In this document: positions 1 through 64,000 of the stretch, piece after piece
Numbering within the stretch: the stretch's first letter is position 1
Layout: every line of letters starts with the position of its first letter
Source: Desulfomonilia bacterium
GTDB lineage: Bacteria; Desulfobacterota; Desulfomonilia; UBA1062
Direction: 5' to 3'
Assembly (NCBI GenBank): GCA_963664325.2
Contig: CAXXDQ010000003.1
Location: forward strand, 480,001-544,000
DNA: 64,000 nucleotides
Notes under the pieces: generated by a model
What the model saw: only the letters and a program-made list of their open reading frames with translations
What the model was told of the DNA's origin: nothing
Databases searched by the model: none
Made by a program: the position numbers and the translations under genes

Positions 1-396
1 AACGAGGGAAGACGGTTTGCACTCGGGGTCATGCCGAACGGTCCTTATGTTACTGTCGAAAAACTAGGAGATGAGCTGTTTTATCTCGGAAAAGGACTGC
101 TTAACCCGGATGTGACATTCCTTTTTAAGAACCTGGATGCAGCGGTTCCGGTATTCACAGGCCTTATGAGTTCTCACCAGGCGGTTGCTGAATGCAAGGT
201 CATGATCCAGGGAAACAATTCATTTGCCATGGAAACGAACAGGGCTCTGGCGATTGTTCTGGCAAACCTGTTTCCGGTAAGTGTTTTCAGCCATCTTTTC
301 AAAGATAAACCAAAGATGGGTGTTAAGCAGTATATTAACAAAGGCAAGGTTTATATGACGATATTGCCGGCTTTTTTGAAGCATATGCTCTCATAA
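1..396 (+). CDS. 5'-truncated hypothetical protein, possibly SCP2-like fold, upstream of Fe-ADH
   Basis: Frame is open from base 1 (NEGRRFALGVMPNGP...). Stop lies 21 nt before the ADH start. The fold guess is weak. Confidence 0.6.
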   Translation, partial: NEGRRFALGVMPNGPYVTVEKLGDELFYLGKGLLNPDVTFLFKNLDAAVPVFTGLMSSHQAVAECKVMIQGNNSFAMETNRALAIVLANLFPVSVFSHLFKDKPKMGVKQYINKGKVYMTILPAFLKHMLS

Positions 397-417
397 TTAA
401 AGAAAGGAGATAAAATT

Positions 418-1593
418 ATGTTACCAAAATACTATCAGTTTTTCTGCCCGGTAAAAATTCTTTCCGGGGCAAGCGCTGTATCAAATATTCCGTTCGAAAT
501 GTCTGTAATGGGCTGCAAAAGGGCCATGATTGTTACTGATAAGGGTGTTGCTGGTGCAGGCCTGATCAATATCATTAAAGCTGCCTTCGGTGACAAAGAC
601 AGGGAAATCGGATACGTCTTTGACGAAACACCAGCTGATTCAAGCAACCGCGTTGTCAACAAACTTGCGAAACTTTATGAAGAGAAAAAATGTGACTGTT
701 TCATGGCAGTAGGCGGCGGCAGCGCCATGGATACTGCAAAGGGTGCAAATATTGTCGTATCTGAAGGTTCCGACGACCTTCTCAAACTGCAGGGAGTTGA
801 AAATATTAAAAACCAGCTCAAGCCCATGATTGCGGTTCCGACGACAGCCGGTACAGGTTCTGAAGTCACAAAGGCTGCGGTCATCTACAACGAGGAAGCA
901 AACTGCAAGATGGCATTCATGTCGGATAAGCTTTATTTCAATGTTGCTGTACTCGATCCTGCAATGACGGCAACAATGCCTCCGAAAATAACTGCCGCAA
1001 CAGGAATGGATGCCCTTACCCATGCAATGGAAGCTTATACATGCCTTCAGAAAAACCCGGTTGACGATGCATTTGCAAAGGGAGGAATTGAACTTATCCG
1101 CAAGTATCTTGTAAGGGCGACCGAGAATGGAAATGATAAAGAGGCCAGAATAGGTATGGCTAATGCGGCCTTGCTTGCCGGCATAGCGTTTTCGAACTCA
1201 ATGGTCGGCCTTGTTCATTCCCTGGCGCATGCATCAGGCGGTGCATGCCACGTCCCGCATGGCGTGGCAAATGGAATATTACTGCCCTGGGTGCTTGAAT
1301 ACAATATAGATGTTGTGCCTGAATACATTGCCGAACTTTCGGCCCCTCTTGGAGGGTCCGGTGAATATCTTGGACCTAAAGAACAGTCGATGGTGACTGT
1401 CAGCATGGTCAGGAATCTGCTTGTGAAACTGAACCAGGTTTCAGGATTGCCGATAAGACTGCGTGATGCAGGTGTTACAGAAGATAAACTGTCTGCCATT
1501 GCAAGGCTTGCTATAAACGATGGTTCATTAACCTATAATCCCAAAGACGCAACATACGAGCAGGCACTCGAAATCCTTAAAAAGGCATTTTGA
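418..1593 (+). CDS. Iron-containing alcohol dehydrogenase
   Basis: GGGSAMD, PTTAGTGSE, GMDALTHAME, HSLAH and HG motifs; AGGAG RBS. Confidence 0.93.
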   Translation: MLPKYYQFFCPVKILSGASAVSNIPFEMSVMGCKRAMIVTDKGVAGAGLINIIKAAFGDKDREIGYVFDETPADSSNRVVNKLAKLYEEKKCDCFMAVGGGSAMDTAKGANIVVSEGSDDLLKLQGVENIKNQLKPMIAVPTTAGTGSEVTKAAVIYNEEANCKMAFMSDKLYFNVAVLDPAMTATMPPKITAATGMDALTHAMEAYTCLQKNPVDDAFAKGGIELIRKYLVRATENGNDKEARIGMANAALLAGIAFSNSMVGLVHSLAHASGGACHVPHGVANGILLPWVLEYNIDVVPEYIAELSAPLGGSGEYLGPKEQSMVTVSMVRNLLVKLNQVSGLPIRLRDAGVTEDKLSAIARLAINDGSLTYNPKDATYEQALEILKKAF

Positions 1594-1597
1594 TAAT

Positions 1598-1631
1598 AGA
1601 AGGCTGTAGTTTTCAGCAGCTTTCTTTATTG
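1598..1631 (+). terminator. Probable intrinsic terminator after ADH
   Basis: AGAAGGCTG/CAGCTTTCT stem followed by a T-rich tract. Confidence 0.5.
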
Positions 1632-1738
1632 TTGTTAATTATAGAAATACACTGGTCTTTATTTGACTATTAGTGTAGGGTTGAGGCTCAAAATTGATGT
1701 CAAGAAAACATAAAGATTGTGTGGAAAGGATCTAAGCC

Positions 1739-2959
1739 ATGTCAGTTAACGTCACAAAAGAAAACATAAGAAACGCCCTTGAATTTACCGATGAAATTGT
1801 GAAAAAATTTCCCCATAGACTTGTAGGCACACCGGCTTGCGATAATGCAGGTATTCGCATTGAAGAGGAGTTTAAAAAGAACTGCGATCCCGGAACTGTC
1901 AGAAGGGTTCCATTTAGTCTCAATCCCAGGTCTTTTCTGAAGTATTTCAGGCCGGTGATCGGGTTGTATGCGGCAGCCGTTGCAGCAGTCCATCTCAGAA
2001 AACCGAGAATTGCAATGGGAATTCTCAGCGGTGTTTTAAGCGTTTTCGTTTCTCAGTTCATGTTCTACAAAAAAATATTTGACCCGCTTTTTCCAAAAGC
2101 GACCGGCTATAATGTCTATGGAACGCTCGAGCCGGAAGGCGAGGTGAAACAGCAGATAATATTGAGCGGACATCATGATGCCGCCTATGTATTCCATTAT
2201 CTCGAACTAAGTCCGAGGTTTTATCCATTATTTGTGATTGTACCGATTGTATTCTTTTTTCTTGCGATTATTTTTGCATCATTCATGAGCCTTACCAGAA
2301 GAAATCCGGCTTGGATGAAAAAAGTCATGACGTACGGCATTGCCGGGGTTCTTCCTCTCTGGTGGTTCACAACTGAAAAGGTCTCACCAGGGGCCGGGGA
2401 TAATATGATAGCAACAGCGGTTGCCAATGAAGCCACAAAGATGTTTGCGGACCTTAAGAAACAGGGCAAGAATGCATTGAAACATACTAGAATAATCTGC
2501 CTGTCAGTTGACGGTGAGGAATCAGGCCTAAGGGGCGCCATGGCTTATGTAAAAGAAAACCTTGAAGCACTTAAAAAAACCAAGACTTATGTTTTCAATA
2601 TGGACACTCTTTATGATGCTGACAAGCTAATATTTTTCGATAACGATTTGAACCTGACGGTTGATCTGTCAAAAGAGATGGCCAACGAATGCAAGGATAT
2701 AGCGACATCACTCGGATATAAGGCAAAAGTTTCAAAAATGCCATGGGGGGGAGGCAGTACGGATGCAGCGGCCTTCGGCCAGAAAGGGATAGAAGCCACG
2801 AACCTTATTGCCATGGAGCTCAATCCGGCAAAGCTCGAGGGAGATATGGTCTATCATACGAGCAAGGACACCACTGATCATATTCATCCCGAAGTTGTCG
2901 AACAGACACTGAATATAATTAAGGAATATATTTTAAGGAAAGACAGGCAGGTATCCTGA
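1739..2959 (+). CDS. Membrane-associated M28-family metallopeptidase
   Basis: GHHD, GAGDN, GEESGL, NMD, STD and YHT zinc motifs; internal TM segments. Confidence 0.85.
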   Translation: MSVNVTKENIRNALEFTDEIVKKFPHRLVGTPACDNAGIRIEEEFKKNCDPGTVRRVPFSLNPRSFLKYFRPVIGLYAAAVAAVHLRKPRIAMGILSGVLSVFVSQFMFYKKIFDPLFPKATGYNVYGTLEPEGEVKQQIILSGHHDAAYVFHYLELSPRFYPLFVIVPIVFFFLAIIFASFMSLTRRNPAWMKKVMTYGIAGVLPLWWFTTEKVSPGAGDNMIATAVANEATKMFADLKKQGKNALKHTRIICLSVDGEESGLRGAMAYVKENLEALKKTKTYVFNMDTLYDADKLIFFDNDLNLTVDLSKEMANECKDIATSLGYKAKVSKMPWGGGSTDAAAFGQKGIEATNLIAMELNPAKLEGDMVYHTSKDTTDHIHPEVVEQTLNIIKEYILRKDRQVS

Positions 2960-3211
2960 CAAAGTCCATATTGTTTGATGTGTAAATTTTATGACTAAGT
3001 AAAATATCAGACTTGAGTCTGCTCTTGCCTTTGAATGGCAATCTATAATTTTTCATAACTTGGTCGGTCCTGGATCAATTAATTTCAAACTGACCCACAG
3101 CTGAAATATGAGTTTCTTTGCAGGCTATCGTATGATATAATAAAACCGTATCAAATAATTTTTTATGGCTGTGTTTCTGAATACTATACAACTATGCAGG
3201 AGGCTCACAAC

Positions 3212-4723
3212 ATGAAAAAATCAAAGGTGATATTTTTAATAGGTACAGTGTTTGTCTTCTTTCCCCTTGTATCTGGAGCAGCAATCATCCAGCGGCATCT
3301 TGTGGGAGATTCGACCATCAACACTGATGCAAAATCACATACCGGTTACAATATTTCCATAACAAGTTTTGCTCACACGACAGACGTACACCTGGTTGAT
3401 GAGGGAAATCCACTGAGGGCCGATGAACTTGCAATAATGATTCAAAAGGACCCGCTCAGGCTCTTTGAGCTGCAGAAGTATATCGAGCTTTTCCATGACT
3501 CAAATCACTATGAAGACGGAATTTATTCGGCGCTGATCTGGGAGTCTGTTGTTGAAGCAATAAATGATGAGAATAAAAACAGCAGACTCGATTTTCTCAT
3601 TTCAACAGGAGATCATACAGATTCATGCATCAAGAATGAACTCCAGTGGTTTGTAGATATACTGGATGGTGTTGCTCCTGCGGACTTCGAAAATCATGTG
3701 AACAAAGAAGGACTGAGGACTATCAAGCCGAATCCGGTCGGCCTGGATATTCCCTGGTATGGGGCCATTGGAAACCATGATGCTGAATACATGGGCGCAT
3801 TCAATAACGACGGTTTTGTCACATTGCTCATCAAACTTCTGGGATATGAGGTGGATCCTTCAGATATAGGAGGTCTCAGCTATGCTATTGAAACATACTC
3901 GAGCTCAGTCAAAGCATTGACTACAAGTCCCGAAGGGCATGGCTTTACCGGAATAAAAACAAACGGATACTATGCATTTGATCCTTCGCCTTTCATCCAC
4001 TGCATTGTTATGAACACCGCATATTACTACGGTGCAAAATATGGCCTTCCTATGGAAACGCTTGCTGGTGGAGTACTTGACCTTAAACAATTTGACTGGG
4101 TAAAAAGCGAGATTGAAAAAAATCCTGACAAGCTCTGTATTCTGATATCACACCACTCCCCTGACAATTTCAAGGAATTGAACCAGAACGTCAGCCAAAA
4201 CTATGTGAGCGCAGATGCAATGAGGGCGGCACTGGTTAAATATGATAATGTCATTGCGCATGTGGTTGGACATACGCATGGAAACACCATTACCCCGGTA
4301 ACAGACGGAAACTCCGGCTACTGGCAGATTATCACGGCAAGCAGCTTCACTTATCCCCAGGAATGGCGCAGAATAACGGTAAAAGACAATGGAGACGGGA
4401 CCGGTACGATATCCTGCAGGATTAAAGGGCATCAGCCGGTTTATACTACCACCTATGACCCCAGGTATCCTGTAGGAACAGATACATACTATCTTTCGCT
4501 TTTCGAAGAGGGGAATATGGATCACCGGGGCGAAGATACCGACAGGGATGCAGACCTCTATTTTAAAATTCCCGATGCTGTAGCTGCGAATATTAAAGCC
4601 AACTATGTACCGCCGACAAATACAGCAACTACATCTGAAAATGCGACTCAGTCAGCGGAGGCTGCATCAGATTCCGGCAGCAGTTCGGGCGGCGGGTGTT
4701 TCATTTCGACAGCTGTTCTTTAA
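3212..4723 (+). CDS. Secreted calcineurin-like metallophosphoesterase with Ser/Thr linker and C-terminal GGGCFISTA tail
   Basis: Signal peptide; DVH, GDHTD, GNHD, HH and GHTH motifs; AGGAGG RBS before 3212. Confidence 0.85.
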   Translation: MKKSKVIFLIGTVFVFFPLVSGAAIIQRHLVGDSTINTDAKSHTGYNISITSFAHTTDVHLVDEGNPLRADELAIMIQKDPLRLFELQKYIELFHDSNHYEDGIYSALIWESVVEAINDENKNSRLDFLISTGDHTDSCIKNELQWFVDILDGVAPADFENHVNKEGLRTIKPNPVGLDIPWYGAIGNHDAEYMGAFNNDGFVTLLIKLLGYEVDPSDIGGLSYAIETYSSSVKALTTSPEGHGFTGIKTNGYYAFDPSPFIHCIVMNTAYYYGAKYGLPMETLAGGVLDLKQFDWVKSEIEKNPDKLCILISHHSPDNFKELNQNVSQNYVSADAMRAALVKYDNVIAHVVGHTHGNTITPVTDGNSGYWQIITASSFTYPQEWRRITVKDNGDGTGTISCRIKGHQPVYTTTYDPRYPVGTDTYYLSLFEEGNMDHRGEDTDRDADLYFKIPDAVAANIKANYVPPTNTATTSENATQSAEAASDSGSSSGGGCFISTAVL

Positions 4724-4737
4724 TCCTAAGTTGCCTG

Positions 4738-4767
4738 CCAAAGGACGTGTTTAAACACGTCCTTTGG
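4738..4767. terminator. Perfect 30-bp palindrome, likely bidirectional terminator
   Basis: CCAAAGGACGTGTTT/AAACACGTCCTTTGG between convergent genes. Confidence 0.7.
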
Positions 4768-4799
4768 TTTGTTTCTAAATGATTCAGCCATTCAGGAAC

Positions 4800-6308
4800 T
4801 CAACCGTTTGAAGGCATACGTTTTTTCCTGCATATATTTACTGCAGAAAATACTGCGGCAAGTATGCATAGGAGCCCGCCTGCCAGGTATGCATGGCCGA
4901 ATGCACTGTTGATACCTTCTCTGAACCCGGGGTTTGATGCAATATTTGTTGTGATAGATCCCTGATGAGGCGGCAGGGACATCGAGAAAACGGTTTCAAA
5001 CACTGCAACTCCCAGTGCAGTCCCGATTGTGATAAGTGCATTGTAGCTGCCGGAGGCCACCCCCTTTTTGTTCTCGGCGGGAAGTGACATCACATAGTTA
5101 TTGTTTGGAGAAAAGAAAAACGCAAATGATATGCCCATCCAGATCAGGAAAATAATAGATATGACAACGCCGTTCAATCCAAGGAGAAATGAAAAGACTA
5201 TTGATGCGGTAGCTGATGAAGACATTCCAAGGGCACTTAAGAGAGGAGGTTGTATTTTATCAGAGGCCCTGCCTGTTACCGGGCTTACAAATATATAAAC
5301 AACCGAGTAGCTCATGAGAATAATACCTGCATAAAGCGAATTCAGTCCCCTTGAGTATTCAAGGTAAAAAGGCATTATAAAGGAGCTTCCGCCCAGTAAT
5401 GCCAGCGCAAAAAAGGCGGATATGTTCGTGTTAAGAAACCTTGAGTCTTTGTATATCCCAAAGTCGAATAACGGTGCTGATGTAAACTTTTCCCAGAAAT
5501 AAAAAGCAGTCAGGATAATGATTGAGGCGGCAAATAATGAAAGAACCATACCTGATTTCCAGCCGGCTTTGTGCCCAATATTTATTGCATACATCAGCAT
5601 GGAAATCCCTATAAAGCTCAGGATTGTCCCGGGGATGTCGTAATCCTTTATACTGCCTCTAGACTTAATGGTTTCTTCGCCGGAAGGAAGCATTTTAACT
5701 GCAAGGATAATCGCAATAACACCGATAGGGGCATTGATGAAGAATATCCAGTGCCAGGAAAAGTATTGCACTATCAGACCGCCTACAGGCGCACCTACGG
5801 CAATACCGAGAGCAGCGCCCATGGACATTATCCCGAATGCCCAGCCGTTTATCTCCTTCGGGATGATTTTGGGCACAACCGCGTATGCTGCAGATACAAG
5901 CATTGCACCGCCCAGACCCTGTATCAGTCGGAAAAAGACAAGCATATTGATGCCCGATGAAAGTCCGCACATCAATGAACACAAAGTGAACAGGACATAA
6001 CCTGAAATAAAAATCTTCTTCTGCCCGAATCTGTCGCCGAGTTTGCCGAAGAAAAGCAATGTGCTTGTTCCTGCAAGTAAATAGATAATCACTATACGGG
6101 AGACAATATCTACTGACGTCTTAAAATACCTGGCGATTCCGGGAAGTGATATGTTCACAATATAAACATCGAGCTTGGACATGAAAGCGGCAAACATCAC
6201 GCTTATTACAATCCAGATAAAGCGCTTTCGGAGCAGCTTTATCTGTTCGGGGGTCAGTACATCATTATTTTCCATGGTCATATACTCGACAAATTTTATT
6301 TTTAACAT
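4800..6308 (-). CDS. DHA2/EmrB-type 14-TMS MFS efflux transporter (start may be 6281)
   Basis: LDVYIVNISLP, GKLGDRFGQKK, RLIQGLGG and WHWIFFINAPIG motifs. Confidence 0.9.
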   Translation of the reverse strand: MLKIKFVEYMTMENNDVLTPEQIKLLRKRFIWIVISVMFAAFMSKLDVYIVNISLPGIARYFKTSVDIVSRIVIIYLLAGTSTLLFFGKLGDRFGQKKIFISGYVLFTLCSLMCGLSSGINMLVFFRLIQGLGGAMLVSAAYAVVPKIIPKEINGWAFGIMSMGAALGIAVGAPVGGLIVQYFSWHWIFFINAPIGVIAIILAVKMLPSGEETIKSRGSIKDYDIPGTILSFIGISMLMYAINIGHKAGWKSGMVLSLFAASIIILTAFYFWEKFTSAPLFDFGIYKDSRFLNTNISAFFALALLGGSSFIMPFYLEYSRGLNSLYAGIILMSYSVVYIFVSPVTGRASDKIQPPLLSALGMSSSATASIVFSFLLGLNGVVISIIFLIWMGISFAFFFSPNNNYVMSLPAENKKGVASGSYNALITIGTALGVAVFETVFSMSLPPHQGSITTNIASNPGFREGINSAFGHAYLAGGLLCILAAVFSAVNICRKKRMPSNG

Positions 6309-6423
6309 TAAACCGGTTTTGCATGCTGTTACCGTCCGCTGCTTGTTATTGGGTGATTTGTCCCTTTACAATCTGTGTAGGGATGCGATACGTGCAAAAG
6401 GATTTCATCTTTAAGGAGAGGAT

Positions 6424-7659
6424 ATGGATCTTAGGGAAAGGGCATTGGTTTTTCATAAAGAGAATGAGGGCAAGATAGCACTTCACTGCAAGGTGCCGGT
6501 TAAAACAAGGGAAGACATGACACTGGCTTATACACCCGGTGTGGCAGAACCCTGTCTGGAAATACAGAAGGATTATAATACAATCTATGATTACACATCC
6601 AAGGGCAATTGGGTGGCTGTAGTGACAAACGGTACGGCAGTACTCGGGCTCGGAGACATCGGGGCCGGCGCCGGGCTGCCTGTAATGGAAGGCAAGGCAG
6701 TTCTCTTCAAGTCTTTTGCAGCAGTTGACGCATTTCCGATTTGCATAGACACGAAAGATGTCGGGAAAATAATAGAAACCGTAAAACTTATAGAGCCGAC
6801 ATTCGGCGGTATTAATCTTGAGGATATAAAGGCACCTGAATGCTTTGAGGTCGAAGAAAGGCTCAAACAGATATGCAATATCCCGGTATTCCACGATGAT
6901 CAGCATGGAACTGCCATTGTCGCGCTTGCGGGTATAATCAATGCACTGAAAATTGTCGGCAAGAAATTTCCCGATATAAAAGTTGTAATAAGCGGGGCCG
7001 GTGCGTCAGGCACATCTGTAACGAAACTGCTTATGAAGTATGGTACAAGAAATATAATCGCGTGTGACCGGAAGGGGGCACTCTGCCATGGTGAAACAAC
7101 AGACCCGGTCAAGTCAAGGCTTGCAGCAATCACCAATCCGGACAGGGAAAAGGGCTGTCTTGCAGATGTCATAAAAGGCGCCGATGTGTTAATCGGGCTT
7201 TCCGCAGCCGGTCTTGTAACGACAGGTATGGTTAAAACAATGAGCAGGGATGCAATAATTTTTGCAATGGCTAATCCGGTACCTGAGATCATGCCTGATG
7301 ATGCCAGAAAGGGCGGTGCGATGGTAATTGGAACAGGCCGTTCCGATTTCCCGAACCAGATAAACAATGTCCTTGCCTTTCCGGGTATATTCCGGGGAGC
7401 GCTTGATGTCAGGGCAAGCGATATAAATGAAGATATGAAACTCGCCGCCGCAGAGGCGATTGCATCTGTTGCCCAGTCTGACGGCATAAACAGTGAATAT
7501 GTAATTCCGCAGGCATTTGACATGAGGATTGCGCCTGCTGTCGCATCAGCCGCGGCCAGAGCCGCAATCGAAACCGGCGTTGCACGCAGAAAGGATATAA
7601 CACCTGAGATGATAAAGGAAAAAACGATAAGGATGCTTGCCGAACTGGATAAGCAATAG
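6424..7659 (+). CDS. NAD(P)-dependent malic enzyme
   Basis: YTPGVA, VMEGKAVLFK, NLEDI, FHDDQHGTA and NQINNVLAFPG motifs. Confidence 0.95.
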   Translation: MDLRERALVFHKENEGKIALHCKVPVKTREDMTLAYTPGVAEPCLEIQKDYNTIYDYTSKGNWVAVVTNGTAVLGLGDIGAGAGLPVMEGKAVLFKSFAAVDAFPICIDTKDVGKIIETVKLIEPTFGGINLEDIKAPECFEVEERLKQICNIPVFHDDQHGTAIVALAGIINALKIVGKKFPDIKVVISGAGASGTSVTKLLMKYGTRNIIACDRKGALCHGETTDPVKSRLAAITNPDREKGCLADVIKGADVLIGLSAAGLVTTGMVKTMSRDAIIFAMANPVPEIMPDDARKGGAMVIGTGRSDFPNQINNVLAFPGIFRGALDVRASDINEDMKLAAAEAIASVAQSDGINSEYVIPQAFDMRIAPAVASAAARAAIETGVARRKDITPEMIKEKTIRMLAELDKQ

Positions 7660-7785
7660 AACTTGCAAATAACGGGTAGTATATACCGGTTAAAAGGTTT
7701 AGGATGTACTATAATCTCGCTGCTGTAATTCCATCTGGCATGCATGTGAATATATAAACATCAGAATATATGAGGAGCTTTCAAG

Positions 7786-8652
7786 ATGAAGGATCATTAT
7801 AAAAAAACAATAATGCCATTGATGCTGTTTTTTGTGGTCCTGTTTGTTTTTGCATGTGTGCCGCCGGTATACACGCCTACGGAAAATGTGACCATCGATG
7901 CCTGCCTTAGCGATCCGGAATGCACTCAGAAATTGACAGTGGCCCATCGCGGAACAGGCAGTCTAAGCTTCTACGGGCCGGAAAACACTCTGGCCGCATA
8001 TGACATTGCCTGGAAAATGGGTGCTGACAGTGTTGAGATAGATGTCCGCAGCACTAAAGACGGCGAACTTGTAATCATGCACGATGAGACGGTCAATAGA
8101 ACTACTGACGGCAAAGGCAAAGTCTCGGATCTAACACTTGCCGAGATAAAAGCCTTTAAAGTAAGGTCGACAAACCTGTCACTGCCAGTCCAGCAGGTCC
8201 CGACCCTCAGGGAGGTGATGGCATTCCTGAAGGGTAAGACTATGGTCTATGTCGACATGAAAACGACGGACATCGTTAAACTTGTGGGGATCATACAGGA
8301 AGAGGGTATGATTGATTCGGCTTACCTTCTTATTAACAGTGTTGCCGAGGGTTATGCCGCACGATCCCAGAACGAATATGTTTCACTTCTTGCTGCTATC
8401 AAGACAAAAGATCAGGCGCAGGAATTTATTGATGCCCTGAATCCAATTGTTATGTTTGAGATGCTTTATGATGATGCCACACCTGATGTGGTAGATTTTA
8501 TACATTCTAAGGGAATAAAAATTCACATGGATGCGCTCGGCGAGTTTGATGTGCTCGGGAAATGCGGTTTCAGAATCATGCTGGACAGGGGTGTAGACTC
8601 GATACAGAGCGACAGGATTGACATACTTGTTCCATACCTGAGAGGACTGTAA
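7786..8652 (+). CDS. Glycerophosphodiester phosphodiesterase family lipoprotein
   Basis: VFAC lipobox; AHRG, PENTLAA, EIDV and IMHD motifs. Confidence 0.9.
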   Translation: MKDHYKKTIMPLMLFFVVLFVFACVPPVYTPTENVTIDACLSDPECTQKLTVAHRGTGSLSFYGPENTLAAYDIAWKMGADSVEIDVRSTKDGELVIMHDETVNRTTDGKGKVSDLTLAEIKAFKVRSTNLSLPVQQVPTLREVMAFLKGKTMVYVDMKTTDIVKLVGIIQEEGMIDSAYLLINSVAEGYAARSQNEYVSLLAAIKTKDQAQEFIDALNPIVMFEMLYDDATPDVVDFIHSKGIKIHMDALGEFDVLGKCGFRIMLDRGVDSIQSDRIDILVPYLRGL

Positions 8653-8818
8653 ACAATATAACTCTTCCGAGCTTTTTTAATAGAACAAGTTTAATAAGGA
8701 ACACGAACTGACTTCTCTTTAAACTTGTTAAACCATTACAATCCAGGTTCCACTTGAAAATTTTAACTAACCGGATATTATTATCTATTACGGTTTTTAC
8801 TTTTAATTGGAGGTTGTT

Positions 8819-10492
8819 ATGGGAAAGAACCAGTGGCTGTATATAGTCTTATCCTTGGCAATAATCTTTATCACCAGCGGTTGTCCAAAACCTGATTATA
8901 AAGGCACATCCCTGATCCCAGGCCCTCTTGAACAAGGCTATGATGCGGTACTTGAGAAAAAGGCCGAAAGATATGACAGGCAGCACCTGATCTTTAACTG
9001 TGCCGGAAACGGCATAAACAATGATGTGGGTGTTCCAATTGAGAATATTGCAGACAGGCAGCTCATTGCCGATTTCCTGCAGAAAACAGACAGCTGGGAT
9101 TTCCCCGGCTATTCAGGGAAGGAAGTGTTCGACGTAATTCCGGATTATCAGATGACTGCAGGGCTCTATGCAGGTGTAGGTATTGCTGCTGATGCATACA
9201 GGTATGCGGTGTTAAGGGATTCGGGCTATTCCCAGACGGATGTCGACAGGGCAAGGCAGTTCTTGAAAAGGGATATAGAAGGCCTTTTTGTAGCGGTAGA
9301 AATTACAGGTGTCGAAGGGGTGATTGCCCGTGGATTCTGCAGGACGGATATTCCGACTTCATATAAGACTGCTGTGACAACACCACTCTTTGATTCAAAC
9401 GGCAATCCTCTTCCGGAAGTTAAAAACAATGGTACATTAAGGAGCGACAATTCCGTCGGTGGAAAGCTGCCCAATTATGTATGGACGGACTCCTGCAGTC
9501 GAGATCAATATATAGGATGGGCAACTGCATTTGCAGCAATATGGGAAGCTATCAGGGAAGATGCATCGTTTCCAGGGGAAACAAAAGACAAGCTTCAACT
9601 CTATGCAAGTCAGCTCGGACATTCTCTCATGGTCAAGCGTTACGGAGGTCCTGGCAGCAACGGAAAGGCATTTGACCTGGAAATATTCGATGCCGACGGC
9701 CGCACGACCTTCCACGGATACATCAACGAAAACAACTGGGACAGGATTTACCTTGCATGGCTGCCCATAAAAGACGGCTTTTATTCACTGATGTCACTTG
9801 GTATTGTTGCAGCGCTGGCTTACTGTTCCGAAGATGCCGAGCTTGATGATTATCTTTATGATGAACTTGTTGCCCGGAGGCATCTTGATGATATCATAGT
9901 CTCAAATGTTCTTGGATACAATCTTGACATAATAACCAATTACAGCGCCACGAATATGGCATTTCAGGGGGCGCTGCTGGCTGGCAGGTATATCAGCGAT
10001 GAAAAAGTGAGAAACAAGGTGAGATGTGCGACCACACTGCACCTCTACAATACCGGCATCTCCCATACAAAACCAAGGGAATATTCATACAGTCTCTATG
10101 ATTTTGTTTATGCCGCCAACTATTCCGGCGCCTCCGCTTTCAACAAGATGAAACAGGCTCCCGACTTCGAAGCCGTGGGCAGGGGCATTAATACCCTTTA
10201 CGAATTCCATGAGCCGCCATACTGGGATGAAACTATTATCAACTGCGATGATGCTGAGATTGCCAGCGGCGAGTGCACATTGAACGACGGCACCAAGGTT
10301 AAAGTCCTGGGCAATATCGGAAGGAATGGTGATCTGATAACTGACAAGCCGATTCCTCAGAGGGTAAGGCCGCCGAGCAATTACCACTGGCGTTCGAATC
10401 CTTACATACCCAACGGCGGCGGCAACGGCGGCTGCCTGCTGCCGGGCGTAGATTTTCGTTTTGCTTACTGGTTCGGCAGGTTCGTTAAATAA
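8819..10492 (+). CDS. Uncharacterised lipoprotein
   Basis: Long ORF, TSGC lipobox, GGAGG RBS. Confidence 0.75.
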   Translation: MGKNQWLYIVLSLAIIFITSGCPKPDYKGTSLIPGPLEQGYDAVLEKKAERYDRQHLIFNCAGNGINNDVGVPIENIADRQLIADFLQKTDSWDFPGYSGKEVFDVIPDYQMTAGLYAGVGIAADAYRYAVLRDSGYSQTDVDRARQFLKRDIEGLFVAVEITGVEGVIARGFCRTDIPTSYKTAVTTPLFDSNGNPLPEVKNNGTLRSDNSVGGKLPNYVWTDSCSRDQYIGWATAFAAIWEAIREDASFPGETKDKLQLYASQLGHSLMVKRYGGPGSNGKAFDLEIFDADGRTTFHGYINENNWDRIYLAWLPIKDGFYSLMSLGIVAALAYCSEDAELDDYLYDELVARRHLDDIIVSNVLGYNLDIITNYSATNMAFQGALLAGRYISDEKVRNKVRCATTLHLYNTGISHTKPREYSYSLYDFVYAANYSGASAFNKMKQAPDFEAVGRGINTLYEFHEPPYWDETIINCDDAEIASGECTLNDGTKVKVLGNIGRNGDLITDKPIPQRVRPPSNYHWRSNPYIPNGGGNGGCLLPGVDFRFAYWFGRFVK

Positions 10493-10621
10493 ATAAAGAT
10501 GTATAATCCTGTGCTGTAACAGCAAAGCGGTATGCAAAAGGCATAACGGCCACGTAATCCGTTATCTCAGGGGACTGCATTGCTCGGCTGCTGGCAGGGC
10601 ATAGCTATTTGGAACAAGTCG

Positions 10622-11968
10622 CTATTTCTTGACTGTGAGTTCCATATCTTCCACTGATTCGACAATAACGGTTTCCCCTGGTTTCAGGCCTTCAGGCCCT
10701 CTGGCGTTCCAGTATTCTCCATGAACGAAGACCTTGCCAGTTCCGCTGTCATGCCATTCATAAACCTCGGCCCTTTCACCTTTCATGGCAGAGGCGCCTG
10801 TTATGGGAGTCTTTCTGTGGATTTTTAAAACAAGCCATACCCCTGCGGAGAATGAGGCGGCAAAGAAAAACGCAACAGGAAGGATGATACTCCATGATAC
10901 CTGTGTGGACATTTCAGGCGTCCTGAAAAGTATAATGGAACCCAGGATCAGCGAAATCACGCCGCCTACTGTTAATAGTCCCATACTCTGGACTTTGAGC
11001 TCGGCAAAGAAAAGGATTCCGGCGAGTATGATCAGTGCAACCCCTGCGTAGTTAACCGGCAAGGCAGAAAAGGCGAAGAATGCAAGTATGATCGATATGC
11101 CGCCTATGATACCAGGGAGAATAGCGCCGGGGCTTGAGAGTTCAAAATAAATCCCGGCAAGGCCGATAAGCATTAGGATATATGCAATATTGGGATTGGC
11201 CAGGATTGAAAGCAGTCTTGAGCGAAAGTTCATCGGGTGTTCTGTAACTGTTGCGCCTTTTGTCCTGAGCGTAAAAGACTGGCCTGCTTTTTTTATGGTT
11301 TTGCCGTCAATCTTAACAAGCAGGTCATCAAGACTATCGGCAATCAGGTCAATGACATGCTTTTCGACGGCCTCTGTTGCCTGGATGGAAACGCTTTTTC
11401 TTACGGCATCCTCAGCCCATTTTTCATTTCTCCCTCGTTCTTTTGCGATGCTTCTTGCATAGGCCGAGGCATCGTTTGTCACTTTTTCTGTCATCGTATC
11501 GCTTTCTGTTTTTTTATCCTTGCCGTCGTTTCCGCTACCTCCGCCTCCTGGTCCTATACCGACAGGGTGGGCTGCTCCGATGTTGGTTCCAGGTGCCATG
11601 GCTGCAATATCGGCCGCCAGGCAGATAAGTGCGCCTGCGGATGCTGCACGGGCGCCTTTGGGCGAGACATAGACAATGACAGGGATAGGTGCGTTCATCT
11701 CTTTCTGTATGATATCCCGCATCGAAGTGTCGAGTCCCCCGGGTGTATCCAGCCTTATTATAATGGCATCGGCCTTTTCCTTAACTGCCCTGTCTATATT
11801 TTCTGTGATGTATGAACCTACAGGCGGTGAAATGGCATCCTTGACGTCTATTACAACCAGATCGCCCGCCAGAGTCGTTCCGGCTGAAAAAAGGATAAAT
11901 AGAATTGTTAGGAGCGTTGCGGCGGATTCAGGCCAAGCATTTCCATGACTTTTTTTATGTCTTCCCAT
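10622..11968 (-). CDS. nfeD: NfeD-family membrane serine protease (long form)
   Basis: LDTPGG, AASAG and GAAHPV ClpP-like domain; TM region; C-terminal OB domain (VHGEYWNA). Confidence 0.9.
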   Translation of the reverse strand: MGRHKKSHGNAWPESAATLLTILFILFSAGTTLAGDLVVIDVKDAISPPVGSYITENIDRAVKEKADAIIIRLDTPGGLDTSMRDIIQKEMNAPIPVIVYVSPKGARAASAGALICLAADIAAMAPGTNIGAAHPVGIGPGGGGSGNDGKDKKTESDTMTEKVTNDASAYARSIAKERGRNEKWAEDAVRKSVSIQATEAVEKHVIDLIADSLDDLLVKIDGKTIKKAGQSFTLRTKGATVTEHPMNFRSRLLSILANPNIAYILMLIGLAGIYFELSSPGAILPGIIGGISIILAFFAFSALPVNYAGVALIILAGILFFAELKVQSMGLLTVGGVISLILGSIILFRTPEMSTQVSWSIILPVAFFFAASFSAGVWLVLKIHRKTPITGASAMKGERAEVYEWHDSGTGKVFVHGEYWNARGPEGLKPGETVIVESVEDMELTVKK

Positions 11969-12594
11969 GTCTCCCTCTTTTTGGATGGATTCTGAAGCAG
12001 ATAGCTTGGATGAAATGTCGGCATTACGGTTATACCCATATAATCTATAAAAATACCTCTTAGTTTACTTATCGGGGTTGTAATTCCGAGAAGATTGTGC
12101 GTTGAAACCGCCCCAAGGGTGATAATCACTTCGGGATTGATTAGCGATATCTGCTTTTTCAGATAACCGATACAGCTCTCAACTTCATCTGGAAGCGGGT
12201 TGCGGTTTCCGGGCGGCCTGCATTTTACTATATTGGCTATGTAAACATCCCTGCGTTCAAGTCCCATGCCCTTTACGATAATATCGGTCAGCAGCTGGCC
12301 TGCCGGCCCGACAAACGGCCTTCCTGTATTATCTTCAACAGCCCCCGGACCTTCTCCTATAAACAGGATCCTGGCATTATGGTTGCCTTCGCCGAAAACA
12401 ATATTCTTTCTTGTTGCCGAGAGCCTGCAGAGACTGCAGCCTTCAAGCGATTCTTTGACATCATCAAGAGTTCCTTGTTCACGAAGCTCTAATTCACAAG
12501 TTTTTTCAGGGATAGCCACTGATTCGGGCATGATCACGAAGTCACCTGTCCAGTTCTGTTCATCCCTGAATATTTGAACTGCGGATTCGTTCAC
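11908..12594 (-). CDS. Family 4 uracil-DNA glycosylase
   Basis: CxxC, GEGPG, GRPFVG, KCRPPGNR and HPSYLL motifs. Confidence 0.93.
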   Translation of the reverse strand: MNESAVQIFRDEQNWTGDFVIMPESVAIPEKTCELELREQGTLDDVKESLEGCSLCRLSATRKNIVFGEGNHNARILFIGEGPGAVEDNTGRPFVGPAGQLLTDIIVKGMGLERRDVYIANIVKCRPPGNRNPLPDEVESCIGYLKKQISLINPEVIITLGAVSTHNLLGITTPISKLRGIFIDYMGITVMPTFHPSYLLQNPSKKRETWEDIKKVMEMLGLNPPQRS

Positions 12595-13805
12595 AGCCTT
12601 TTCCTTATGAGGTCAAGGATTCTGTCTGAAAGCATGGTTTTTTCCATATTCTCGAATCTGAATTCACTGTCGGGTAAAAGGATTGTTCCTGTATTTGTAT
12701 CAGAGGCAAAACCGCTTCCCTCAATACCGACTCTGTTTGCAACGATCATGTCAAGCGATTTCCTGTTCATCTTGACTGAAGCGTTTTTAACGAGGTCATC
12801 CGTTTCTGCTGCAAACCCAACAAAAATCCTGTTTTCCTTCATCGGGCGGATAGTGTAAAGTATGTCTGAAGTATGAACAAGTTCAAGGCTGGTCATAGCC
12901 TCATTGCCTTTTTTAATCTTTGAACTGCTGCGAACCTTTGGAGTATAGTCGGCAACTGCCGCCGCCATTATAAGAACATCGGCATTATCAATGTGATCTT
13001 TTACGGCATCGAGCATATCGTTAGCAGACCTGACCGGTATTACATGAGCCCAAGGTGCGTAACTGATATTGACAGGTCCCGAGATTACTGTGACATCCGC
13101 ACCTCTCAGACAGGCAGCCTCTGCTATAGCCGCACCCATCTTCCCTGTAGAACGGTTGGTGATAAACCTGACAGGGTCGATATCCTCACAGGTTGGTCCG
13201 CTGGTGATAAGAAGACGGATACCCTGAAGATCATTGGGTGTTAGGATTTTCCTGACTTCAAGGATAATCCGTTCGGGGTCCGGCATCCTGCCTTTTGCCT
13301 CCCATCCGCATGCCAGGAGGCCTTCTTCGGGTTCAAGGATATTAATGCCCCTTTTGGTAAGGATGTTGATGTTGTCCTGTGTGGCCTTGTTTTCAAGCAT
13401 GTTTATGTTCATTGCTGGGCAGACAAGGACAGGGGCCTTAGTCGCCAGAACAGTGCTCGATAAAAGGTCGTCGGCTATTCCGCCTGCCATTTTTGCAATG
13501 AAGTTTGCTGTCGCGGGTGCTATGAGGAACAGGTCGGCCCTGTCTGCAAGGGCAATGTGTTCTATTTCATATTTCTGCTGATGATCAAGGGGAAACATCC
13601 TGGAGTACACAGGATGCTTTGAAAGGGTTTGAAGGGCAAGAGGAGTGACAAATTCAAGTGCGGAATCAGTCGTTATACAGAGGGTAGTTGCACCCAGGAG
13701 GCTAAGCCCCCTTACTACAAAAGGCGCCTTGTAAGCGGCAATGCCGCCTGTAATCCCGTAGATAACCGTCTTTCCGGTTAATTCTGTTTTATCTGTATTA
13801 CCCAT
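12591..13805 (-). CDS. coaBC: Phosphopantothenoylcysteine decarboxylase/ligase
   Basis: TGGIAAYK, PATAN, PAMN, DPVRFITNRSTG and GFAAET motifs. Confidence 0.96.
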   Translation of the reverse strand: MGNTDKTELTGKTVIYGITGGIAAYKAPFVVRGLSLLGATTLCITTDSALEFVTPLALQTLSKHPVYSRMFPLDHQQKYEIEHIALADRADLFLIAPATANFIAKMAGGIADDLLSSTVLATKAPVLVCPAMNINMLENKATQDNINILTKRGINILEPEEGLLACGWEAKGRMPDPERIILEVRKILTPNDLQGIRLLITSGPTCEDIDPVRFITNRSTGKMGAAIAEAACLRGADVTVISGPVNISYAPWAHVIPVRSANDMLDAVKDHIDNADVLIMAAAVADYTPKVRSSSKIKKGNEAMTSLELVHTSDILYTIRPMKENRIFVGFAAETDDLVKNASVKMNRKSLDMIVANRVGIEGSGFASDTNTGTILLPDSEFRFENMEKTMLSDRILDLIRKRL

Positions 13806-14221
13806 ATCTCTACCCTGGTATCCATAGGATTTTCCGATATAAGGATTGAAGCGAGTTTGTCAGGTTTCATGAAAAACATTTTTATATTGTCCTGGAAACG
13901 GTATTCATCACTCCGTGACCAGCCTGACGACGGCATTGTCGAACCAAAGAATTTTTCTATTGAATCTCCATCCACGCGACCCCTTACAACAAGTCGACCA
14001 AAACCATTGACCATATAACATTCCGAGGCATCTCTGCTGAGTTCGGAGGGTATCAATACATCCGGAAAATCCAGATAAGAAGGTTCTTTAGGAGCAGATG
14101 CAGGTGCAGTTGCCGACGGTTGAAGATCTCTTGGTTTCACATCATGGAGTTGCAACCCGCTGCAACCTGAAATAATAGAAATCAAAAGAATTGCTGAAGT
14201 CAAAATATGTCTTGGGTTCAT
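13778..14221 (-). CDS. Hypothetical lipoprotein
   Basis: ISGC lipobox; operonic with coaBC. Confidence 0.75.
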   Translation of the reverse strand: MNPRHILTSAILLISIISGCSGLQLHDVKPRDLQPSATAPASAPKEPSYLDFPDVLIPSELSRDASECYMVNGFGRLVVRGRVDGDSIEKFFGSTMPSSGWSRSDEYRFQDNIKMFFMKPDKLASILISENPMDTRVEIWVIQIKQN

Positions 14222-14230
14222 TATCCCTCC

Positions 14231-14857
14231 TTAATGAAGAAAAGGATTATATCTCTTTTCAGTGGCAACCGTGGTTGCCGGGCCATGGCCCGGATAGACC
14301 TTAACATCATCCCCAAGCGGAAGAATTTTGGTTTTTATTCCGCTTATCAATGTGTCGTAATCACCACCGGGAAGGTCTGTCCTGCCTATTGACTGTGCAA
14401 AAAGGGTATCCCCGGAAAAACAGGTTACGCCATCCGAAGCGATCAATGAGATTCCCCCTGGGGAATGCCCCGGCGTTTCAAGGACCTTAAGTGAATACTT
14501 GCCGAAATTGATTATATCCCCTTCCGATAGAAGGCGGTCCGGTTCAGGCGGCTGCTCGATTCTGACACCGAACATACCCCCCATCTTTGAAGCATATTTC
14601 AGGACGGGAAGTTCTGCCTTATGCATCATGATTTGCGCGCCGGTTGCATCCCTTATAGCCCCTAGAGCGCCCACGTGATCGATATGTGCATGGGTGATCA
14701 CGATGCCAATAACCTTGATATTTTCGGCCTTAATTTCCCTGAGAATGTCAGAGGCATCACCACCAGGGTCAAGCACAAGTCCTTCTTTTGTCTCTTCATC
14801 CCATATTATAAAACAGTTTGTCATGAAATCGGTTACTGTGATGTTTTTAAATTGCAT
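14231..14857 (-). CDS. MBL-fold metallohydrolase (glyoxalase II-like)
   Basis: THAHIDH, PGHS, GDTLF and PGHG motifs. Confidence 0.92.
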   Translation of the reverse strand: MQFKNITVTDFMTNCFIIWDEETKEGLVLDPGGDASDILREIKAENIKVIGIVITHAHIDHVGALGAIRDATGAQIMMHKAELPVLKYASKMGGMFGVRIEQPPEPDRLLSEGDIINFGKYSLKVLETPGHSPGGISLIASDGVTCFSGDTLFAQSIGRTDLPGGDYDTLISGIKTKILPLGDDVKVYPGHGPATTVATEKRYNPFLH

Positions 14858-15133
14858 TAAATGATACCTCCTTCAGTGATGAAAATCTTTGGAATAATTA
14901 TTCTGTCTCCGCAGAGCATAATACACCACGAAGACGCAGGTCAACATACTTTACAGCATTAGAAGAGCATAAATAATTGCTTATTAAATAATAAATGATT
15001 TATAAAAAAACATAAAACATAAAAATATGCAAAATAAATAACATAAAAAGCAATTTATTATTGACATATATGAATATAACGTGTATTCGTTAGTGAGTAA
15101 TCTCTCATTTATATGAGACAAAAGGAGACGTTT

Positions 15134-16246
15134 ATGAAAGTCGGAGTTCCTAAAGAGATAAAAAGGTTTGAGAGCAGGGTTTCGATGACTCCGGATGGAG
15201 TGCGCTCATTCAAGGCTGCCGGTCACGATGTTTATGTTGAAAAAGGAGCGGGTGTCGGAGCACAGATTGAAGATGAACAATATGCAAAAGCAGGGGCGGT
15301 TATGCTTGATTCTCATGCAGAAGTCTTTGCCGCAGCGGACATGATTTATAAAGTTAAGGAACCGCTTAAAGAGGAATATGGACTTTTAAGACAAGGCCAG
15401 CTTCTTTTCACATATCTTCATCTTGCAGCAGATAAAGATCAGGCCCTTGCATTGACAGAAAGAAAAGTTACAGGCATTGCATTTGAGACCATCCAGCTCG
15501 AAAACGGACATCTTCCTCTTCTCGAGCCGATGAGTGAGGTTGCAGGCAGGCTGTCCGTACAGGAAGGTGCCAAATACCTTGAAAAGACATTTGGAGGCAG
15601 AGGCATACTGCTTGGCGGTATTCCCGGTGTTCCAAGGGCCAATGTGGTTATAATCGGCGGTGGTGTCGTGGGTGCCAATGCGGCCAAGATAGCAGTGGGA
15701 ATGGGCGCAAGGGTAACACTGATGGATATTCAGAAAAGCGTTCTACAAAGATTTGACGACTTATATGGTGTGGCGATAGAAACCATGTATTCAACGCCGG
15801 GCAACATCGGGCGCTGTCTTGAAGGCGCAGACCTGGTGATCGGAGCGGTACTTATTCCCGGTGCATCAGCCCCGAAACTCATCACAAAGGAGCATGTCAG
15901 CTGCATGAGAAAGGGTTCGGTCATCGTCGATGTAGCTGTTGACCAGGGGGGGTGCTGTGCTTATACAAAGGCCACATACCATGATGATCCGATATTTTTT
16001 ATTGACGGTGTAGTAATGTATTGCGTGGCAAACATGCCTGGGGCAGTGCCTGTTACATCTACCTGGGGACTTTCTCAGGCTACACTTCCTTATGGATTGA
16101 AAATAGCAAATCTCGGCATAAAGGAAGCGGCAAAAGACCCGACAATTCTTAAAGGTATCAATACGTTTGCCGGTAACATAACACATCCGCAGGTGGCAGA
16201 AAGCCTTAATATCGCATATAAAAAAATCACCCCTGATTTGCTGTAG
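15134..16246 (+). CDS. ald: Alanine dehydrogenase
   Basis: GVPKEIK, KVKEP, YLHLAA, PMSEVAG, DVAVDQGG and VANMPGAVP motifs. Confidence 0.96.
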   Translation: MKVGVPKEIKRFESRVSMTPDGVRSFKAAGHDVYVEKGAGVGAQIEDEQYAKAGAVMLDSHAEVFAAADMIYKVKEPLKEEYGLLRQGQLLFTYLHLAADKDQALALTERKVTGIAFETIQLENGHLPLLEPMSEVAGRLSVQEGAKYLEKTFGGRGILLGGIPGVPRANVVIIGGGVVGANAAKIAVGMGARVTLMDIQKSVLQRFDDLYGVAIETMYSTPGNIGRCLEGADLVIGAVLIPGASAPKLITKEHVSCMRKGSVIVDVAVDQGGCCAYTKATYHDDPIFFIDGVVMYCVANMPGAVPVTSTWGLSQATLPYGLKIANLGIKEAAKDPTILKGINTFAGNITHPQVAESLNIAYKKITPDLL

Positions 16247-16272
16247 ATATTTTTAAAAAAACGCTTTAATGA

Positions 16273-16323
16273 ACCCGGGGTTTATCTCCATCTGGATATG
16301 GGCCCTGGGTCTTATATTTTTTT
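16273..16323 (+). terminator. Possible terminator after ald
   Basis: ACCCGGG/CCTGGGT stem with inner hairpin and T-tract. Confidence 0.4.
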
Positions 16324-16334
16324 CGGGAGATATT

Positions 16335-17396
16335 ATGGGAATGCATATCTATATACATATTCCTTTTTGCATGAGCAAATGCAGGTATTGCGGATTTTCT
16401 TCCATTGAAAATCCAGATCCGCCCCAGGATAGATATGTAAAAGCAGTTCTCGCTGAGGCGGAAATGATTTTTGATAATATTTCAGAACGCGGTCAGATAT
16501 CCACAGTTTATTTCGGAGGCGGTACTCCTACACTTTTCAGCACGAACTCGATCAGCAGAATTTTAAATGGCCTGGGCAATTTATGGCTGATCGGATCTGA
16601 CTCCGAGGTATCGATTGAAGCGAATCCGGAAACAATTTCCAAGGATTACGCATTGGGGCTGAGGGTCGCAGGAATAAACCGTGTAAGCCTGGGAGTTCAA
16701 AGCTATTCGAACAGGCTGCTTGGCTTTTTGGGCAGAGTGCATGATGCGGAGAAAGCACTTGATGCGTTCAAGTCATTACGTACGGCCGGATTCGATAATA
16801 TAAACATTGACATAATGTACTCTATACCGACTCAGAGCTTATCGGAACTCAAGTATGACTTGAAACAAATCGGGGAGATCAGTCCCGAACATGTATCTGC
16901 ATACATGTTCACTCCAGACACCAGATGGGCCCGGACGATAGAACCTCTTCCGGATGATGAAATAGAGAGGTTTTTCTTCTCAGTTCTGGAAAAGATGGAA
17001 GGATACGGCTTGAAACAGTATGAGATTTCCAACTTTGCCAGACCCGGATATGAATGCAGGCACAACCTTGCTTACTGGCGATACAGCCCATATATCGGAC
17101 TCGGAGCAGCCGCTGTTTCCACTTTCAAGGGAATACGCAGCACAAATATAAATGATCCTGAGAAGTATATGTCTCTTGTTCTGAATTATAAAAGGCCTGT
17201 TATATCCGAAGAAATGCTAGATAATTGCAAAGCCGACTTTGAGAAAAAATTTCTTTCCTTAAGGACCGTATATGGTATCCCTAAAGAATTAATGCCCCAA
17301 AATATACCGCCCGACCTGTATGAGATTAGAGATGGAAAAGCAGTTCTTACTCCGAAAGGGATGCTCCTGTCTGATGAGATATTTTCGATGCTTTAG
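16335..17396 (+). CDS. hemW: Radical SAM heme chaperone HemW (HemN-like)
   Basis: YIHIPFCxxxCxYC, GGGTPT, YEISNF and HNxxYW motifs; GGGAG RBS. Confidence 0.88.
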   Translation: MGMHIYIHIPFCMSKCRYCGFSSIENPDPPQDRYVKAVLAEAEMIFDNISERGQISTVYFGGGTPTLFSTNSISRILNGLGNLWLIGSDSEVSIEANPETISKDYALGLRVAGINRVSLGVQSYSNRLLGFLGRVHDAEKALDAFKSLRTAGFDNINIDIMYSIPTQSLSELKYDLKQIGEISPEHVSAYMFTPDTRWARTIEPLPDDEIERFFFSVLEKMEGYGLKQYEISNFARPGYECRHNLAYWRYSPYIGLGAAAVSTFKGIRSTNINDPEKYMSLVLNYKRPVISEEMLDNCKADFEKKFLSLRTVYGIPKELMPQNIPPDLYEIRDGKAVLTPKGMLLSDEIFSML

Positions 17397-17403
17397 TCCG
17401 GAA

Positions 17404-17862
17404 CTATTTCAGGTCATACCTGCTGATAATTACTTTCTGAATCTTGTAGGATTTAAGTGTTTTATAGAGTGTGATCTCGGCCTGATCCTTTTCGAGAGAA
17501 GAACCTTCGTTTTGAAGCTTATTCAGTATGGCAGACCTTATCTCAAACATCCTGGCCATTACGTCAGATTGTTGTTCGGGAAGAAAACTCAGTTTGATAT
17601 CTGCAATTAATATTTTCGATTTTTCCGGGTTTTCGTTTCTGCACACAACTACGAAAGGTTCAAGTTCAATTGTGCCGTTATCCTGAGCCGGAAGGACGGT
17701 TATGTTGTTTATGGTAAGATTCTTGTCGGCTGGTTCTTTTTTTAGAGAATTGATTAGAAAATATGACATCATTGAAGTAACCGCAAGAACAAGCAGAATG
17801 ATGAAAAATGTTAACCATCTAAGATTATCGGGGTTTTCCCTCTTCTTGTCCGGCTCACTCAT
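17404..17862 (-). CDS. FliL-like single-pass membrane protein
   Basis: N-terminal TM helix, LEPFVV and IRSAI segments, flagellar-gene context. Confidence 0.55.
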   Translation of the reverse strand: MSEPDKKRENPDNLRWLTFFIILLVLAVTSMMSYFLINSLKKEPADKNLTINNITVLPAQDNGTIELEPFVVVCRNENPEKSKILIADIKLSFLPEQQSDVMARMFEIRSAILNKLQNEGSSLEKDQAEITLYKTLKSYKIQKVIISRYDLK

Positions 17863-18245
17863 ATTTGCTGTTCACCAAGAAGCAATTCGATCTTCCTTCC
17901 GAGCGTGTCAGCTGTAAAAGGTTTTATGATGAAATCTTTTGTTTCAGAATCGAGCAAGTTAGTTGCTTCATCAATCTGGGTTTCCTTGATGACCATAAGG
18001 AAAGGAATGTCTTTAAAATCATCACTGCTTTGCAAAACCTTTAGAAGTTCAATACCGGAAATATCCGGCAGATCATAATCAGATATAATCAGATCAGATT
18101 TTTTCCTGTGTATGATATCAAGACCGGTTGATCCGTCATCAGCCTCAAAGATATTTACAAAACCGAGTTCTAAAAGGCAATTCTTTATAATCCTTCGCAT
18201 GAATGGAAAGTCTTCAATTACAATTATATTAATATTACTATCCAT
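17859..18245 (-). CDS. CheY-like single-domain receiver (atypical)
   Basis: MRRII, ISD phospho-Asp and KPF retained; conserved Thr replaced. Confidence 0.8.
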   Translation of the reverse strand: MDSNINIIVIEDFPFMRRIIKNCLLELGFVNIFEADDGSTGLDIIHRKKSDLIISDYDLPDISGIELLKVLQSSDDFKDIPFLMVIKETQIDEATNLLDSETKDFIIKPFTADTLGRKIELLLGEQQI

Positions 18246-18276
18246 TATAAAATCCCTTAATGCTTTGGTTCAAAAC

Positions 18277-19050
18277 TTATTCTCTGATTTCTTTGAGAAT
18301 CTTCTGCATTTTGGAACGAAGCCTGAGTATGGATTTTGTATGTATTTGAGAGACCCTTGATTCGGTGAACTTGAGCACATAGCCGATCTCCTTCATTGTA
18401 AGTTCATCATAGTAGTACAGCGAGATGACCATGCGTTCCTTTTCCGGTAATGACTGAATGGCTCGCGCAACCATATCTCTGGCCTCATTAAGCCCCATTT
18501 TGTGAGTGGGCCAGTCTTTTTCATCCTGCATGATGAATTCGAGAAGATTTCTTTTGGAAGAATCCTGGTTGTCTTCACCGAGATCATCCAGACTTAAAAG
18601 AGACACTGAAGCGGTCTCGGAAAGAAGACGATAAAAATTTTCCATGTCGACTTCGAGTTCGGTTGCAATTTCCTGGTCGTTTGCAGGCCTGCCAAGTGAC
18701 GACTCAAGCCTTGAATATGCATCCTCAATCTTTCGTGCCTTTTGCCTTACCGAGCGGGGAACCCAATCCATGGAGCGCAATTCGTCGAGCATGGCTCCTC
18801 TGATCCTGAATTCCGCATATGTCTTGAATTTGATATTCTTTGATGCGTCAAATTTTTCCATGGCATCGATAAGCCCTATTACCCCTGCATTTATGAGGTC
18901 GTGAATATCAATATGAGGCGGTAACCTCATTGCAATCCGGCTTGCAATATATTTGATTAACGGTGCGAACTCATTAATTACTTTCGCCCGTATCTTCGGA
19001 TCCGTGCGTTCATCATCTGTCAGGTCAGGAAACGCAATATCCAGCATCAC
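18277..19050 (-). CDS. fliA: FliA/WhiG-family sigma-28 factor
   Basis: GLIDA, FKTYAEFRIRGAMLDELR, DWVPRS and ESRVSQIH motifs. Confidence 0.93.
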   Translation of the reverse strand: MMLDIAFPDLTDDERTDPKIRAKVINEFAPLIKYIASRIAMRLPPHIDIHDLINAGVIGLIDAMEKFDASKNIKFKTYAEFRIRGAMLDELRSMDWVPRSVRQKARKIEDAYSRLESSLGRPANDQEIATELEVDMENFYRLLSETASVSLLSLDDLGEDNQDSSKRNLLEFIMQDEKDWPTHKMGLNEARDMVARAIQSLPEKERMVISLYYYDELTMKEIGYVLKFTESRVSQIHTKSILRLRSKMQKILKEIRE

Positions 19051-19908
19051 TTATCCTTTTTCACGGCTTCTAATATGCCTCTTGAAGAAAAACTGTAATG
19101 TGCCTTTTTCTTGTGGCGCATTAATACTATCTATTCTTTTTACAATTGCGGCCAATCTTCTGGTAGCTTCACTGCCGGGGTTGGTCTCAACAAAAGCCCT
19201 CTGTTCTCTTATGCTCTCCGGTATAATAGAATCATGCGGAATACTCCCAAGCATGTCAAGGGCAATATCCCCAAAAAATTTATCACATGCAAAAATTAAT
19301 TTTTTTATTACCTCCTTACCCTCATATGTAGAGAGCACATTATTGATGATAATTTCAAATCTTTTTATATTGAACCTGGCTCTCATGACTTTGATAAGGG
19401 CATATGCATCTGTTAAAGATGTGGGTTCAGGCGTTACAACGACGATGATTCTTTGTGCGGCGGAATTGAAGTATATGACATTTCCGGATATTCCGGCGCC
19501 GGTATCAACAAGCATATAATCGAAATCTTCATGATAATTATCCAGCGCATTTATCAGCATAAGCTGCTGTTCATATGACAGGACCGATAGTTCCTGAATC
19601 CCCGAAGAAGCAGGTAAAATCTTTATTCCTCCAGGTCCCTCAATAAGAATATCTTTGATTTTACAGTCACCCTGAAGCAGATGGTTGATATTATATTTGG
19701 CTGACAGTCCAAGCATAACATCTATATTCGCCAGTCCGAGGTCCGCATCAAACACAAGTACTTTCTTCCCCATGGATGAAAGAAGTATTGCCATATTAGC
19801 CACAATACTGGTTTTGCCGACCCCGCCCTTGCCTGATGTAATTGAGATTACCTGCGGAGAATTTTTCTTATTGCCGGATCGTTTATCAGTTTCAGGCCTG
19901 GGCATCAT
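19051..19908 (-). CDS. flhG: FlhG/FleN MinD-like ATPase
   Basis: SGKGGVGKT, DADLGLAN, DTGAG and PEPTSLTDAY motifs; upstream of fliA. Confidence 0.9.
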   Translation of the reverse strand: MMPRPETDKRSGNKKNSPQVISITSGKGGVGKTSIVANMAILLSSMGKKVLVFDADLGLANIDVMLGLSAKYNINHLLQGDCKIKDILIEGPGGIKILPASSGIQELSVLSYEQQLMLINALDNYHEDFDYMLVDTGAGISGNVIYFNSAAQRIIVVVTPEPTSLTDAYALIKVMRARFNIKRFEIIINNVLSTYEGKEVIKKLIFACDKFFGDIALDMLGSIPHDSIIPESIREQRAFVETNPGSEATRRLAAIVKRIDSINAPQEKGTLQFFFKRHIRSREKG

Positions 19909-20377
19909 TTTATTAAATCCCCTTCACTGCTACTTATTATATTGCAAAACCAATATGTCAATCTCAAGATTGAAAGCTATATTAACTGTACATGTAAATA
20001 AGATTTGAGTATTTATTTTTTAAAGTATTTTAAAAGATTTTAAAAGAGAGGAATTATGAAAGTTTTAAAAGAGTTGAGAAAATCTAATGGAACAGCTCTG
20101 AATGTCCTTTCCGGGAAATGTGCAATATCCGAAAAAAACTGGACCGATACGAACATAAACTCCCTAAAAGACCCTGCAAGAGGGTTTTTGGTAAGATTTG
20201 ACCAGCTCCGGATATTTCTTTCGGGGATTTTATGATGATAAAAAACAATTATAGTGCCGATATTGTGAAAATCGGACTAGGTAATGGGAACTAAATGTCT
20301 TCGGATGTGATAAGGTGTGGGACTGTTTACAGAAAATGGTTTTCTAACCGAATTTTCTTTTATACTGTGAGAAGTCT

Positions 20378-21220
20378 ATGAAACAGGTTTTCAAGCTATA
20401 TGGAAAATTTATTATTACCAAGCCTTTGAGTCTGTTCCTTGTCCTCGCCGTCTGTTCACTGGCCACTGCGCAGCTTGTACTTTTATCCAATATATCTGAA
20501 GCCCTTGTAAGTGAGAATATTCTGCCTGAATCGGTCAGAACGATAATGGTTTTTATAAAAAGCGGCACGTCTCAGGAAGAAATACAAAAGTTGCAGTCTG
20601 GTTTAGCCGGGATTAAGGGTGTTGATAGAACCATGTTTATTTCCCGGAAAGAGGGACTGAAAAAAATGAAGGAATGGCTCGGCAGCGACAGCCAGGTTGT
20701 ATCAGGCTTTGATGATAACATTCTGCCTGATGCCGTCGCTGTTATTCTTAAAGACTCTCATTTGTCATTAATGAAAAAAATCTCGACGGATATTGAAAAA
20801 ATTCCCGGTATTGATCAGACGAGGTACAACATTGAACTTGCAGGACGTACTGCATCTCTTTTTAAAGGATTTTCTGAACTGGTGATTTATATTCTTGGAT
20901 TGTATGCATTTTGCCTTGGTTTTCTTATATTTTGTTCAAATAAAATAAGACTGACAAAAAAGAATCCGCTGCTGTCTTACCGAGAGAGCCACCTATCTGT
21001 GAACCTGGCGATTTTTCTGGAAGGGGTTACATACACATTGATAGCAGCAGCAGTCGGAAGATATCTTGCTTATGTTGCGGCTGGGCAGGCGGCACTGATA
21101 GTGCCGGAAATAAGAAATCTTGTAACAATGCTGAATCTGAAGCCGGTATTAATCGGCATTGGTTTTTCTGCCTTATTCGGCATAGCTGGAACGGTCTTTT
21201 CCTTAAAGGTGCGGGAGTGA
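20378..21220 (+). CDS. ftsX: Divergent FtsX-like permease
   Basis: TM1 plus extracellular domain (FISRKEGL...LPDA); directly upstream of envC. Confidence 0.65.
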   Translation: MKQVFKLYGKFIITKPLSLFLVLAVCSLATAQLVLLSNISEALVSENILPESVRTIMVFIKSGTSQEEIQKLQSGLAGIKGVDRTMFISRKEGLKKMKEWLGSDSQVVSGFDDNILPDAVAVILKDSHLSLMKKISTDIEKIPGIDQTRYNIELAGRTASLFKGFSELVIYILGLYAFCLGFLIFCSNKIRLTKKNPLLSYRESHLSVNLAIFLEGVTYTLIAAAVGRYLAYVAAGQAALIVPEIRNLVTMLNLKPVLIGIGFSALFGIAGTVFSLKVRE

Positions 21221-22278
21221 GGATCTGTCTTAGTTTATTTGTAGTTATTCTGATGGTTCCTTTTGTTGTATGTCCTGCAAGCCTGGAAACAAGGATAAAA
21301 AAACTGGGTGAGAAGGCAAAGGTTGTTGATACCAGAAGGGCAACCGAAGAAAGGAATCTTCATTCAATTGATATAAAGCTCCGTTCAATGGAAAAAGATA
21401 TCTCAAGCCTTAAAAAAGTTATTGAACAGCGAAGAATGAAGATAATCGAGACATCAAGCCTGATTAAACTGTATGATGACGAACTCAAAAAGAACGAGGA
21501 AATATTAAGAGATAAAATCATCGACCTTTACAAAGCCCAGACCGTAGATTCCATTGAGAGTTTTTCAGGCCGGAGCAATCTGGCTCCGTATGCGGTTGTA
21601 TCAATATATGCAAGTGTCAAGGAGACGGAGAGATACAGACGCATGAAGGAACTGAAGGAGGAGGCTAAAAATTCTCTGGAAGAAGAGGAAGCAGCATTAA
21701 AAAAAGATATGAAAAAACTTGATAAAAAGATTTCCGAACTAGAAACAGAAAAGCAGAAAAAAAACAAGCTGCTTATTTCCCTGAAAAAAGAATCCATAAC
21801 ATATAAAAGTGAAATTGAAAGACTGATGCGTCAGCTTACGCAGAGAAAAAAATCAGAAGTTGTCATACCGGGAACAGGTCTCGCCAAGTTTAAGGGTATG
21901 CTGCCCTGGCCTGTTAAGGGGAAAGTTGTCCAGGGATTTGGCCGGCACAAAGAAACCGGAGTTTTGCAGATATCCCAGGGCATTGATATCAAGGCCCAGT
22001 CCGGAGAAAAGGTTAAATGCATTTATAAGGGCAAAGTAGTGTATTCAGGCTGGCTTGATATATTCGGTAACACCTTGATTGTTGATCATGGAAACGGATT
22101 CCATTCGGTTTACGGTTTCCTCGGGAAAGCAATAAAATCGCCGGGGCAGGATGTTGAAGCAAATGATTACATCGGTGTTACCGGTGAAGATGTTACACCG
22201 CCTGGAGCCAACCTTCATTTCGAGATAAGGTATAAGGGCAATGCCCTTGATCCTGCCAAGTGGCTGGAAGGAAGATAG
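21217..22278 (+). CDS. envC: EnvC-like murein hydrolase activator (coiled coil plus M23 domain)
   Basis: LPWPVKG, GIDI and LHFEIR motifs; first Zn-ligand His missing, as in EnvC. Confidence 0.85.
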   Translation: MRICLSLFVVILMVPFVVCPASLETRIKKLGEKAKVVDTRRATEERNLHSIDIKLRSMEKDISSLKKVIEQRRMKIIETSSLIKLYDDELKKNEEILRDKIIDLYKAQTVDSIESFSGRSNLAPYAVVSIYASVKETERYRRMKELKEEAKNSLEEEEAALKKDMKKLDKKISELETEKQKKNKLLISLKKESITYKSEIERLMRQLTQRKKSEVVIPGTGLAKFKGMLPWPVKGKVVQGFGRHKETGVLQISQGIDIKAQSGEKVKCIYKGKVVYSGWLDIFGNTLIVDHGNGFHSVYGFLGKAIKSPGQDVEANDYIGVTGEDVTPPGANLHFEIRYKGNALDPAKWLEGR

Positions 22279-22351
22279 TTATTATTTTACTAAAATTATG
22301 GATGTGTTATAGGGCAGGTATCCTTGGAGCAAGGAGAATACAGGAGATTAT

Positions 22352-23641
22352 ATGAATAGAACCGGTAAGTTGTGGGTAATCGTAATTATATTGATATTTC
22401 TTTCTTCAGTCTTTTTCCTTTATAAAGCGAGATTGCTTAACGCCGACACGCTTAAAATGTATCCGCAGCTTGAGAAATTCACAGACTGTCTTGAAATAAT
22501 TGAAAAGAACTATGTTGATGTCGTTCCGCCTGAAAAGCTCATTGAAGGGGCGATCAAGGGCATGATGTCCACCCTGGATCCCCATTCTGCCTACCTTACA
22601 AAGGATGCCTACAAAGAAATGCAGATCAGCACCACCGGATCTTTTGGGGGGCTGGGTATAGAAATCGGAATGAGAGACGGCATACTGACTGTAATTACAC
22701 CAATTGAAGGGACTCCCGCATTTGAAGCTAAAATACAACCCGGGGACAGGGTCCTTGAAATCGATGGTAAAACAACCTATGAAATGACGCTGGAAGATGC
22801 AGTCAAGCTTTTAAGGGGGCCAAAAGGAACAAAGGTTACAATCAAGATACAAAGAGGCACGGACGAAAAACCCTTCGAGGTGACGATAACAAGGGCCATC
22901 ATTCATATTGAAAGCGCAAAATCAATGATGCTCGAGCCCGGGTATGGTTATATCAGGATAAGACAATTTCAGATTGATACTACCGATGCAATCAAAAAGG
23001 CTCTGGTAACAATGGTACCGTTGAAAGGTCTTATCCTTGATTTGAGATATGATCCAGGTGGACTGTTAAGCCAGGCTGTAGATGTTAGCGACCTGTTCCT
23101 CGATGAAGGCAAGAAGATAGTTTACACTTCAGGAAGGGCGCAGGAGGACAAGAAGGAATATATATCCAAAAAGGGAGACAAGGCATATGAGGATTTCCCT
23201 ATAGTCGTACTGATAAACGGCGGAACAGCCAGTGCGGCAGAGATCGTTGCCGGAGCGCTTCAGGACAACAAGCGCGGAGTTGTTCTAGGGACAAAAAGTT
23301 TCGGCAAGGCCTCCGTTCAGATTATCAGGCCTTTATCTGACGGCTCGGCTCTAAAACTGACTATTGCAAGATATTATACACCATCCGGCAGGGATATTCA
23401 GGCAACAGGGATTATTCCAGACATAGTGCTTGATCAGGCGGTAAAAGACAACAATGAGGGCGACGACCTGAAGTTCATAAGGGAAAAAGATCTTAAGCAG
23501 CACCTTGAACCGTCGGGGAAAGAAGACGATTCAAAAGCGGATCCTGTGCAGAAGATGCTCAAAATTGATAATCAGCTGAAATATGCACTGGATATTCTGA
23601 AGTCCTGGAGGATTTTCAGTACAGTACAAAAAACACCATGA
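22352..23641 (+). CDS. ctpA: S41A carboxyl-terminal processing protease
   Basis: LDPHS, GLGI PDZ, DLRYDPGG, TASAAEI and FGKASVQ motifs. Confidence 0.93.
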   Translation: MNRTGKLWVIVIILIFLSSVFFLYKARLLNADTLKMYPQLEKFTDCLEIIEKNYVDVVPPEKLIEGAIKGMMSTLDPHSAYLTKDAYKEMQISTTGSFGGLGIEIGMRDGILTVITPIEGTPAFEAKIQPGDRVLEIDGKTTYEMTLEDAVKLLRGPKGTKVTIKIQRGTDEKPFEVTITRAIIHIESAKSMMLEPGYGYIRIRQFQIDTTDAIKKALVTMVPLKGLILDLRYDPGGLLSQAVDVSDLFLDEGKKIVYTSGRAQEDKKEYISKKGDKAYEDFPIVVLINGGTASAAEIVAGALQDNKRGVVLGTKSFGKASVQIIRPLSDGSALKLTIARYYTPSGRDIQATGIIPDIVLDQAVKDNNEGDDLKFIREKDLKQHLEPSGKEDDSKADPVQKMLKIDNQLKYALDILKSWRIFSTVQKTP

Positions 23642-24735
23642 GCAGTTCAGACAAACAGAAAAAAACCATATTGGCAATGATGGTTATTATAGCCGTCATT
23701 GCCGGTTTAATAATATTCTTTGAAAAAGGCCTTATAAGAATTAAAGAGCCCTCCCATGGCATACCCTCAAAGCCCGTTATTAAAAGGATAGACCCTCTCT
23801 TAGCCATTAAAGGATGTCTTTTTGATATGGGGGTTATTAAAGGGGATGTGGAGTTTAACGGCAATAGAATTGTTGTAAAGGTAAAGGAAAAAATTCCCGG
23901 GGATAAGCTTAGAGAATTGTTTGAACCTGTAAATAAAATAGGCAGAGTCGAGATCAGGGATAGCAGGCATGTCAATATTGTTCTGGATAGCCACGAATGG
24001 GAAATTGAAATTGTTTATCCCTCCGAAGCCGCCACTTCCATTCCAGAAGTAATAAAACCGGGCATAGGGAAAAAGGCCAGAATAGCAATTATAATTGATG
24101 ATATGGGCATGAGCCTCAAGACCGCCTCACGTCTGGCACAGATTGATCGCGATTTGAGTTTTTCAGTTCTGCCTTATACAGAAAGGTCGAAAGACGTAGC
24201 AATGTTCCTTCATTCAAGGGGGTGTGATGTGCTGGTGCACCTGCCAATGGAGGGGGTGGCGGGAAAAAATCCGGGCAAAGGGGCAATATTGTCATATATG
24301 GATAATGATAAGGTTTTTGCAGTACTTAAAGATGATCTGAATAATATACCTTATGCAATAGGGGCCAGCAATCACATGGGTTCTAAAATAACACAGGATA
24401 AAGAAAAAATGACCGTGATTCTCGATGAATTAAAAAAAAGGGGGTTGTTTTATATCGACAGTATGACTGCACCGAATTCCATATGTTCAGTTGTTGCAGG
24501 TGATGTTGGAGAGCCTTTTGCCAGGCGTGATGTTTTCCTGGATAATGAACTCGATTCCTTATATATATCAGGGCAGCTCGAGAGTCTTAAAAAGATTGCC
24601 GTGAAAAACGGGTATGCAATAGGTATTTGCCATCCGCATGAAGAAACGATAGCTGTTCTTGAGAAAGAGATTCCAAGGCTGAAATCCCAGGGGATTGAAC
24701 TTGAACCTGTATCTAAGTTTGTAAGAAAAAGATGA
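23638..24735 (+). CDS. Divergent polysaccharide deacetylase (YibQ-like)
   Basis: IIIDDMG, HLPME, NHMGS, FLDN and ICHP motifs. Confidence 0.9.
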   Translation: MSSSDKQKKTILAMMVIIAVIAGLIIFFEKGLIRIKEPSHGIPSKPVIKRIDPLLAIKGCLFDMGVIKGDVEFNGNRIVVKVKEKIPGDKLRELFEPVNKIGRVEIRDSRHVNIVLDSHEWEIEIVYPSEAATSIPEVIKPGIGKKARIAIIIDDMGMSLKTASRLAQIDRDLSFSVLPYTERSKDVAMFLHSRGCDVLVHLPMEGVAGKNPGKGAILSYMDNDKVFAVLKDDLNNIPYAIGASNHMGSKITQDKEKMTVILDELKKRGLFYIDSMTAPNSICSVVAGDVGEPFARRDVFLDNELDSLYISGQLESLKKIAVKNGYAIGICHPHEETIAVLEKEIPRLKSQGIELEPVSKFVRKR

Positions 24736-24742
24736 ATTATAT

Positions 24743-25165
24743 AATGTACCACGTTTTTTAGACCACAGAATAAAGTGGATTTCAGGATAGGATTTATTGA
24801 AGATTTTGTGATGAGATGATCGAGAATCATATTAGCGGGGTTGATATGAACAAGAGAAGAACGCCCACTAATGAATTCAAGGCAAGGGTGGCGCTTGAGG
24901 ATGTCCGTGGTGACAAGATGATAAACGAGATAGTATCTGATTATAAAATTCATCCCATTATGATTGCCAAGTGGAAAAATCAATTTATGGAAAGAATAGC
25001 CGGATGTGTTTGAATATGGAATGAAGGAAAAACCCGATGATGCTGAAAAGGAATAGCTTTACTAACAGATAGGAAAAAGTGAGATCGAATTGGACTGGTT
25101 GAAAAAAAGTCGGACTTATCAGTTGATGAAAAGCGGATGCTGAACGATTCTGAACATGACATGTA
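24743..25165 (+). mobile_element. Degenerate IS3-family remnant (orfA plus start of orfB)
   Basis: From 24846: EFKARVALE...IHP...KWK. After a frameshift: LY*QIGK...ELDWLKK with stops and an A7G slippery site at about 25101-25108. Truncated thereafter. Confidence 0.8.
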
Positions 25166-25372
25166 ATTACACCCACCCCGTTTTCCGATTAGCCCTAAAT
25201 TTATAAATTATATAGTTTTGGGAGCATATTTCTAAGGTTATAGCTGAGCATGATTTACCTTTCACAAGGTGTTAGTTTTGAGAGGATATGAGTTTCACAA
25301 GGATATAACAGTTCTTTTATTTCACCGTTTGTTATCTGATCTGTGTGGAAAGCATCTTTACGACTTGTTGTT

Positions 25373-26548
25373 CTATTTTTTGATTTCTTTCTCAGTAAGG
25401 TAACAGGCCGGGTCTTCGCTCCAGGGATCACCGGTTGCCGCTTCAGCCCTTGCTCTGAAATTTCCGGCACATACATCCAGCCATCTGCAGCTTGCACACC
25501 TGCCTGTAACATAATTTTTCTTATTTTTAAGTTTCATGAGGAATTCGTTGCTCTTATCATCCCATATTTCTGAAAAAGCCTTTTCCAGAACATTTCCAAG
25601 CACCTTGTTTCGCCAGAATTGGTCGGGATATACGTCGCCGTCCCAGTTGATGGAACCGATCCCGACTCCGGTTGAATTGCCGGCATTCATTTTCAAAAGC
25701 TCAAGTACATCACCAGCCCTTGGATCCTTTCGCTCAAGCATTTTCAGATATATATACGGTCCGTCCGCATGGTTGTCCACGGTCAGTACTTCCAGGAGCT
25801 TGCCCTTCTCAATGAGGGCTTTTGTCCTGTCCATGATAATTTCGAGTGTCGCGCGTGTCTGGTCATGGGGAAGGTCTTCTTCCATGAGATTTTTGCCGCG
25901 GCCTGAATAAACAAGGTGATAGAAGCATACCCTGGGTATGCCCTGGCGTTCCATGAGGTCGAAGATCTTCGGTATTTCCAGGAAATTCCTTTTGTTCATT
26001 GTGAAGCGAAGCCCCACTTTTATTCCGGCGTGCATGGCATTATCAATGCCTCTTAAGGCATTTGAGAACGCCCCGTCTACTCCCCTGAATCTGTCGTTCA
26101 CCTCTTCAAGACCGTCAAGGCTGACTCCGATATATGATAATCCCATATCGCCCAGGATTACCGCTTTTTCCTTTGTTATCAATGTCCCGTTTGTAGATAT
26201 CACAGCCCTCATGCCTGCCGATGTTGCCGCGTTGATAAGTTCGGGCAGGTCTTCCCTTATCAGGGGTTCGCCTCCGGAAAAGAGGACTACAGGCACATCA
26301 TAGTCCTTAAGGCCGGAGATCAGTTGAAGTCCCTGTCTGGTTGTCAGTTCCCTGCATGTCCCGGTTACCGATGCATAGCAGTGAACGCATTTGAGGTTGC
26401 ATCTGCCGGTTATATTCCAGACAATAACCGGTTTCTTGTCTTCAGAGAACTGCAGGAGGTGCGATGGCAGTTCATTTGACCTCCTTGAATATCTGAGCGG
26501 ATCAGACGCCTCGACTGTGCCGCAATATAGTTTGGATATACCGATCAA
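25373..26548 (-). CDS. ahbC: 12,18-didecarboxysiroheme deacetylase (radical SAM/SPASM)
   Basis: MIGISKLYCG...PSHLLQFS N-terminus, CNLKCVHC, VDNHADG and PDQFW. Confidence 0.92.
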   Translation of the reverse strand: MIGISKLYCGTVEASDPLRYSRRSNELPSHLLQFSEDKKPVIVWNITGRCNLKCVHCYASVTGTCRELTTRQGLQLISGLKDYDVPVVLFSGGEPLIREDLPELINAATSAGMRAVISTNGTLITKEKAVILGDMGLSYIGVSLDGLEEVNDRFRGVDGAFSNALRGIDNAMHAGIKVGLRFTMNKRNFLEIPKIFDLMERQGIPRVCFYHLVYSGRGKNLMEEDLPHDQTRATLEIIMDRTKALIEKGKLLEVLTVDNHADGPYIYLKMLERKDPRAGDVLELLKMNAGNSTGVGIGSINWDGDVYPDQFWRNKVLGNVLEKAFSEIWDDKSNEFLMKLKNKKNYVTGRCASCRWLDVCAGNFRARAEAATGDPWSEDPACYLTEKEIKK

Positions 26549-28026
26549 GAGACATCTCCCTTCATCAACTCCATGATCCCTTCGTCCGTGTACTCTTTTG
26601 CATAAGCAGAAGCCCTGATGCCGAGTTTTTCCATGGCCTCGGCTGTTACCGGGCCGATGGCAATAAGGGTTTTTTCCTTGATCTTATCGATCTTATCCCC
26701 TGCCAGCACAACCGCGTTTCTGGCCCCGGACGGGCTTGTGAAAACTATGGTATCGCTCTTTTTCACAAACGAAAGGAATGTTCCGGCATCAGCATGTTCC
26801 GGCATGGCCGTCTCATAGACGAAGATTTCCTCAAGCTCTGCCCCACGCGCTCTGAGTGCATCGGCAAGGAAGGGCCTTGCATCCCTGGCCCTGGGCAGGC
26901 AGATTTTCAAATCTTTAAGATCCCGGCCCTCAAGCAATTCCATTATACCCTCAGCCCTGAATTCTTCTGCCATCCTGTCTGCCTTGATCCCGAATGATGA
27001 CAGAACATCCCTGGTTTTAGGACCTATACATATTACTTCTATTCCTGCCAGGGCTCTGGCATCAAGACCTTCAGCTGAAAGGGATTTAAAAAATAACGGG
27101 ACTGCGTTCTGGGAAGTGAAGATGATCATGTCATATTTGGAAACGTCATTAATGGTGAACGGAATTTCTCTCAACTCGATGAGTGGGTAAATAAAAACCT
27201 GAGCCCCCAGGGCCGAAAAGGCATCTGCCGTTTTATAAGACAAATGTGCAGGCCTTGTAATAAGGACGGTTCTTCCTGAAAGGGGTTTTTCCTTAAAACC
27301 GAACAGTTCTTTGCTTAAGCCTGCTACTTTGCCGACGACAATTATACACGGGGAACCCATACCGCTCTTTTCCGCCGCAGTTCCCATCTCAGCAAGTGTT
27401 GACGCTACATGTTTTTGCGATGGGAGTGTCGCATCCTGAATGATCGCGCAGGGTGTTGAGGCATTCATTCCTTCCCTGATAAGCGCCTCGGAAATTTCAT
27501 TTATCCTTCCCGCTCCCATTAAAAAGACGAGCGTGCCTGTTTCCTTTGCAAGCAGGTTCCAGTCAAGGAAGCCCGATTCCTTTGAAGGGTCTTCATGCGC
27601 CGTTACGATTTTAAGCGATGCGGCGAGCCCCCTGTGGGTGGGAGGTATGCCCGCGCTGATGGGTCCCGCGATCGCAGAACTTATGCCCGGGATGATCTCG
27701 AAGGGTATGCCGTTCTCTTTCAGGAAAAGCGCCTCTTCCCCGCCCCTTCCGAACACGCAGGGGTCGCCTCCCTTCAGCCTGGCGACTGTAAGCCCTCTTT
27801 TTGAAAGCTCCAGCAGGAGGTTGTTGATCTGGGGCTGTTTTGTGTAGTCTTTTCCGGCGCGCTTTCCAACGTAGTATTTTTCTGCGGCTGGCTTTGCCAG
27901 CATCAGTACTTCATCAGGGATCAGGTCATCATACACAACGGCATCACACCCGGGAATTATTCCTGCTGCTTTCACGGTAATCAGGCCGGGGTCTCCCGGG
28001 CCGGTCCCAATCAGATATACCTTCAT
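26545..28026 (-). CDS. cobA/hemD: Fused uroporphyrinogen-III methyltransferase/synthase
   Basis: GTGPGDPGL and RLKGGDP..FGRGGEE; C-terminal FTS, IGPKT and AIGPVT. Confidence 0.93.
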   Translation of the reverse strand: MKVYLIGTGPGDPGLITVKAAGIIPGCDAVVYDDLIPDEVLMLAKPAAEKYYVGKRAGKDYTKQPQINNLLLELSKRGLTVARLKGGDPCVFGRGGEEALFLKENGIPFEIIPGISSAIAGPISAGIPPTHRGLAASLKIVTAHEDPSKESGFLDWNLLAKETGTLVFLMGAGRINEISEALIREGMNASTPCAIIQDATLPSQKHVASTLAEMGTAAEKSGMGSPCIIVVGKVAGLSKELFGFKEKPLSGRTVLITRPAHLSYKTADAFSALGAQVFIYPLIELREIPFTINDVSKYDMIIFTSQNAVPLFFKSLSAEGLDARALAGIEVICIGPKTRDVLSSFGIKADRMAEEFRAEGIMELLEGRDLKDLKICLPRARDARPFLADALRARGAELEEIFVYETAMPEHADAGTFLSFVKKSDTIVFTSPSGARNAVVLAGDKIDKIKEKTLIAIGPVTAEAMEKLGIRASAYAKEYTDEGIMELMKGDVS

Positions 28027-28027
28027 T

Positions 28028-28909
28028 CTAAGATTTCCTCCCAAGCTTCTCAAGCAGGGTTTCAGCCAGCACGGCGCCTATCTCAGGCGTCAGGCTTCTG
28101 CCGGCTGTCCTTACAATATGGCTTCCGTCTGCGGTTGCAAGCATGGCGCTCATGGATATCTCATTGTCCGATATTTTTGCATAAGCTGCCGCCGGAATCC
28201 TGCAGTCGGCCCCGAGCCTTGCCAGAAATCCCCTTTCGGCAAGCGCGCATATCCTTGTTTCAGGATCGTTAAGCTTGTCAATAAAAAGGTTCAGCTTTTC
28301 ATCTCCCTGCCTGGTCTCGATTGCAATTATACCCTGTCCGGGCGAGGGTATCATTTCATTTAAATCAATGGCAACTCCGGTGTTTAACCTGAGCCTTTTA
28401 ATTCCGGCCGCGGCAAGTATCACCGCATCGAGGTCCTTTTCAATCCTCTTGAGCCTTGTGGGCACGTTGCCCCTTATCTCCACACAAACAATATCCGGCC
28501 TGATATTCTTAAGCTGGCATATGCGGCGCAGGCTTGAGGTGCCGACCCGGGCGGATTCGGGCAAGCTTCTTATCGTATATCCTTGTTTGGAAAAAAGCAT
28601 GTCGCAAGGGTCTTCGCGCAACAGATAAGCCGCAATAAAAAGTCCGTCAGGCGATATTGACTGCATGTCCTTCAGGCTGTGGACAGCCATGTCGATTTCA
28701 TCCGACAACAGGGCGTTTTCGAGCTCTTTTACAAAAACGCCCTTGCCGCCGATAAGCGTAAGCGGTTCAGTCGAGTTGTCTCCAGCTGTCTTTATCACCG
28801 ATACCTCAATGTTCAGGCCGGGATTAACGGACAGCATCAGTTTTTTAACAATCTCTGTCTGTGCGAGAGCGAGGGCGCTACCCCTTGTGCCTATCCTTAT
28901 GTTCGTCAT
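28028..28909 (-). CDS. hemC: Hydroxymethylbilane synthase
   Basis: GTRGSALALAQ, VHSLKD, GTSSLRR and RGNV motifs. Confidence 0.96.
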   Translation of the reverse strand: MTNIRIGTRGSALALAQTEIVKKLMLSVNPGLNIEVSVIKTAGDNSTEPLTLIGGKGVFVKELENALLSDEIDMAVHSLKDMQSISPDGLFIAAYLLREDPCDMLFSKQGYTIRSLPESARVGTSSLRRICQLKNIRPDIVCVEIRGNVPTRLKRIEKDLDAVILAAAGIKRLRLNTGVAIDLNEMIPSPGQGIIAIETRQGDEKLNLFIDKLNDPETRICALAERGFLARLGADCRIPAAAYAKISDNEISMSAMLATADGSHIVRTAGRSLTPEIGAVLAETLLEKLGRKS

Positions 28910-30113
28910 CTAGTTTAAAAAGCCTCCTGGCAAATTCTATATATGTCGAAGCCGGATGGTCATTCAAAAAACTGACAGGTCGGTGCAGAAATCTTTTCAG
29001 GCCCGCTGTCAGGGCAAATTCAAAAGCAGCCTTTTCTTTATCGGATATTGTCTGTAAAGCGGTCATTTCTTTTGCATAAGATTCAATGAGGCCGTACAGG
29101 TCTTTTATCGTATCCTGGGCATTAAGCCGGGTCAGCCATCTTTCGAACAGATCCACTTCGTAGTTGATTATCTCTAAGGCTTTTCCGGTATGCAGCGCCC
29201 TTTTTGAATGATGCCTGTCTGCAACCGATTTCAATGCGTCAATATCATATAGATAGCAGTTGTAGAGCTTCCCGATCTCGCTCTCTACGTCTCTGGGTAC
29301 TGCAATGTCGATAATTATAACCTCCCTGTTCTTCCTGTATTTCATTGCCTCTGACATCATCTCCCTGGTGATGATTGGCAGGGGTGATCCTGTTGATGTG
29401 ATAATGATATCCGATGTGTCAAGCTCCTCTCTGAGTGCATCGAACGGTTTAGGGGTTCCATCGAGTTCGGATGCGAGCTTGCATGCATTTTCATAGGTCC
29501 TGTTCAGGACTGTTATTGAATTTACGCCTTTTTCCCTGAGCCGTTTACCGGCAATGGATGCCATGTCGCCGGTGCCGATAATCAATACCCGGCTTTTTTT
29601 TATGTCACCGAAGATATGGCAGGCCAGTTCAACGGCTTCAGAAGCCACTGATACGGGATAGCTGCCTATATCGGTTTCAGTCCTGACCCGTTTGGCAGCC
29701 TTGAATGCCCTGTGAAGGGCCTTGTCGAGATATATTGAGGTGATGCTGTTAGCGACGGACTCCCGGTATGCATCCTTGACCTGGCCAAGTATCTGAGGTT
29801 CGCCGAGTATGAGCGAATCAAGACCCGAAGCAACCATAAAGAGATGTCTTAAAGCCTCCCGGCCGGAAAAATATTCGGAAGATGTTTTAAGCTGATCTGT
29901 ATCCAGCCCTGATATCCCTGCCAGAAGTTCCCATATGCTGTTTTCACTGGCATATGCCCAGTATATTTCCGTCCGGTTGCATGTGCACAGCACATAAGCT
30001 TCCATCTCTTCTGAAAGAATGACGTTAAGGTCTGAAGGTTTGATTATAATTCTCTCCCTGATTGTAACAGGTGCGGTACGGTGGTTGATGCTGATGCAGT
30101 TTATTGGGTTCAT
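28878..30113 (-). CDS. hemA: Glutamyl-tRNA reductase
   Basis: TCNRTE, GLDS..GEPQILGQ and DIAVPRD motifs; ATGA overlap with upstream gene. Confidence 0.96.
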   Translation of the reverse strand: MNPINCISINHRTAPVTIRERIIIKPSDLNVILSEEMEAYVLCTCNRTEIYWAYASENSIWELLAGISGLDTDQLKTSSEYFSGREALRHLFMVASGLDSLILGEPQILGQVKDAYRESVANSITSIYLDKALHRAFKAAKRVRTETDIGSYPVSVASEAVELACHIFGDIKKSRVLIIGTGDMASIAGKRLREKGVNSITVLNRTYENACKLASELDGTPKPFDALREELDTSDIIITSTGSPLPIITREMMSEAMKYRKNREVIIIDIAVPRDVESEIGKLYNCYLYDIDALKSVADRHHSKRALHTGKALEIINYEVDLFERWLTRLNAQDTIKDLYGLIESYAKEMTALQTISDKEKAAFEFALTAGLKRFLHRPVSFLNDHPASTYIEFARRLFKLDDEHKDRHKG

Positions 30114-30916
30114 GGGAGAATCCTGAGTCCGTGCGCTCCAGGGTAAAGTATCTCGATAGATATGCCAAGCACAGCCATGACAATAAATCCGGCAAGCGTT
30201 ATTACTGCGGTGCGCCGGCCTCTCCAGCCTATTGCAAATCGCTGGTGAAGACTGAATGCAAATATTATCCACATAACGGCGCCGGAGACTATTTTAGGGG
30301 CGATAAGCGTTATCTTCAATCCGGCATTCGATGCCCAGAATCCTCCGATGATCATGCCTGCTGTCATGGCAATGAAGCCGGTACTTAGCGTTGATGCGAT
30401 TATTCTATCCAAAAGGACGAGGGGCGGAAGGTTTGATGCAGCACTGTGGATGCTCCCTTTCTTGATGAATCTTTCATGGACGAGATATACAACCGAAGCT
30501 ATTCCGGACACCATGAACAGTGCGTCTCCTGTAATTACACATGATGTGTGCAGGAAAAACCAGAAACCCAGTTTATGGACCGTGACGTGGTCAAAGCCCA
30601 AGAACCCCGATAGAAGAGAGAGTGCAAACAGGGCAAAGGGAGCGAAAAACACACCTAATGATATGGCATTTTTCAATAGTACCGCTACGATAAAGATAAA
30701 TGACGCCAGGAGGATAATCATGTTAACGGCTTGGGGAATGTTTGAAATAGGCATTTCGCCAATGCGTATTCCCAGGAGGATTGTATAGACAAGGTGCGAA
30801 AGGAAACTCAAAATCATTGAAAAAGAACATACTTTTTCAATGATGGTATTCCTGGTGAAAAGATGTAAAATCATCAGGATGACTGTTACGGCGTATAATA
30901 TCAGGACCGTACTCAC
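30110..30916 (-). CDS. CcsA/HemX-like cytochrome c assembly family membrane protein
   Basis: Multi-TM, conserved His, GxxWA and PK..W motifs; upstream of hemA. Confidence 0.8.
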   Translation of the reverse strand: MSTVLILYAVTVILMILHLFTRNTIIEKVCSFSMILSFLSHLVYTILLGIRIGEMPISNIPQAVNMIILLASFIFIVAVLLKNAISLGVFFAPFALFALSLLSGFLGFDHVTVHKLGFWFFLHTSCVITGDALFMVSGIASVVYLVHERFIKKGSIHSAASNLPPLVLLDRIIASTLSTGFIAMTAGMIIGGFWASNAGLKITLIAPKIVSGAVMWIIFAFSLHQRFAIGWRGRRTAVITLAGFIVMAVLGISIEILYPGAHGLRILP

Positions 30917-31569
30917 AGGATTCCCTCCAGGTCAACATCAACTCCGATAGCCTGCCGGAGTATGGATTTTACCTCATCTTTTCTCGATTTCCTGATCGCC
31001 TCGGGCAGTGATGAATTGATCAGAGTCTCGAAAACTCTTTTATGCGCTTCGGTTCCGCCGTTCTGTGAAACTACGATCGGCCGTATTCGGCCAAGGATCC
31101 TGGCAAGTATTTCATATTCGTTTCCAATCGCAACAGTAAGCTCCTCACGGAGCTTTTTGGAAAGGGCGGGTGACACCCCGCCTGTCGATATAGCTATCTT
31201 GATAGGCCCTTTTTCCACGACAGAAGGAACGATGAAAGTGCAGAGCGAAGGCGTATCTACAACATTGCAGAAAACATCAAGCTTAAGGGCGTCCATGCTT
31301 ACAGCTCTGTTCGTATTTTCATCGTCTGTTGCTGCAAATACCAGAAAGGCGCCTTTCAAATCTGATTTGTTATACTGTTTCTTTCTGATTTCGAGTCCTT
31401 GAAGCCTCATGATGGACCTTGATATTTCCGGTGCCACAACCCTTACAATAGCCCCGTTGGCAAGAAGTGATTCCACCTTTCTGAATGCAACCGAACCGCC
31501 CCCGACAACCACGCATAGCCTGTCTTCGAGGTCAAGAAATACCGGGTAGTATTTATTTTCCAGTTCCAT
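30913..31569 (-). CDS. Precorrin-2 dehydrogenase/sirohydrochlorin ferrochelatase (SirC/Met8-like)
   Basis: VVGGGSVA.RK, NVVD and ISTGG.SP motifs. Confidence 0.9.
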   Translation of the reverse strand: MELENKYYPVFLDLEDRLCVVVGGGSVAFRKVESLLANGAIVRVVAPEISRSIMRLQGLEIRKKQYNKSDLKGAFLVFAATDDENTNRAVSMDALKLDVFCNVVDTPSLCTFIVPSVVEKGPIKIAISTGGVSPALSKKLREELTVAIGNEYEILARILGRIRPIVVSQNGGTEAHKRVFETLINSSLPEAIRKSRKDEVKSILRQAIGVDVDLEGIL

Positions 31570-31681
31570 ATTCTTTCTTCTTCCGAAAATCTTAATATAA
31601 CAGTAAAATATAATTTCAATAGAAATAACCTGAATGTTTGATACATATCAGATGATTCATAATAACCGGAGGAAAAGATAT

Positions 31682-32638
31682 ATGGCTGATGAGAGAAATG
31701 CCGTAGCCGAAAGAATGTTGAGGCTGACACGCATAATCAGGTACTTCTTTGAGAAGGAAGATGTCTACACCTCCAACATTGCAGCTGAATTTGCAACTAC
31801 CACCAGGACGATGCAGCGTGACCTCCTTGCACTAAGAAAGGCGGGTTTTCCCATACATGAGAAGAAAAAGGGACTGCACTACATGGATAAAAGCATTATC
31901 AGCAATCTCCGTCACTATGATGACTCGGAACTGGCCCTGATTGTTGCCTTAAGAGACATGGTAGCCCAACTGGGGAAACCTTTTGGCGACAATGCAGAAG
32001 CCATTTTCAACAGACTTTCGGATTATACTGACAGCAGGCCTGTTTTCGTAAAGCTCGACGAACCGACCCGCTTTTCCGGAAAAACAGTGGACAAGGTGGT
32101 CAGGGGGATAAACGAGAAGAGGAGACTGATATTTAAATATATGGGGGGCAGGAAAAAAGAGCACCCCGTAAATGCGGAGCCTTACCGCATAGTCTATTTT
32201 GACGGTTTCTGGTACCTTGTTGCAAAGGATATGGCCGATGGGACGATTAAGAAATATGCGCTGGACAGGATGAGAGAGATAGCCCTCACAGAAATCAGAT
32301 TCAGAAGAGTGCCTGACGGCATGGATGATATGCTTAAAAACAGTGTAAACATCTGGTTCACTACGAACAGGAATATCAAGGTGATAATTGATGTTGATTG
32401 TTTGTGGGCGGACTATTTTAAGAGAAGGGGGAACATACTTCCGCTTCAGGAAGTTATTGAGGAAAGATCGGATGGTTCCCTGAAAGTTTCCTTCATGGCC
32501 TGCAACAGGGAAGAAATCTTAATGTGTATAAAACCCTGGATTCCCCATGTACGGATTATAGAGCCTGGTGAAATAAAGGATGATATCATCAGAGAAATGA
32601 AAGAATGGCTCAAATGGCAGGAAAAGGGGCAGGGATGA
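31682..32638 (+). CDS. HTH-WYL-WCX transcriptional regulator
   Basis: RTMQRDL HTH, EPY...WYLVA and YALDRM; GGAGG RBS. Confidence 0.92.
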   Translation: MADERNAVAERMLRLTRIIRYFFEKEDVYTSNIAAEFATTTRTMQRDLLALRKAGFPIHEKKKGLHYMDKSIISNLRHYDDSELALIVALRDMVAQLGKPFGDNAEAIFNRLSDYTDSRPVFVKLDEPTRFSGKTVDKVVRGINEKRRLIFKYMGGRKKEHPVNAEPYRIVYFDGFWYLVAKDMADGTIKKYALDRMREIALTEIRFRRVPDGMDDMLKNSVNIWFTTNRNIKVIIDVDCLWADYFKRRGNILPLQEVIEERSDGSLKVSFMACNREEILMCIKPWIPHVRIIEPGEIKDDIIREMKEWLKWQEKGQG

Positions 32639-32656
32639 CATGTTGCCGGGACTCAG

Positions 32657-32929
32657 TCACTCTTTTTTCGAACTGTTGTCCGTAACGCCGGTGCCTTCTT
32701 CCTCTATCCCCTTCCGGGCTTTTTCAGCCTCGTTTTTATAAATCCGGTCCAGCTGCTTCTTTGCCTGCTCTTTCTTCTTTACGGCATCCATTCCTGCAGC
32801 CGAGTTCACTGTATCATTAATTGCCTTTCTGGATTCGGTTCCCTCGCATCCGATGTTAAAAAGGATCATTGCGGGCAGGAAAATACAAATGAGTGATAAA
32901 AAAACCGTCTTTTTCAAATACTTTCTCAT
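32657..32929 (-). CDS. Small hypothetical lipoprotein
   Basis: Signal peptide ending in NIGC; charged tail. Confidence 0.6.
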   Translation of the reverse strand: MRKYLKKTVFLSLICIFLPAMILFNIGCEGTESRKAINDTVNSAAGMDAVKKKEQAKKQLDRIYKNEAEKARKGIEEEGTGVTDNSSKKE

Positions 32930-32944
32930 AGTGTAAATCTCAAT

Positions 32945-33730
32945 TTATGATCTGGCCTTTATGACATCTTTCAGTTTGATTTCAGGATGCCGGTATCTTT
33001 CATATTTTGGGGTATTCCTTCCATATTCCAGAGCCTGTTCAGGACACCACTGAAGACAGGCATAACACTGCTGGCATCTGTGGTTCCATTTAGGTTTGTC
33101 TTCAATAAAGCTGATATTTTCAGTAGGGCAGACCTTGGCGCAAATGCCGCAACTGTTGCACTTTTTATTGACCCAGAAATTTTTATCCATTCCCGGCACC
33201 ATTGAAAAGCTCATCCTGTATATGGCCGAGAAGACAACCCTCTGCCATAGCGGCCCTTTTTCCACTTCTCTCACCTCTTTATTTTTAATGACCGATGCAA
33301 CGTTTAATATTTTTTCACCGGCAGCTTCATAGAGTTCCCGGCAATGTTCCTCGGTGCCGGGGCCACCCCAGGGAATATAATTTGAGGGCATCTTGATTTG
33401 GAAACCGGATGACAGTTTCAGTCCATGCAAGGCCATATACGTTTTAAGCTGTACCAGGGTGTTTGAAACCTGGCCGCCGTTGACCGCGACTGCAAAAATA
33501 TAATCACTCTTTAAAGCTGTGGCCTTTTTAACAAAGTCAAGAACGGGTGCAGGGACGCCCCAGATGTATACAGGGAACACAAGACCAACAACATCGTTGA
33601 CTGCCTCGGGTTTTTCTTTCGGCCCGATCATGGAAATTATGCTGACGGTATCTCCAAGGTGTTCTGCAATCTTTCTTGCAGCCCAGAGCGAGTTGCCTGT
33701 ACCTGTGTAATAGAATATTGTTCCGTACAT
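32945..33730 (-). CDS. EFR1-family flavodoxin-ferredoxin protein
   Basis: TGTGNS, FPVY, MPSNY and two CxxCxxCxxxCP motifs. Confidence 0.9.
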   Translation of the reverse strand: MYGTIFYYTGTGNSLWAARKIAEHLGDTVSIISMIGPKEKPEAVNDVVGLVFPVYIWGVPAPVLDFVKKATALKSDYIFAVAVNGGQVSNTLVQLKTYMALHGLKLSSGFQIKMPSNYIPWGGPGTEEHCRELYEAAGEKILNVASVIKNKEVREVEKGPLWQRVVFSAIYRMSFSMVPGMDKNFWVNKKCNSCGICAKVCPTENISFIEDKPKWNHRCQQCYACLQWCPEQALEYGRNTPKYERYRHPEIKLKDVIKARS

Positions 33731-33873
33731 AGATGTCTCCTTTATATTAGTAAAAAGATAATAACCGTATTCTTATGCAGCTTTCAACACGCATCTTGTG
33801 AAGAGTTGTAAGAGATATGCACATGCCGGCTGTACAAAGTTATTATCAATGTTTCTTATCGCGGAAGCCTAGG

Positions 33874-33910
33874 AAAATAAAAACTCCCGCAGTAGAAAGC
33901 GGGAGTTTTA
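33874..33910 (-). terminator. Intrinsic terminator of HU gene
   Basis: AAAACTCCCGC/GCGGGAGTTTT stem with T-tracts. Confidence 0.8.
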
Positions 33911-33930
33911 AAAAAATTTTTAAAATTAAA

Positions 33931-34221
33931 TTATTTCTTTTTCTTTTTGCCGGCGACAAGTTCCTTAAGCCCTTTTCCTGCCTTAAACTTGGGTGCTTTT
34001 GTAGCTGCGATCTTTATCGGTTTCTTTGTCTGCGGATTGACACCCTGTCTGGCTGCCCTTTCGACAACCTCAAATGTTCCGAAGCCGACAAGTGTTACCT
34101 TGTCTCCCTTTTTGAGCGCGCCGCTGATTCCGTCGATTACTGCATTTACTGCTTTTTCGGCTGCCGCTTTGGAACCGCCTGCCTTTTCAGCTACAACTGC
34201 CACCAGATCCGTCTTTGTCAT
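33931..34221 (-). CDS. hup: DNA-binding protein HU
   Basis: LVGFGTF, RAARQGVNPQT and PKFKAGK motifs. Confidence 0.96.
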   Translation of the reverse strand: MTKTDLVAVVAEKAGGSKAAAEKAVNAVIDGISGALKKGDKVTLVGFGTFEVVERAARQGVNPQTKKPIKIAATKAPKFKAGKGLKELVAGKKKKK

Positions 34222-34416
34222 CCTTTGTTCCTCCTTCTTTTATTTATATTCTTTAGTTTTAAAAACCTTGTCTTTAGCTGGGCAAACAGGTTGAAATCAG
34301 CGTGGTGTGTATCTGCTCTTTTGCCATTCTTATACTTCTCGGCCAAAGAAATCTGCAACTTGAGATGTTTTTCAAAAAATCTTGTCTGTGAATACTCATA
34401 AACAGCATATGTATGA

Positions 34417-34444
34417 ATAATATAGTAGTATTTCTATCTGTCAA
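34417..34444 (-). promoter_or_regulatory. Candidate sigma70 promoter for hup
   Basis: TTGACA-16 nt-TATTAT on the minus strand. Confidence 0.45.
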
Positions 34445-34542
34445 TAAAAATTGTTAAAAAAATATAAGATATTGCTTTCAAAAGTCACTCATTGTAATTT
34501 TAATAATTATATTATTATCGTCATAAACAAGGGGAGAATGCT

Positions 34543-36297
34543 ATGAGGGGAATGATAAAATTTCTTTGTATCTTAATTCTACTTGCAGCGGCGTTCGGAT
34601 TCGGGTGTGTTGAAAATGGCTCCATTCCTACAGATACAGCCGATGTGCAATCAAACATAAATAGCATACAGGGTACGGATACAGGCCTGCAGACAATTGA
34701 TCCGGGAACCCTGACAGCTCAGCCCGGACGCTATGTTTTGAATATGTACCACTTCAATCTGCAGTATGTAGCCGGCTGTGATATCTGCTATCAAAGGGTA
34801 ATTCAAAGTTTCGAACCCCTTGTGGATTTCTATATTGCCCATCCTGAATACGGTGCAGACTTCGAAATGCAGGGGGTGATGATTGAATACATGGCTGAAA
34901 ATTATCCCGCCGTTCTTGATAAGTTCAGGATGATCGTAAATTCCGGCCAGGTCGATCTCGTTTCCTTTCATTACTCCGACCAGCTTCTGATGGCTTATCC
35001 GGCTCACGACCAGCAATGGTCGATAGACATAAACAATAAGGTATTTGAGAAGTACGGCATAAAAAGGTCCGGGACGATATTCGCGCAGGAGGCCATGTTC
35101 AGCGAAGGGATAGCCGACATGGGCGCAAAAAACGGGTTCAATGTTGCAGTAATGACAGGCAGCATCTACGGCTGGTTCCAGGATTCATCCGAATTGCCCT
35201 ATTACACGTGCAGAGGGCTGGATGTCCTCAGGCAGGGCGGTGCCGTTTTCCCGAATTCCGGCATCGAAGTCGACTGGGAGTTTGTCGGAGATGGAGAAAC
35301 AGTGACGAGCTTCGATCCTTACTTCCCCGTTCTGAAATGGTATGTGAAATATTCGATAAACCAGCTTGAGAAGAAATTCGCCGGTTATGCGAATAACGGC
35401 TATACGATATCAACGGTCAGTAAGTATGTCGATGCCTTAAGGGCTGCAGGTGAAATACCGACTCCCCTTAAACCGATCCTTGACACCCCCTGGCGTCCCA
35501 GCGACGGAAGCGGCGTTTATCAATGGATGGGCAAGTACGTATTCCCGTGGGAGGAGGACTACACTATACTGACGGGTAATTGGACTGTCCGCTCGTGCCT
35601 CATGGCGTTCGAACGCAAATACGGATCGATATATCCTGATAAACTCGAAGAAGCATGGAAAAACATGCTTGAGGCCGAGGTTTCGGACAGCACCGGCTGG
35701 CGGCCGTTCCCTTCAGAAATTGAATATTCAAAGGAGCATGCCGATGCGGTCCTGGCGATTATACAATCCGTTGACCCGTCGCTCCTGACAAATGCCTGGA
35801 CAAGGCCGGAACTGACTCCTGAAGCATCAGGCCCGGTCGCAATCAAGATAAGCGGCAGTCTTCTGAAAAAACAGATAAAATGGTACAGCTTCCCCGGCCA
35901 GGAAGACGTGTGGGTTGCAGATGTTAATCTGAAAAAAATTCCTTTAATCCCGTCAGGACTCATCAGCATCGATTTCCCCTATGATTCCGACCTTATTGAA
36001 TACAGCCCTGCAATGCTCGAAAACGAGGTCAGGACAATAAGCATAAACGATATCAAGCACAACCCCATACACCTGGGCATTCCGAACGGGCTGATCGGGC
36101 TTGGTGACGGACTGTACCTTATCCGTGACAATAATTTCGGAGTACTTGCGGCGAGGCTGGATATAGACGGCAAAAAGATCAGCTATCAGGCGCTCAACCC
36201 GACGGAAAATGAACTTAACATGAGGTTCTATCTGGTTAAAGGGGATCAGGCTACGGCTCTTACCTGGGCTAATATGATAAACAATATCAATTTGTAG
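34543..36297 (+). CDS. Lipoprotein with GH57-like catalytic domain
   Basis: FGC lipobox; HFNLQY, FAQE, DGE and AEVSDSTGW in GH57 motif order. Confidence 0.6.
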   Translation: MRGMIKFLCILILLAAAFGFGCVENGSIPTDTADVQSNINSIQGTDTGLQTIDPGTLTAQPGRYVLNMYHFNLQYVAGCDICYQRVIQSFEPLVDFYIAHPEYGADFEMQGVMIEYMAENYPAVLDKFRMIVNSGQVDLVSFHYSDQLLMAYPAHDQQWSIDINNKVFEKYGIKRSGTIFAQEAMFSEGIADMGAKNGFNVAVMTGSIYGWFQDSSELPYYTCRGLDVLRQGGAVFPNSGIEVDWEFVGDGETVTSFDPYFPVLKWYVKYSINQLEKKFAGYANNGYTISTVSKYVDALRAAGEIPTPLKPILDTPWRPSDGSGVYQWMGKYVFPWEEDYTILTGNWTVRSCLMAFERKYGSIYPDKLEEAWKNMLEAEVSDSTGWRPFPSEIEYSKEHADAVLAIIQSVDPSLLTNAWTRPELTPEASGPVAIKISGSLLKKQIKWYSFPGQEDVWVADVNLKKIPLIPSGLISIDFPYDSDLIEYSPAMLENEVRTISINDIKHNPIHLGIPNGLIGLGDGLYLIRDNNFGVLAARLDIDGKKISYQALNPTENELNMRFYLVKGDQATALTWANMINNINL

Positions 36298-36301
36298 CGT
36301 G

Positions 36302-36331
36302 AAGGATGGCCGGTTTCAGCCGGCCATCCTT
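36302..36331. terminator. Hairpin between convergent genes
   Basis: 12-bp stem AAGGATGGCCGG/CCGGCCATCCTT. Confidence 0.7.
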
Positions 36332-36341
36332 ACTGGTTCAA

Positions 36342-37862
36342 TCAGGATATAAACAGGTTCTTCGTTGCAAAATCAGGGTCGCTCGTTACATTAACGCCAA
36401 GCCTTCTCAATCCAGCCTCGTCTCCCGGTGTAGGAATGTGAGTCATATGCACCTCGCAGCCCTTGAGCTCCTTGAGCTTTTCAACTGCAAGCTGGGCCGC
36501 AGGATTTGTTGCGGCACTTATGCTCAGCGCTACGAGGGCTTCCTGAAGGTTAAGACTCACTGCATGTTCTTCAAGGATTTCCTGTTTGAAGTGACTTAGT
36601 GAATCGGTGATGCTCGCAGGCAGAAGCTTTATTTTTGCCGGAATTTCGGCGAGGTGTTTTGCAGCATGAAGCACGACGCTCGATGCGGCATGCATGAGGG
36701 GTGAGTTGCAGCCGGTTACTATCGTGCCGTCTTTGAGCTCGATGGCGGCACCGCAGAATATGCCCTCATTGCCTTTCATCTGTGTAACCTGAGCTTCAAA
36801 GGCTGCTTTCCTGGCTGGTTCAACAACCTTTCTGTATTCGGGTATAAGATCGAAATCCTTTACAAGCAATTCGGCACGCTGAACGGTTTCCCTGTCGGTA
36901 AAGCCCATGGCATACTCGCACTGGTAGCGGAAAAAGCGCCTTATAACCTCTTGCTTTGCCGCTTCCTGCACTATGTCATCGTTCTTGATGGCAAAGCCTG
37001 CCCGGTTTACGCCCATATCAGTCGGTGACTTATAGAAACTTTCTCCGCCTGTAATCCTTTCCAGAATGCGCCTGACAACCGGGAATACCTCGACGTCCCG
37101 GTTATAGTTTACCGAAACTTCATTATAGGCGTTGAGATGAAAAGGGTCGATCAGGTTAAAATCCCGGATATCGGCAGTGGCTGCTTCATATGCAATGTTC
37201 ACGGGGTGCTTCAGCGGTATGTTCCAGATAGGGAATGTCTCGAATTTTGCATATCCGGCCCCCAGTCCCCGCCTGTGGTCATGGTAAAGCAGCGTCAGGC
37301 AGGTTGCAAGTTTGCCGCTGCCGGGGCCCGGTCCAGTCACTACTACAAGCGGCTTTTTTGTCTCGATATACTCATTCGCCCCGTAACCTTCGTCGCTTAC
37401 TATCTGTTCGACATCGGTTGGGTAGCCTTTTGTAAAGCGGTGGGTATATACCCTTATACCGCGTCTTTCCAGCTTGTTTTTAAAAAGTATTGCCGAGGGC
37501 TGGGAATCGAAGCGTGTTATTACTATTCCTGCGACATCGATATCCCAGTGTTTGAGGTCATCCATCATTTTCATGGCATCGGCGTCATAGGTATGGCCGA
37601 AGTCCGCACGGATCTTTTTTCTTTCGATATCACCCGCATATATGCAGAGCAGTATATCCGCCTTGTCCTTGAGCTTCTGCAGAAGCCTCATTTTCACATT
37701 AGGGTCATATCCTGGAAGCACCCGCGCGGCATGATAATCCCAGAGAAGTTTTCCGCCGAATTCCAGATAGAGTTTGTGATTGAAGCGATTGACCCTCTCA
37801 AGGATGTAATCCGCCTGCTCGCTCAGATACAGTTCATTATCAAAACCAAAGCAGCTGTTCAT
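36342..37862 (-). CDS. DUF1846 family protein
   Basis: KLYLEFGGKL..DYHAARVLPG, GPGSGKLATC, AKFETFP and YKSPTDMGVN motifs. Confidence 0.9.
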   Translation of the reverse strand: MNSCFGFDNELYLSEQADYILERVNRFNHKLYLEFGGKLLWDYHAARVLPGYDPNVKMRLLQKLKDKADILLCIYAGDIERKKIRADFGHTYDADAMKMMDDLKHWDIDVAGIVITRFDSQPSAILFKNKLERRGIRVYTHRFTKGYPTDVEQIVSDEGYGANEYIETKKPLVVVTGPGPGSGKLATCLTLLYHDHRRGLGAGYAKFETFPIWNIPLKHPVNIAYEAATADIRDFNLIDPFHLNAYNEVSVNYNRDVEVFPVVRRILERITGGESFYKSPTDMGVNRAGFAIKNDDIVQEAAKQEVIRRFFRYQCEYAMGFTDRETVQRAELLVKDFDLIPEYRKVVEPARKAAFEAQVTQMKGNEGIFCGAAIELKDGTIVTGCNSPLMHAASSVVLHAAKHLAEIPAKIKLLPASITDSLSHFKQEILEEHAVSLNLQEALVALSISAATNPAAQLAVEKLKELKGCEVHMTHIPTPGDEAGLRRLGVNVTSDPDFATKNLFIS

Positions 37863-37889
37863 ATGTTTCCTCCATGTAACGAATTAAAT

Positions 37890-37923
37890 TTTAAAAATGC
37901 GGCAGATAATTCACCTGCCGCAT
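37890..37923 (-). terminator. Terminator or attenuator after rocD
   Basis: ATGCGGCAG/CTGCCGCAT stem followed by T5 on the minus strand. Confidence 0.6.
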
Positions 37924-37932
37924 CGGTGATCT

Positions 37933-39138
37933 TTAGAGTGCTGTCAAAACATTTTCGATATGCGTCATCGCCCAGTCGATTTCATCCTTTTTTATGATAA
38001 GAGGCGGGGCGAATCGTATGACGTGCTGATGGGTTTCCTTGCAGAGAAGGCCTTTTGCCATGAGGGCTTCGCAGAAACGCCTTGCGCCGCCTGCCGATGG
38101 ATAAAGTTCCACGCCGATGAGCAGCCCCCTGCCGCGGACCTCTTTAATATGCGGGCTCTTAATCATGGAAAGCCTTTCCATGAGATATGCGCCCATCTTT
38201 GCTGAATTCTCAACCATTCCCTCTTCGATGAGTACCTTGAGCGCCACGCGCGCCACTGCGCAAGCAAGCGGATTGCCTCCGAACGTGCTGCCATGGTCGC
38301 CTGGCTGGAAAACTCCGAGAACTTCCTTGTTTGAGAGAACTGCAGAAATCGGATAATAGCCTCCCGAGAGCGCCTTTCCGATAAGCGTCAGGTCGGCCTC
38401 AACACCTTCATGCTCTTCCGCAAGCAGCCTTCCGGTGCGGCCCAGGCCGGTCTGTATTTCATCGGTTATCATGGCGATATTCCGTTCAGTGCAGATGCGT
38501 CTGATTTCTTTCAGGTAGCCCATTGGCGGTATGATGATTCCGGCCTCGCCCTGGATAGGCTCGAGGAGAAATGCAACTGTGTTAGTCGTAATGGCATCTT
38601 CGAAGGCCTTTGAGTCGCCGAACGGTATTATTTTAAAACCCGGCGTGAATGGCGCATAGCCGTCCCGGTACTGAAATTCTGTGGAGAAGCCTACAATTGT
38701 GATTGTCCTGCCGTGAAAATTATTTTCGCAGACGATTATCTCGGCCTGACCCTCAGGCACGCCCTTTTCCCGGTATCCCCACTTGCGAACTGCCTTGATG
38801 CAGGATTCGACCGCCTCGGCCCCGCTGTTCATGGGCAGGATGGTATGAGAATTGGTGAGTTCGCAGAGTTCCTTATAGAAAAGCCCCAGCTGGTCATTCC
38901 TGAAAGCGCGTGATGTAAGTGTGAGCTTGTCCGCTTGCTCCTTCATCGCTGCTGCAATCCTGGGATGGCAGTGTCCCTGGTTTACGGCCGAATATGCAGA
39001 AAGGAAATCAAGGTATTTTCTGCCGTCGACATCCCAAACCCAGATGCCCTGGCCTTTTGTAAGGACGACATCAAGTGGTTTGTAGTTTGTTGCGCCGAAG
39101 GCGCTTTCAAGCTGGATATAATCTTTTGTATGCAGCAT
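37933..39138 (-). CDS. rocD: Ornithine aminotransferase
   Basis: [31 protein letters not shown] and HGSTFGGNP motifs. Confidence 0.93.
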
Positions 39139-39272
39139 AATTACCTCGAATGTCAGGATTTTTAGTTAAAAAAGAACATAATGTCTTTAAAAATTATGTC
39201 AAGCGGATGGTTTTGTTGACTTGCTTTTCTGTTATATGGCAACCTGCATTCATAACAGTTTCTGGAGGGATT

Positions 39273-40079
39273 ATGTACGCAATCGGATTCCTTGGTGCGG
39301 GAAACATGGCTGAGGCGATTATCGGCGGCATCATAAAAAAAGGTCTTTACCACTCTGCGGGTATTTCCGCCTATGACATAAGCAGCCAGCGCATGGAGCA
39401 CATGCTTTCACGATTCGGGCTGGTTGAGGCCGCCACCCCGCAGGACCTTGCAAAAGATGCGCGTACTATCGTCATTGCCCTGAAACCTGCCCAGGTGGCA
39501 ACAGCACTGGAACCCATAAAGAACGAACTTAAAGGCAAGCTTATTATAAGCATTGCAGCCGGCATTCCTATCAGGGCCATACAGTCTGTGCTTGGCGAAA
39601 AGGCAAAGGTAGTGCGTGTAATGCCCAACACGCCGGCCCTGGTGCTTGAGGGTGCAACCGCTATTGCCGGCTCATCAACATGCACTCATGAAGACCTGGG
39701 TATTGCCCGGGACATATTCTCAGGCATAGGCATATGTGTTGAGCTTGAAGAAAAACAGCTTGATGCCGTAACCGGGCTTTCCGGGTCCGGCCCCGCATAC
39801 TGCTTTGCCCTTATTGAGGCCATGGCGGACGGCGGAGTCCGTGCGGGCATTCCAAGACCTGTTGCATTGAGGCTGGCCGCCGCAACATTGAAGGGCTCGG
39901 GTGCCATGGTGCTCGAAACAGGCAAGCACCCTGCCGAGCTGAGAGATATGGTGACATCTCCTGGAGGCACAACTGCCGAGGGGCTAGCCGTGCTTGAGGG
40001 ACGGGGATTCCGCTCGGCGGTTAGCGATGCAGTGTGGTCTGCCTACAAACGTGCAGTTGAGCTGAGTTCAAAGGCATAA
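39273..40079 (+). CDS. proC: Pyrroline-5-carboxylate reductase
   Basis: GAGNMA, RVMPNTP, GSGPAY and VTSPGGTT motifs. Confidence 0.95.
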   Translation: MYAIGFLGAGNMAEAIIGGIIKKGLYHSAGISAYDISSQRMEHMLSRFGLVEAATPQDLAKDARTIVIALKPAQVATALEPIKNELKGKLIISIAAGIPIRAIQSVLGEKAKVVRVMPNTPALVLEGATAIAGSSTCTHEDLGIARDIFSGIGICVELEEKQLDAVTGLSGSGPAYCFALIEAMADGGVRAGIPRPVALRLAAATLKGSGAMVLETGKHPAELRDMVTSPGGTTAEGLAVLEGRGFRSAVSDAVWSAYKRAVELSSKA

Positions 40080-40081
40080 TA

Positions 40082-41200
40082 ATGAAGGATATAGCGTTCA
40101 GGCTGCTTGCCGAAGACGGCCGGGCAAGGCGGGGAGAATTTGCCACCGAACACGGTACTGTTCAGACACCTGCGTTCATGCCGGTCGGCACTGCCGGTTT
40201 CGTTCGCTCCACGCCAGCAAAGGATGTGGCTGAAACGGGTTCGGAAGTTATCCTGGCCAATACGTATCATCTGTCGCTGGGCGAGAGGCTTTTTTCGGTC
40301 AAGCACCTTGGCGGGCTTCATAAGTTCATGGGCTGGGACAAGACCATCCTGACGGATTCCGGAGGATTCCAGGTGTTCTCGCTTCCCGAACGGCAGATTA
40401 CCGAAGAAGGCGTTATTTTCAGTTATGAGGAAGGCGGTGAAAAGGTCACGCTTTCTCCCGAGCGCTCGATGGAGATACAGCGCGACCTTGGAGCGGATAT
40501 TGTCATGGCCTTTGACGAATGCGTGGCGTACCCCTCCGAGCATGACTACGTGAAGCGTTCGGTGGAGCGCACGACACGATGGGCAAGAAGATGCCTGGAC
40601 TTCAAGCTTGCCAAGCACCAGTTCCTGTTCGGTATCGTCCAGGGTGGTGTTTACGAGGATTTGCGCAAGAAGAGCGCGAAAGACATCACCTCAATGGGTT
40701 TTGACGGGTTCGCCATCGGCGGGGTGAGCGTAGGCGAGGGCCATGACCTGATGAAGCAGGCGGTAAGGTTTGCGGCACCCCTGCTGCCAGGGGACAAACC
40801 CCGGTATCTTATGGGTGTGGGACTGCCCGAAGATCTTATTGCAGCGGTTGGCCTGGGCATGGACATGTTCGACTGCGTCATACCTACGCGGTTTGCAAGG
40901 AATGCCACACTCTTTACACGCACCGGCAAACTGCGCATAAAAGACAAGTCATACAGGAAAGACCGCTATGCGATTGATACGAAATGCGGCTGCTACACCT
41001 GCCGGACGTATCCGCGGATGGTGCTCCGCTACATGTTCCATATCGGCGACCCACTGGCCGAGACTCTTGCCACCATACACAACCTTACTTTCTACCAGGA
41101 CCTTATGCGCGACATGAGGACAGCAATCGAAGAAGGCCGTTTCTACCGCTTTGCCGAGACATGGCTGGGGACATATCTGAACAAGGGGAAGAAGGAATAA
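40082..41200 (+). CDS. tgt: tRNA-guanine transglycosylase
   Basis: TPAFMPVGT, ANTYHL, TDSGGFQ, DMFDCV and Zn-binding CxCxxC...H motifs. Confidence 0.95.
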   Translation: MKDIAFRLLAEDGRARRGEFATEHGTVQTPAFMPVGTAGFVRSTPAKDVAETGSEVILANTYHLSLGERLFSVKHLGGLHKFMGWDKTILTDSGGFQVFSLPERQITEEGVIFSYEEGGEKVTLSPERSMEIQRDLGADIVMAFDECVAYPSEHDYVKRSVERTTRWARRCLDFKLAKHQFLFGIVQGGVYEDLRKKSAKDITSMGFDGFAIGGVSVGEGHDLMKQAVRFAAPLLPGDKPRYLMGVGLPEDLIAAVGLGMDMFDCVIPTRFARNATLFTRTGKLRIKDKSYRKDRYAIDTKCGCYTCRTYPRMVLRYMFHIGDPLAETLATIHNLTFYQDLMRDMRTAIEEGRFYRFAETWLGTYLNKGKKE

Positions 41201-41398
41201 TATTGGGAATATCATTTTTTATAATCGTGTTAAAAGTTTCTGTCCTGAGCGGGCTTCAGATGATTTGATACTAAGATGTGATAGAAGGTAAATGATATTC
41301 ATTTTCAAGATAATAAAATTTGTTACTGTTTCTAATTGATTATGAAACTTTCCTGCTGTAATTAATAAAATGTTTTTTTAATAATGGGAGGTGCAAAA

Positions 41399-42667
41399 AT
41401 GTCATCTTCACCTGAAATTATCAAGCAGCAGGCCTTAAAGGATTTTGCCGAATTCATCAACCCCATGAAGGTCAGGACAATGAAAAGCGCCGGCATTGAC
41501 ATCATCGAGGAAAAGCGCAGCGGTGCGTGTTCGTGGGACATTACAGGAAAACGCTATATAGACTGCCAGACTGGCTCTGGCATCATGAATGTGGGAAGAG
41601 GCAATCAGGAGATAGCGGAAGTGCTCAAAAAAGCTCTCGACACCTACGACATCGGCGTGTTCCTGCTCTGCTCCAAGCAGAAGGCTGATCTCGCAAAGAG
41701 GCTCGCCGAGATCACTCCCGGCGACCTTGCCTGCACGATGTTCGGTGTTGGGGGCGGTGAGGCGATAGACGCAGCCATCAAGATTGCACGTGGCTTCACG
41801 ATGAAACCGGGAATCATCTATGCCGATAAGGCCTATCACGGCCATACCGGATTCGCGCTGTCAGCAATCGGCAGGGAGGCATATAAGGAGTCGTTCCATC
41901 CTCTGATGCCTGGTTTCACAATGGTCCCCTTCGGTGATGCCGATGCAATCAGAAAGGCTGTCAACAAGGATACGGCCGCAGTCATCCTCGAAACCATACA
42001 GGGCGAGGGCGGCATCAACATCCCGCCGGACGGATATCTGGCCGAGGTCAGAAAAATATGCGATGAAAACAATGTGCTGCTGATCCTTGACGAGATACAG
42101 ACCGGCTTCGGCCGCACCGGAAAGATGTTCGCCTGTGAGCACTGGGAAGTGGTCCCGGACATAATGACTGTAGCCAAGTCGCTTGGCGGCGGCATTTACC
42201 CGATATCGGCGACGATATTCAAGGAGGAGATCAACGACTTCTTCATCCCGCATCCATTCGTCCACCTTTCGACGTTCGGAGGCTCCGATCTTGGCTGCAT
42301 AGTTGCGATGGCTGCAATCGACTACATCATTAAAAACGATTTGCCGGCCAAAGCGGAGAGAATGGGACAGCGTTTCAGGGCAGGGTTTGACAGGCTTTTA
42401 AAGGAATATCCCGACCTGCTGCTTGAAGTCAGGCAGAAGGGGCTCATGATGGGCCTGCAGTATACAAATGAATCCATCGGACCGAGGATGACGAAGAAGC
42501 TTTCCGAAAGGGGCGTGCTGGCTGTTTATACAGGCAACGACCCGAGCATTTGCAGGTTCATGCCGCCGCTGGTCATTTCCCCTGAAGAAGTGGATGAGGT
42601 GCTGAATGCACTCGAAGACTCAATGAAGGAACTTTCGAAAGAAAAGGGCATCGGTAAAAATGACTAA
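41399..42667 (+). CDS. Class III PLP aminotransferase (putrescine/acetylornithine-AT-like)
   Basis: YHG, IQGEGG, DEIQTGFGRTG, AKSLGGG and STFGG motifs. Confidence 0.9.
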   Translation: MSSSPEIIKQQALKDFAEFINPMKVRTMKSAGIDIIEEKRSGACSWDITGKRYIDCQTGSGIMNVGRGNQEIAEVLKKALDTYDIGVFLLCSKQKADLAKRLAEITPGDLACTMFGVGGGEAIDAAIKIARGFTMKPGIIYADKAYHGHTGFALSAIGREAYKESFHPLMPGFTMVPFGDADAIRKAVNKDTAAVILETIQGEGGINIPPDGYLAEVRKICDENNVLLILDEIQTGFGRTGKMFACEHWEVVPDIMTVAKSLGGGIYPISATIFKEEINDFFIPHPFVHLSTFGGSDLGCIVAMAAIDYIIKNDLPAKAERMGQRFRAGFDRLLKEYPDLLLEVRQKGLMMGLQYTNESIGPRMTKKLSERGVLAVYTGNDPSICRFMPPLVISPEEVDEVLNALEDSMKELSKEKGIGKND

Positions 42668-42734
42668 AAGAAAGATTTTTAACTGTTCATAAAACCGTAC
42701 GTATAGATCTTATATAAAAGGGGAGGATGAAACA

Positions 42735-43094
42735 GTGGCAACTTCACAGGAAATCTTGGATGCACTGGCTGATTATCAGGTGAACTGCAATGACAACAAA
42801 AGGCTTCGCCGCATGCAGCGTGACTGGACAAAGCTGCTGCACTTTAATGCCGAAGACACCGGCGACTGGTTCACCATGAATGTCATCAACGGTGAAATAG
42901 TGTCTTTCAATGCCGGCGCCGATGGTACTCCGGACATTATTGTTACGACAAAAAGTGAGAACCTGTGCGATATGTTCTGGGGCGATCTGAACCCATCGCA
43001 GAAATATCTCGAGGGTGAAATCCGCGTGAAGGCGACACAGGAGGATGTTGTGCGGCTGGACGCCATCACCATGATAATATGGCCGGACGCCTAA
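42735..43094 (+). CDS. SCP2 lipid-binding domain protein
   Basis: PDIIV...MFWGDLNPSQKYLEGEIRV matches the SCP2 pattern; GGAGG RBS, GTG start. Confidence 0.75.
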   Translation: MATSQEILDALADYQVNCNDNKRLRRMQRDWTKLLHFNAEDTGDWFTMNVINGEIVSFNAGADGTPDIIVTTKSENLCDMFWGDLNPSQKYLEGEIRVKATQEDVVRLDAITMIIWPDA

Positions 43095-43220
43095 GTTCCG
43101 GTATGCATTCAAGCCCTGCCTTTGTCGGCTGCGTCGGAATGCTCCTCGGAGTACGTAACAGAGTACACCTCGTCGCTTCCTCCTTGCCTCCTCGGCATGA
43201 TCTTGAATGCAAGCCGGAAC
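43095..43220. repeat. 126-bp ERIC-like palindromic element (MITE-like)
   Basis: TIR GTTCCGGTATGCATTCAAG/CTTGAATGCAAGCCGGAAC; GGCTGCGT and CTTGCCTCCT boxes; central GTAC..GTAC hairpin. Confidence 0.7.
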
Positions 43221-43339
43221 AGGAGCGGCAAAATAGAAACATAATTTCTTCCTTGTCGCTCCTTGGTCTGTTTTGTTCTGACATGTCCTATTTTTCGGAA
43301 AGGCATTCAAGCCATGACAAGGGCAAGCAGCAGGTATTG

Positions 43340-43369
43340 CTCACCACTCACCACTGACCACTCACTACT
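43340..43369 (+). repeat. Four heptamer tandem repeats
   Basis: CTCACCA CTCACCA CTGACCA CTCACTA. Confidence 0.75.
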
Positions 43370-43385
43370 TGTTTTGGAGGGTTAA

Positions 43386-44789
43386 ATGACCACATTAAAA
43401 AAGGTTCTGAAACTTCGGACTGTGACATCGGCTTCCGCCGGGATGGCATTGGCGACATCATGTTATATCGCCGGTTTCCAGATAGCGACCATACTGGTTG
43501 GAGAACTGGCCTGGATATCCGTACTTGTTGCCGGAATGCTCTGTTTCTTATCCGCCATGTGCTTTGCAGAACTAACCTCCCAATATCCGACAGCGGCAGG
43601 CATAAAGCTTTTCATTCAGAAGGCGTTTAATGAAAAGGCCGCAATTATCATAGGAACCTTTTACGTAATGCTCGGGATATCCATGGTCGGTGCTGAAAGC
43701 TACCTGCTTTCCAGCGTCATGTACAATGCGTTTCCTGTTTTCGGGCCTCTGGTTGACAAGCTTTTCTGGATGCTGTTCTTTATCGTATTCGTTGCCGCGG
43801 TTAACTACAGGGGTGTGCAGCTCACGGGGTTTGTCCAGGATGTCATGACCTATGTAATGATAAGCTTCCTTATTCTCGCTTCGATATATTCCATCTTTAA
43901 GTACGGGGTGGATATCAAACCTGCATTTGCCAGCCCTAAATTCACGCTTGGCAACATAATAAATGCCGCAGGGGTCGGCGTATTTCTTTTTGTCGGCTTC
44001 GAGTGGGTGACGCCCCTGGCTGAGGAAACGACCGATTACAGGCTCATCGGCAAGGGCATGTTCATTGCAATCGGTCTTTTGACCGTTACTTATGCTCTCT
44101 TCACGGTCGGGATGTGGGTAGCCCTCACGCCCGAACAGAGACTTTCGGGTACGCCGATTCCACACATTCTTTTCGGTCAGAACCTTCTGGGCAAGGCTGG
44201 TGTCGTCCTTTTCATGATAATGAGCATCCTCGCGTCGGCCACATCATTTAATTCGGGATTGCTTAACACTTCGCGGTTTGCATACGCCATGTCGCGCGAC
44301 AATGTCCTGCCTGCATCCTTCAGCAAGCTGCACCCCGATTACGCCACGCCCTGGGTGTCAATCCTGGGGCTGATGATTCTTGCAATCCTTGTGAGTCTTT
44401 TTATCCAGATCACGGGTAAATACCTTTTCCTCATCGTGATGGCTGCTGCGCTTGAATGCTTCATCTATGTAGTTATGGCGGTGTGCGTGATAAAGCTGAG
44501 GCGGAAGCTCCCTGATAACCCCAGGGATTTCAAAGTTCCCGGAGGCTATGTCATTCCGATAATAACTATTATTGTCTTTGCAGGGCTGCTCATAGGAATA
44601 TTCCTGGATAAAAGCAAAGATTATGCAGGCAATGTCCTGTTCGCAAACTACTGGGTGGCTGTCGTAATGGCAGCATTCTTCGGCCTTTGCGCCATTTACA
44701 CGATACTGGTTGTACCGGTATTCAAGAAAAAGGCAGCGGCAAAGGCGGCAACCAGAGTTAAGAGAAGACCGGGGAAAGCTGCGGAATAA
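43386..44789 (+). CDS. APC-family amino acid/polyamine permease
   Basis: About 12 TM; FAEL...P.AAG, FVGFE, AEE and SRFAYAMSRD motifs. Confidence 0.92.
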   Translation: MTTLKKVLKLRTVTSASAGMALATSCYIAGFQIATILVGELAWISVLVAGMLCFLSAMCFAELTSQYPTAAGIKLFIQKAFNEKAAIIIGTFYVMLGISMVGAESYLLSSVMYNAFPVFGPLVDKLFWMLFFIVFVAAVNYRGVQLTGFVQDVMTYVMISFLILASIYSIFKYGVDIKPAFASPKFTLGNIINAAGVGVFLFVGFEWVTPLAEETTDYRLIGKGMFIAIGLLTVTYALFTVGMWVALTPEQRLSGTPIPHILFGQNLLGKAGVVLFMIMSILASATSFNSGLLNTSRFAYAMSRDNVLPASFSKLHPDYATPWVSILGLMILAILVSLFIQITGKYLFLIVMAAALECFIYVVMAVCVIKLRRKLPDNPRDFKVPGGYVIPIITIIVFAGLLIGIFLDKSKDYAGNVLFANYWVAVVMAAFFGLCAIYTILVVPVFKKKAAAKAATRVKRRPGKAAE

Positions 44790-45069
44790 GCCTGTTCTCC
44801 AATTGTTCCGACAGGCAGAAATATTGCTGCCCGATACAGGCATTCTACAGTACGCCTGATGTTGAGGCTTGAGTTTAGTAGTTTTCTCTTTGAGACGAGC
44901 CCGGTAAAACATTCACTTATTCGAAAGCTCTGCCGATAATAGAATTTATGGGCATACCGTATACCGTTATGAACAAGACCCGCATACAGACAAAGTTGCT
45001 TGCTTTAAATTCAGGCTGCACAGACATGCCCGATGCGATTATGGTAAAAAATGTTTTGAAAGGGAATGA

Positions 45070-46494
45070 ATGATCAAGGGCAATCCCCCCGACATCATTT
45101 TTTTCCAGGTAGTCGTCATCTCTATATTATGCGCATTTCTTTTTTCCCTGGACGGGAGCATCGTAAATATCGCCCTGCCTGAAATGGCGCGTGCCTATAA
45201 CGCATCTGTCAGCGATATCGCTTTCATCCCCACGGCATACATGATCACGGTTTCATCGACGCTCCTGCTTGTATCAACCCTTTTTAACCGTTTCGGGATG
45301 AAAAGGGTTATAATTGCCGGGTATGTAATATTCATTACGAGCACTTTATTATGCGCTCTGGCTCCGCAGTTATGGCTCATGGTAGTGCTTCGCATCATGC
45401 AGGGATTGGGCGGCAGCGTGCTCTTGATGGCTGCCTTCGCCGTTGTACCCAAGTATATAGGACCTGCAAAAATGGGCCGGGCGCTAGGTTTCTCTTCTTC
45501 GGCGCTGGCTTGCGGCATAGCGGCCGGATATCCCGCCGGAGGATTTGTCACCGACTATCTCGGCTGGAATTACGTCTTTCTTCTTGTCGCCTTCATGACG
45601 GTTCCAGCCCTTGTTTATATCCAACGGGTTTTGCCTGATGATGAGCCTCTTGATGCAGGCTCCGGTATCGATATCCCGGGAGCGGCCGTATTTTTCGTTG
45701 CCTTTGCAATGCTTACATATGTCCTTCAGTATGTCGAATATGCAGGCTTTGCACCCACAAAGGTTTTGTTTTGCATTCTCGGCTTTTGCATGATGTCAAC
45801 GCTGTTCATTATCTTTGAAAAAAGGAAAGAGAACGCCATAATCGACCTGTCCCTTTTCAGATCCAGGGAGTACGGCTTTGCCATGCTGTCAAGGCTTTTC
45901 GTCGCCATGCTGCAGTACGGGAACCTGTTCATGCTGCCTTTTTTCCTCGGAATAATAAGGAAGATGTCCCCTTCGAAATCGGGACTCCTGATTGCGGTCT
46001 ATTCGGTTTTTTATATCTTTCTCGCCCCTGTTTCGGGTTATTTCACCGATAGGTTTTCCCCGCAGAAGATGAGTGTTTTCTCGACTCTGGTTCTTTTAGG
46101 CGTCTCGTTCTTGTTTCCGTTCATTATGGGGGATTCCGGTTTTGTCCCGATAGTCGCATACCTCGTATTTCTCTCGATAGGCTTTGCCTTCTTCTATCCG
46201 GCGAATAACAAATTCTGTATTCTGGCCGTACCGCCCGGCAGGCAAGGCATGTCCATAGGCATATTCCTTACAGTATGGGTTGCCGGGATGTCTATTGGAA
46301 CGTCCTTTTTTGAAATGGTGTTTTCGGTGACTCTTATGGGTGAGGAACAGGGCCTCTCGTCATTAAAAGAGCTTGTCAAAGGCATATCTGAGGAAAGGTT
46401 GTTTGACGCATTCAGGAACTCATACACGGCAGGGTTCGTTATCATCCTCACGGCGCTTGTCTTTCTAGTCATCTCATTAATGAATAAAAAATAA
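45070..46494 (+). CDS. DHA2-type MFS transporter
   Basis: LDGSIVNIALP and RIMQGLGG motifs; about 14 TM. Confidence 0.88.
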   Translation: MIKGNPPDIIFFQVVVISILCAFLFSLDGSIVNIALPEMARAYNASVSDIAFIPTAYMITVSSTLLLVSTLFNRFGMKRVIIAGYVIFITSTLLCALAPQLWLMVVLRIMQGLGGSVLLMAAFAVVPKYIGPAKMGRALGFSSSALACGIAAGYPAGGFVTDYLGWNYVFLLVAFMTVPALVYIQRVLPDDEPLDAGSGIDIPGAAVFFVAFAMLTYVLQYVEYAGFAPTKVLFCILGFCMMSTLFIIFEKRKENAIIDLSLFRSREYGFAMLSRLFVAMLQYGNLFMLPFFLGIIRKMSPSKSGLLIAVYSVFYIFLAPVSGYFTDRFSPQKMSVFSTLVLLGVSFLFPFIMGDSGFVPIVAYLVFLSIGFAFFYPANNKFCILAVPPGRQGMSIGIFLTVWVAGMSIGTSFFEMVFSVTLMGEEQGLSSLKELVKGISEERLFDAFRNSYTAGFVIILTALVFLVISLMNKK

Positions 46495-46749
46495 AGTCTT
46501 ATGAAGCCGGTCAGGGACAGGATTGCAAAGCGTACCAGGATTGAAAACCTGTATATATAATTGTCATAAAACCTTATCTGCTGCTGGCAGAGATAATATA
46601 ATTATTTTGAGTTAAGCTGCCTAAAAACATTGAAGATACTGCAGCGTTATCAGGACAGGTAAATAAATGAATGGACGGGATAGTCGCATGGATCAATAAT
46701 TATGTTGCAGGTAATTTTGTACCGGGGGATAATTTGAGCGGGTGAACTT

Positions 46750-47073
46750 ATGCCGAAAAACAATGTCCCATTGGAATATACCGACGAAAACGTAAAGCTG
46801 CTGCCCGAGCATGAGATAAAACTGCCGAAGATGTACCGCGTGATCATACACAACGATCACTACACGACAATGGAGTTTGTTGTGGAAGTCCTTATTTCAA
46901 TATTCCATAAGCCTGCAGCAGAGGCCACCATGCTCATGATGGATGTGCATAAAAAGGGACGCGGCATCGTAGGCGTTTATACGCTTGATATCGCCATGAC
47001 CAAAATCGCCCAGGTTCACTCACTGGCAAAGCAGCGCGGATTTCCGCTTAAATGTTCTCATGAAGAAGCGTAA
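46750..47073 (+). CDS. clpS: Clp protease adaptor ClpS
   Basis: NDHYTTMEFVV, VHKKG and FPL motifs. Confidence 0.95.
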   Translation: MPKNNVPLEYTDENVKLLPEHEIKLPKMYRVIIHNDHYTTMEFVVEVLISIFHKPAAEATMLMMDVHKKGRGIVGVYTLDIAMTKIAQVHSLAKQRGFPLKCSHEEA

Positions 47074-47086
47074 GAAGGTACCTACA

Positions 47087-49342
47087 ATGAAAAACAGCGA
47101 AAGCCTTAATCTGGTTCTGATAGCCGCATTCAACGAGGCAAAAAACAGGGAGCATGAATATCTTACCCCGGAACACCTGCTCTATGCGATGCTATTCTCG
47201 CCTGAGAGCCTTGAAATAATTGAGAGCTGCGGGGCCGATACCGAGGTGCTGAAAAACAACCTTACTCAGCATTTTACAGAAAAAATTCCAAAGATAAGAA
47301 ACAGGGAACCCGTCATCTCCGAACAGTTCCACAATATCATGGAGCGTGCATTCCTGCACTCGGCATCGGCGCAAAAAGATAACCTTGATATCGGAGACGT
47401 GCTGGTTTCCATATTCGATGAGGAGGAATCCTTTGCTTCATTCTTCCTTTTAAGCCAGGGCATCACGCGGCTTGATATACTCAATTACATATCCCACGGC
47501 ATATCTCTTATTCCTGACCGAACTCATGAAGCCGGTACGGATTATGGCACTCAGGCCGGCGCAGGAACAACTGCAGAAAGTGGGAAAAAGAGTTTCCTTG
47601 AAATTTTTACTACCGAACTTGTGTCAAAGGCCAGGCTTGGGGAAATGGACCCGTTTATAGGAAGGGAGGATATTTTAGAGCGCACCGTACAGGTGTTATG
47701 CCGGAGGCTCAAGAACAACCCCATACATGTCGGCGAACCCGGGGTCGGCAAGACTGCAATCACGGAAGGGCTTGCCCAGCGCATAGCCGCCGGAACAGTG
47801 CCGAAACCGCTCATCGGGGCAAAAGTTTATCTGCTCGATATGGGAGGGCTGATTGCCGGCACAAGGTACAGAGGCGACTTCGAGGAACGGCTGAAGAGGG
47901 TCCTTGCCGAACTCGGCAAAATGGAAAATGTGATACTCTTCATAGACGAGATCCATACGATAGTAGGTGCGGGCGCCGTATCCGGCGGCTCGATGGATGC
48001 ATCCAACATTTTAAAGCCTGTGCTTGCATCCGGCAGGATGCGCTGCATAGGTTCCACTACATTCGACGAATACCGCAAGCATTTCGAAAAGGACCGTGCC
48101 CTGTCGAGGCGTTTCCAGAAAATAGACATATCCGAACCTACAATTGATGAAACCAGGAATATCCTTATCGGACTTAAAGAGCGCTACGAGAAGCACCATG
48201 ACGTTGTTTATGATGACGATGCCATCCTTGCGGCTGCAGAACTTTCGGCAAAATTCATCAATGACCGACATCTGCCTGACAAGGCAATAGACGTAATCGA
48301 CGAGGCCGGAGCCTATGCAAGGATGAACCGTCCCGACAATCTTGCCGGGAAAGTAACTATTTCGCGCGAAGCTATTGAAAAGGTCGTATCAAAGATAGCG
48401 AGGATTCCGGAAAGGAGCGTTTCTTCATCCGAAGCATTCAAGCTCAAGAACCTTGAAAACGACCTTAAAGCGCAGATATTTGGCCAGGACAATGCCATAG
48501 AAGCCGTGGTTTCGGCAATCAAGCGCTCGCGAGCCGGGTTCAGTTCGTCAGACAGGCCGGTTGCTAACCTTCTTTTCGTAGGTCCGACCGGGGTCGGCAA
48601 GACCGAGCTTGCGCGTCAGCTTGCAGCAAGCCTGGGTGTGACCATTCATCGCTTCGACATGAGCGAATACCAGGAGAAACACACGGTCGCCCGGCTTGTC
48701 GGCGCACCGCCTGGTTACGTCGGATACGAAGAGGGTGGCCTGCTGACCGAAGCGATACGCAAGACCCCTTATGCGGTTTTATTGCTGGATGAAATCGAGA
48801 AGGCCCACCAGGACATCTTCAATACCCTGCTGCAGGTAATGGACTATGCCACGCTCACAGACAATGCAGGAAAGAAGGCAGACTTCAGGAATGTTGTCCT
48901 GATCATGACTTCGAATGCGGGAGCCAGAGAAATCGGCAAAAAAAAGGTCGGGTTCACACACGATGAGACAGCCGGAAACAGGGTCGTTGCTGAAGCGGTC
49001 AACCGGATATTTTCACCGGAATTCCGCAACCGCCTTGACGGCGTCATTAGCTTTAACGGCCTTGACATAGGCATAACCGAATTGATTGTCCGCAAGGAGA
49101 TAGGCATATTCTTAAAGCAGCTCCAGGAAAGGAATGTTTCAGGCGAAGTAACTGATTCGGCTTATTTCCACCTGGCGCAAAAAGGGTTTTCCACAGAATT
49201 CGGTGCACGCCAGATTGCAAGGCTGGTGCAGGACGAAGTCAAGTCATTCTTTGTCGATCAGGTCCTGTTCGGAAGGCTTGCCGGCGGCGGCCGTGTCCTC
49301 ATAGATGTCAGGGAAGACCGCATCGTAATAGAAGTGCTTTAA
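47087..49342 (+). CDS. clpA: ATP-dependent Clp protease ATPase ClpA
   Basis: Two AAA modules ([16 protein letters not shown]), no M-domain, follows clpS. Confidence 0.95.
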
Positions 49343-49347
49343 AGATT

Positions 49348-50007
49348 ATGCCCGTTTACCTGCTGACGGACGAACTCGTATTTCCTGATGCAGAAAATGC
49401 AACAGAAGAAGGGATTCTGGCTGTCGGCGGTGATCTGAGGCCCGAACGTCTTCTGCTGGCCTATTGTTCAGGTATCTTTCCCTGGTATTCTGACGGCGAG
49501 CCGATCATCTGGTGGTCGCCCGATCCTAGATTTGTGCTTTTCCCCGGTGAACTCAAGGTATCCAGGTCTATGCGCAAGATTCTCAGGCAAGGGGTTTTCA
49601 GCATCACTTTTGACAAGGCATTCGAGCGTGTGATTGCCGAATGCAAGAAGATGAAACGCAAAGGCCAGCGCGGGACCTGGATAACACCTGAAATGCAGAA
49701 GGCGTATATAAGACTCAACAAACTAGGGTTTGCCCACTCGGTCGAGGCATGGAAAGACGGTGAACTGGCCGGAGGCCTCTATGGTGTTTCACTTGGAAAG
49801 GTGTTTTTCGGAGAGTCCATGTTTTCACGCGTAAGCAATGCATCAAAAACGTGCCTTATAACGCTTGTGGAACATCTCGCAAAAGACGGTTTTGAACTCA
49901 TAGATTCGCAGATCTACACCCGGCACCTTGAAACACTTGGAGCCCGTGAAATCCCCCGGAGTGAATATCTGATCCTTATAAAAAATCTGCTCGTTACTAA
50001 ATGCTGA
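49348..50007 (+). CDS. aat: Leucyl/phenylalanyl-tRNA-protein transferase
   Basis: GIFPW, WWSPDPR, GGLYG and GESMFS motifs. Confidence 0.96.
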
Positions 50008-50107
50008 TTGGCGGTTTTAAAAGGCTGATGGCATTGCAGGTTCAAGTTGCTTCCCGATGATGCCGATGGATACCGGTAATAAATTGTTTTTCAGGAGGGT
50101 GAACGTG

Positions 50108-51028
50108 ATGGATATAAAAGGTCCTAAAATAAAAAAATATATGGAAGAATTTATTGTATCCCCGGGCAGGGAAGTAAAGCTCAGGAAGTTTAAAACCGGC
50201 TGGGCAATAAATGATGCACTGAAGACCCTGGATGATAATAAGGCAAGGGCCATGGCTGCCGAAATACTGAACAAAGACCGCAACAGGCTGGCCAAAGCCC
50301 AGGAACTCCTTTATGCAGACAAGAGCTATTCATTGCTGATAGTTCTTCAGGGCATGGATACGGCGGGCAAGGACGGGGCTATCCGGCATGTCATGTCCGG
50401 GGTCAATCCACAGGGGTGTTCGGTATCAGGATTCAAGGTGCCGACATCGACCGAGCATGCACATGACTTTCTCTGGAGATATTCAAATTGCCTGCCCCAG
50501 CGGGGAATGATCGGGATATTCAACCGGTCCCATTATGAGGATGTTCTGGCGGTGAAAGTCCATCCCGAGAGGATGGAGATGCTCCCCGCCAAGCTTGGCA
50601 AGCCTGAAAGCGATACCTTCTGGGACTGGCGCTACAGCGATATCAGGAATTTCGAGAAGCACCTCGTGAGAAACGGAACGGTTATTCTGAAGTTCTTCCT
50701 GCACATATCAAAGAAGGAACAGAAAAAGAGGCTTATGGACAGGCTTAACAATAAGGAAAAATACTGGAAGATATCTCCATTCGATGTTGCGGAAAGGGCT
50801 TTCTGGAACGACTATGAAAAGGCATATGAAGAAATGCTTGCAGCAACAAGTACGGAGTATGCACCATGGTTTGTCATTCCGGCCGATTTTAAATGGGCGG
50901 CCAGGACATTCGTTGCAGAGGTGATTGTCAATGCAATCGAAGGGCTTAATCTCAAATATCCGGAAGTAACCGAGGAACAGGTCAACAAGCTTTTGGAGGC
51001 GAAAAAAAAGCTTTTAAACGAGAAGTGA
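50108..51028 (+). CDS. ppk2: Polyphosphate kinase 2 (class III-like)
   Basis: QGMDTAGKDG, FNRSHYEDV and KFFLHIS motifs. Confidence 0.92.
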   Translation: MDIKGPKIKKYMEEFIVSPGREVKLRKFKTGWAINDALKTLDDNKARAMAAEILNKDRNRLAKAQELLYADKSYSLLIVLQGMDTAGKDGAIRHVMSGVNPQGCSVSGFKVPTSTEHAHDFLWRYSNCLPQRGMIGIFNRSHYEDVLAVKVHPERMEMLPAKLGKPESDTFWDWRYSDIRNFEKHLVRNGTVILKFFLHISKKEQKKRLMDRLNNKEKYWKISPFDVAERAFWNDYEKAYEEMLAATSTEYAPWFVIPADFKWAARTFVAEVIVNAIEGLNLKYPEVTEEQVNKLLEAKKKLLNEK

Positions 51029-51099
51029 AGAATTGAATATCAGTGATATATTGGGTTTCAGTCCGGATTTTTCAATAGGAGTCAGAGGAATAAGTGAGT

Positions 51100-51480
51100 T
51101 TAGGGGATAACCCCTGCATCGCGAAGCCGCCGCTCCTTCTCGATCTTTTCAAGCATATCCCTGAGCTCCTTTTCTTTGAAACGCTTGAGGAATTTAGGTG
51201 TCTGCATATAAGAGAGCGTACTGGCGAGGTATGATTCGGCGAGAGAGTCCCTCACTTTGTCAAGACTGCCCTGATGCACGGCTGGACGTTCGATGAGTTT
51301 AGTCCTTACAATTTTCTCGCCAAAGAACCGGCGCAGTTCTTCATCGGCGTTATCGAGATAGCAGGTTATGGTGACCTCAAGCCTGACGAACCAGAGATCG
51401 CCTGAGAGGATCTTGCTTTTGTCCTTTATTGTTAATACCAGGCCGTTTTTGAGGATGTGCTCTTCTTTTTCAAAGCTCAT
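51100..51480 (-). CDS. Hypothetical protein
   Basis: ORF overlapping the stop of the upstream gene. Confidence 0.65.
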   Translation of the reverse strand: MSFEKEEHILKNGLVLTIKDKSKILSGDLWFVRLEVTITCYLDNADEELRRFFGEKIVRTKLIERPAVHQGSLDKVRDSLAESYLASTLSYMQTPKFLKRFKEKELRDMLEKIEKERRLRDAGVIP

Positions 51481-51958
51481 AAAGTGTTTCGTCCACTTTC
51501 GGTTTTAGTTTATGTGATTTTATCCCGGCTGAAGACGCCTGCAGAAACGGATCTTCACCGTCAAAAAGATCGCCCATTTCCTGCTCGATTGTCTCAGGGG
51601 CTTCGCCCCGCTCAAGCCTGCACAGCGCTTCCTGAAATCCCGGGCCGAGATTCAGCCCGGCGGCATCTGAGAGTTTTCTGAGCAGATTGGCCGCCTGCTT
51701 CGGGTCGTCCTCATTGATAGAGCCCGCTTCACGTCCCAGCATTGCCAATGCCTTTTCAAGACGGCTTTCGTCAATATTCGGCATTCCGTCTTCAGTCTCT
51801 TTTGCCTTCCCTGAAGGTGTGTTGAACATTGAGATTTTTTTCTTTAACTTTACCCCTTGGCATTTAGGGCATTGCGGAACTTTCTCATTGTTTATCTTTC
51901 GTGAAAGGAAGTTATAGATCGTGTTGCAGTTGTCGCAGTAGAATTCATATACAGGCAT
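51470..51958 (-). CDS. FmdB-family zinc-ribbon protein
   Basis: MPVYEFYCxxC...CPKC. Confidence 0.85.
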   Translation of the reverse strand: MPVYEFYCDNCNTIYNFLSRKINNEKVPQCPKCQGVKLKKKISMFNTPSGKAKETEDGMPNIDESRLEKALAMLGREAGSINEDDPKQAANLLRKLSDAAGLNLGPGFQEALCRLERGEAPETIEQEMGDLFDGEDPFLQASSAGIKSHKLKPKVDETLYEL

Positions 51959-52016
51959 ATTTTATCCTCTTATTAATGCAGTTTCCAATCTGAAATAGTG
52001 TCTGCAATCCGATTTG

Positions 52017-52889
52017 TCAATCTTCTAAAGAAAGCTTCCAGAAGCCGTTTTCAAGGATGGCTCTAGACGGTTCGCCGGGCCGTGGCGGTTGTTTAAGTGC
52101 GGCGTCTGAATATCCCGGGTCATACGGCAGCCTGACACCGGTGATTGTTTCTTCGGTAAATACTTCGGGCTGGATTGAGGGGATATCCTTCGTTGCTGCA
52201 TAAACGAAAAGCTCATTTATCGTACCGAAAGAGGAAAGTTCCCTGAGAGTCATGAGCGTTGGCGGCATAAGCAGTATTTCACGTTGCCCGCTGAGCCCGA
52301 TAGCCTCATGGGGATTCATCCATTCTGCGCTTGTGAGCTCTTTATTGTCATGGAGGGCTTCCTGGCCGGAGGGGAAGCGGGCAAGGAAAAACCATGTGTC
52401 AAACCGTGTCTTCATAATTGCAGGCGTTATCCAGTGAGCGAAGGGGGTGAGGTCTTCAGGCGTGAAGATAAGACCTTCTTTTTGAGCCATTTCAGCAAGC
52501 GTGATTTTCCCGTCATGTATGTCCTTGCGATATTCTTTGAAGCGGCTTGATGCAGGTTCAACGGACAAGTTGAGCGTTCCGCCGAAAGCGTTTTTCGCAA
52601 GCAAGATGGAAGACTCCTCGAAAAGTTCGCGGATTGCGGCAAAGAAAAAACCGGATGCAGTTCTTTCATCCATATCATCAGTTTTCAGCATCGCTTTTGC
52701 CTTATTCCCGTTAAACTCCCTGCAAAAGCTCATAAGCACTTCATCTTTATCCGTTTCTTCTACAGCACCGCCAGGATAAACCGTGGCCTTGGCTATGAAA
52801 GAGTCATGCGTGCTTCTTTTCATGAGCAGGGTTTCCATCGGCTCCCTTATTACAATTACTGTGGATGCTTTCCTGGGCTCGGCAACCAT
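52017..52889 (-). CDS. NUDIX hydrolase (Nudt19-like)
   Basis: PGG.VE, AAIRELFEE, HWITP and RFDTWFF motifs. Confidence 0.85.
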   Translation of the reverse strand: MVAEPRKASTVIVIREPMETLLMKRSTHDSFIAKATVYPGGAVEETDKDEVLMSFCREFNGNKAKAMLKTDDMDERTASGFFFAAIRELFEESSILLAKNAFGGTLNLSVEPASSRFKEYRKDIHDGKITLAEMAQKEGLIFTPEDLTPFAHWITPAIMKTRFDTWFFLARFPSGQEALHDNKELTSAEWMNPHEAIGLSGQREILLMPPTLMTLRELSSFGTINELFVYAATKDIPSIQPEVFTEETITGVRLPYDPGYSDAALKQPPRPGEPSRAILENGFWKLSLED

Positions 52890-52892
52890 AAC

Positions 52893-53552
52893 CTACAGTT
52901 CTCCATCGTGTTCTTTCAGAAAGCGCTCGAAAAAAGCCTCCATAAAGGCATGCCGGCCTTCAGCCATCCGCCGCCCTTCTGCCGTGAGCATCTTTTCATG
53001 TATCTTTGATAGCTTGACGACGTATTCCCGGTAGCCCGTGTCATCTTTTGTGTAAGGCAGCGTATCATAAGGGTCGACATGCGGATTATGGAGCACAGCA
53101 CCTATCTCGCCTGCAAACAGGAAGTCCCTTGCAATGCCTACGGCGCCTATTGCGTCGAGCTTGTCGGCGTCGAACAAGACTTTAGCCTCGATGGTCTCCG
53201 GCTCGTGGCTGTTCCTGTAACGATGGCATAGTACCGAGTGGACGATGTTGTCTTTTTTCTCCTTGGCGATGTCATAATTTTCAAGGACCTTTGCAGCTAT
53301 CCCGGCACCGACTTCAGCGTGGCAGATCTCGCCTTTTGCATTGTCCTGTGAGGCCCTGCCGATGTCATGCAGATAAGCTGCTATTGCAAGCACATCGAGG
53401 TCTGCGCCTTCGATTACGCCGATGTGCATGCAGAGCTTATAGACCCGCTCGGTATGATCCCAGTTATGGCTGTGTTTTGCTTCTCTGAAGGCCTTTTCAC
53501 AGTGGAGGCGGATGCCGTTTATTATTTCTTTCATGTCAATCTTCGCTAGCAT
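52893..53552 (-). CDS. HD-domain phosphohydrolase
   Basis: H..H..RV, LHDIGR and DADKLDAIGA motifs. Confidence 0.9.
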   Translation of the reverse strand: MLAKIDMKEIINGIRLHCEKAFREAKHSHNWDHTERVYKLCMHIGVIEGADLDVLAIAAYLHDIGRASQDNAKGEICHAEVGAGIAAKVLENYDIAKEKKDNIVHSVLCHRYRNSHEPETIEAKVLFDADKLDAIGAVGIARDFLFAGEIGAVLHNPHVDPYDTLPYTKDDTGYREYVVKLSKIHEKMLTAEGRRMAEGRHAFMEAFFERFLKEHDGEL

Positions 53553-53871
53553 AGAAGGCGATCTTCCACAAGCACGGGAGGTTATGGTATCGCATGTCCC
53601 GGTCTTGGCGCGACAGTTATTTTATTCAAAGTGAAGATGGTGCACCAGGGTCGCGGCTGTTACTTGAAAACCGGGAGTGATCTGAATAAAAGGTATGCGG
53701 AATCATGGCCCGATATTGATTGAAAGCAGTATTTCAGTTCAAGGAATATCCGGTCCGTTTCTCACCGTATCATTGGCTATGCAGCAGAGGATATTCACAC
53801 CGGCTTCCTCCTCAGTAATGCTTTTTCAAATGTTTCCGATAAGTTCGTCATAACCATTTTGGAGGCATGCT

Positions 53872-54954
53872 ATGAAAAAGATTACTTTTACAAGGATATT
53901 ATCCGTATTTACATGTATATTGTTTATGAGTATGTCAGGCTGCGGCGGTGGCGGTGGCGGCGGCGGAAGCAGTGACAGCAGCCCGAGCAGCGGGACCCCT
54001 GAACTGCTCAGCACATTTGGTGATGATGTAGCCGCATGCACACCCCAAATCCAGAGTAGAGGTAAAACCATTCCCGGGGCCGAGGGCGTAGGTACCATAA
54101 CAGATTGGACCGGATGGGATGTGACTCAAGAGAACACCATTTTCTATAATCTGTTCACTACCGATTGCATCGAAGGCCTATTCGATCCGATAGATAAAGC
54201 GGACATGTTCATCACGATCATCAACAGCTTCAGTGATTACTGGCAGACAAGCGGCGAATACAATGACGTCATACTGCCAATATTCAATACAACGGCAAAC
54301 CTGACGGTAGATACGAGCGTAAACAGTGTGAACATCCCGTTCTTCGGAGGCAATCAGGCTGTCGACCGGCTTATAACGGTTGAAGGTACGCTTGACGGGC
54401 TGACAGGCTTTGAAGCCCAGATGGCTTTCACCACGAGTGCTGACGGAGAGGCTATTGTTGTGTGGACACACTTTCCCGGCAAAGGTGAAACAAGCATGTT
54501 CTTCGGGAGAAAGGATGCTGCAGGCGAGATGGATGCATGGGCCGCATGCTTTGTTGACCAGGAAACACCGGACACCTCTGATGACTTCCAAATGGCTCTA
54601 AAATGGAAGGGCAATCCCAGCGAGAAACAGTTTGCAGTAACCCAGTATAAAAGCGGCGGCATCACTGCCCAGATACTGGCCGGGGGTTCTCCGGAAAGCG
54701 ACATGGCTTTCCTGGCCAAACTTGACAGTGCTGACGATGTCGCAGCAAACGGCGATCCGTATTACCTTGTCTGCACCAATGAAGACATTACTGAAAATAC
54801 ATTGCCTCACCCTGATATAGTCAACGGGACATTAACGCCTCCGTATGAGGTTGATAATGATGTACTCAAATATATTGAAAATGGTAATGACTACTGTCTC
54901 GGTTATCTCACTTCATACCCGGAACAGGCATCTGATGTGCAAGCCCTGAATTAG
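53872..54954 (+). CDS. Hypothetical lipoprotein with poly-Gly linker
   Basis: MSGC lipobox followed by G8; GGAGG RBS. Confidence 0.8.
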   Translation: MKKITFTRILSVFTCILFMSMSGCGGGGGGGGSSDSSPSSGTPELLSTFGDDVAACTPQIQSRGKTIPGAEGVGTITDWTGWDVTQENTIFYNLFTTDCIEGLFDPIDKADMFITIINSFSDYWQTSGEYNDVILPIFNTTANLTVDTSVNSVNIPFFGGNQAVDRLITVEGTLDGLTGFEAQMAFTTSADGEAIVVWTHFPGKGETSMFFGRKDAAGEMDAWAACFVDQETPDTSDDFQMALKWKGNPSEKQFAVTQYKSGGITAQILAGGSPESDMAFLAKLDSADDVAANGDPYYLVCTNEDITENTLPHPDIVNGTLTPPYEVDNDVLKYIENGNDYCLGYLTSYPEQASDVQALN

Positions 54955-54997
54955 CTCTTTCTCTCGGTCGGGCATAGGACAATCCTTTTCGATCCGA

Positions 54998-55040
54998 AAT
55001 GGGCGAGATCGGCATTTATGCTGATCTCGCCCATTGATTT
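54998..55040 (+). terminator. Long hairpin terminator
   Basis: AATGGGCGAGATCGGCAT/ATGCTGATCTCGCCCATT. Confidence 0.7.
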
Positions 55041-55405
55041 CAATATCTGGTCTTTTCTCCGGCCAGCCTTACATAAGCACCTTAAGAAAATACTGTGAAA
55101 GGACTGAGTAAGGATCATAAGCAGAACAGTTATAATCGCCTGTACTCTTTTTTCACCGGCACCGAATGATATGTTTCCATGTCCTTGTGTAATCCTGCTC
55201 CTGGGGCATCCCTGTAAATTACAAGCTCGTGTTTCCTGGCGACGCCTTCTTCCCTGGCTTTACTGGATTTTTCAACCAGTTCATTACGTTCTTTTCTGTT
55301 CCCGGCGTTTTCCATGAATATGCCTGCAAAGCCCGGGGTCCTGGACTTTTTTCGTGGAGCTCTTTGTCGGTCTTGAAAACGGCGTTATCTCTCATGTTAA
55401 TTGCG

Positions 55406-56173
55406 CTATTTCAATTTCCCGATGAAAAGCCTTGTTTCATATTCGAACATGACATGATTGTCTTGCGAATGCATCTCGAACAATGCTTTCAATCCGGCCA
55501 TCAGGGAACCATATCGGGGATTGTCAGGAGTTGGCGTATATGATGAAGAGAGCATTCTTCCCGCAAGGCCTTCAAAGTCAAAGCGCTGAACATTATAGAA
55601 TATGAATAACTTGAAGGAGTCATTACCAAAGAACTTTCTGATCACCGTATCATCTATATTCCTATGATTGGCTGAACCGTATTCGGGCACATATTTTTCC
55701 AGGAGCCGGTCATAGGCATTTTGAAAAGGTGAATCCGTTTTTCTCTGGTTCCAGATAAGGGCTGAAAAACCATCCGGTTTAAGAATCCGTCGGAATTCCT
55801 GCCTGCAGATATCCAGGTCAAACCAGTGGAAGGACTGCGCAGCGGTGATAAGGTCTATTGATCGGGCATCCAGACCTGTATTCTCAGCCGTACCGGAAAT
55901 GCTTTCAAAAAGCTTGTTTCCGTTGAACCTGTCTTCTGCGGCAAGCCTCATTTCATTGTTGGGTTCAACCGCAAAGACCCTTAATCCTGCATTTATCAGA
56001 AGAGCCGTAAATATTCCGGTTCCCGATCCGATATCTGCAATCAAGGAATTTTTATCAATGCGGCAGTTTAATATCAATGTATCGATGGCTTCTGTCGGGT
56101 AAGATGGTCGATACTTAACGTAATTTTCTACACGGTTGGAGAACCTTTCTGTCGGATAATTTCCTGTCTTCAT
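55406..56173 (-). CDS. Class I SAM-dependent methyltransferase
   Basis: YRPSYP, DIGSGTG, VEPN and AQSFHWFD motifs. Confidence 0.9.
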   Translation of the reverse strand: MKTGNYPTERFSNRVENYVKYRPSYPTEAIDTLILNCRIDKNSLIADIGSGTGIFTALLINAGLRVFAVEPNNEMRLAAEDRFNGNKLFESISGTAENTGLDARSIDLITAAQSFHWFDLDICRQEFRRILKPDGFSALIWNQRKTDSPFQNAYDRLLEKYVPEYGSANHRNIDDTVIRKFFGNDSFKLFIFYNVQRFDFEGLAGRMLSSSYTPTPDNPRYGSLMAGLKALFEMHSQDNHVMFEYETRLFIGKLK

Positions 56174-56367
56174 ATCACACCTTACTTTTCTCGGAGTAAT
56201 AACCATGTGAAATAAACCTGTAAAGCAGTATCTTTTACAATTTTTGAGGGATATGTCCTGCGGATTTTCTTGAAGCCTTAAGTTACCTGTTATTTAAATT
56301 TCTTGACAGTGATTTACCGCATATTATACGCATTCGGCTATTATTCTTGCAGTACCGGAGGCATAAA

Positions 56368-57570
56368 ATGTGGAGAGACAAGGGAAAAACATTCGGTAAG
56401 ATGTCAACACGAGCAGTTCACGCAGGAGAGGGGAGACTCAAATATGCGGATTCCCTGACCACGCCGATTGTCCAGACTTCGACATTTACATTCAAGGACA
56501 GCAAGGAAATTCAGGCTTATACAAAAGAAAAGAAGGAAAGGTTCGAGTACGGCAGATACGGCAATCCAACAGAGAAGATCGCCGAAAACAGGCTGGCCGA
56601 TCTGGAGGGAGCAGAAGATTGTGTTGTTTTTTCTTCTGGTATGATGGCGATAACGACCACCATACTTTCACTTGTCCATACAGGTGATCATATCATCATG
56701 ACGGATGACTGCTACAAGAAAACTCTTGAATTCTGCAATAAGTATCTCAAGCGCTTCGGCATAGAGTGTACAATAGTGCCCTTCGGTGACTATGAAGCAC
56801 TCGAAAATGCCATAAAGGTAAATACCCGGTTCATATTCTCTGAATCGCCTACAAATCCTTATCTCAACGTGTTCGATCTCGAAAAGTTCAGGGACATCTG
56901 CAAAAGGCACGACCTGATATCAATAATAGACAGCACTTTCGCGACGCCTTACAATCAGAGACCGATCGAATTCGGCATTGACCTGGTGATACAGAGCGCG
57001 ACGAAATACCTGGCCGGCCACAACGACATCCTGGCAGGCGCCGTTCTTGGTTCAAAAGAGCAGCTTGACAAAATCCGGGCACTCCACAAATCAATGGGGG
57101 GGCTTATAGATCCTCATTGCTGCTACCTGCTGCTCAGGGGATTGAAGACTTTCCCGCTCAGGGTCAGATACCAGAATGAAAGCGCTTTGAAGGTCGCTGA
57201 ATTCCTTGAATCTCACAACCTCGTCCAGAAGGTATATTATCCGTTTCTGCCCAGCCACCGGCATTATTCCATAGCCAAAGCACAGATGACAGGCGGCGGA
57301 GGCGTAGTGTCGTTCGATATCAAGGGTGACCTCGATACAGCGAAACGCTTCATGGATGCTCTTGAAATGATCTATATAGCTCCAAGTCTGGGCGGCGTCG
57401 AAACGCTGATTACACATCCTGCGATCGTCAGTTATTATGATTATTCCAGGGATGAGCGCTACGAGCTTGGCATAACTGATACCCTGTTCAGGCTCGCCGT
57501 AGGCATCGAAGACACAGACGATATCATCCGTGATCTTGAAAACGCTCTGAGCAAGACAAAAGGGTTATGA
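56368..57570 (+). CDS. Cys/Met-metabolism PLP enzyme (cystathionine gamma-synthase-like)
   Basis: YGRYGNPT, ESPTNP, SATKYLAGH and SLGGVE motifs. Confidence 0.92.
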   Translation: MWRDKGKTFGKMSTRAVHAGEGRLKYADSLTTPIVQTSTFTFKDSKEIQAYTKEKKERFEYGRYGNPTEKIAENRLADLEGAEDCVVFSSGMMAITTTILSLVHTGDHIIMTDDCYKKTLEFCNKYLKRFGIECTIVPFGDYEALENAIKVNTRFIFSESPTNPYLNVFDLEKFRDICKRHDLISIIDSTFATPYNQRPIEFGIDLVIQSATKYLAGHNDILAGAVLGSKEQLDKIRALHKSMGGLIDPHCCYLLLRGLKTFPLRVRYQNESALKVAEFLESHNLVQKVYYPFLPSHRHYSIAKAQMTGGGGVVSFDIKGDLDTAKRFMDALEMIYIAPSLGGVETLITHPAIVSYYDYSRDERYELGITDTLFRLAVGIEDTDDIIRDLENALSKTKGL

Positions 57571-57750
57571 CAGGCATAGCCCCGTCGGCGGTGCAACCCG
57601 GTCTTTCTTGAGGCTGCCATGATTGTATGCCGGATTCTAATGCGGATAATGCCGGCGAAAGAATAAAACTCTTTTATATGATGGTATATTTGTGCAATAA
57701 TTTGGAGGATTATCATTTCGTGATTATAAATAAATTCTGAGGAGTTGCTT

Positions 57751-59080
57751 ATGTCCAGGGCAAAAATGAGTAATCGTGATCTAATAACATTGATAATGTT
57801 GTTTTTAATGACAACAATTCTCTATGCGGACCAGAGCATCATGTCGGCAATTATTCCTGAACTCTCAAAGACATTTGGTGTCCGATGAAGGCACTCTAGG
57901 TTATGTAGGTTCAGCATTTGTCATCGTAGGTGCAATAATGAGTCTTACCTTCGGTTATCTTGCAGACAAGAAATCACGCAAGATGCTTTTTGTTTTGGCA
58001 ATATTAGTTGGAGAAGTTCCCTGCATATTAACAGGCATAAAATATTTTACACCGGATATATACTGGTTCACTGGTCTCAGAGTGCTTTCAGGAATAGGGT
58101 TAGGCGCATTGTTCCCTCTTACTCATTCTGTTTTGGCAGATTACTTTACTGAAGAACACAGAGCATTTGCCGCCGCATGGATGGGTGCTGCCTGGGGGAT
58201 TGGAAGCACAATTGGAGTTGCTGTTGCGGGTTACCTGACAAATATGGATCTCTTCGGACTTGGCTGGAGAATTTCTTTTATTCTGATTGGCGTTCCGAAC
58301 ATACCTCTTGTTCTTGCATTCTGGGCATACGCAAAAGAACCCGAAAAAGGCAGGGCTGAGGATGCCTTGGAGGAGCTTAATCAGGAAGGAGTGGTGTACA
58401 AACAGACAATAAAATGGAGCGACTTCAAGATCATTGCTTCAAACAAAACCAACATATTCACAATGATTCAGGGTATTCCCGGCTCCATTCCCTGGGGTAT
58501 CTTTGCATATTGGCCTGATCACGTATTTCAGGACAGTCCGAGGTGTTTCTCAGGAAATGGCTACCACTATTTTTCTGGTTTTAGGTATTGGAAGCACTCT
58601 GGGTGGTGTATTCTGGGCTTACATCGGTGATAAGCTGTACAAAAAAGATCCAAGGTATATGCCGATTTTATGTGGAGTAGTTGTACTTTTAGGAATTGTT
58701 CCAACAGGAATCATACTTAATGTGCCGATTGAGCAATAATGTATATATGATATTCGGTTTCCTTACAGGATTTATTGTTTCCGTTGCTGCTGCCCAATTA
58801 TAAAGCAATTCTCATGAATGTTAACAGACCAGAGAACAGGGGAAGCGTTTTTGCTGTTTCAAATATCGTTGCCGACAACATAGGAATGGGACTTGGACCA
58901 ATGGTCGGAGGGCTTCTTCTGTCCCAAGGCTATCAGTTCATGATGAATTTTGCTATATCCTGGTGGATACCTTGCGGCCTGCTTTTCCTGATGGCAGCAA
59001 AATATATTACTAGGGACAGGGATGTTCTTCAGGCTTATCTGACAGAGCAGGCAAAGTTTATGGAGAAAGAGAAGGCATAG
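57751..59080 (+). pseudogene. MFS transporter disrupted by four +1 frameshifts (pseudogene or sequence error)
   Basis: ATG 57751 with GAGGAG RBS. Removing one base at about 57882, 58514, 58725-58734 and 58793 gives a continuous 441-aa MFS (ADQ, GYLADKKSRK, NRPENRG). Confidence 0.8.
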
Positions 59081-59089
59081 TGCAACAGT

Positions 59090-59115
59090 CGCCGCAGGGG
59101 TTTAAACCTGCGGCG
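59090..59115. terminator. Hairpin between convergent genes
   Basis: CGCCGCAGG/CCTGCGGCG stem. Confidence 0.65.
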
Positions 59116-59117
59116 GT

Positions 59118-59771
59118 CTATCTTGATTTAGTTACACCGATTCTATTGCAATAACCCGTTATTTTACATTTTGAACAGAACGGGCTAACCGGCAAACACA
59201 GATTCTGGCCGTAGGGCACAAGCAGGTTATTAATTTCCTTCCAGTGTTTTTTAGGGAGTTTTTTTCTAAGGGCCATTTCTGTTTCATCTGGATTTTTAGT
59301 CTTAACATATCCCCAGCGGTTCGTAATTCTGTGGACATGAGTATCAACACAAATTCCCATTTTATCAAAACCGAGGATCAGTACAAGGTTTGCAGTTTTT
59401 CTTCCCACACCAGGAAGATTCAATAACTCATCAAGATTGTCAGGTACCCTGCCGCAATATTTGACTAATATTGTCAGTGAGGTTTCTATAATATTTCTGG
59501 CCTTGGTGTGATAAAAACCTACAGGAAATATAGCCTTTTCAATTTTATCAACAGGTACTCCAATCATTTTATCAGGGCTGCCTGCAATTGAAAAGAGTCT
59601 GTCGGCAGCTTCATGCGTTGTTGAGTCTTTTGTTCTGAGGCTCAGGATTGTTGATATAAGGACTTTATAAGGGTCATGTTCTCTGGCAACTATTCCCACG
59701 ATAGGCTCCTGCCAGAATGATATCTCTTTTCTGAGTATGCTGAAAACTTTACTGATATTCGAGTTATGCAT
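59118..59771 (-). CDS. nth: Endonuclease III
   Basis: HhH motif LPGVGRKTAN, VDTHV and 4Fe-4S CxxxxxxCxxCxxxxxC. Confidence 0.93.
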   Translation of the reverse strand: MHNSNISKVFSILRKEISFWQEPIVGIVAREHDPYKVLISTILSLRTKDSTTHEAADRLFSIAGSPDKMIGVPVDKIEKAIFPVGFYHTKARNIIETSLTILVKYCGRVPDNLDELLNLPGVGRKTANLVLILGFDKMGICVDTHVHRITNRWGYVKTKNPDETEMALRKKLPKKHWKEINNLLVPYGQNLCLPVSPFCSKCKITGYCNRIGVTKSR

Positions 59772-59947
59772 AAAAATATTTTACCGATATTCCCAATAAG
59801 GCTCAATCAATTATTATTTTTTACAAGATGAAATTAAATTCAGAGACATAGGAAAAAAATTTCCGTATAAATCCTGAATCATGTTAAATTAAACACTATC
59901 AATCTTAATAACCGATTGATATTAAATTAACAATTTAATATAAGTAA

Positions 59948-59964
59948 TAGGCATGGTTCATGCA
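59948..59964 (+). promoter_or_regulatory. Candidate sigma54 (-24/-12) promoter
   Basis: TAGGCATGGTTCATGCA has GG-N10-GC spacing, in AT-rich DNA about 70 nt before ATG 60036. Confidence 0.5.
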
Positions 59965-60035
59965 AATAAATATAGTTTAATAAATCATAAAATATTTTAT
60001 ATTGATTCAAACTAACCGGATTACGGGGGACGCGA

Positions 60036-63000
60036 ATGATGGAATATATTTATTCAAAAGATTCAATCAGCAAAGGGCCTGAACTTAATATTCTTCCTTA
60101 TTTTGCAAACACCCTTCCTGAGCTTTTGAAAAATGCAATTACAGTAGGCGTCAACAAGGGGATTATTTTTGTTGAAGCCGACGGGTCCGAAACGACATTA
60201 CTCTATAAAGACCTGCTGGAAGAAGCGTCCAGAGTATTAACCGGTCTCAGGTCAAACGGGATGAAGGCCGGGGACAATGTTGTGATACAGGTTGACAATG
60301 ACAGGTATTTCCTTCTGGCCTTTTGGGGCATTGTTCTGGGAGGCGGTATACCTGTTCCACTTGCAATTCCAAACAGTTTTCCAATAAGTGAAGGTTCTGA
60401 AAAGGTTGCGAGCGTCTGTTCTCTGCTCAGGAATGCTTTTATTGTTACGGACCAGGACCCGTCGGGATACAGGGATGTTGTTTCAAGGGCAGTGCTGATT
60501 GTCAGCGATCTTGCAGACAATGAACCTGACAGGAATTATAATGATCCTGATCCTGATGATATCGCATATGTGCAGTTTTCTTCGGGATCGACAGGCGATG
60601 CCAAGGGGGTTATACTCACTCACAGGAATATACTTGTCAACATTTATGCAATAATAGAGGCATCAGGCAATCCGGAACAGCTAAGAATAAGAGACGAGCT
60701 GCTGGGCAAACCGTTAGAGGCGACTGACATACCATACAGCACATGCAGCTGGCTGCCCTATTCCCATGATATGGGGCTGATCGGTTTTCATCTTACACCG
60801 ATGGCCGGAAGCATCATGCAGATCAAGATGTCCACGACCACTTTTGTTATCAATCCGACATTAAACCTTCTTCTGATTGACAAATACAGGATAACACAGA
60901 TACCGAGTCCCAATTTCGGTCTGCTGTGGATGCTGTACATGATTAAAGATGAAAGCATAAAGGGCATCGACCTTTCATGTGTTGACGCTCTTTTTAACGG
61001 TGCTGAACCTATTTCCCCGATGGCTGTGAGGCTGTTTATCGACAGGTTCAGGCAATACGGATTCAACCCCAAGTCCATGTTCCCCGTTTACGGAATGGCC
61101 GAAGCGTCACTATTGGTTACCGCACCGCCAAGGAATAGTGAAACTTTATATCACATGCTGGACAGGGGATCCTTCACTGAAAATCATGTTGCCGTTGATG
61201 CAAAGACAGACCTTCCAGTCATCGAATTTGTTGATGAAGGTTACCCTGCAATGGGGATGGAGCTGAGAATTGTCGATAGCGAAGATAATGTGGTCAATGA
61301 AGGAAAAGTTGGTCATATACAAATCAAGGGACCGAATGTAACCAGCGGCTATTACAAAAAAGAAGAATTGAATTCGGAGCTGTTTTGTGACGGATGGCTC
61401 AGGACCGGAGACCTTGGATTCCTTTTAAATGATAGGCTGACTGTTACGGGCCGTCATAAGGATGTTATATTTGTCAACGGTCAAAATTATTATTCACATG
61501 ACATCGAAGAAGAGCTTCAGCAGTTACCATTTGTGGGTTTTAAAAATATGGCTGTTTGCGGGGTTACGGACCATGACAGAGGCACTGAAAATATAGTGCT
61601 TTTCATTAAGACTAAAAAATCCAAGGAAAGCCTGATTGAATTGCTTGAAAAGATTAACAAGCATCTCGGAGTAAAGATCCGGGTGGGAATTGAAGCCATT
61701 GTTCCGATGCATGACATACCAAGGACAACCAGCGGCAAGGTCCAGAGATTTATATTAAGGGAAAAATATGAGGCCGGAGGTTTCAGAGACAGGGAAATCA
61801 AAAGACTGGATCAACGTATATCTCCTTACAGTGACCAGAGGACAGAACGCAAACATTCGAATCTTTCGATCAGCAAAGGGCCTGAACTTAATATTCTTCC
61901 TTTTTTTGCAAACACCCTTCCTGAGCTTTTGAAAAATGCGATCACAGTAGGCGTCAACAAGGGGATTATTTTTGTTGAAGCCGACGGGTCCGAAACGATA
62001 TTACTCTATAAAGACCTGCTGGAAGAAGCGTCCAGAGTATTAACCGGTCTCAGGTCAAACGGGATGAAGGCCGGGGACAAGGTTGTGATACAGGTTGACA
62101 ATGACAGGTATTTCCTTCTGGCCTTTTGGGGCATTGTTCTGGGAGGCGGTATACCTGTTCCACTTGCAATTCCAAACAGTTTTCCAATAAGTGAAGGTTC
62201 TGAAAAGGTTGCGAGCGTCTGTTCTCTGCTCAGGAATGCTTTTATTGTTACGGACCAGGACCCGTCGGGATACAGGGATGTTGTTTCAAGGGCAGTGCTG
62301 ATTGTCAGTGATCTTGCAGACAATGAACCTGACAGGAATTATAATGATCCTGATCCTGATGATATCGCATATGTGCAGTTTTCTTCGGGATCGACAGGCG
62401 ATGCCAAGGGGGTTATACTCACTCACAGGAATATACTTGTCAACCTTTACGCAATAGTGGAGGCATCTGGCAATCCGGAACAGCTAAGAATAAGAGACGA
62501 GCTGCTGGGCAAACCGTTAGAGGCGACTGACATACCATACAGCACATGCAGCTGGCTGCCCTATTCCCATGATATGGGGCTGATCGGTTTTCATCTTACA
62601 CCGATGGCCGGGAGCATGTTGCAGATCAAGATGTCCACGACCACTTTTGTTATCAATCCGACATTAAACCTTCTTCTGATTGACAAATACAGGATAACAC
62701 AGATACCGAGTCCCAATTTCGGTCTGCTGTGGATGCTGTACATGATTAAGGATGAAAGCATAAAGGGCATCGACCTTTCATGTATCGATATTCTTTTTAA
62801 CGGTGCTGAACCTATTTCCCCGATGGCTGTGAGGCTGTTTATCGACAGGTTCAGGCAATACGGATTCAACCCCAAGTCCATGTTCCCCGTTTACGGAATG
62901 GCCGAAGCGTCACTGATGATTACCGCACCGCCAAGGAATACTGAAACTGTGTATCATCTGCTGGACAGGGAGTCATTTTCAAAAAAGCATATAGCGGTTA

Positions 63001-64000
63001 ATGCCAAAGAGGATCTCCCTGCCATTGAGTTTGTTGACGAAGGTTATCCGGCTATGGGCATGGAGATCAGGATAGTCGATGACGATGATGACGTTGTAAA
63101 AGAGGGAACGGTCGGCCATATACAGATAAAAGGACCGAATGTAACCAGCGGCTATTACAAAAAAGAAGAATTGAATTCGGAACTGTTCTGTGACGAATGG
63201 CTCAGGACCGGGGACCTTGGTTTTCTATTAAAAGGGAGACTTACGGTCACCGGGCGTTTCAAGGATGTCATTTTCGTTAACGGCCAGAATTACTATTCCC
63301 ATGACCTGGAAGAAGAGCTTCAGCAGTTACCGTTTGTAGGTTTTAAAAATATGGCTGTTTGCGGGGTTACGGACCATGACAAGGGATCAGAATCTATCGT
63401 TCTTTTTATTAAAACAAAGAAACCCAAGGAAAATTTGATTGAATTGCTTGAAAAGATTAATAAGCATCTCGGAGCAAAGATCAGGGTGGGAATTGAAGCC
63501 ATTGTTCCGATGCATGACATACCAAGGACAACCAGCGGCAAGGTCCAGAGATTTATTTTGAGGGAACGTTATGAAGCAGGTGACTTCAGAGACAGGGAAG
63601 TCAGAAGGCTTGATCAGCGTATATATCCTGAAAATGACCGAAAAATTGAGCATGAAATCATAAAAAAGGAAGAGGTTCACTACAAAACTAAGGATATTGA
63701 TCTAAAAGGATTATTGAGTGATATGCCTTATGCCCTTGCAGAATCCAACGTGCATCAGTTTCTGCCGCATATAGTAAAAAATCTTCCTCAGGTACTTAGG
63801 ATAGCAAGCCTGATTGCGCCAGATAGCGGAATATTGCATGTGGACGAATATGGGAATGAAAATCTCCAGACTTATTCCGAGCTGATGAATTCGGCTGAAA
63901 GAGTTTTGGGCGGACTTAGGGCTAAAGGTTATAAATCAGGTGATCAGGCTATTCTTCAGATAGAACAATCAAGGAACTTTCTATCTGCTTTCTGGGGGAT
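60036..64000 (+). CDS. 3'-truncated large protein with at least three tandem fatty acyl-AMP ligase-type adenylation domains (NRPS/PKS-associated type)
   Basis: Hand translation shows an open frame from ATG 60036 (GGGGGA RBS) to the window end. QFSSGSTGDAKGV, SWLPYSHDMGLIG, NGAEPI, YGMAE, RTGDLG, GRxKD and TSGKVQR each occur twice. A third domain starts near 63720. Confidence 0.9.
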   Translation, partial: MMEYIYSKDSISKGPELNILPYFANTLPELLKNAITVGVNKGIIFVEADGSETTLLYKDLLEEASRVLTGLRSNGMKAGDNVVIQVDNDRYFLLAFWGIVLGGGIPVPLAIPNSFPISEGSEKVASVCSLLRNAFIVTDQDPSGYRDVVSRAVLIVSDLADNEPDRNYNDPDPDDIAYVQFSSGSTGDAKGVILTHRNILVNIYAIIEASGNPEQLRIRDELLGKPLEATDIPYSTCSWLPYSHDMGLIGFHLTPMAGSIMQIKMSTTTFVINPTLNLLLIDKYRITQIPSPNFGLLWMLYMIKDESIKGIDLSCVDALFNGAEPISPMAVRLFIDRFRQYGFNPKSMFPVYGMAEASLLVTAPPRNSETLYHMLDRGSFTENHVAVDAKTDLPVIEFVDEGYPAMGMELRIVDSEDNVVNEGKVGHIQIKGPNVTSGYYKKEELNSELFCDGWLRTGDLGFLLNDRLTVTGRHKDVIFVNGQNYYSHDIEEELQQLPFVGFKNMAVCGVTDHDRGTENIVLFIKTKKSKESLIELLEKINKHLGVKIRVGIEAIVPMHDIPRTTSGKVQRFILREKYEAGGFRDREIKRLDQRISPYSDQRTERKHSNLSISKGPELNILPFFANTLPELLKNAITVGVNKGIIFVEADGSETILLYKDLLEEASRVLTGLRSNGMKAGDKVVIQVDNDRYFLLAFWGIVLGGGIPVPLAIPNSFPISEGSEKVASVCSLLRNAFIVTDQDPSGYRDVVSRAVLIVSDLADNEPDRNYNDPDPDDIAYVQFSSGSTGDAKGVILTHRNILVNLYAIVEASGNPEQLRIRDELLGKPLEATDIPYSTCSWLPYSHDMGLIGFHLTPMAGSMLQIKMSTTTFVINPTLNLLLIDKYRITQIPSPNFGLLWMLYMIKDESIKGIDLSCIDILFNGAEPISPMAVRLFIDRFRQYGFNPKSMFPVYGMAEASLMITAPPRNTETVYHLLDRESFSKKHIAVNAKEDLPAIEFVDEGYPAMGMEIRIVDDDDDVVKEGTVGHIQIKGPNVTSGYYKKEELNSELFCDEWLRTGDLGFLLKGRLTVTGRFKDVIFVNGQNYYSHDLEEELQQLPFVGFKNMAVCGVTDHDKGSESIVLFIKTKKPKENLIELLEKINKHLGAKIRVGIEAIVPMHDIPRTTSGKVQRFILRERYEAGDFRDREVRRLDQRIYPENDRKIEHEIIKKEEVHYKTKDIDLKGLLSDMPYALAESNVHQFLPHIVKNLPQVLRIASLIAPDSGILHVDEYGNENLQTYSELMNSAERVLGGLRAKGYKSGDQAILQIEQSRNFLSAFWG
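60062..63629 (+). repeat. In-frame direct repeat with 1803-bp period (60062-61826 and 61865-63629)
   Basis: Near-identical sequence at offset 1803 (601 codons); duplicated shadow ORFs 60203/62006 and 60788/62591. Confidence 0.95.

Follow-up and report, generated by a model that had tools for sequence, protein, structure and literature searches.

Does the giant, open-ended reading frame at the 3′ end of this locus encode a new enzymatic system, or is it the beginning of a familiar kind of assembly line? The window, by which we mean the whole 64,000-nucleotide stretch of DNA that was analyzed, ends in a single ATG-initiated ORF whose 3′ end is open (Table 1). A preliminary description, made from the sequence alone, had reported a giant ORF without a stop codon; this was borne out, and no hidden stop lies between its start and the window end. 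The odds of 1321 codons without a stop are ~1e-33, by arithmetic from the local GC content of ~0.44. Upstream, the Shine-Dalgarno-like motif closes an AT-rich intergenic region of 264 nt (59772-60035), which is common to a divergent endonuclease III gene. A promoter scan of positions 59700-60100 found 5 sites against 2.6 +/- 2.2 in shuffled sequences, which is no excess, and Rfam and tRNA scans of the window gave no matches.

Table 1. Features of the open-ended gene at the 3′ end of the window (positions within the window).
Feature	Position	Strand	Evidence
Shine-Dalgarno-like G-rich GGGGGA, 5 nt 5′ of the ATG	60025..60030	+	Read from sequence
First 1321 codons, at the 5′ end of a giant NRPS gene leaving the window	60036..63998	+	Collinear with the L002 ORF
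FAAL domain a1, residues 1-588, complete, all core motifs	60036..61799	+	Pfam, motifs, AF2 model, Foldseek
Linker 1, residues 589-610, carrier motif absent	61800..61865	+	Translation and T-domain profile
FAAL domain a2, residues 611-1189, complete, all core motifs	61866..63602	+	Homology to domain 1, motifs
Linker 2, residues 1190-1240, carrier motif absent	63603..63755	+	Domain homology limits and T-domain profile
Third domain, divergent b-type FAAL, first 81 residues, cut by the window end	63756..63998	+	50.5 bits to domain 1
Tandem DNA repeat, copies 1 and 2	60052..61830; 61855-63633	+	Direct repeat, offset 1803 nt (601 aa)
Homogenized (gene-conversion-like) tract	60052..61100, 94-100% identical to 61855-62903	+	Identity between the repeat copies

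The ORF encodes two complete FAAL-type adenylation domains, spaced 601 residues apart, and the start of a third. Pfam AMP-binding (PF00501) matches two stretches of the ORF (E 9e-92). Homology of the third domain to domain 1 begins at residue 1241; the start given in the preliminary description, SGILHVDEYG..., is at residue 1264. The opening of this domain is 68.9% identical to residues 1221-1339 of the ORF in the closest relative (locus L002), where the third FAAL of that protein starts. Pfam detected no PP-binding domain in the window ORF. When its 1321 residues were scanned with a T-domain profile derived from L002 (three T domains), 0 matches came up at E<=100 with filters off; run on L002 itself, the profile recovers exactly 3/3 T domains. 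A carrier of ~70 residues cannot fit in either linker, because the first, quoted in the preliminary description as KRLDQRISPYSDQRTERKHSNL, spans only ~22 residues and the second ~50. The earlier claims of two complete adenylation domains followed by a divergent third, and of the absence of a carrier between them, are thus confirmed, the former by Pfam and homology and the latter by Pfam and the T-domain profile.

All three window domains are FAAL-class ANL domains, as three lines of evidence indicate. First, PF00501 and motifs A3, A5, A7, A8, and A10 in both window copies place them in the ANL superfamily. An AF2 model of a1 (pLDDT 86.4) has ANL structures as its top Foldseek matches and reaches a TM-score of 0.81, normalized to target, against the E. 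coli FAAL 3PBK. Of FAAL structures, that from E. coli is matched at E 1e-65 and that from Legionella at 1e-57. Second, the best NCBIfam model is NF006624, ‘fatty acyl-AMP ligase’, at 330 bits for domain 1, 334 bits for domain 2, and 296 bits for the b-type domain of L002; these scores fall short of the curated cut-off of 600 bits and lie below the cut-offs of every NCBIfam FAAL model, so the domains are filed under the FAAL class and not the NF006624 subfamily. Third, the hallmark residues are conserved. In E. coli FAAL, bulky W224, M231, and F279 block the canonical CoA pocket, a further hallmark is the FAAL-specific helix T252-R258, and P107 and P226 line an alternative 4′-phosphopantetheine pocket (PMC8460268). 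Alignment of domain 1 to E. coli FAAL (3PBK) places W239, M246, F294, a gap-free helix at residues 267-273, and the pocket prolines P112 and P241 at these positions. Domain 2 is identical to domain 1 at all of them, the b-type domain of L002 likewise has the W, M, and F, and P241 is invariant in 79/79 aligned FAAL domains. Domain 1 residues ~364-404, a tentative position for the FAAL-specific insertion (FSI) of the N-terminal domain, show small gaps only against E. coli FAAL, whereas McyG has a gap of >=12 residues there. The best NCBIfam model, the FAAL structure matches, and the hallmark residues together support the earlier view of these domains as FAAL-type starter ligases.

The context of the stack is provided by L002, which is syntenic over 10 upstream genes and carries a complete ORF of 4541 aa. 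The window ORF is collinear with its residues 1-1339 at 74.9% identity. Thirty Pfam slices of L002:10001-23626 resolve the whole protein as FAAL-FAAL-FAAL-T-C-A-T-C-A-T-C and contain no ketoreductase; the preliminary description had proposed counting adenylation against carrier and condensation domains, and the count on L002 gives three FAALs, then a single T domain that opens the T-C-A-T-C-A-T-C series. Because a syntenic relative reads in this order, we assign the window ORF to the loading module of an NRPS and not to a new system, and the earlier suggestion of an undescribed system gives way to the loading end of an ordinary NRPS. Our main reading, to which we give a probability of roughly 60%, takes the window end as the loading, or lipoinitiation, module at the N terminus of a lipopeptide NRPS whose FAAL starter was amplified in tandem. 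The window gene would have its T and C domains beyond the window end, as in relatives; a carrier and a condensation domain 3′ of the ligase are also present in P0122. By this model, each FAAL would make an acyl-adenylate and use, in cis, the one carrier that follows them all; condensation of the acyl chain with the first amino acid would then fall to the first C domain.

Three stacked FAALs before one carrier are a real but rare arrangement, for which we found no description in bacteria in the open-access literature. Tandem FAALs occur in 6/78 fetched loci (L001-L006) and in 9/246 proteins from two protein searches (P0002-P0007, P0122, P0123, P0173), the protein counts resting on the best 120-150 matches of each search. 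With P0173 as a probe for the spread of FAAL-FAAL-T, none of the 119 other matches listed covers more than 54% of it. Two domain types, ~45% identical to each other, recur: 1 to >=3 a-type FAALs lie upstream, and one b-type FAAL adjoins the carrier. The order a-a-b is found in the independent assemblies L002, L004/P0002, and P0003. Tree support is 100/100 for the b clade and 88/88 for the a clade; the latter holds tandem copies only among the sequences examined.

The two a-type domains of the window are 92% identical in protein, a likeness that the preliminary description had not remarked on, and the identity is unevenly distributed. Over codons 6-355 the copies are ~97% identical, with 12 mostly conservative differences in residues 6-355; downstream of the homogenized tract, their identity drops to 72-89%. 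Accordingly, dS is 0.049 in the tract versus 0.872 over codons 356-600, and the trees of the two domain halves disagree. The dN/dS ratio between copies is 0.159 for the whole comparison and falls to 0.094 across codons 356-600, and both complete copies are under purifying selection. Since the substrate-side halves have been homogenized, a1 and a2 probably take the same substrate, which would add loading capacity and not new specificity. Acyl preference may differ between a-type and b-type copies. The multi-substrate platform suggested earlier is therefore unlikely for copies 1 and 2, given their few differences, but possible for a-type versus b-type domains, given their divergence.

How the copies would work together is a separate matter. 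A possible, though not likely, arrangement is a multi-headed loading platform, in which several catalytically active ligases around one carrier would together determine how fast lipoinitiation proceeds and which acyl groups it uses, with copy number tuned by duplication and gene conversion. A somewhat more doubtful explanation is that only the carrier-adjoining b-type FAAL loads and the a-type copies are accessory, acting as a scaffold, as a fatty-acid sink or feeder, or as ligases for another acceptor in trans. It draws on the single b-type loaders P0126, P0128, and P0130, which nest inside the b clade and in which a b-type domain alone directly precedes T, and on the a-type domains, which among the sequences examined are seen only as upstream add-on copies and never adjoin the carrier. 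In the relatives examined, moreover, the number of a-type copies varies over its full range while carrier number stays constant, and PyrG, AurA, and Dol15D-M2 set a precedent for a tandem A copy that is inactive or dispensable. Against accessory copies stand the conserved catalytic residues: the P-loop, A7 Asp, A8 Arg, and A10 Lys are kept in 15/15 complete a-type copies, and the six motif patterns (A3, HDMGL, A5, A7, A8, and A10) are matched by the same 15/15 and by 6/8 complete b-type copies. The window copies also retain the prolines of the 4′-phosphopantetheine pocket, and the purifying selection on both is strong. P0003, finally, combines two intact a-type copies with a degenerate, truncated b-type copy from which motifs A3, A8, and A10 and the C-terminal subdomain are missing, so in this protein loading would have to fall to an a-type copy.

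It is unlikely that the substrate is a non-fatty carboxylic acid (a 2-keto, aryl, or phenylalkyl acid) and the product not a classical lipopeptide. The closest solved structure, by sequence score as well as by Foldseek, is the keto-acid-selecting A domain 6ULW/6ULX, which at 267 bits outscores E. coli FAAL (224 bits), as does the McyG loading domain (247 bits). However, domain 1 shares HDMGL with the E. coli and Legionella FAALs, whereas 6ULW has HIGGI and McyG has HVGAI, and a KR accompanies 6ULW/6ULX. Domain 1 also retains the pocket-blocking residues and the helix of FAALs, the top NCBIfam model is a fatty acyl-AMP ligase, and the L002 ORF, unlike keto-acid NRPS modules of the A-KR-T and C-A-CAL-KR-T kinds, has no KR, so that these modules were rejected as a match.

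Mis-assembly, named in the preliminary description as a possible source of the repeat, is very improbable and was rejected: one FAAL could have been written twice, or the true copy number could differ, as ~1050 nt at 94-100% identity are handled badly by short-read assemblers and in one related MAG the gene breaks within the repeat, which leaves its parts on two contigs (the end of L003 and the start of L006), but the 3′ 735 nt of the copies are 72-89% identical with a dS of 0.87 and a dN/dS of 0.09, the reading frame is intact across both junctions, and the independent assemblies share the a-a-b order, so the layout stands.

The tandem loading module can be set against several known systems. 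It resembles FAAL-initiated NRPS/PKS loading modules in having an N-terminal FAAL with conserved hallmark residues, after which, in L002, a carrier and the assembly line come next, but two to four FAALs stand head to tail before one carrier instead of one. MycA has a KS and an aminotransferase after its loading region; neither follows here. A 2025 review of FAALs classes them as stand-alone proteins, FAAL-ACP didomains, and single embedded domains, with mycosubtilin and the iturins as examples (PMC11837247). Neither ‘tandem’ nor ‘duplicat’ occurs anywhere in this text, and its exclusively single-FAAL layouts agree with the earlier remark that stacked ligases are not standard assembly-line logic. 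Which lipid tail a lipopeptide carries is decided by FAAL loading, and membrane activity and toxicity depend on that tail (PMC11837247, section 4.2). A natural stack of two to four intact FAALs serving a single carrier would offer a new means of controlling tail choice or loading rate, as well as a ready-made engineering template. More than one FAAL likewise feeds a single pathway in the mycobacterial PGL cluster, where FAAL22 and FAAL29 are separate proteins with different specificity and their own acceptors (PMC11837247); here, in contrast, the copies are fused and have one carrier in common.

Tandem A domains were found in open-access PMC and bioRxiv texts only in cases with one copy inactive or dispensable. 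PyrG (pyridomycin), AurA (auriculamide), and Dol15D (C-A-CAL-KR-T) have two adjacent adenylate-forming domains serving one carrier; one of the pair either is without the A3 motif or the catalytic lysine or can be dispensed with, and a KR comes next. They share with the window the row of adenylate-forming domains before one carrier, but both complete window copies are intact and under selection, and no KR follows in L002. A PyrG-type dead first copy, without A3 motif and catalytic lysine, does not fit, as SSGSTGDAKG and TSGK are present in both. The close relatives show copy-number change of a whole catalytic domain together with intragenic gene conversion, which is useful for the study of assembly-line evolution.

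For tandem FAALs, the same open-access PMC and bioRxiv literature yielded only eukaryotic DIP2. DIP2/CPS1 of fungi and animals (FLD1-FLD2) also fuses two FAAL-like domains in series, with no carrier to separate them, and the window ORF weakly matches the Pfam DIP2-like AMP domain (29.6 bits versus a cut-off of 27). The two differ in that DIP2 starts with a DMAP1-binding domain, lies outside any NRPS context, and has FLDs that share only ~16-22% identity with bacterial FAALs, whereas the window ORF begins directly with a FAAL and its relatives run on into an NRPS. A DIP2-type tandem FLD protein was therefore rejected, the tandem arrangement alone being held in common. The three-domain architecture of DIP2 is not seen in prokaryotes (PMC8460268), and the supplement to that paper lists a tandem FAAL-like di-domain form in some plants. 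The window adds a bacterial example of stacked FAALs, a layout that published discussion had until now confined to eukaryotic DIP2. If the multi-headed platform holds true, bacteria would offer a biochemically tractable counterpart of the tandem FAAL-like didomain of DIP2.

The tandem of fatty acyl-AMP ligase (FAAL) domains at the end of the window is real, but what it forms is the loading end of an ordinary NRPS, not the undescribed system for which the preliminary description had made it a candidate. The giant ORF is a single frame of 1321 codons that starts with ATG, is preceded 5 nt upstream by GGGGGA, and runs without a stop past the window end; arithmetic from the local GC (~0.44) gives a probability of ~1e-33 that so long a frame is free of stops by chance. 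In the ORF, Pfam detects two AMP-binding domains (E 9e-92), a single AMP-binding_C, and, marginally, a DIP2-like AMP domain, but no PP-binding domain, and phmmer resolves two complete FAALs and the start of a third. The DNA contains a direct repeat at an offset of 1803 nt, or 601 codons. A profile built from the three carrier (T) domains of the closest relative, L002, gave zero matches in the window ORF when searched unfiltered at E<=100; the same profile recovered exactly three T domains in L002. Together, these analyses confirm what had been read from the sequence alone, tandem FAALs in a giant ORF with no carrier between them, and the two strings quoted in that reading map to residues 589-610 and from residue 1264.

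Features of the giant ORF, its surroundings, and related loci (nucleotide positions are those of the window unless a locus is named; residues are those of the window ORF)
Feature	Position	Strand	Basis or remark
Giant ORF	60036-63998	+	open past window end
Domain 1	residues 1-600	+	phmmer, query residues 1-600
Domain 2	residues 607-1201	+	phmmer, query residues 1-600
Third domain, start	residues 1241-1321	+	phmmer, query residues 1-600; weak, 50.5 bits
MFS transporter gene	57745-59077	+	broken
Stretch of ~2.8 kb	53553-56346		no counterpart in syntenic L002
360-aa ORF	53872-54954	+	no Pfam match; inside the ~2.8-kb stretch
Class I methyltransferase	55406-56206	-	inside the ~2.8-kb stretch
NUDIX-like gene	52017-52889	-	
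b-type FAAL of L002	L002:13724-15685		structure model
Split orthologous gene, same MAG	L003:7578-12233 and L006:3-2795		broken within FAAL repeats

Mis-assembly, raised in the preliminary description as a possible source of the repeat, is rejected because a collapsed or doubled assembly would yield identical copies. In 100-nt steps, DNA identity between the two copies is 94-100% from ~60100 to 61100 and 72-89% from ~61100 to ~61800. Codons 6-355 differ by dS 0.049 and dN 0.018 (dN/dS 0.369, protein identity 96.6%), codons 356-600 by dS 0.872 and dN 0.082 (0.094, 84.9%), and codons 6-600 as a whole by dS 0.278 and dN 0.044 (0.159, 91.8%); the divergence of the 3' part is old, and purifying selection acts on both copies. 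Half-domain trees conflict: the N-terminal half groups the two window copies as sisters (SH-aLRT 99), while the C-terminal half places copy 1 among the copies that come first in relatives (SH-aLRT 91) and copy 2 just outside (SH-aLRT 88). This conflict indicates an older duplication after which gene conversion affected the 5' 1050 nt; support for the C-terminal topology is moderate.

The domains carry the hallmarks of FAALs. Among solved structures, the best sequence matches are 6ULW, a keto-acid-selecting NRPS adenylation (A) domain (267 bits), the McyG structure 4R0M (247 bits), and the FAALs of E. coli (3PBK, 224 bits) and Legionella (3KXW, 197 bits). PMC8460268 lists W224, M231, F279, the helix T252-R258, and prolines P107 and P226 as hallmarks of the E. 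coli FAAL (3PBK chain numbering is one lower). In the alignment to 3PBK, these correspond to W239, M246, F294, a gap-free 267-273, P112, and P241 of domain 1, and domain 2 is identical at every such position. HDMGL is common to domain 1 and the E. coli and Legionella FAALs; 6ULW has HIGGI and McyG HVGAI. The best NCBIfam model is NF006624, 'fatty acyl-AMP ligase', at 330 bits, below its 600-bit cut-off. The AF2 model of domain 1 (pLDDT 86.4, pTM 0.81, 79-sequence alignment) has as Foldseek neighbours 6ULW, 3PBK (TM 0.81, target-normalised), McyG, an olefin-synthase FAAL, and FadD32.

The full architecture is available from L002, the best locus in the genome-contig search (75% identical), which shares ten upstream genes with the window in conserved order. 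Window residues 1-1321 are collinear with residues 1-1339 of the complete 4541-aa L002 ORF (74.9% identity), and the third window domain matches the start of the third L002 FAAL at 68.9% identity. Thirty overlapping 300-aa Pfam slices resolve the L002 protein as FAAL-FAAL-FAAL-T-C-A-T-C-A-T-C, where C is condensation, and a second NRPS ORF follows. In the window, the upstream genes are ordinary (ClpA, leucyl/phenylalanyl-tRNA protein transferase, PPK2, HD-domain protein, NUDIX-like, Cys/Met PLP enzyme, MFS transporter) and an endonuclease III gene is divergent from the giant ORF, which therefore opens a new unit extending out of the window. The MFS transporter gene lies in at least four pieces in three frames (longest remaining ORF 268 aa) against an intact 442-aa orthologue in L002, and is probably a pseudogene because the adjoining 3963-nt ORF is intact. 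The stretch absent from L002 runs from the HD-domain gene to the Cys/Met PLP gene; the NUDIX-like gene is 56% identical to its L002 counterpart, versus 78-95% for flanking genes. Window GC in 2-kb steps ranges from ~0.39-0.40 (18001-22000) to ~0.52 (38001-42000).

Among the 78 loci fetched, tblastn with domain 1 detected tandem FAALs in six (L001-L006); a seventh, L017, was rejected, its two matches being one domain in two pieces. The protein set comprised 246 entries besides the query, drawn from two lists: the best 120 matches among longer proteins, and the 150 best among 1.84 billion representatives. FAAL-like domains are adjacent in nine of these (P0002-P0007, P0122, P0123, P0173), far apart in 11, and single in all the rest. 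More distant tandem families could exist beyond the matches listed, since both searches list best matches only.

Two FAAL lineages build the stacks. The b-type is always last, immediately followed by T, and has an ~85-aa insertion past the A3 motif; the a-type lies upstream, with ~25 aa inserted at the same site. One a-type copy is present in L001/P0005, P0004, P0006, P0007, P0122, and L005, two in the window, L002, L004/P0002, and P0003, at least two in the fragment P0123, and at least three, plus a b-type, in one MAG whose gene is split between contigs L003 and L006, an assembly that probably broke on the repeat. The domain tree supports the b clade at 100/100 and the a clade at 88/88. Because the single loaders P0126 (b-T-C-A...), P0128 (b-T), and P0130 (b-T-aminotransferase) nest in the b clade and the a clade holds tandem copies only, the b-type is the usual loader lineage, and the a-type is a paralogue that, among the sequences examined, occurs only as an extra copy upstream. 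These three loaders also carry the ~85-aa insertion without any upstream a-type, and the insertion is therefore independent of the tandem layout. In the L002 model (overall pLDDT 87.6), it forms four helices (residues 219-275, block pLDDT 72-93); the a-type insertion is confidently modelled by AF2 in domain 1 as a helix (213-223) and loop. P0173 (1347 aa, Flavobacteriales MAG), an unrelated stand-alone FAAL-FAAL-T protein, is, judged by the tree, an independent origin of the layout because its two FAALs are mutual sisters; none of the 119 other matches listed for it covers more than 54% of its length.

Our reading of the window ORF is a lipoinitiation module whose several intact FAALs jointly use a single carrier in cis. 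Each copy would adenylate its acid, every copy would transfer to the one T domain, and the acyl group would then be condensed with the first amino acid. The domain class, the preservation of the motifs, the selection on the copies, and the lack of internal carriers are established for the module, as is a single T then C in relatives. The main rival holds that the b-type alone loads the carrier and that a-type copies are accessory; precedents for a non-loading copy come from PMC10510592 (PyrG, AurA) and PMC13643306 (Dol15D-M2). However, the full set of six motif patterns (A3 P-loop, HDMGL, A5, A7, A8, A10 lysine) is present in 15 of 15 complete a-type copies and in six of eight complete b-type copies. 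Of the two exceptions, P0007 reads HVMGL, and the broken copy of P0003 is its b-type rather than either of its intact a-type copies: residues ~1224-1880 are degenerate (A3 reads SSGSKRDSRG; A8 and A10 are missing), with the carrier in place of the C-terminal subdomain. A non-fatty substrate is a separate uncertainty, independent of whether only the b-type loads. The two a-type copies of the window probably take the same acid, adding capacity and not range, because residues 6-355, the substrate-binding half, hold only 12 mostly conservative differences. Acyl preferences may differ between paired a-type copies of other lineages, 53-73% identical in that half, and between a-type and b-type (~45% identical).

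Puwainaphycin-type clusters reportedly encode two FAAL starter modules that are alternatives to each other and lie on separate proteins. In open-access PMC and bioRxiv, 'tandem FAAL' occurs in DIP2 papers only, and no description was found of two or three FAAL domains, or of double, duplicated, or consecutive ones. A 2025 review gives the bacterial forms as stand-alone, FAAL-ACP didomain, and embedded, and its text contains neither 'tandem' nor 'duplicat' (PMC11837247). PMC8460268 describes the three-domain DIP2 architecture, in which two FAAL-like domains are fused, as absent from prokaryotes and plants, although its supplement includes a tandem FAAL-like di-domain form for some plants. According to the DIP2 preprint, the tandem didomain is a novel arrangement in the evolution of FAAL-like domains. 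Judged by the searches of open-access PMC and bioRxiv, a stack of intact FAALs whose copy number varies is an undescribed variant.
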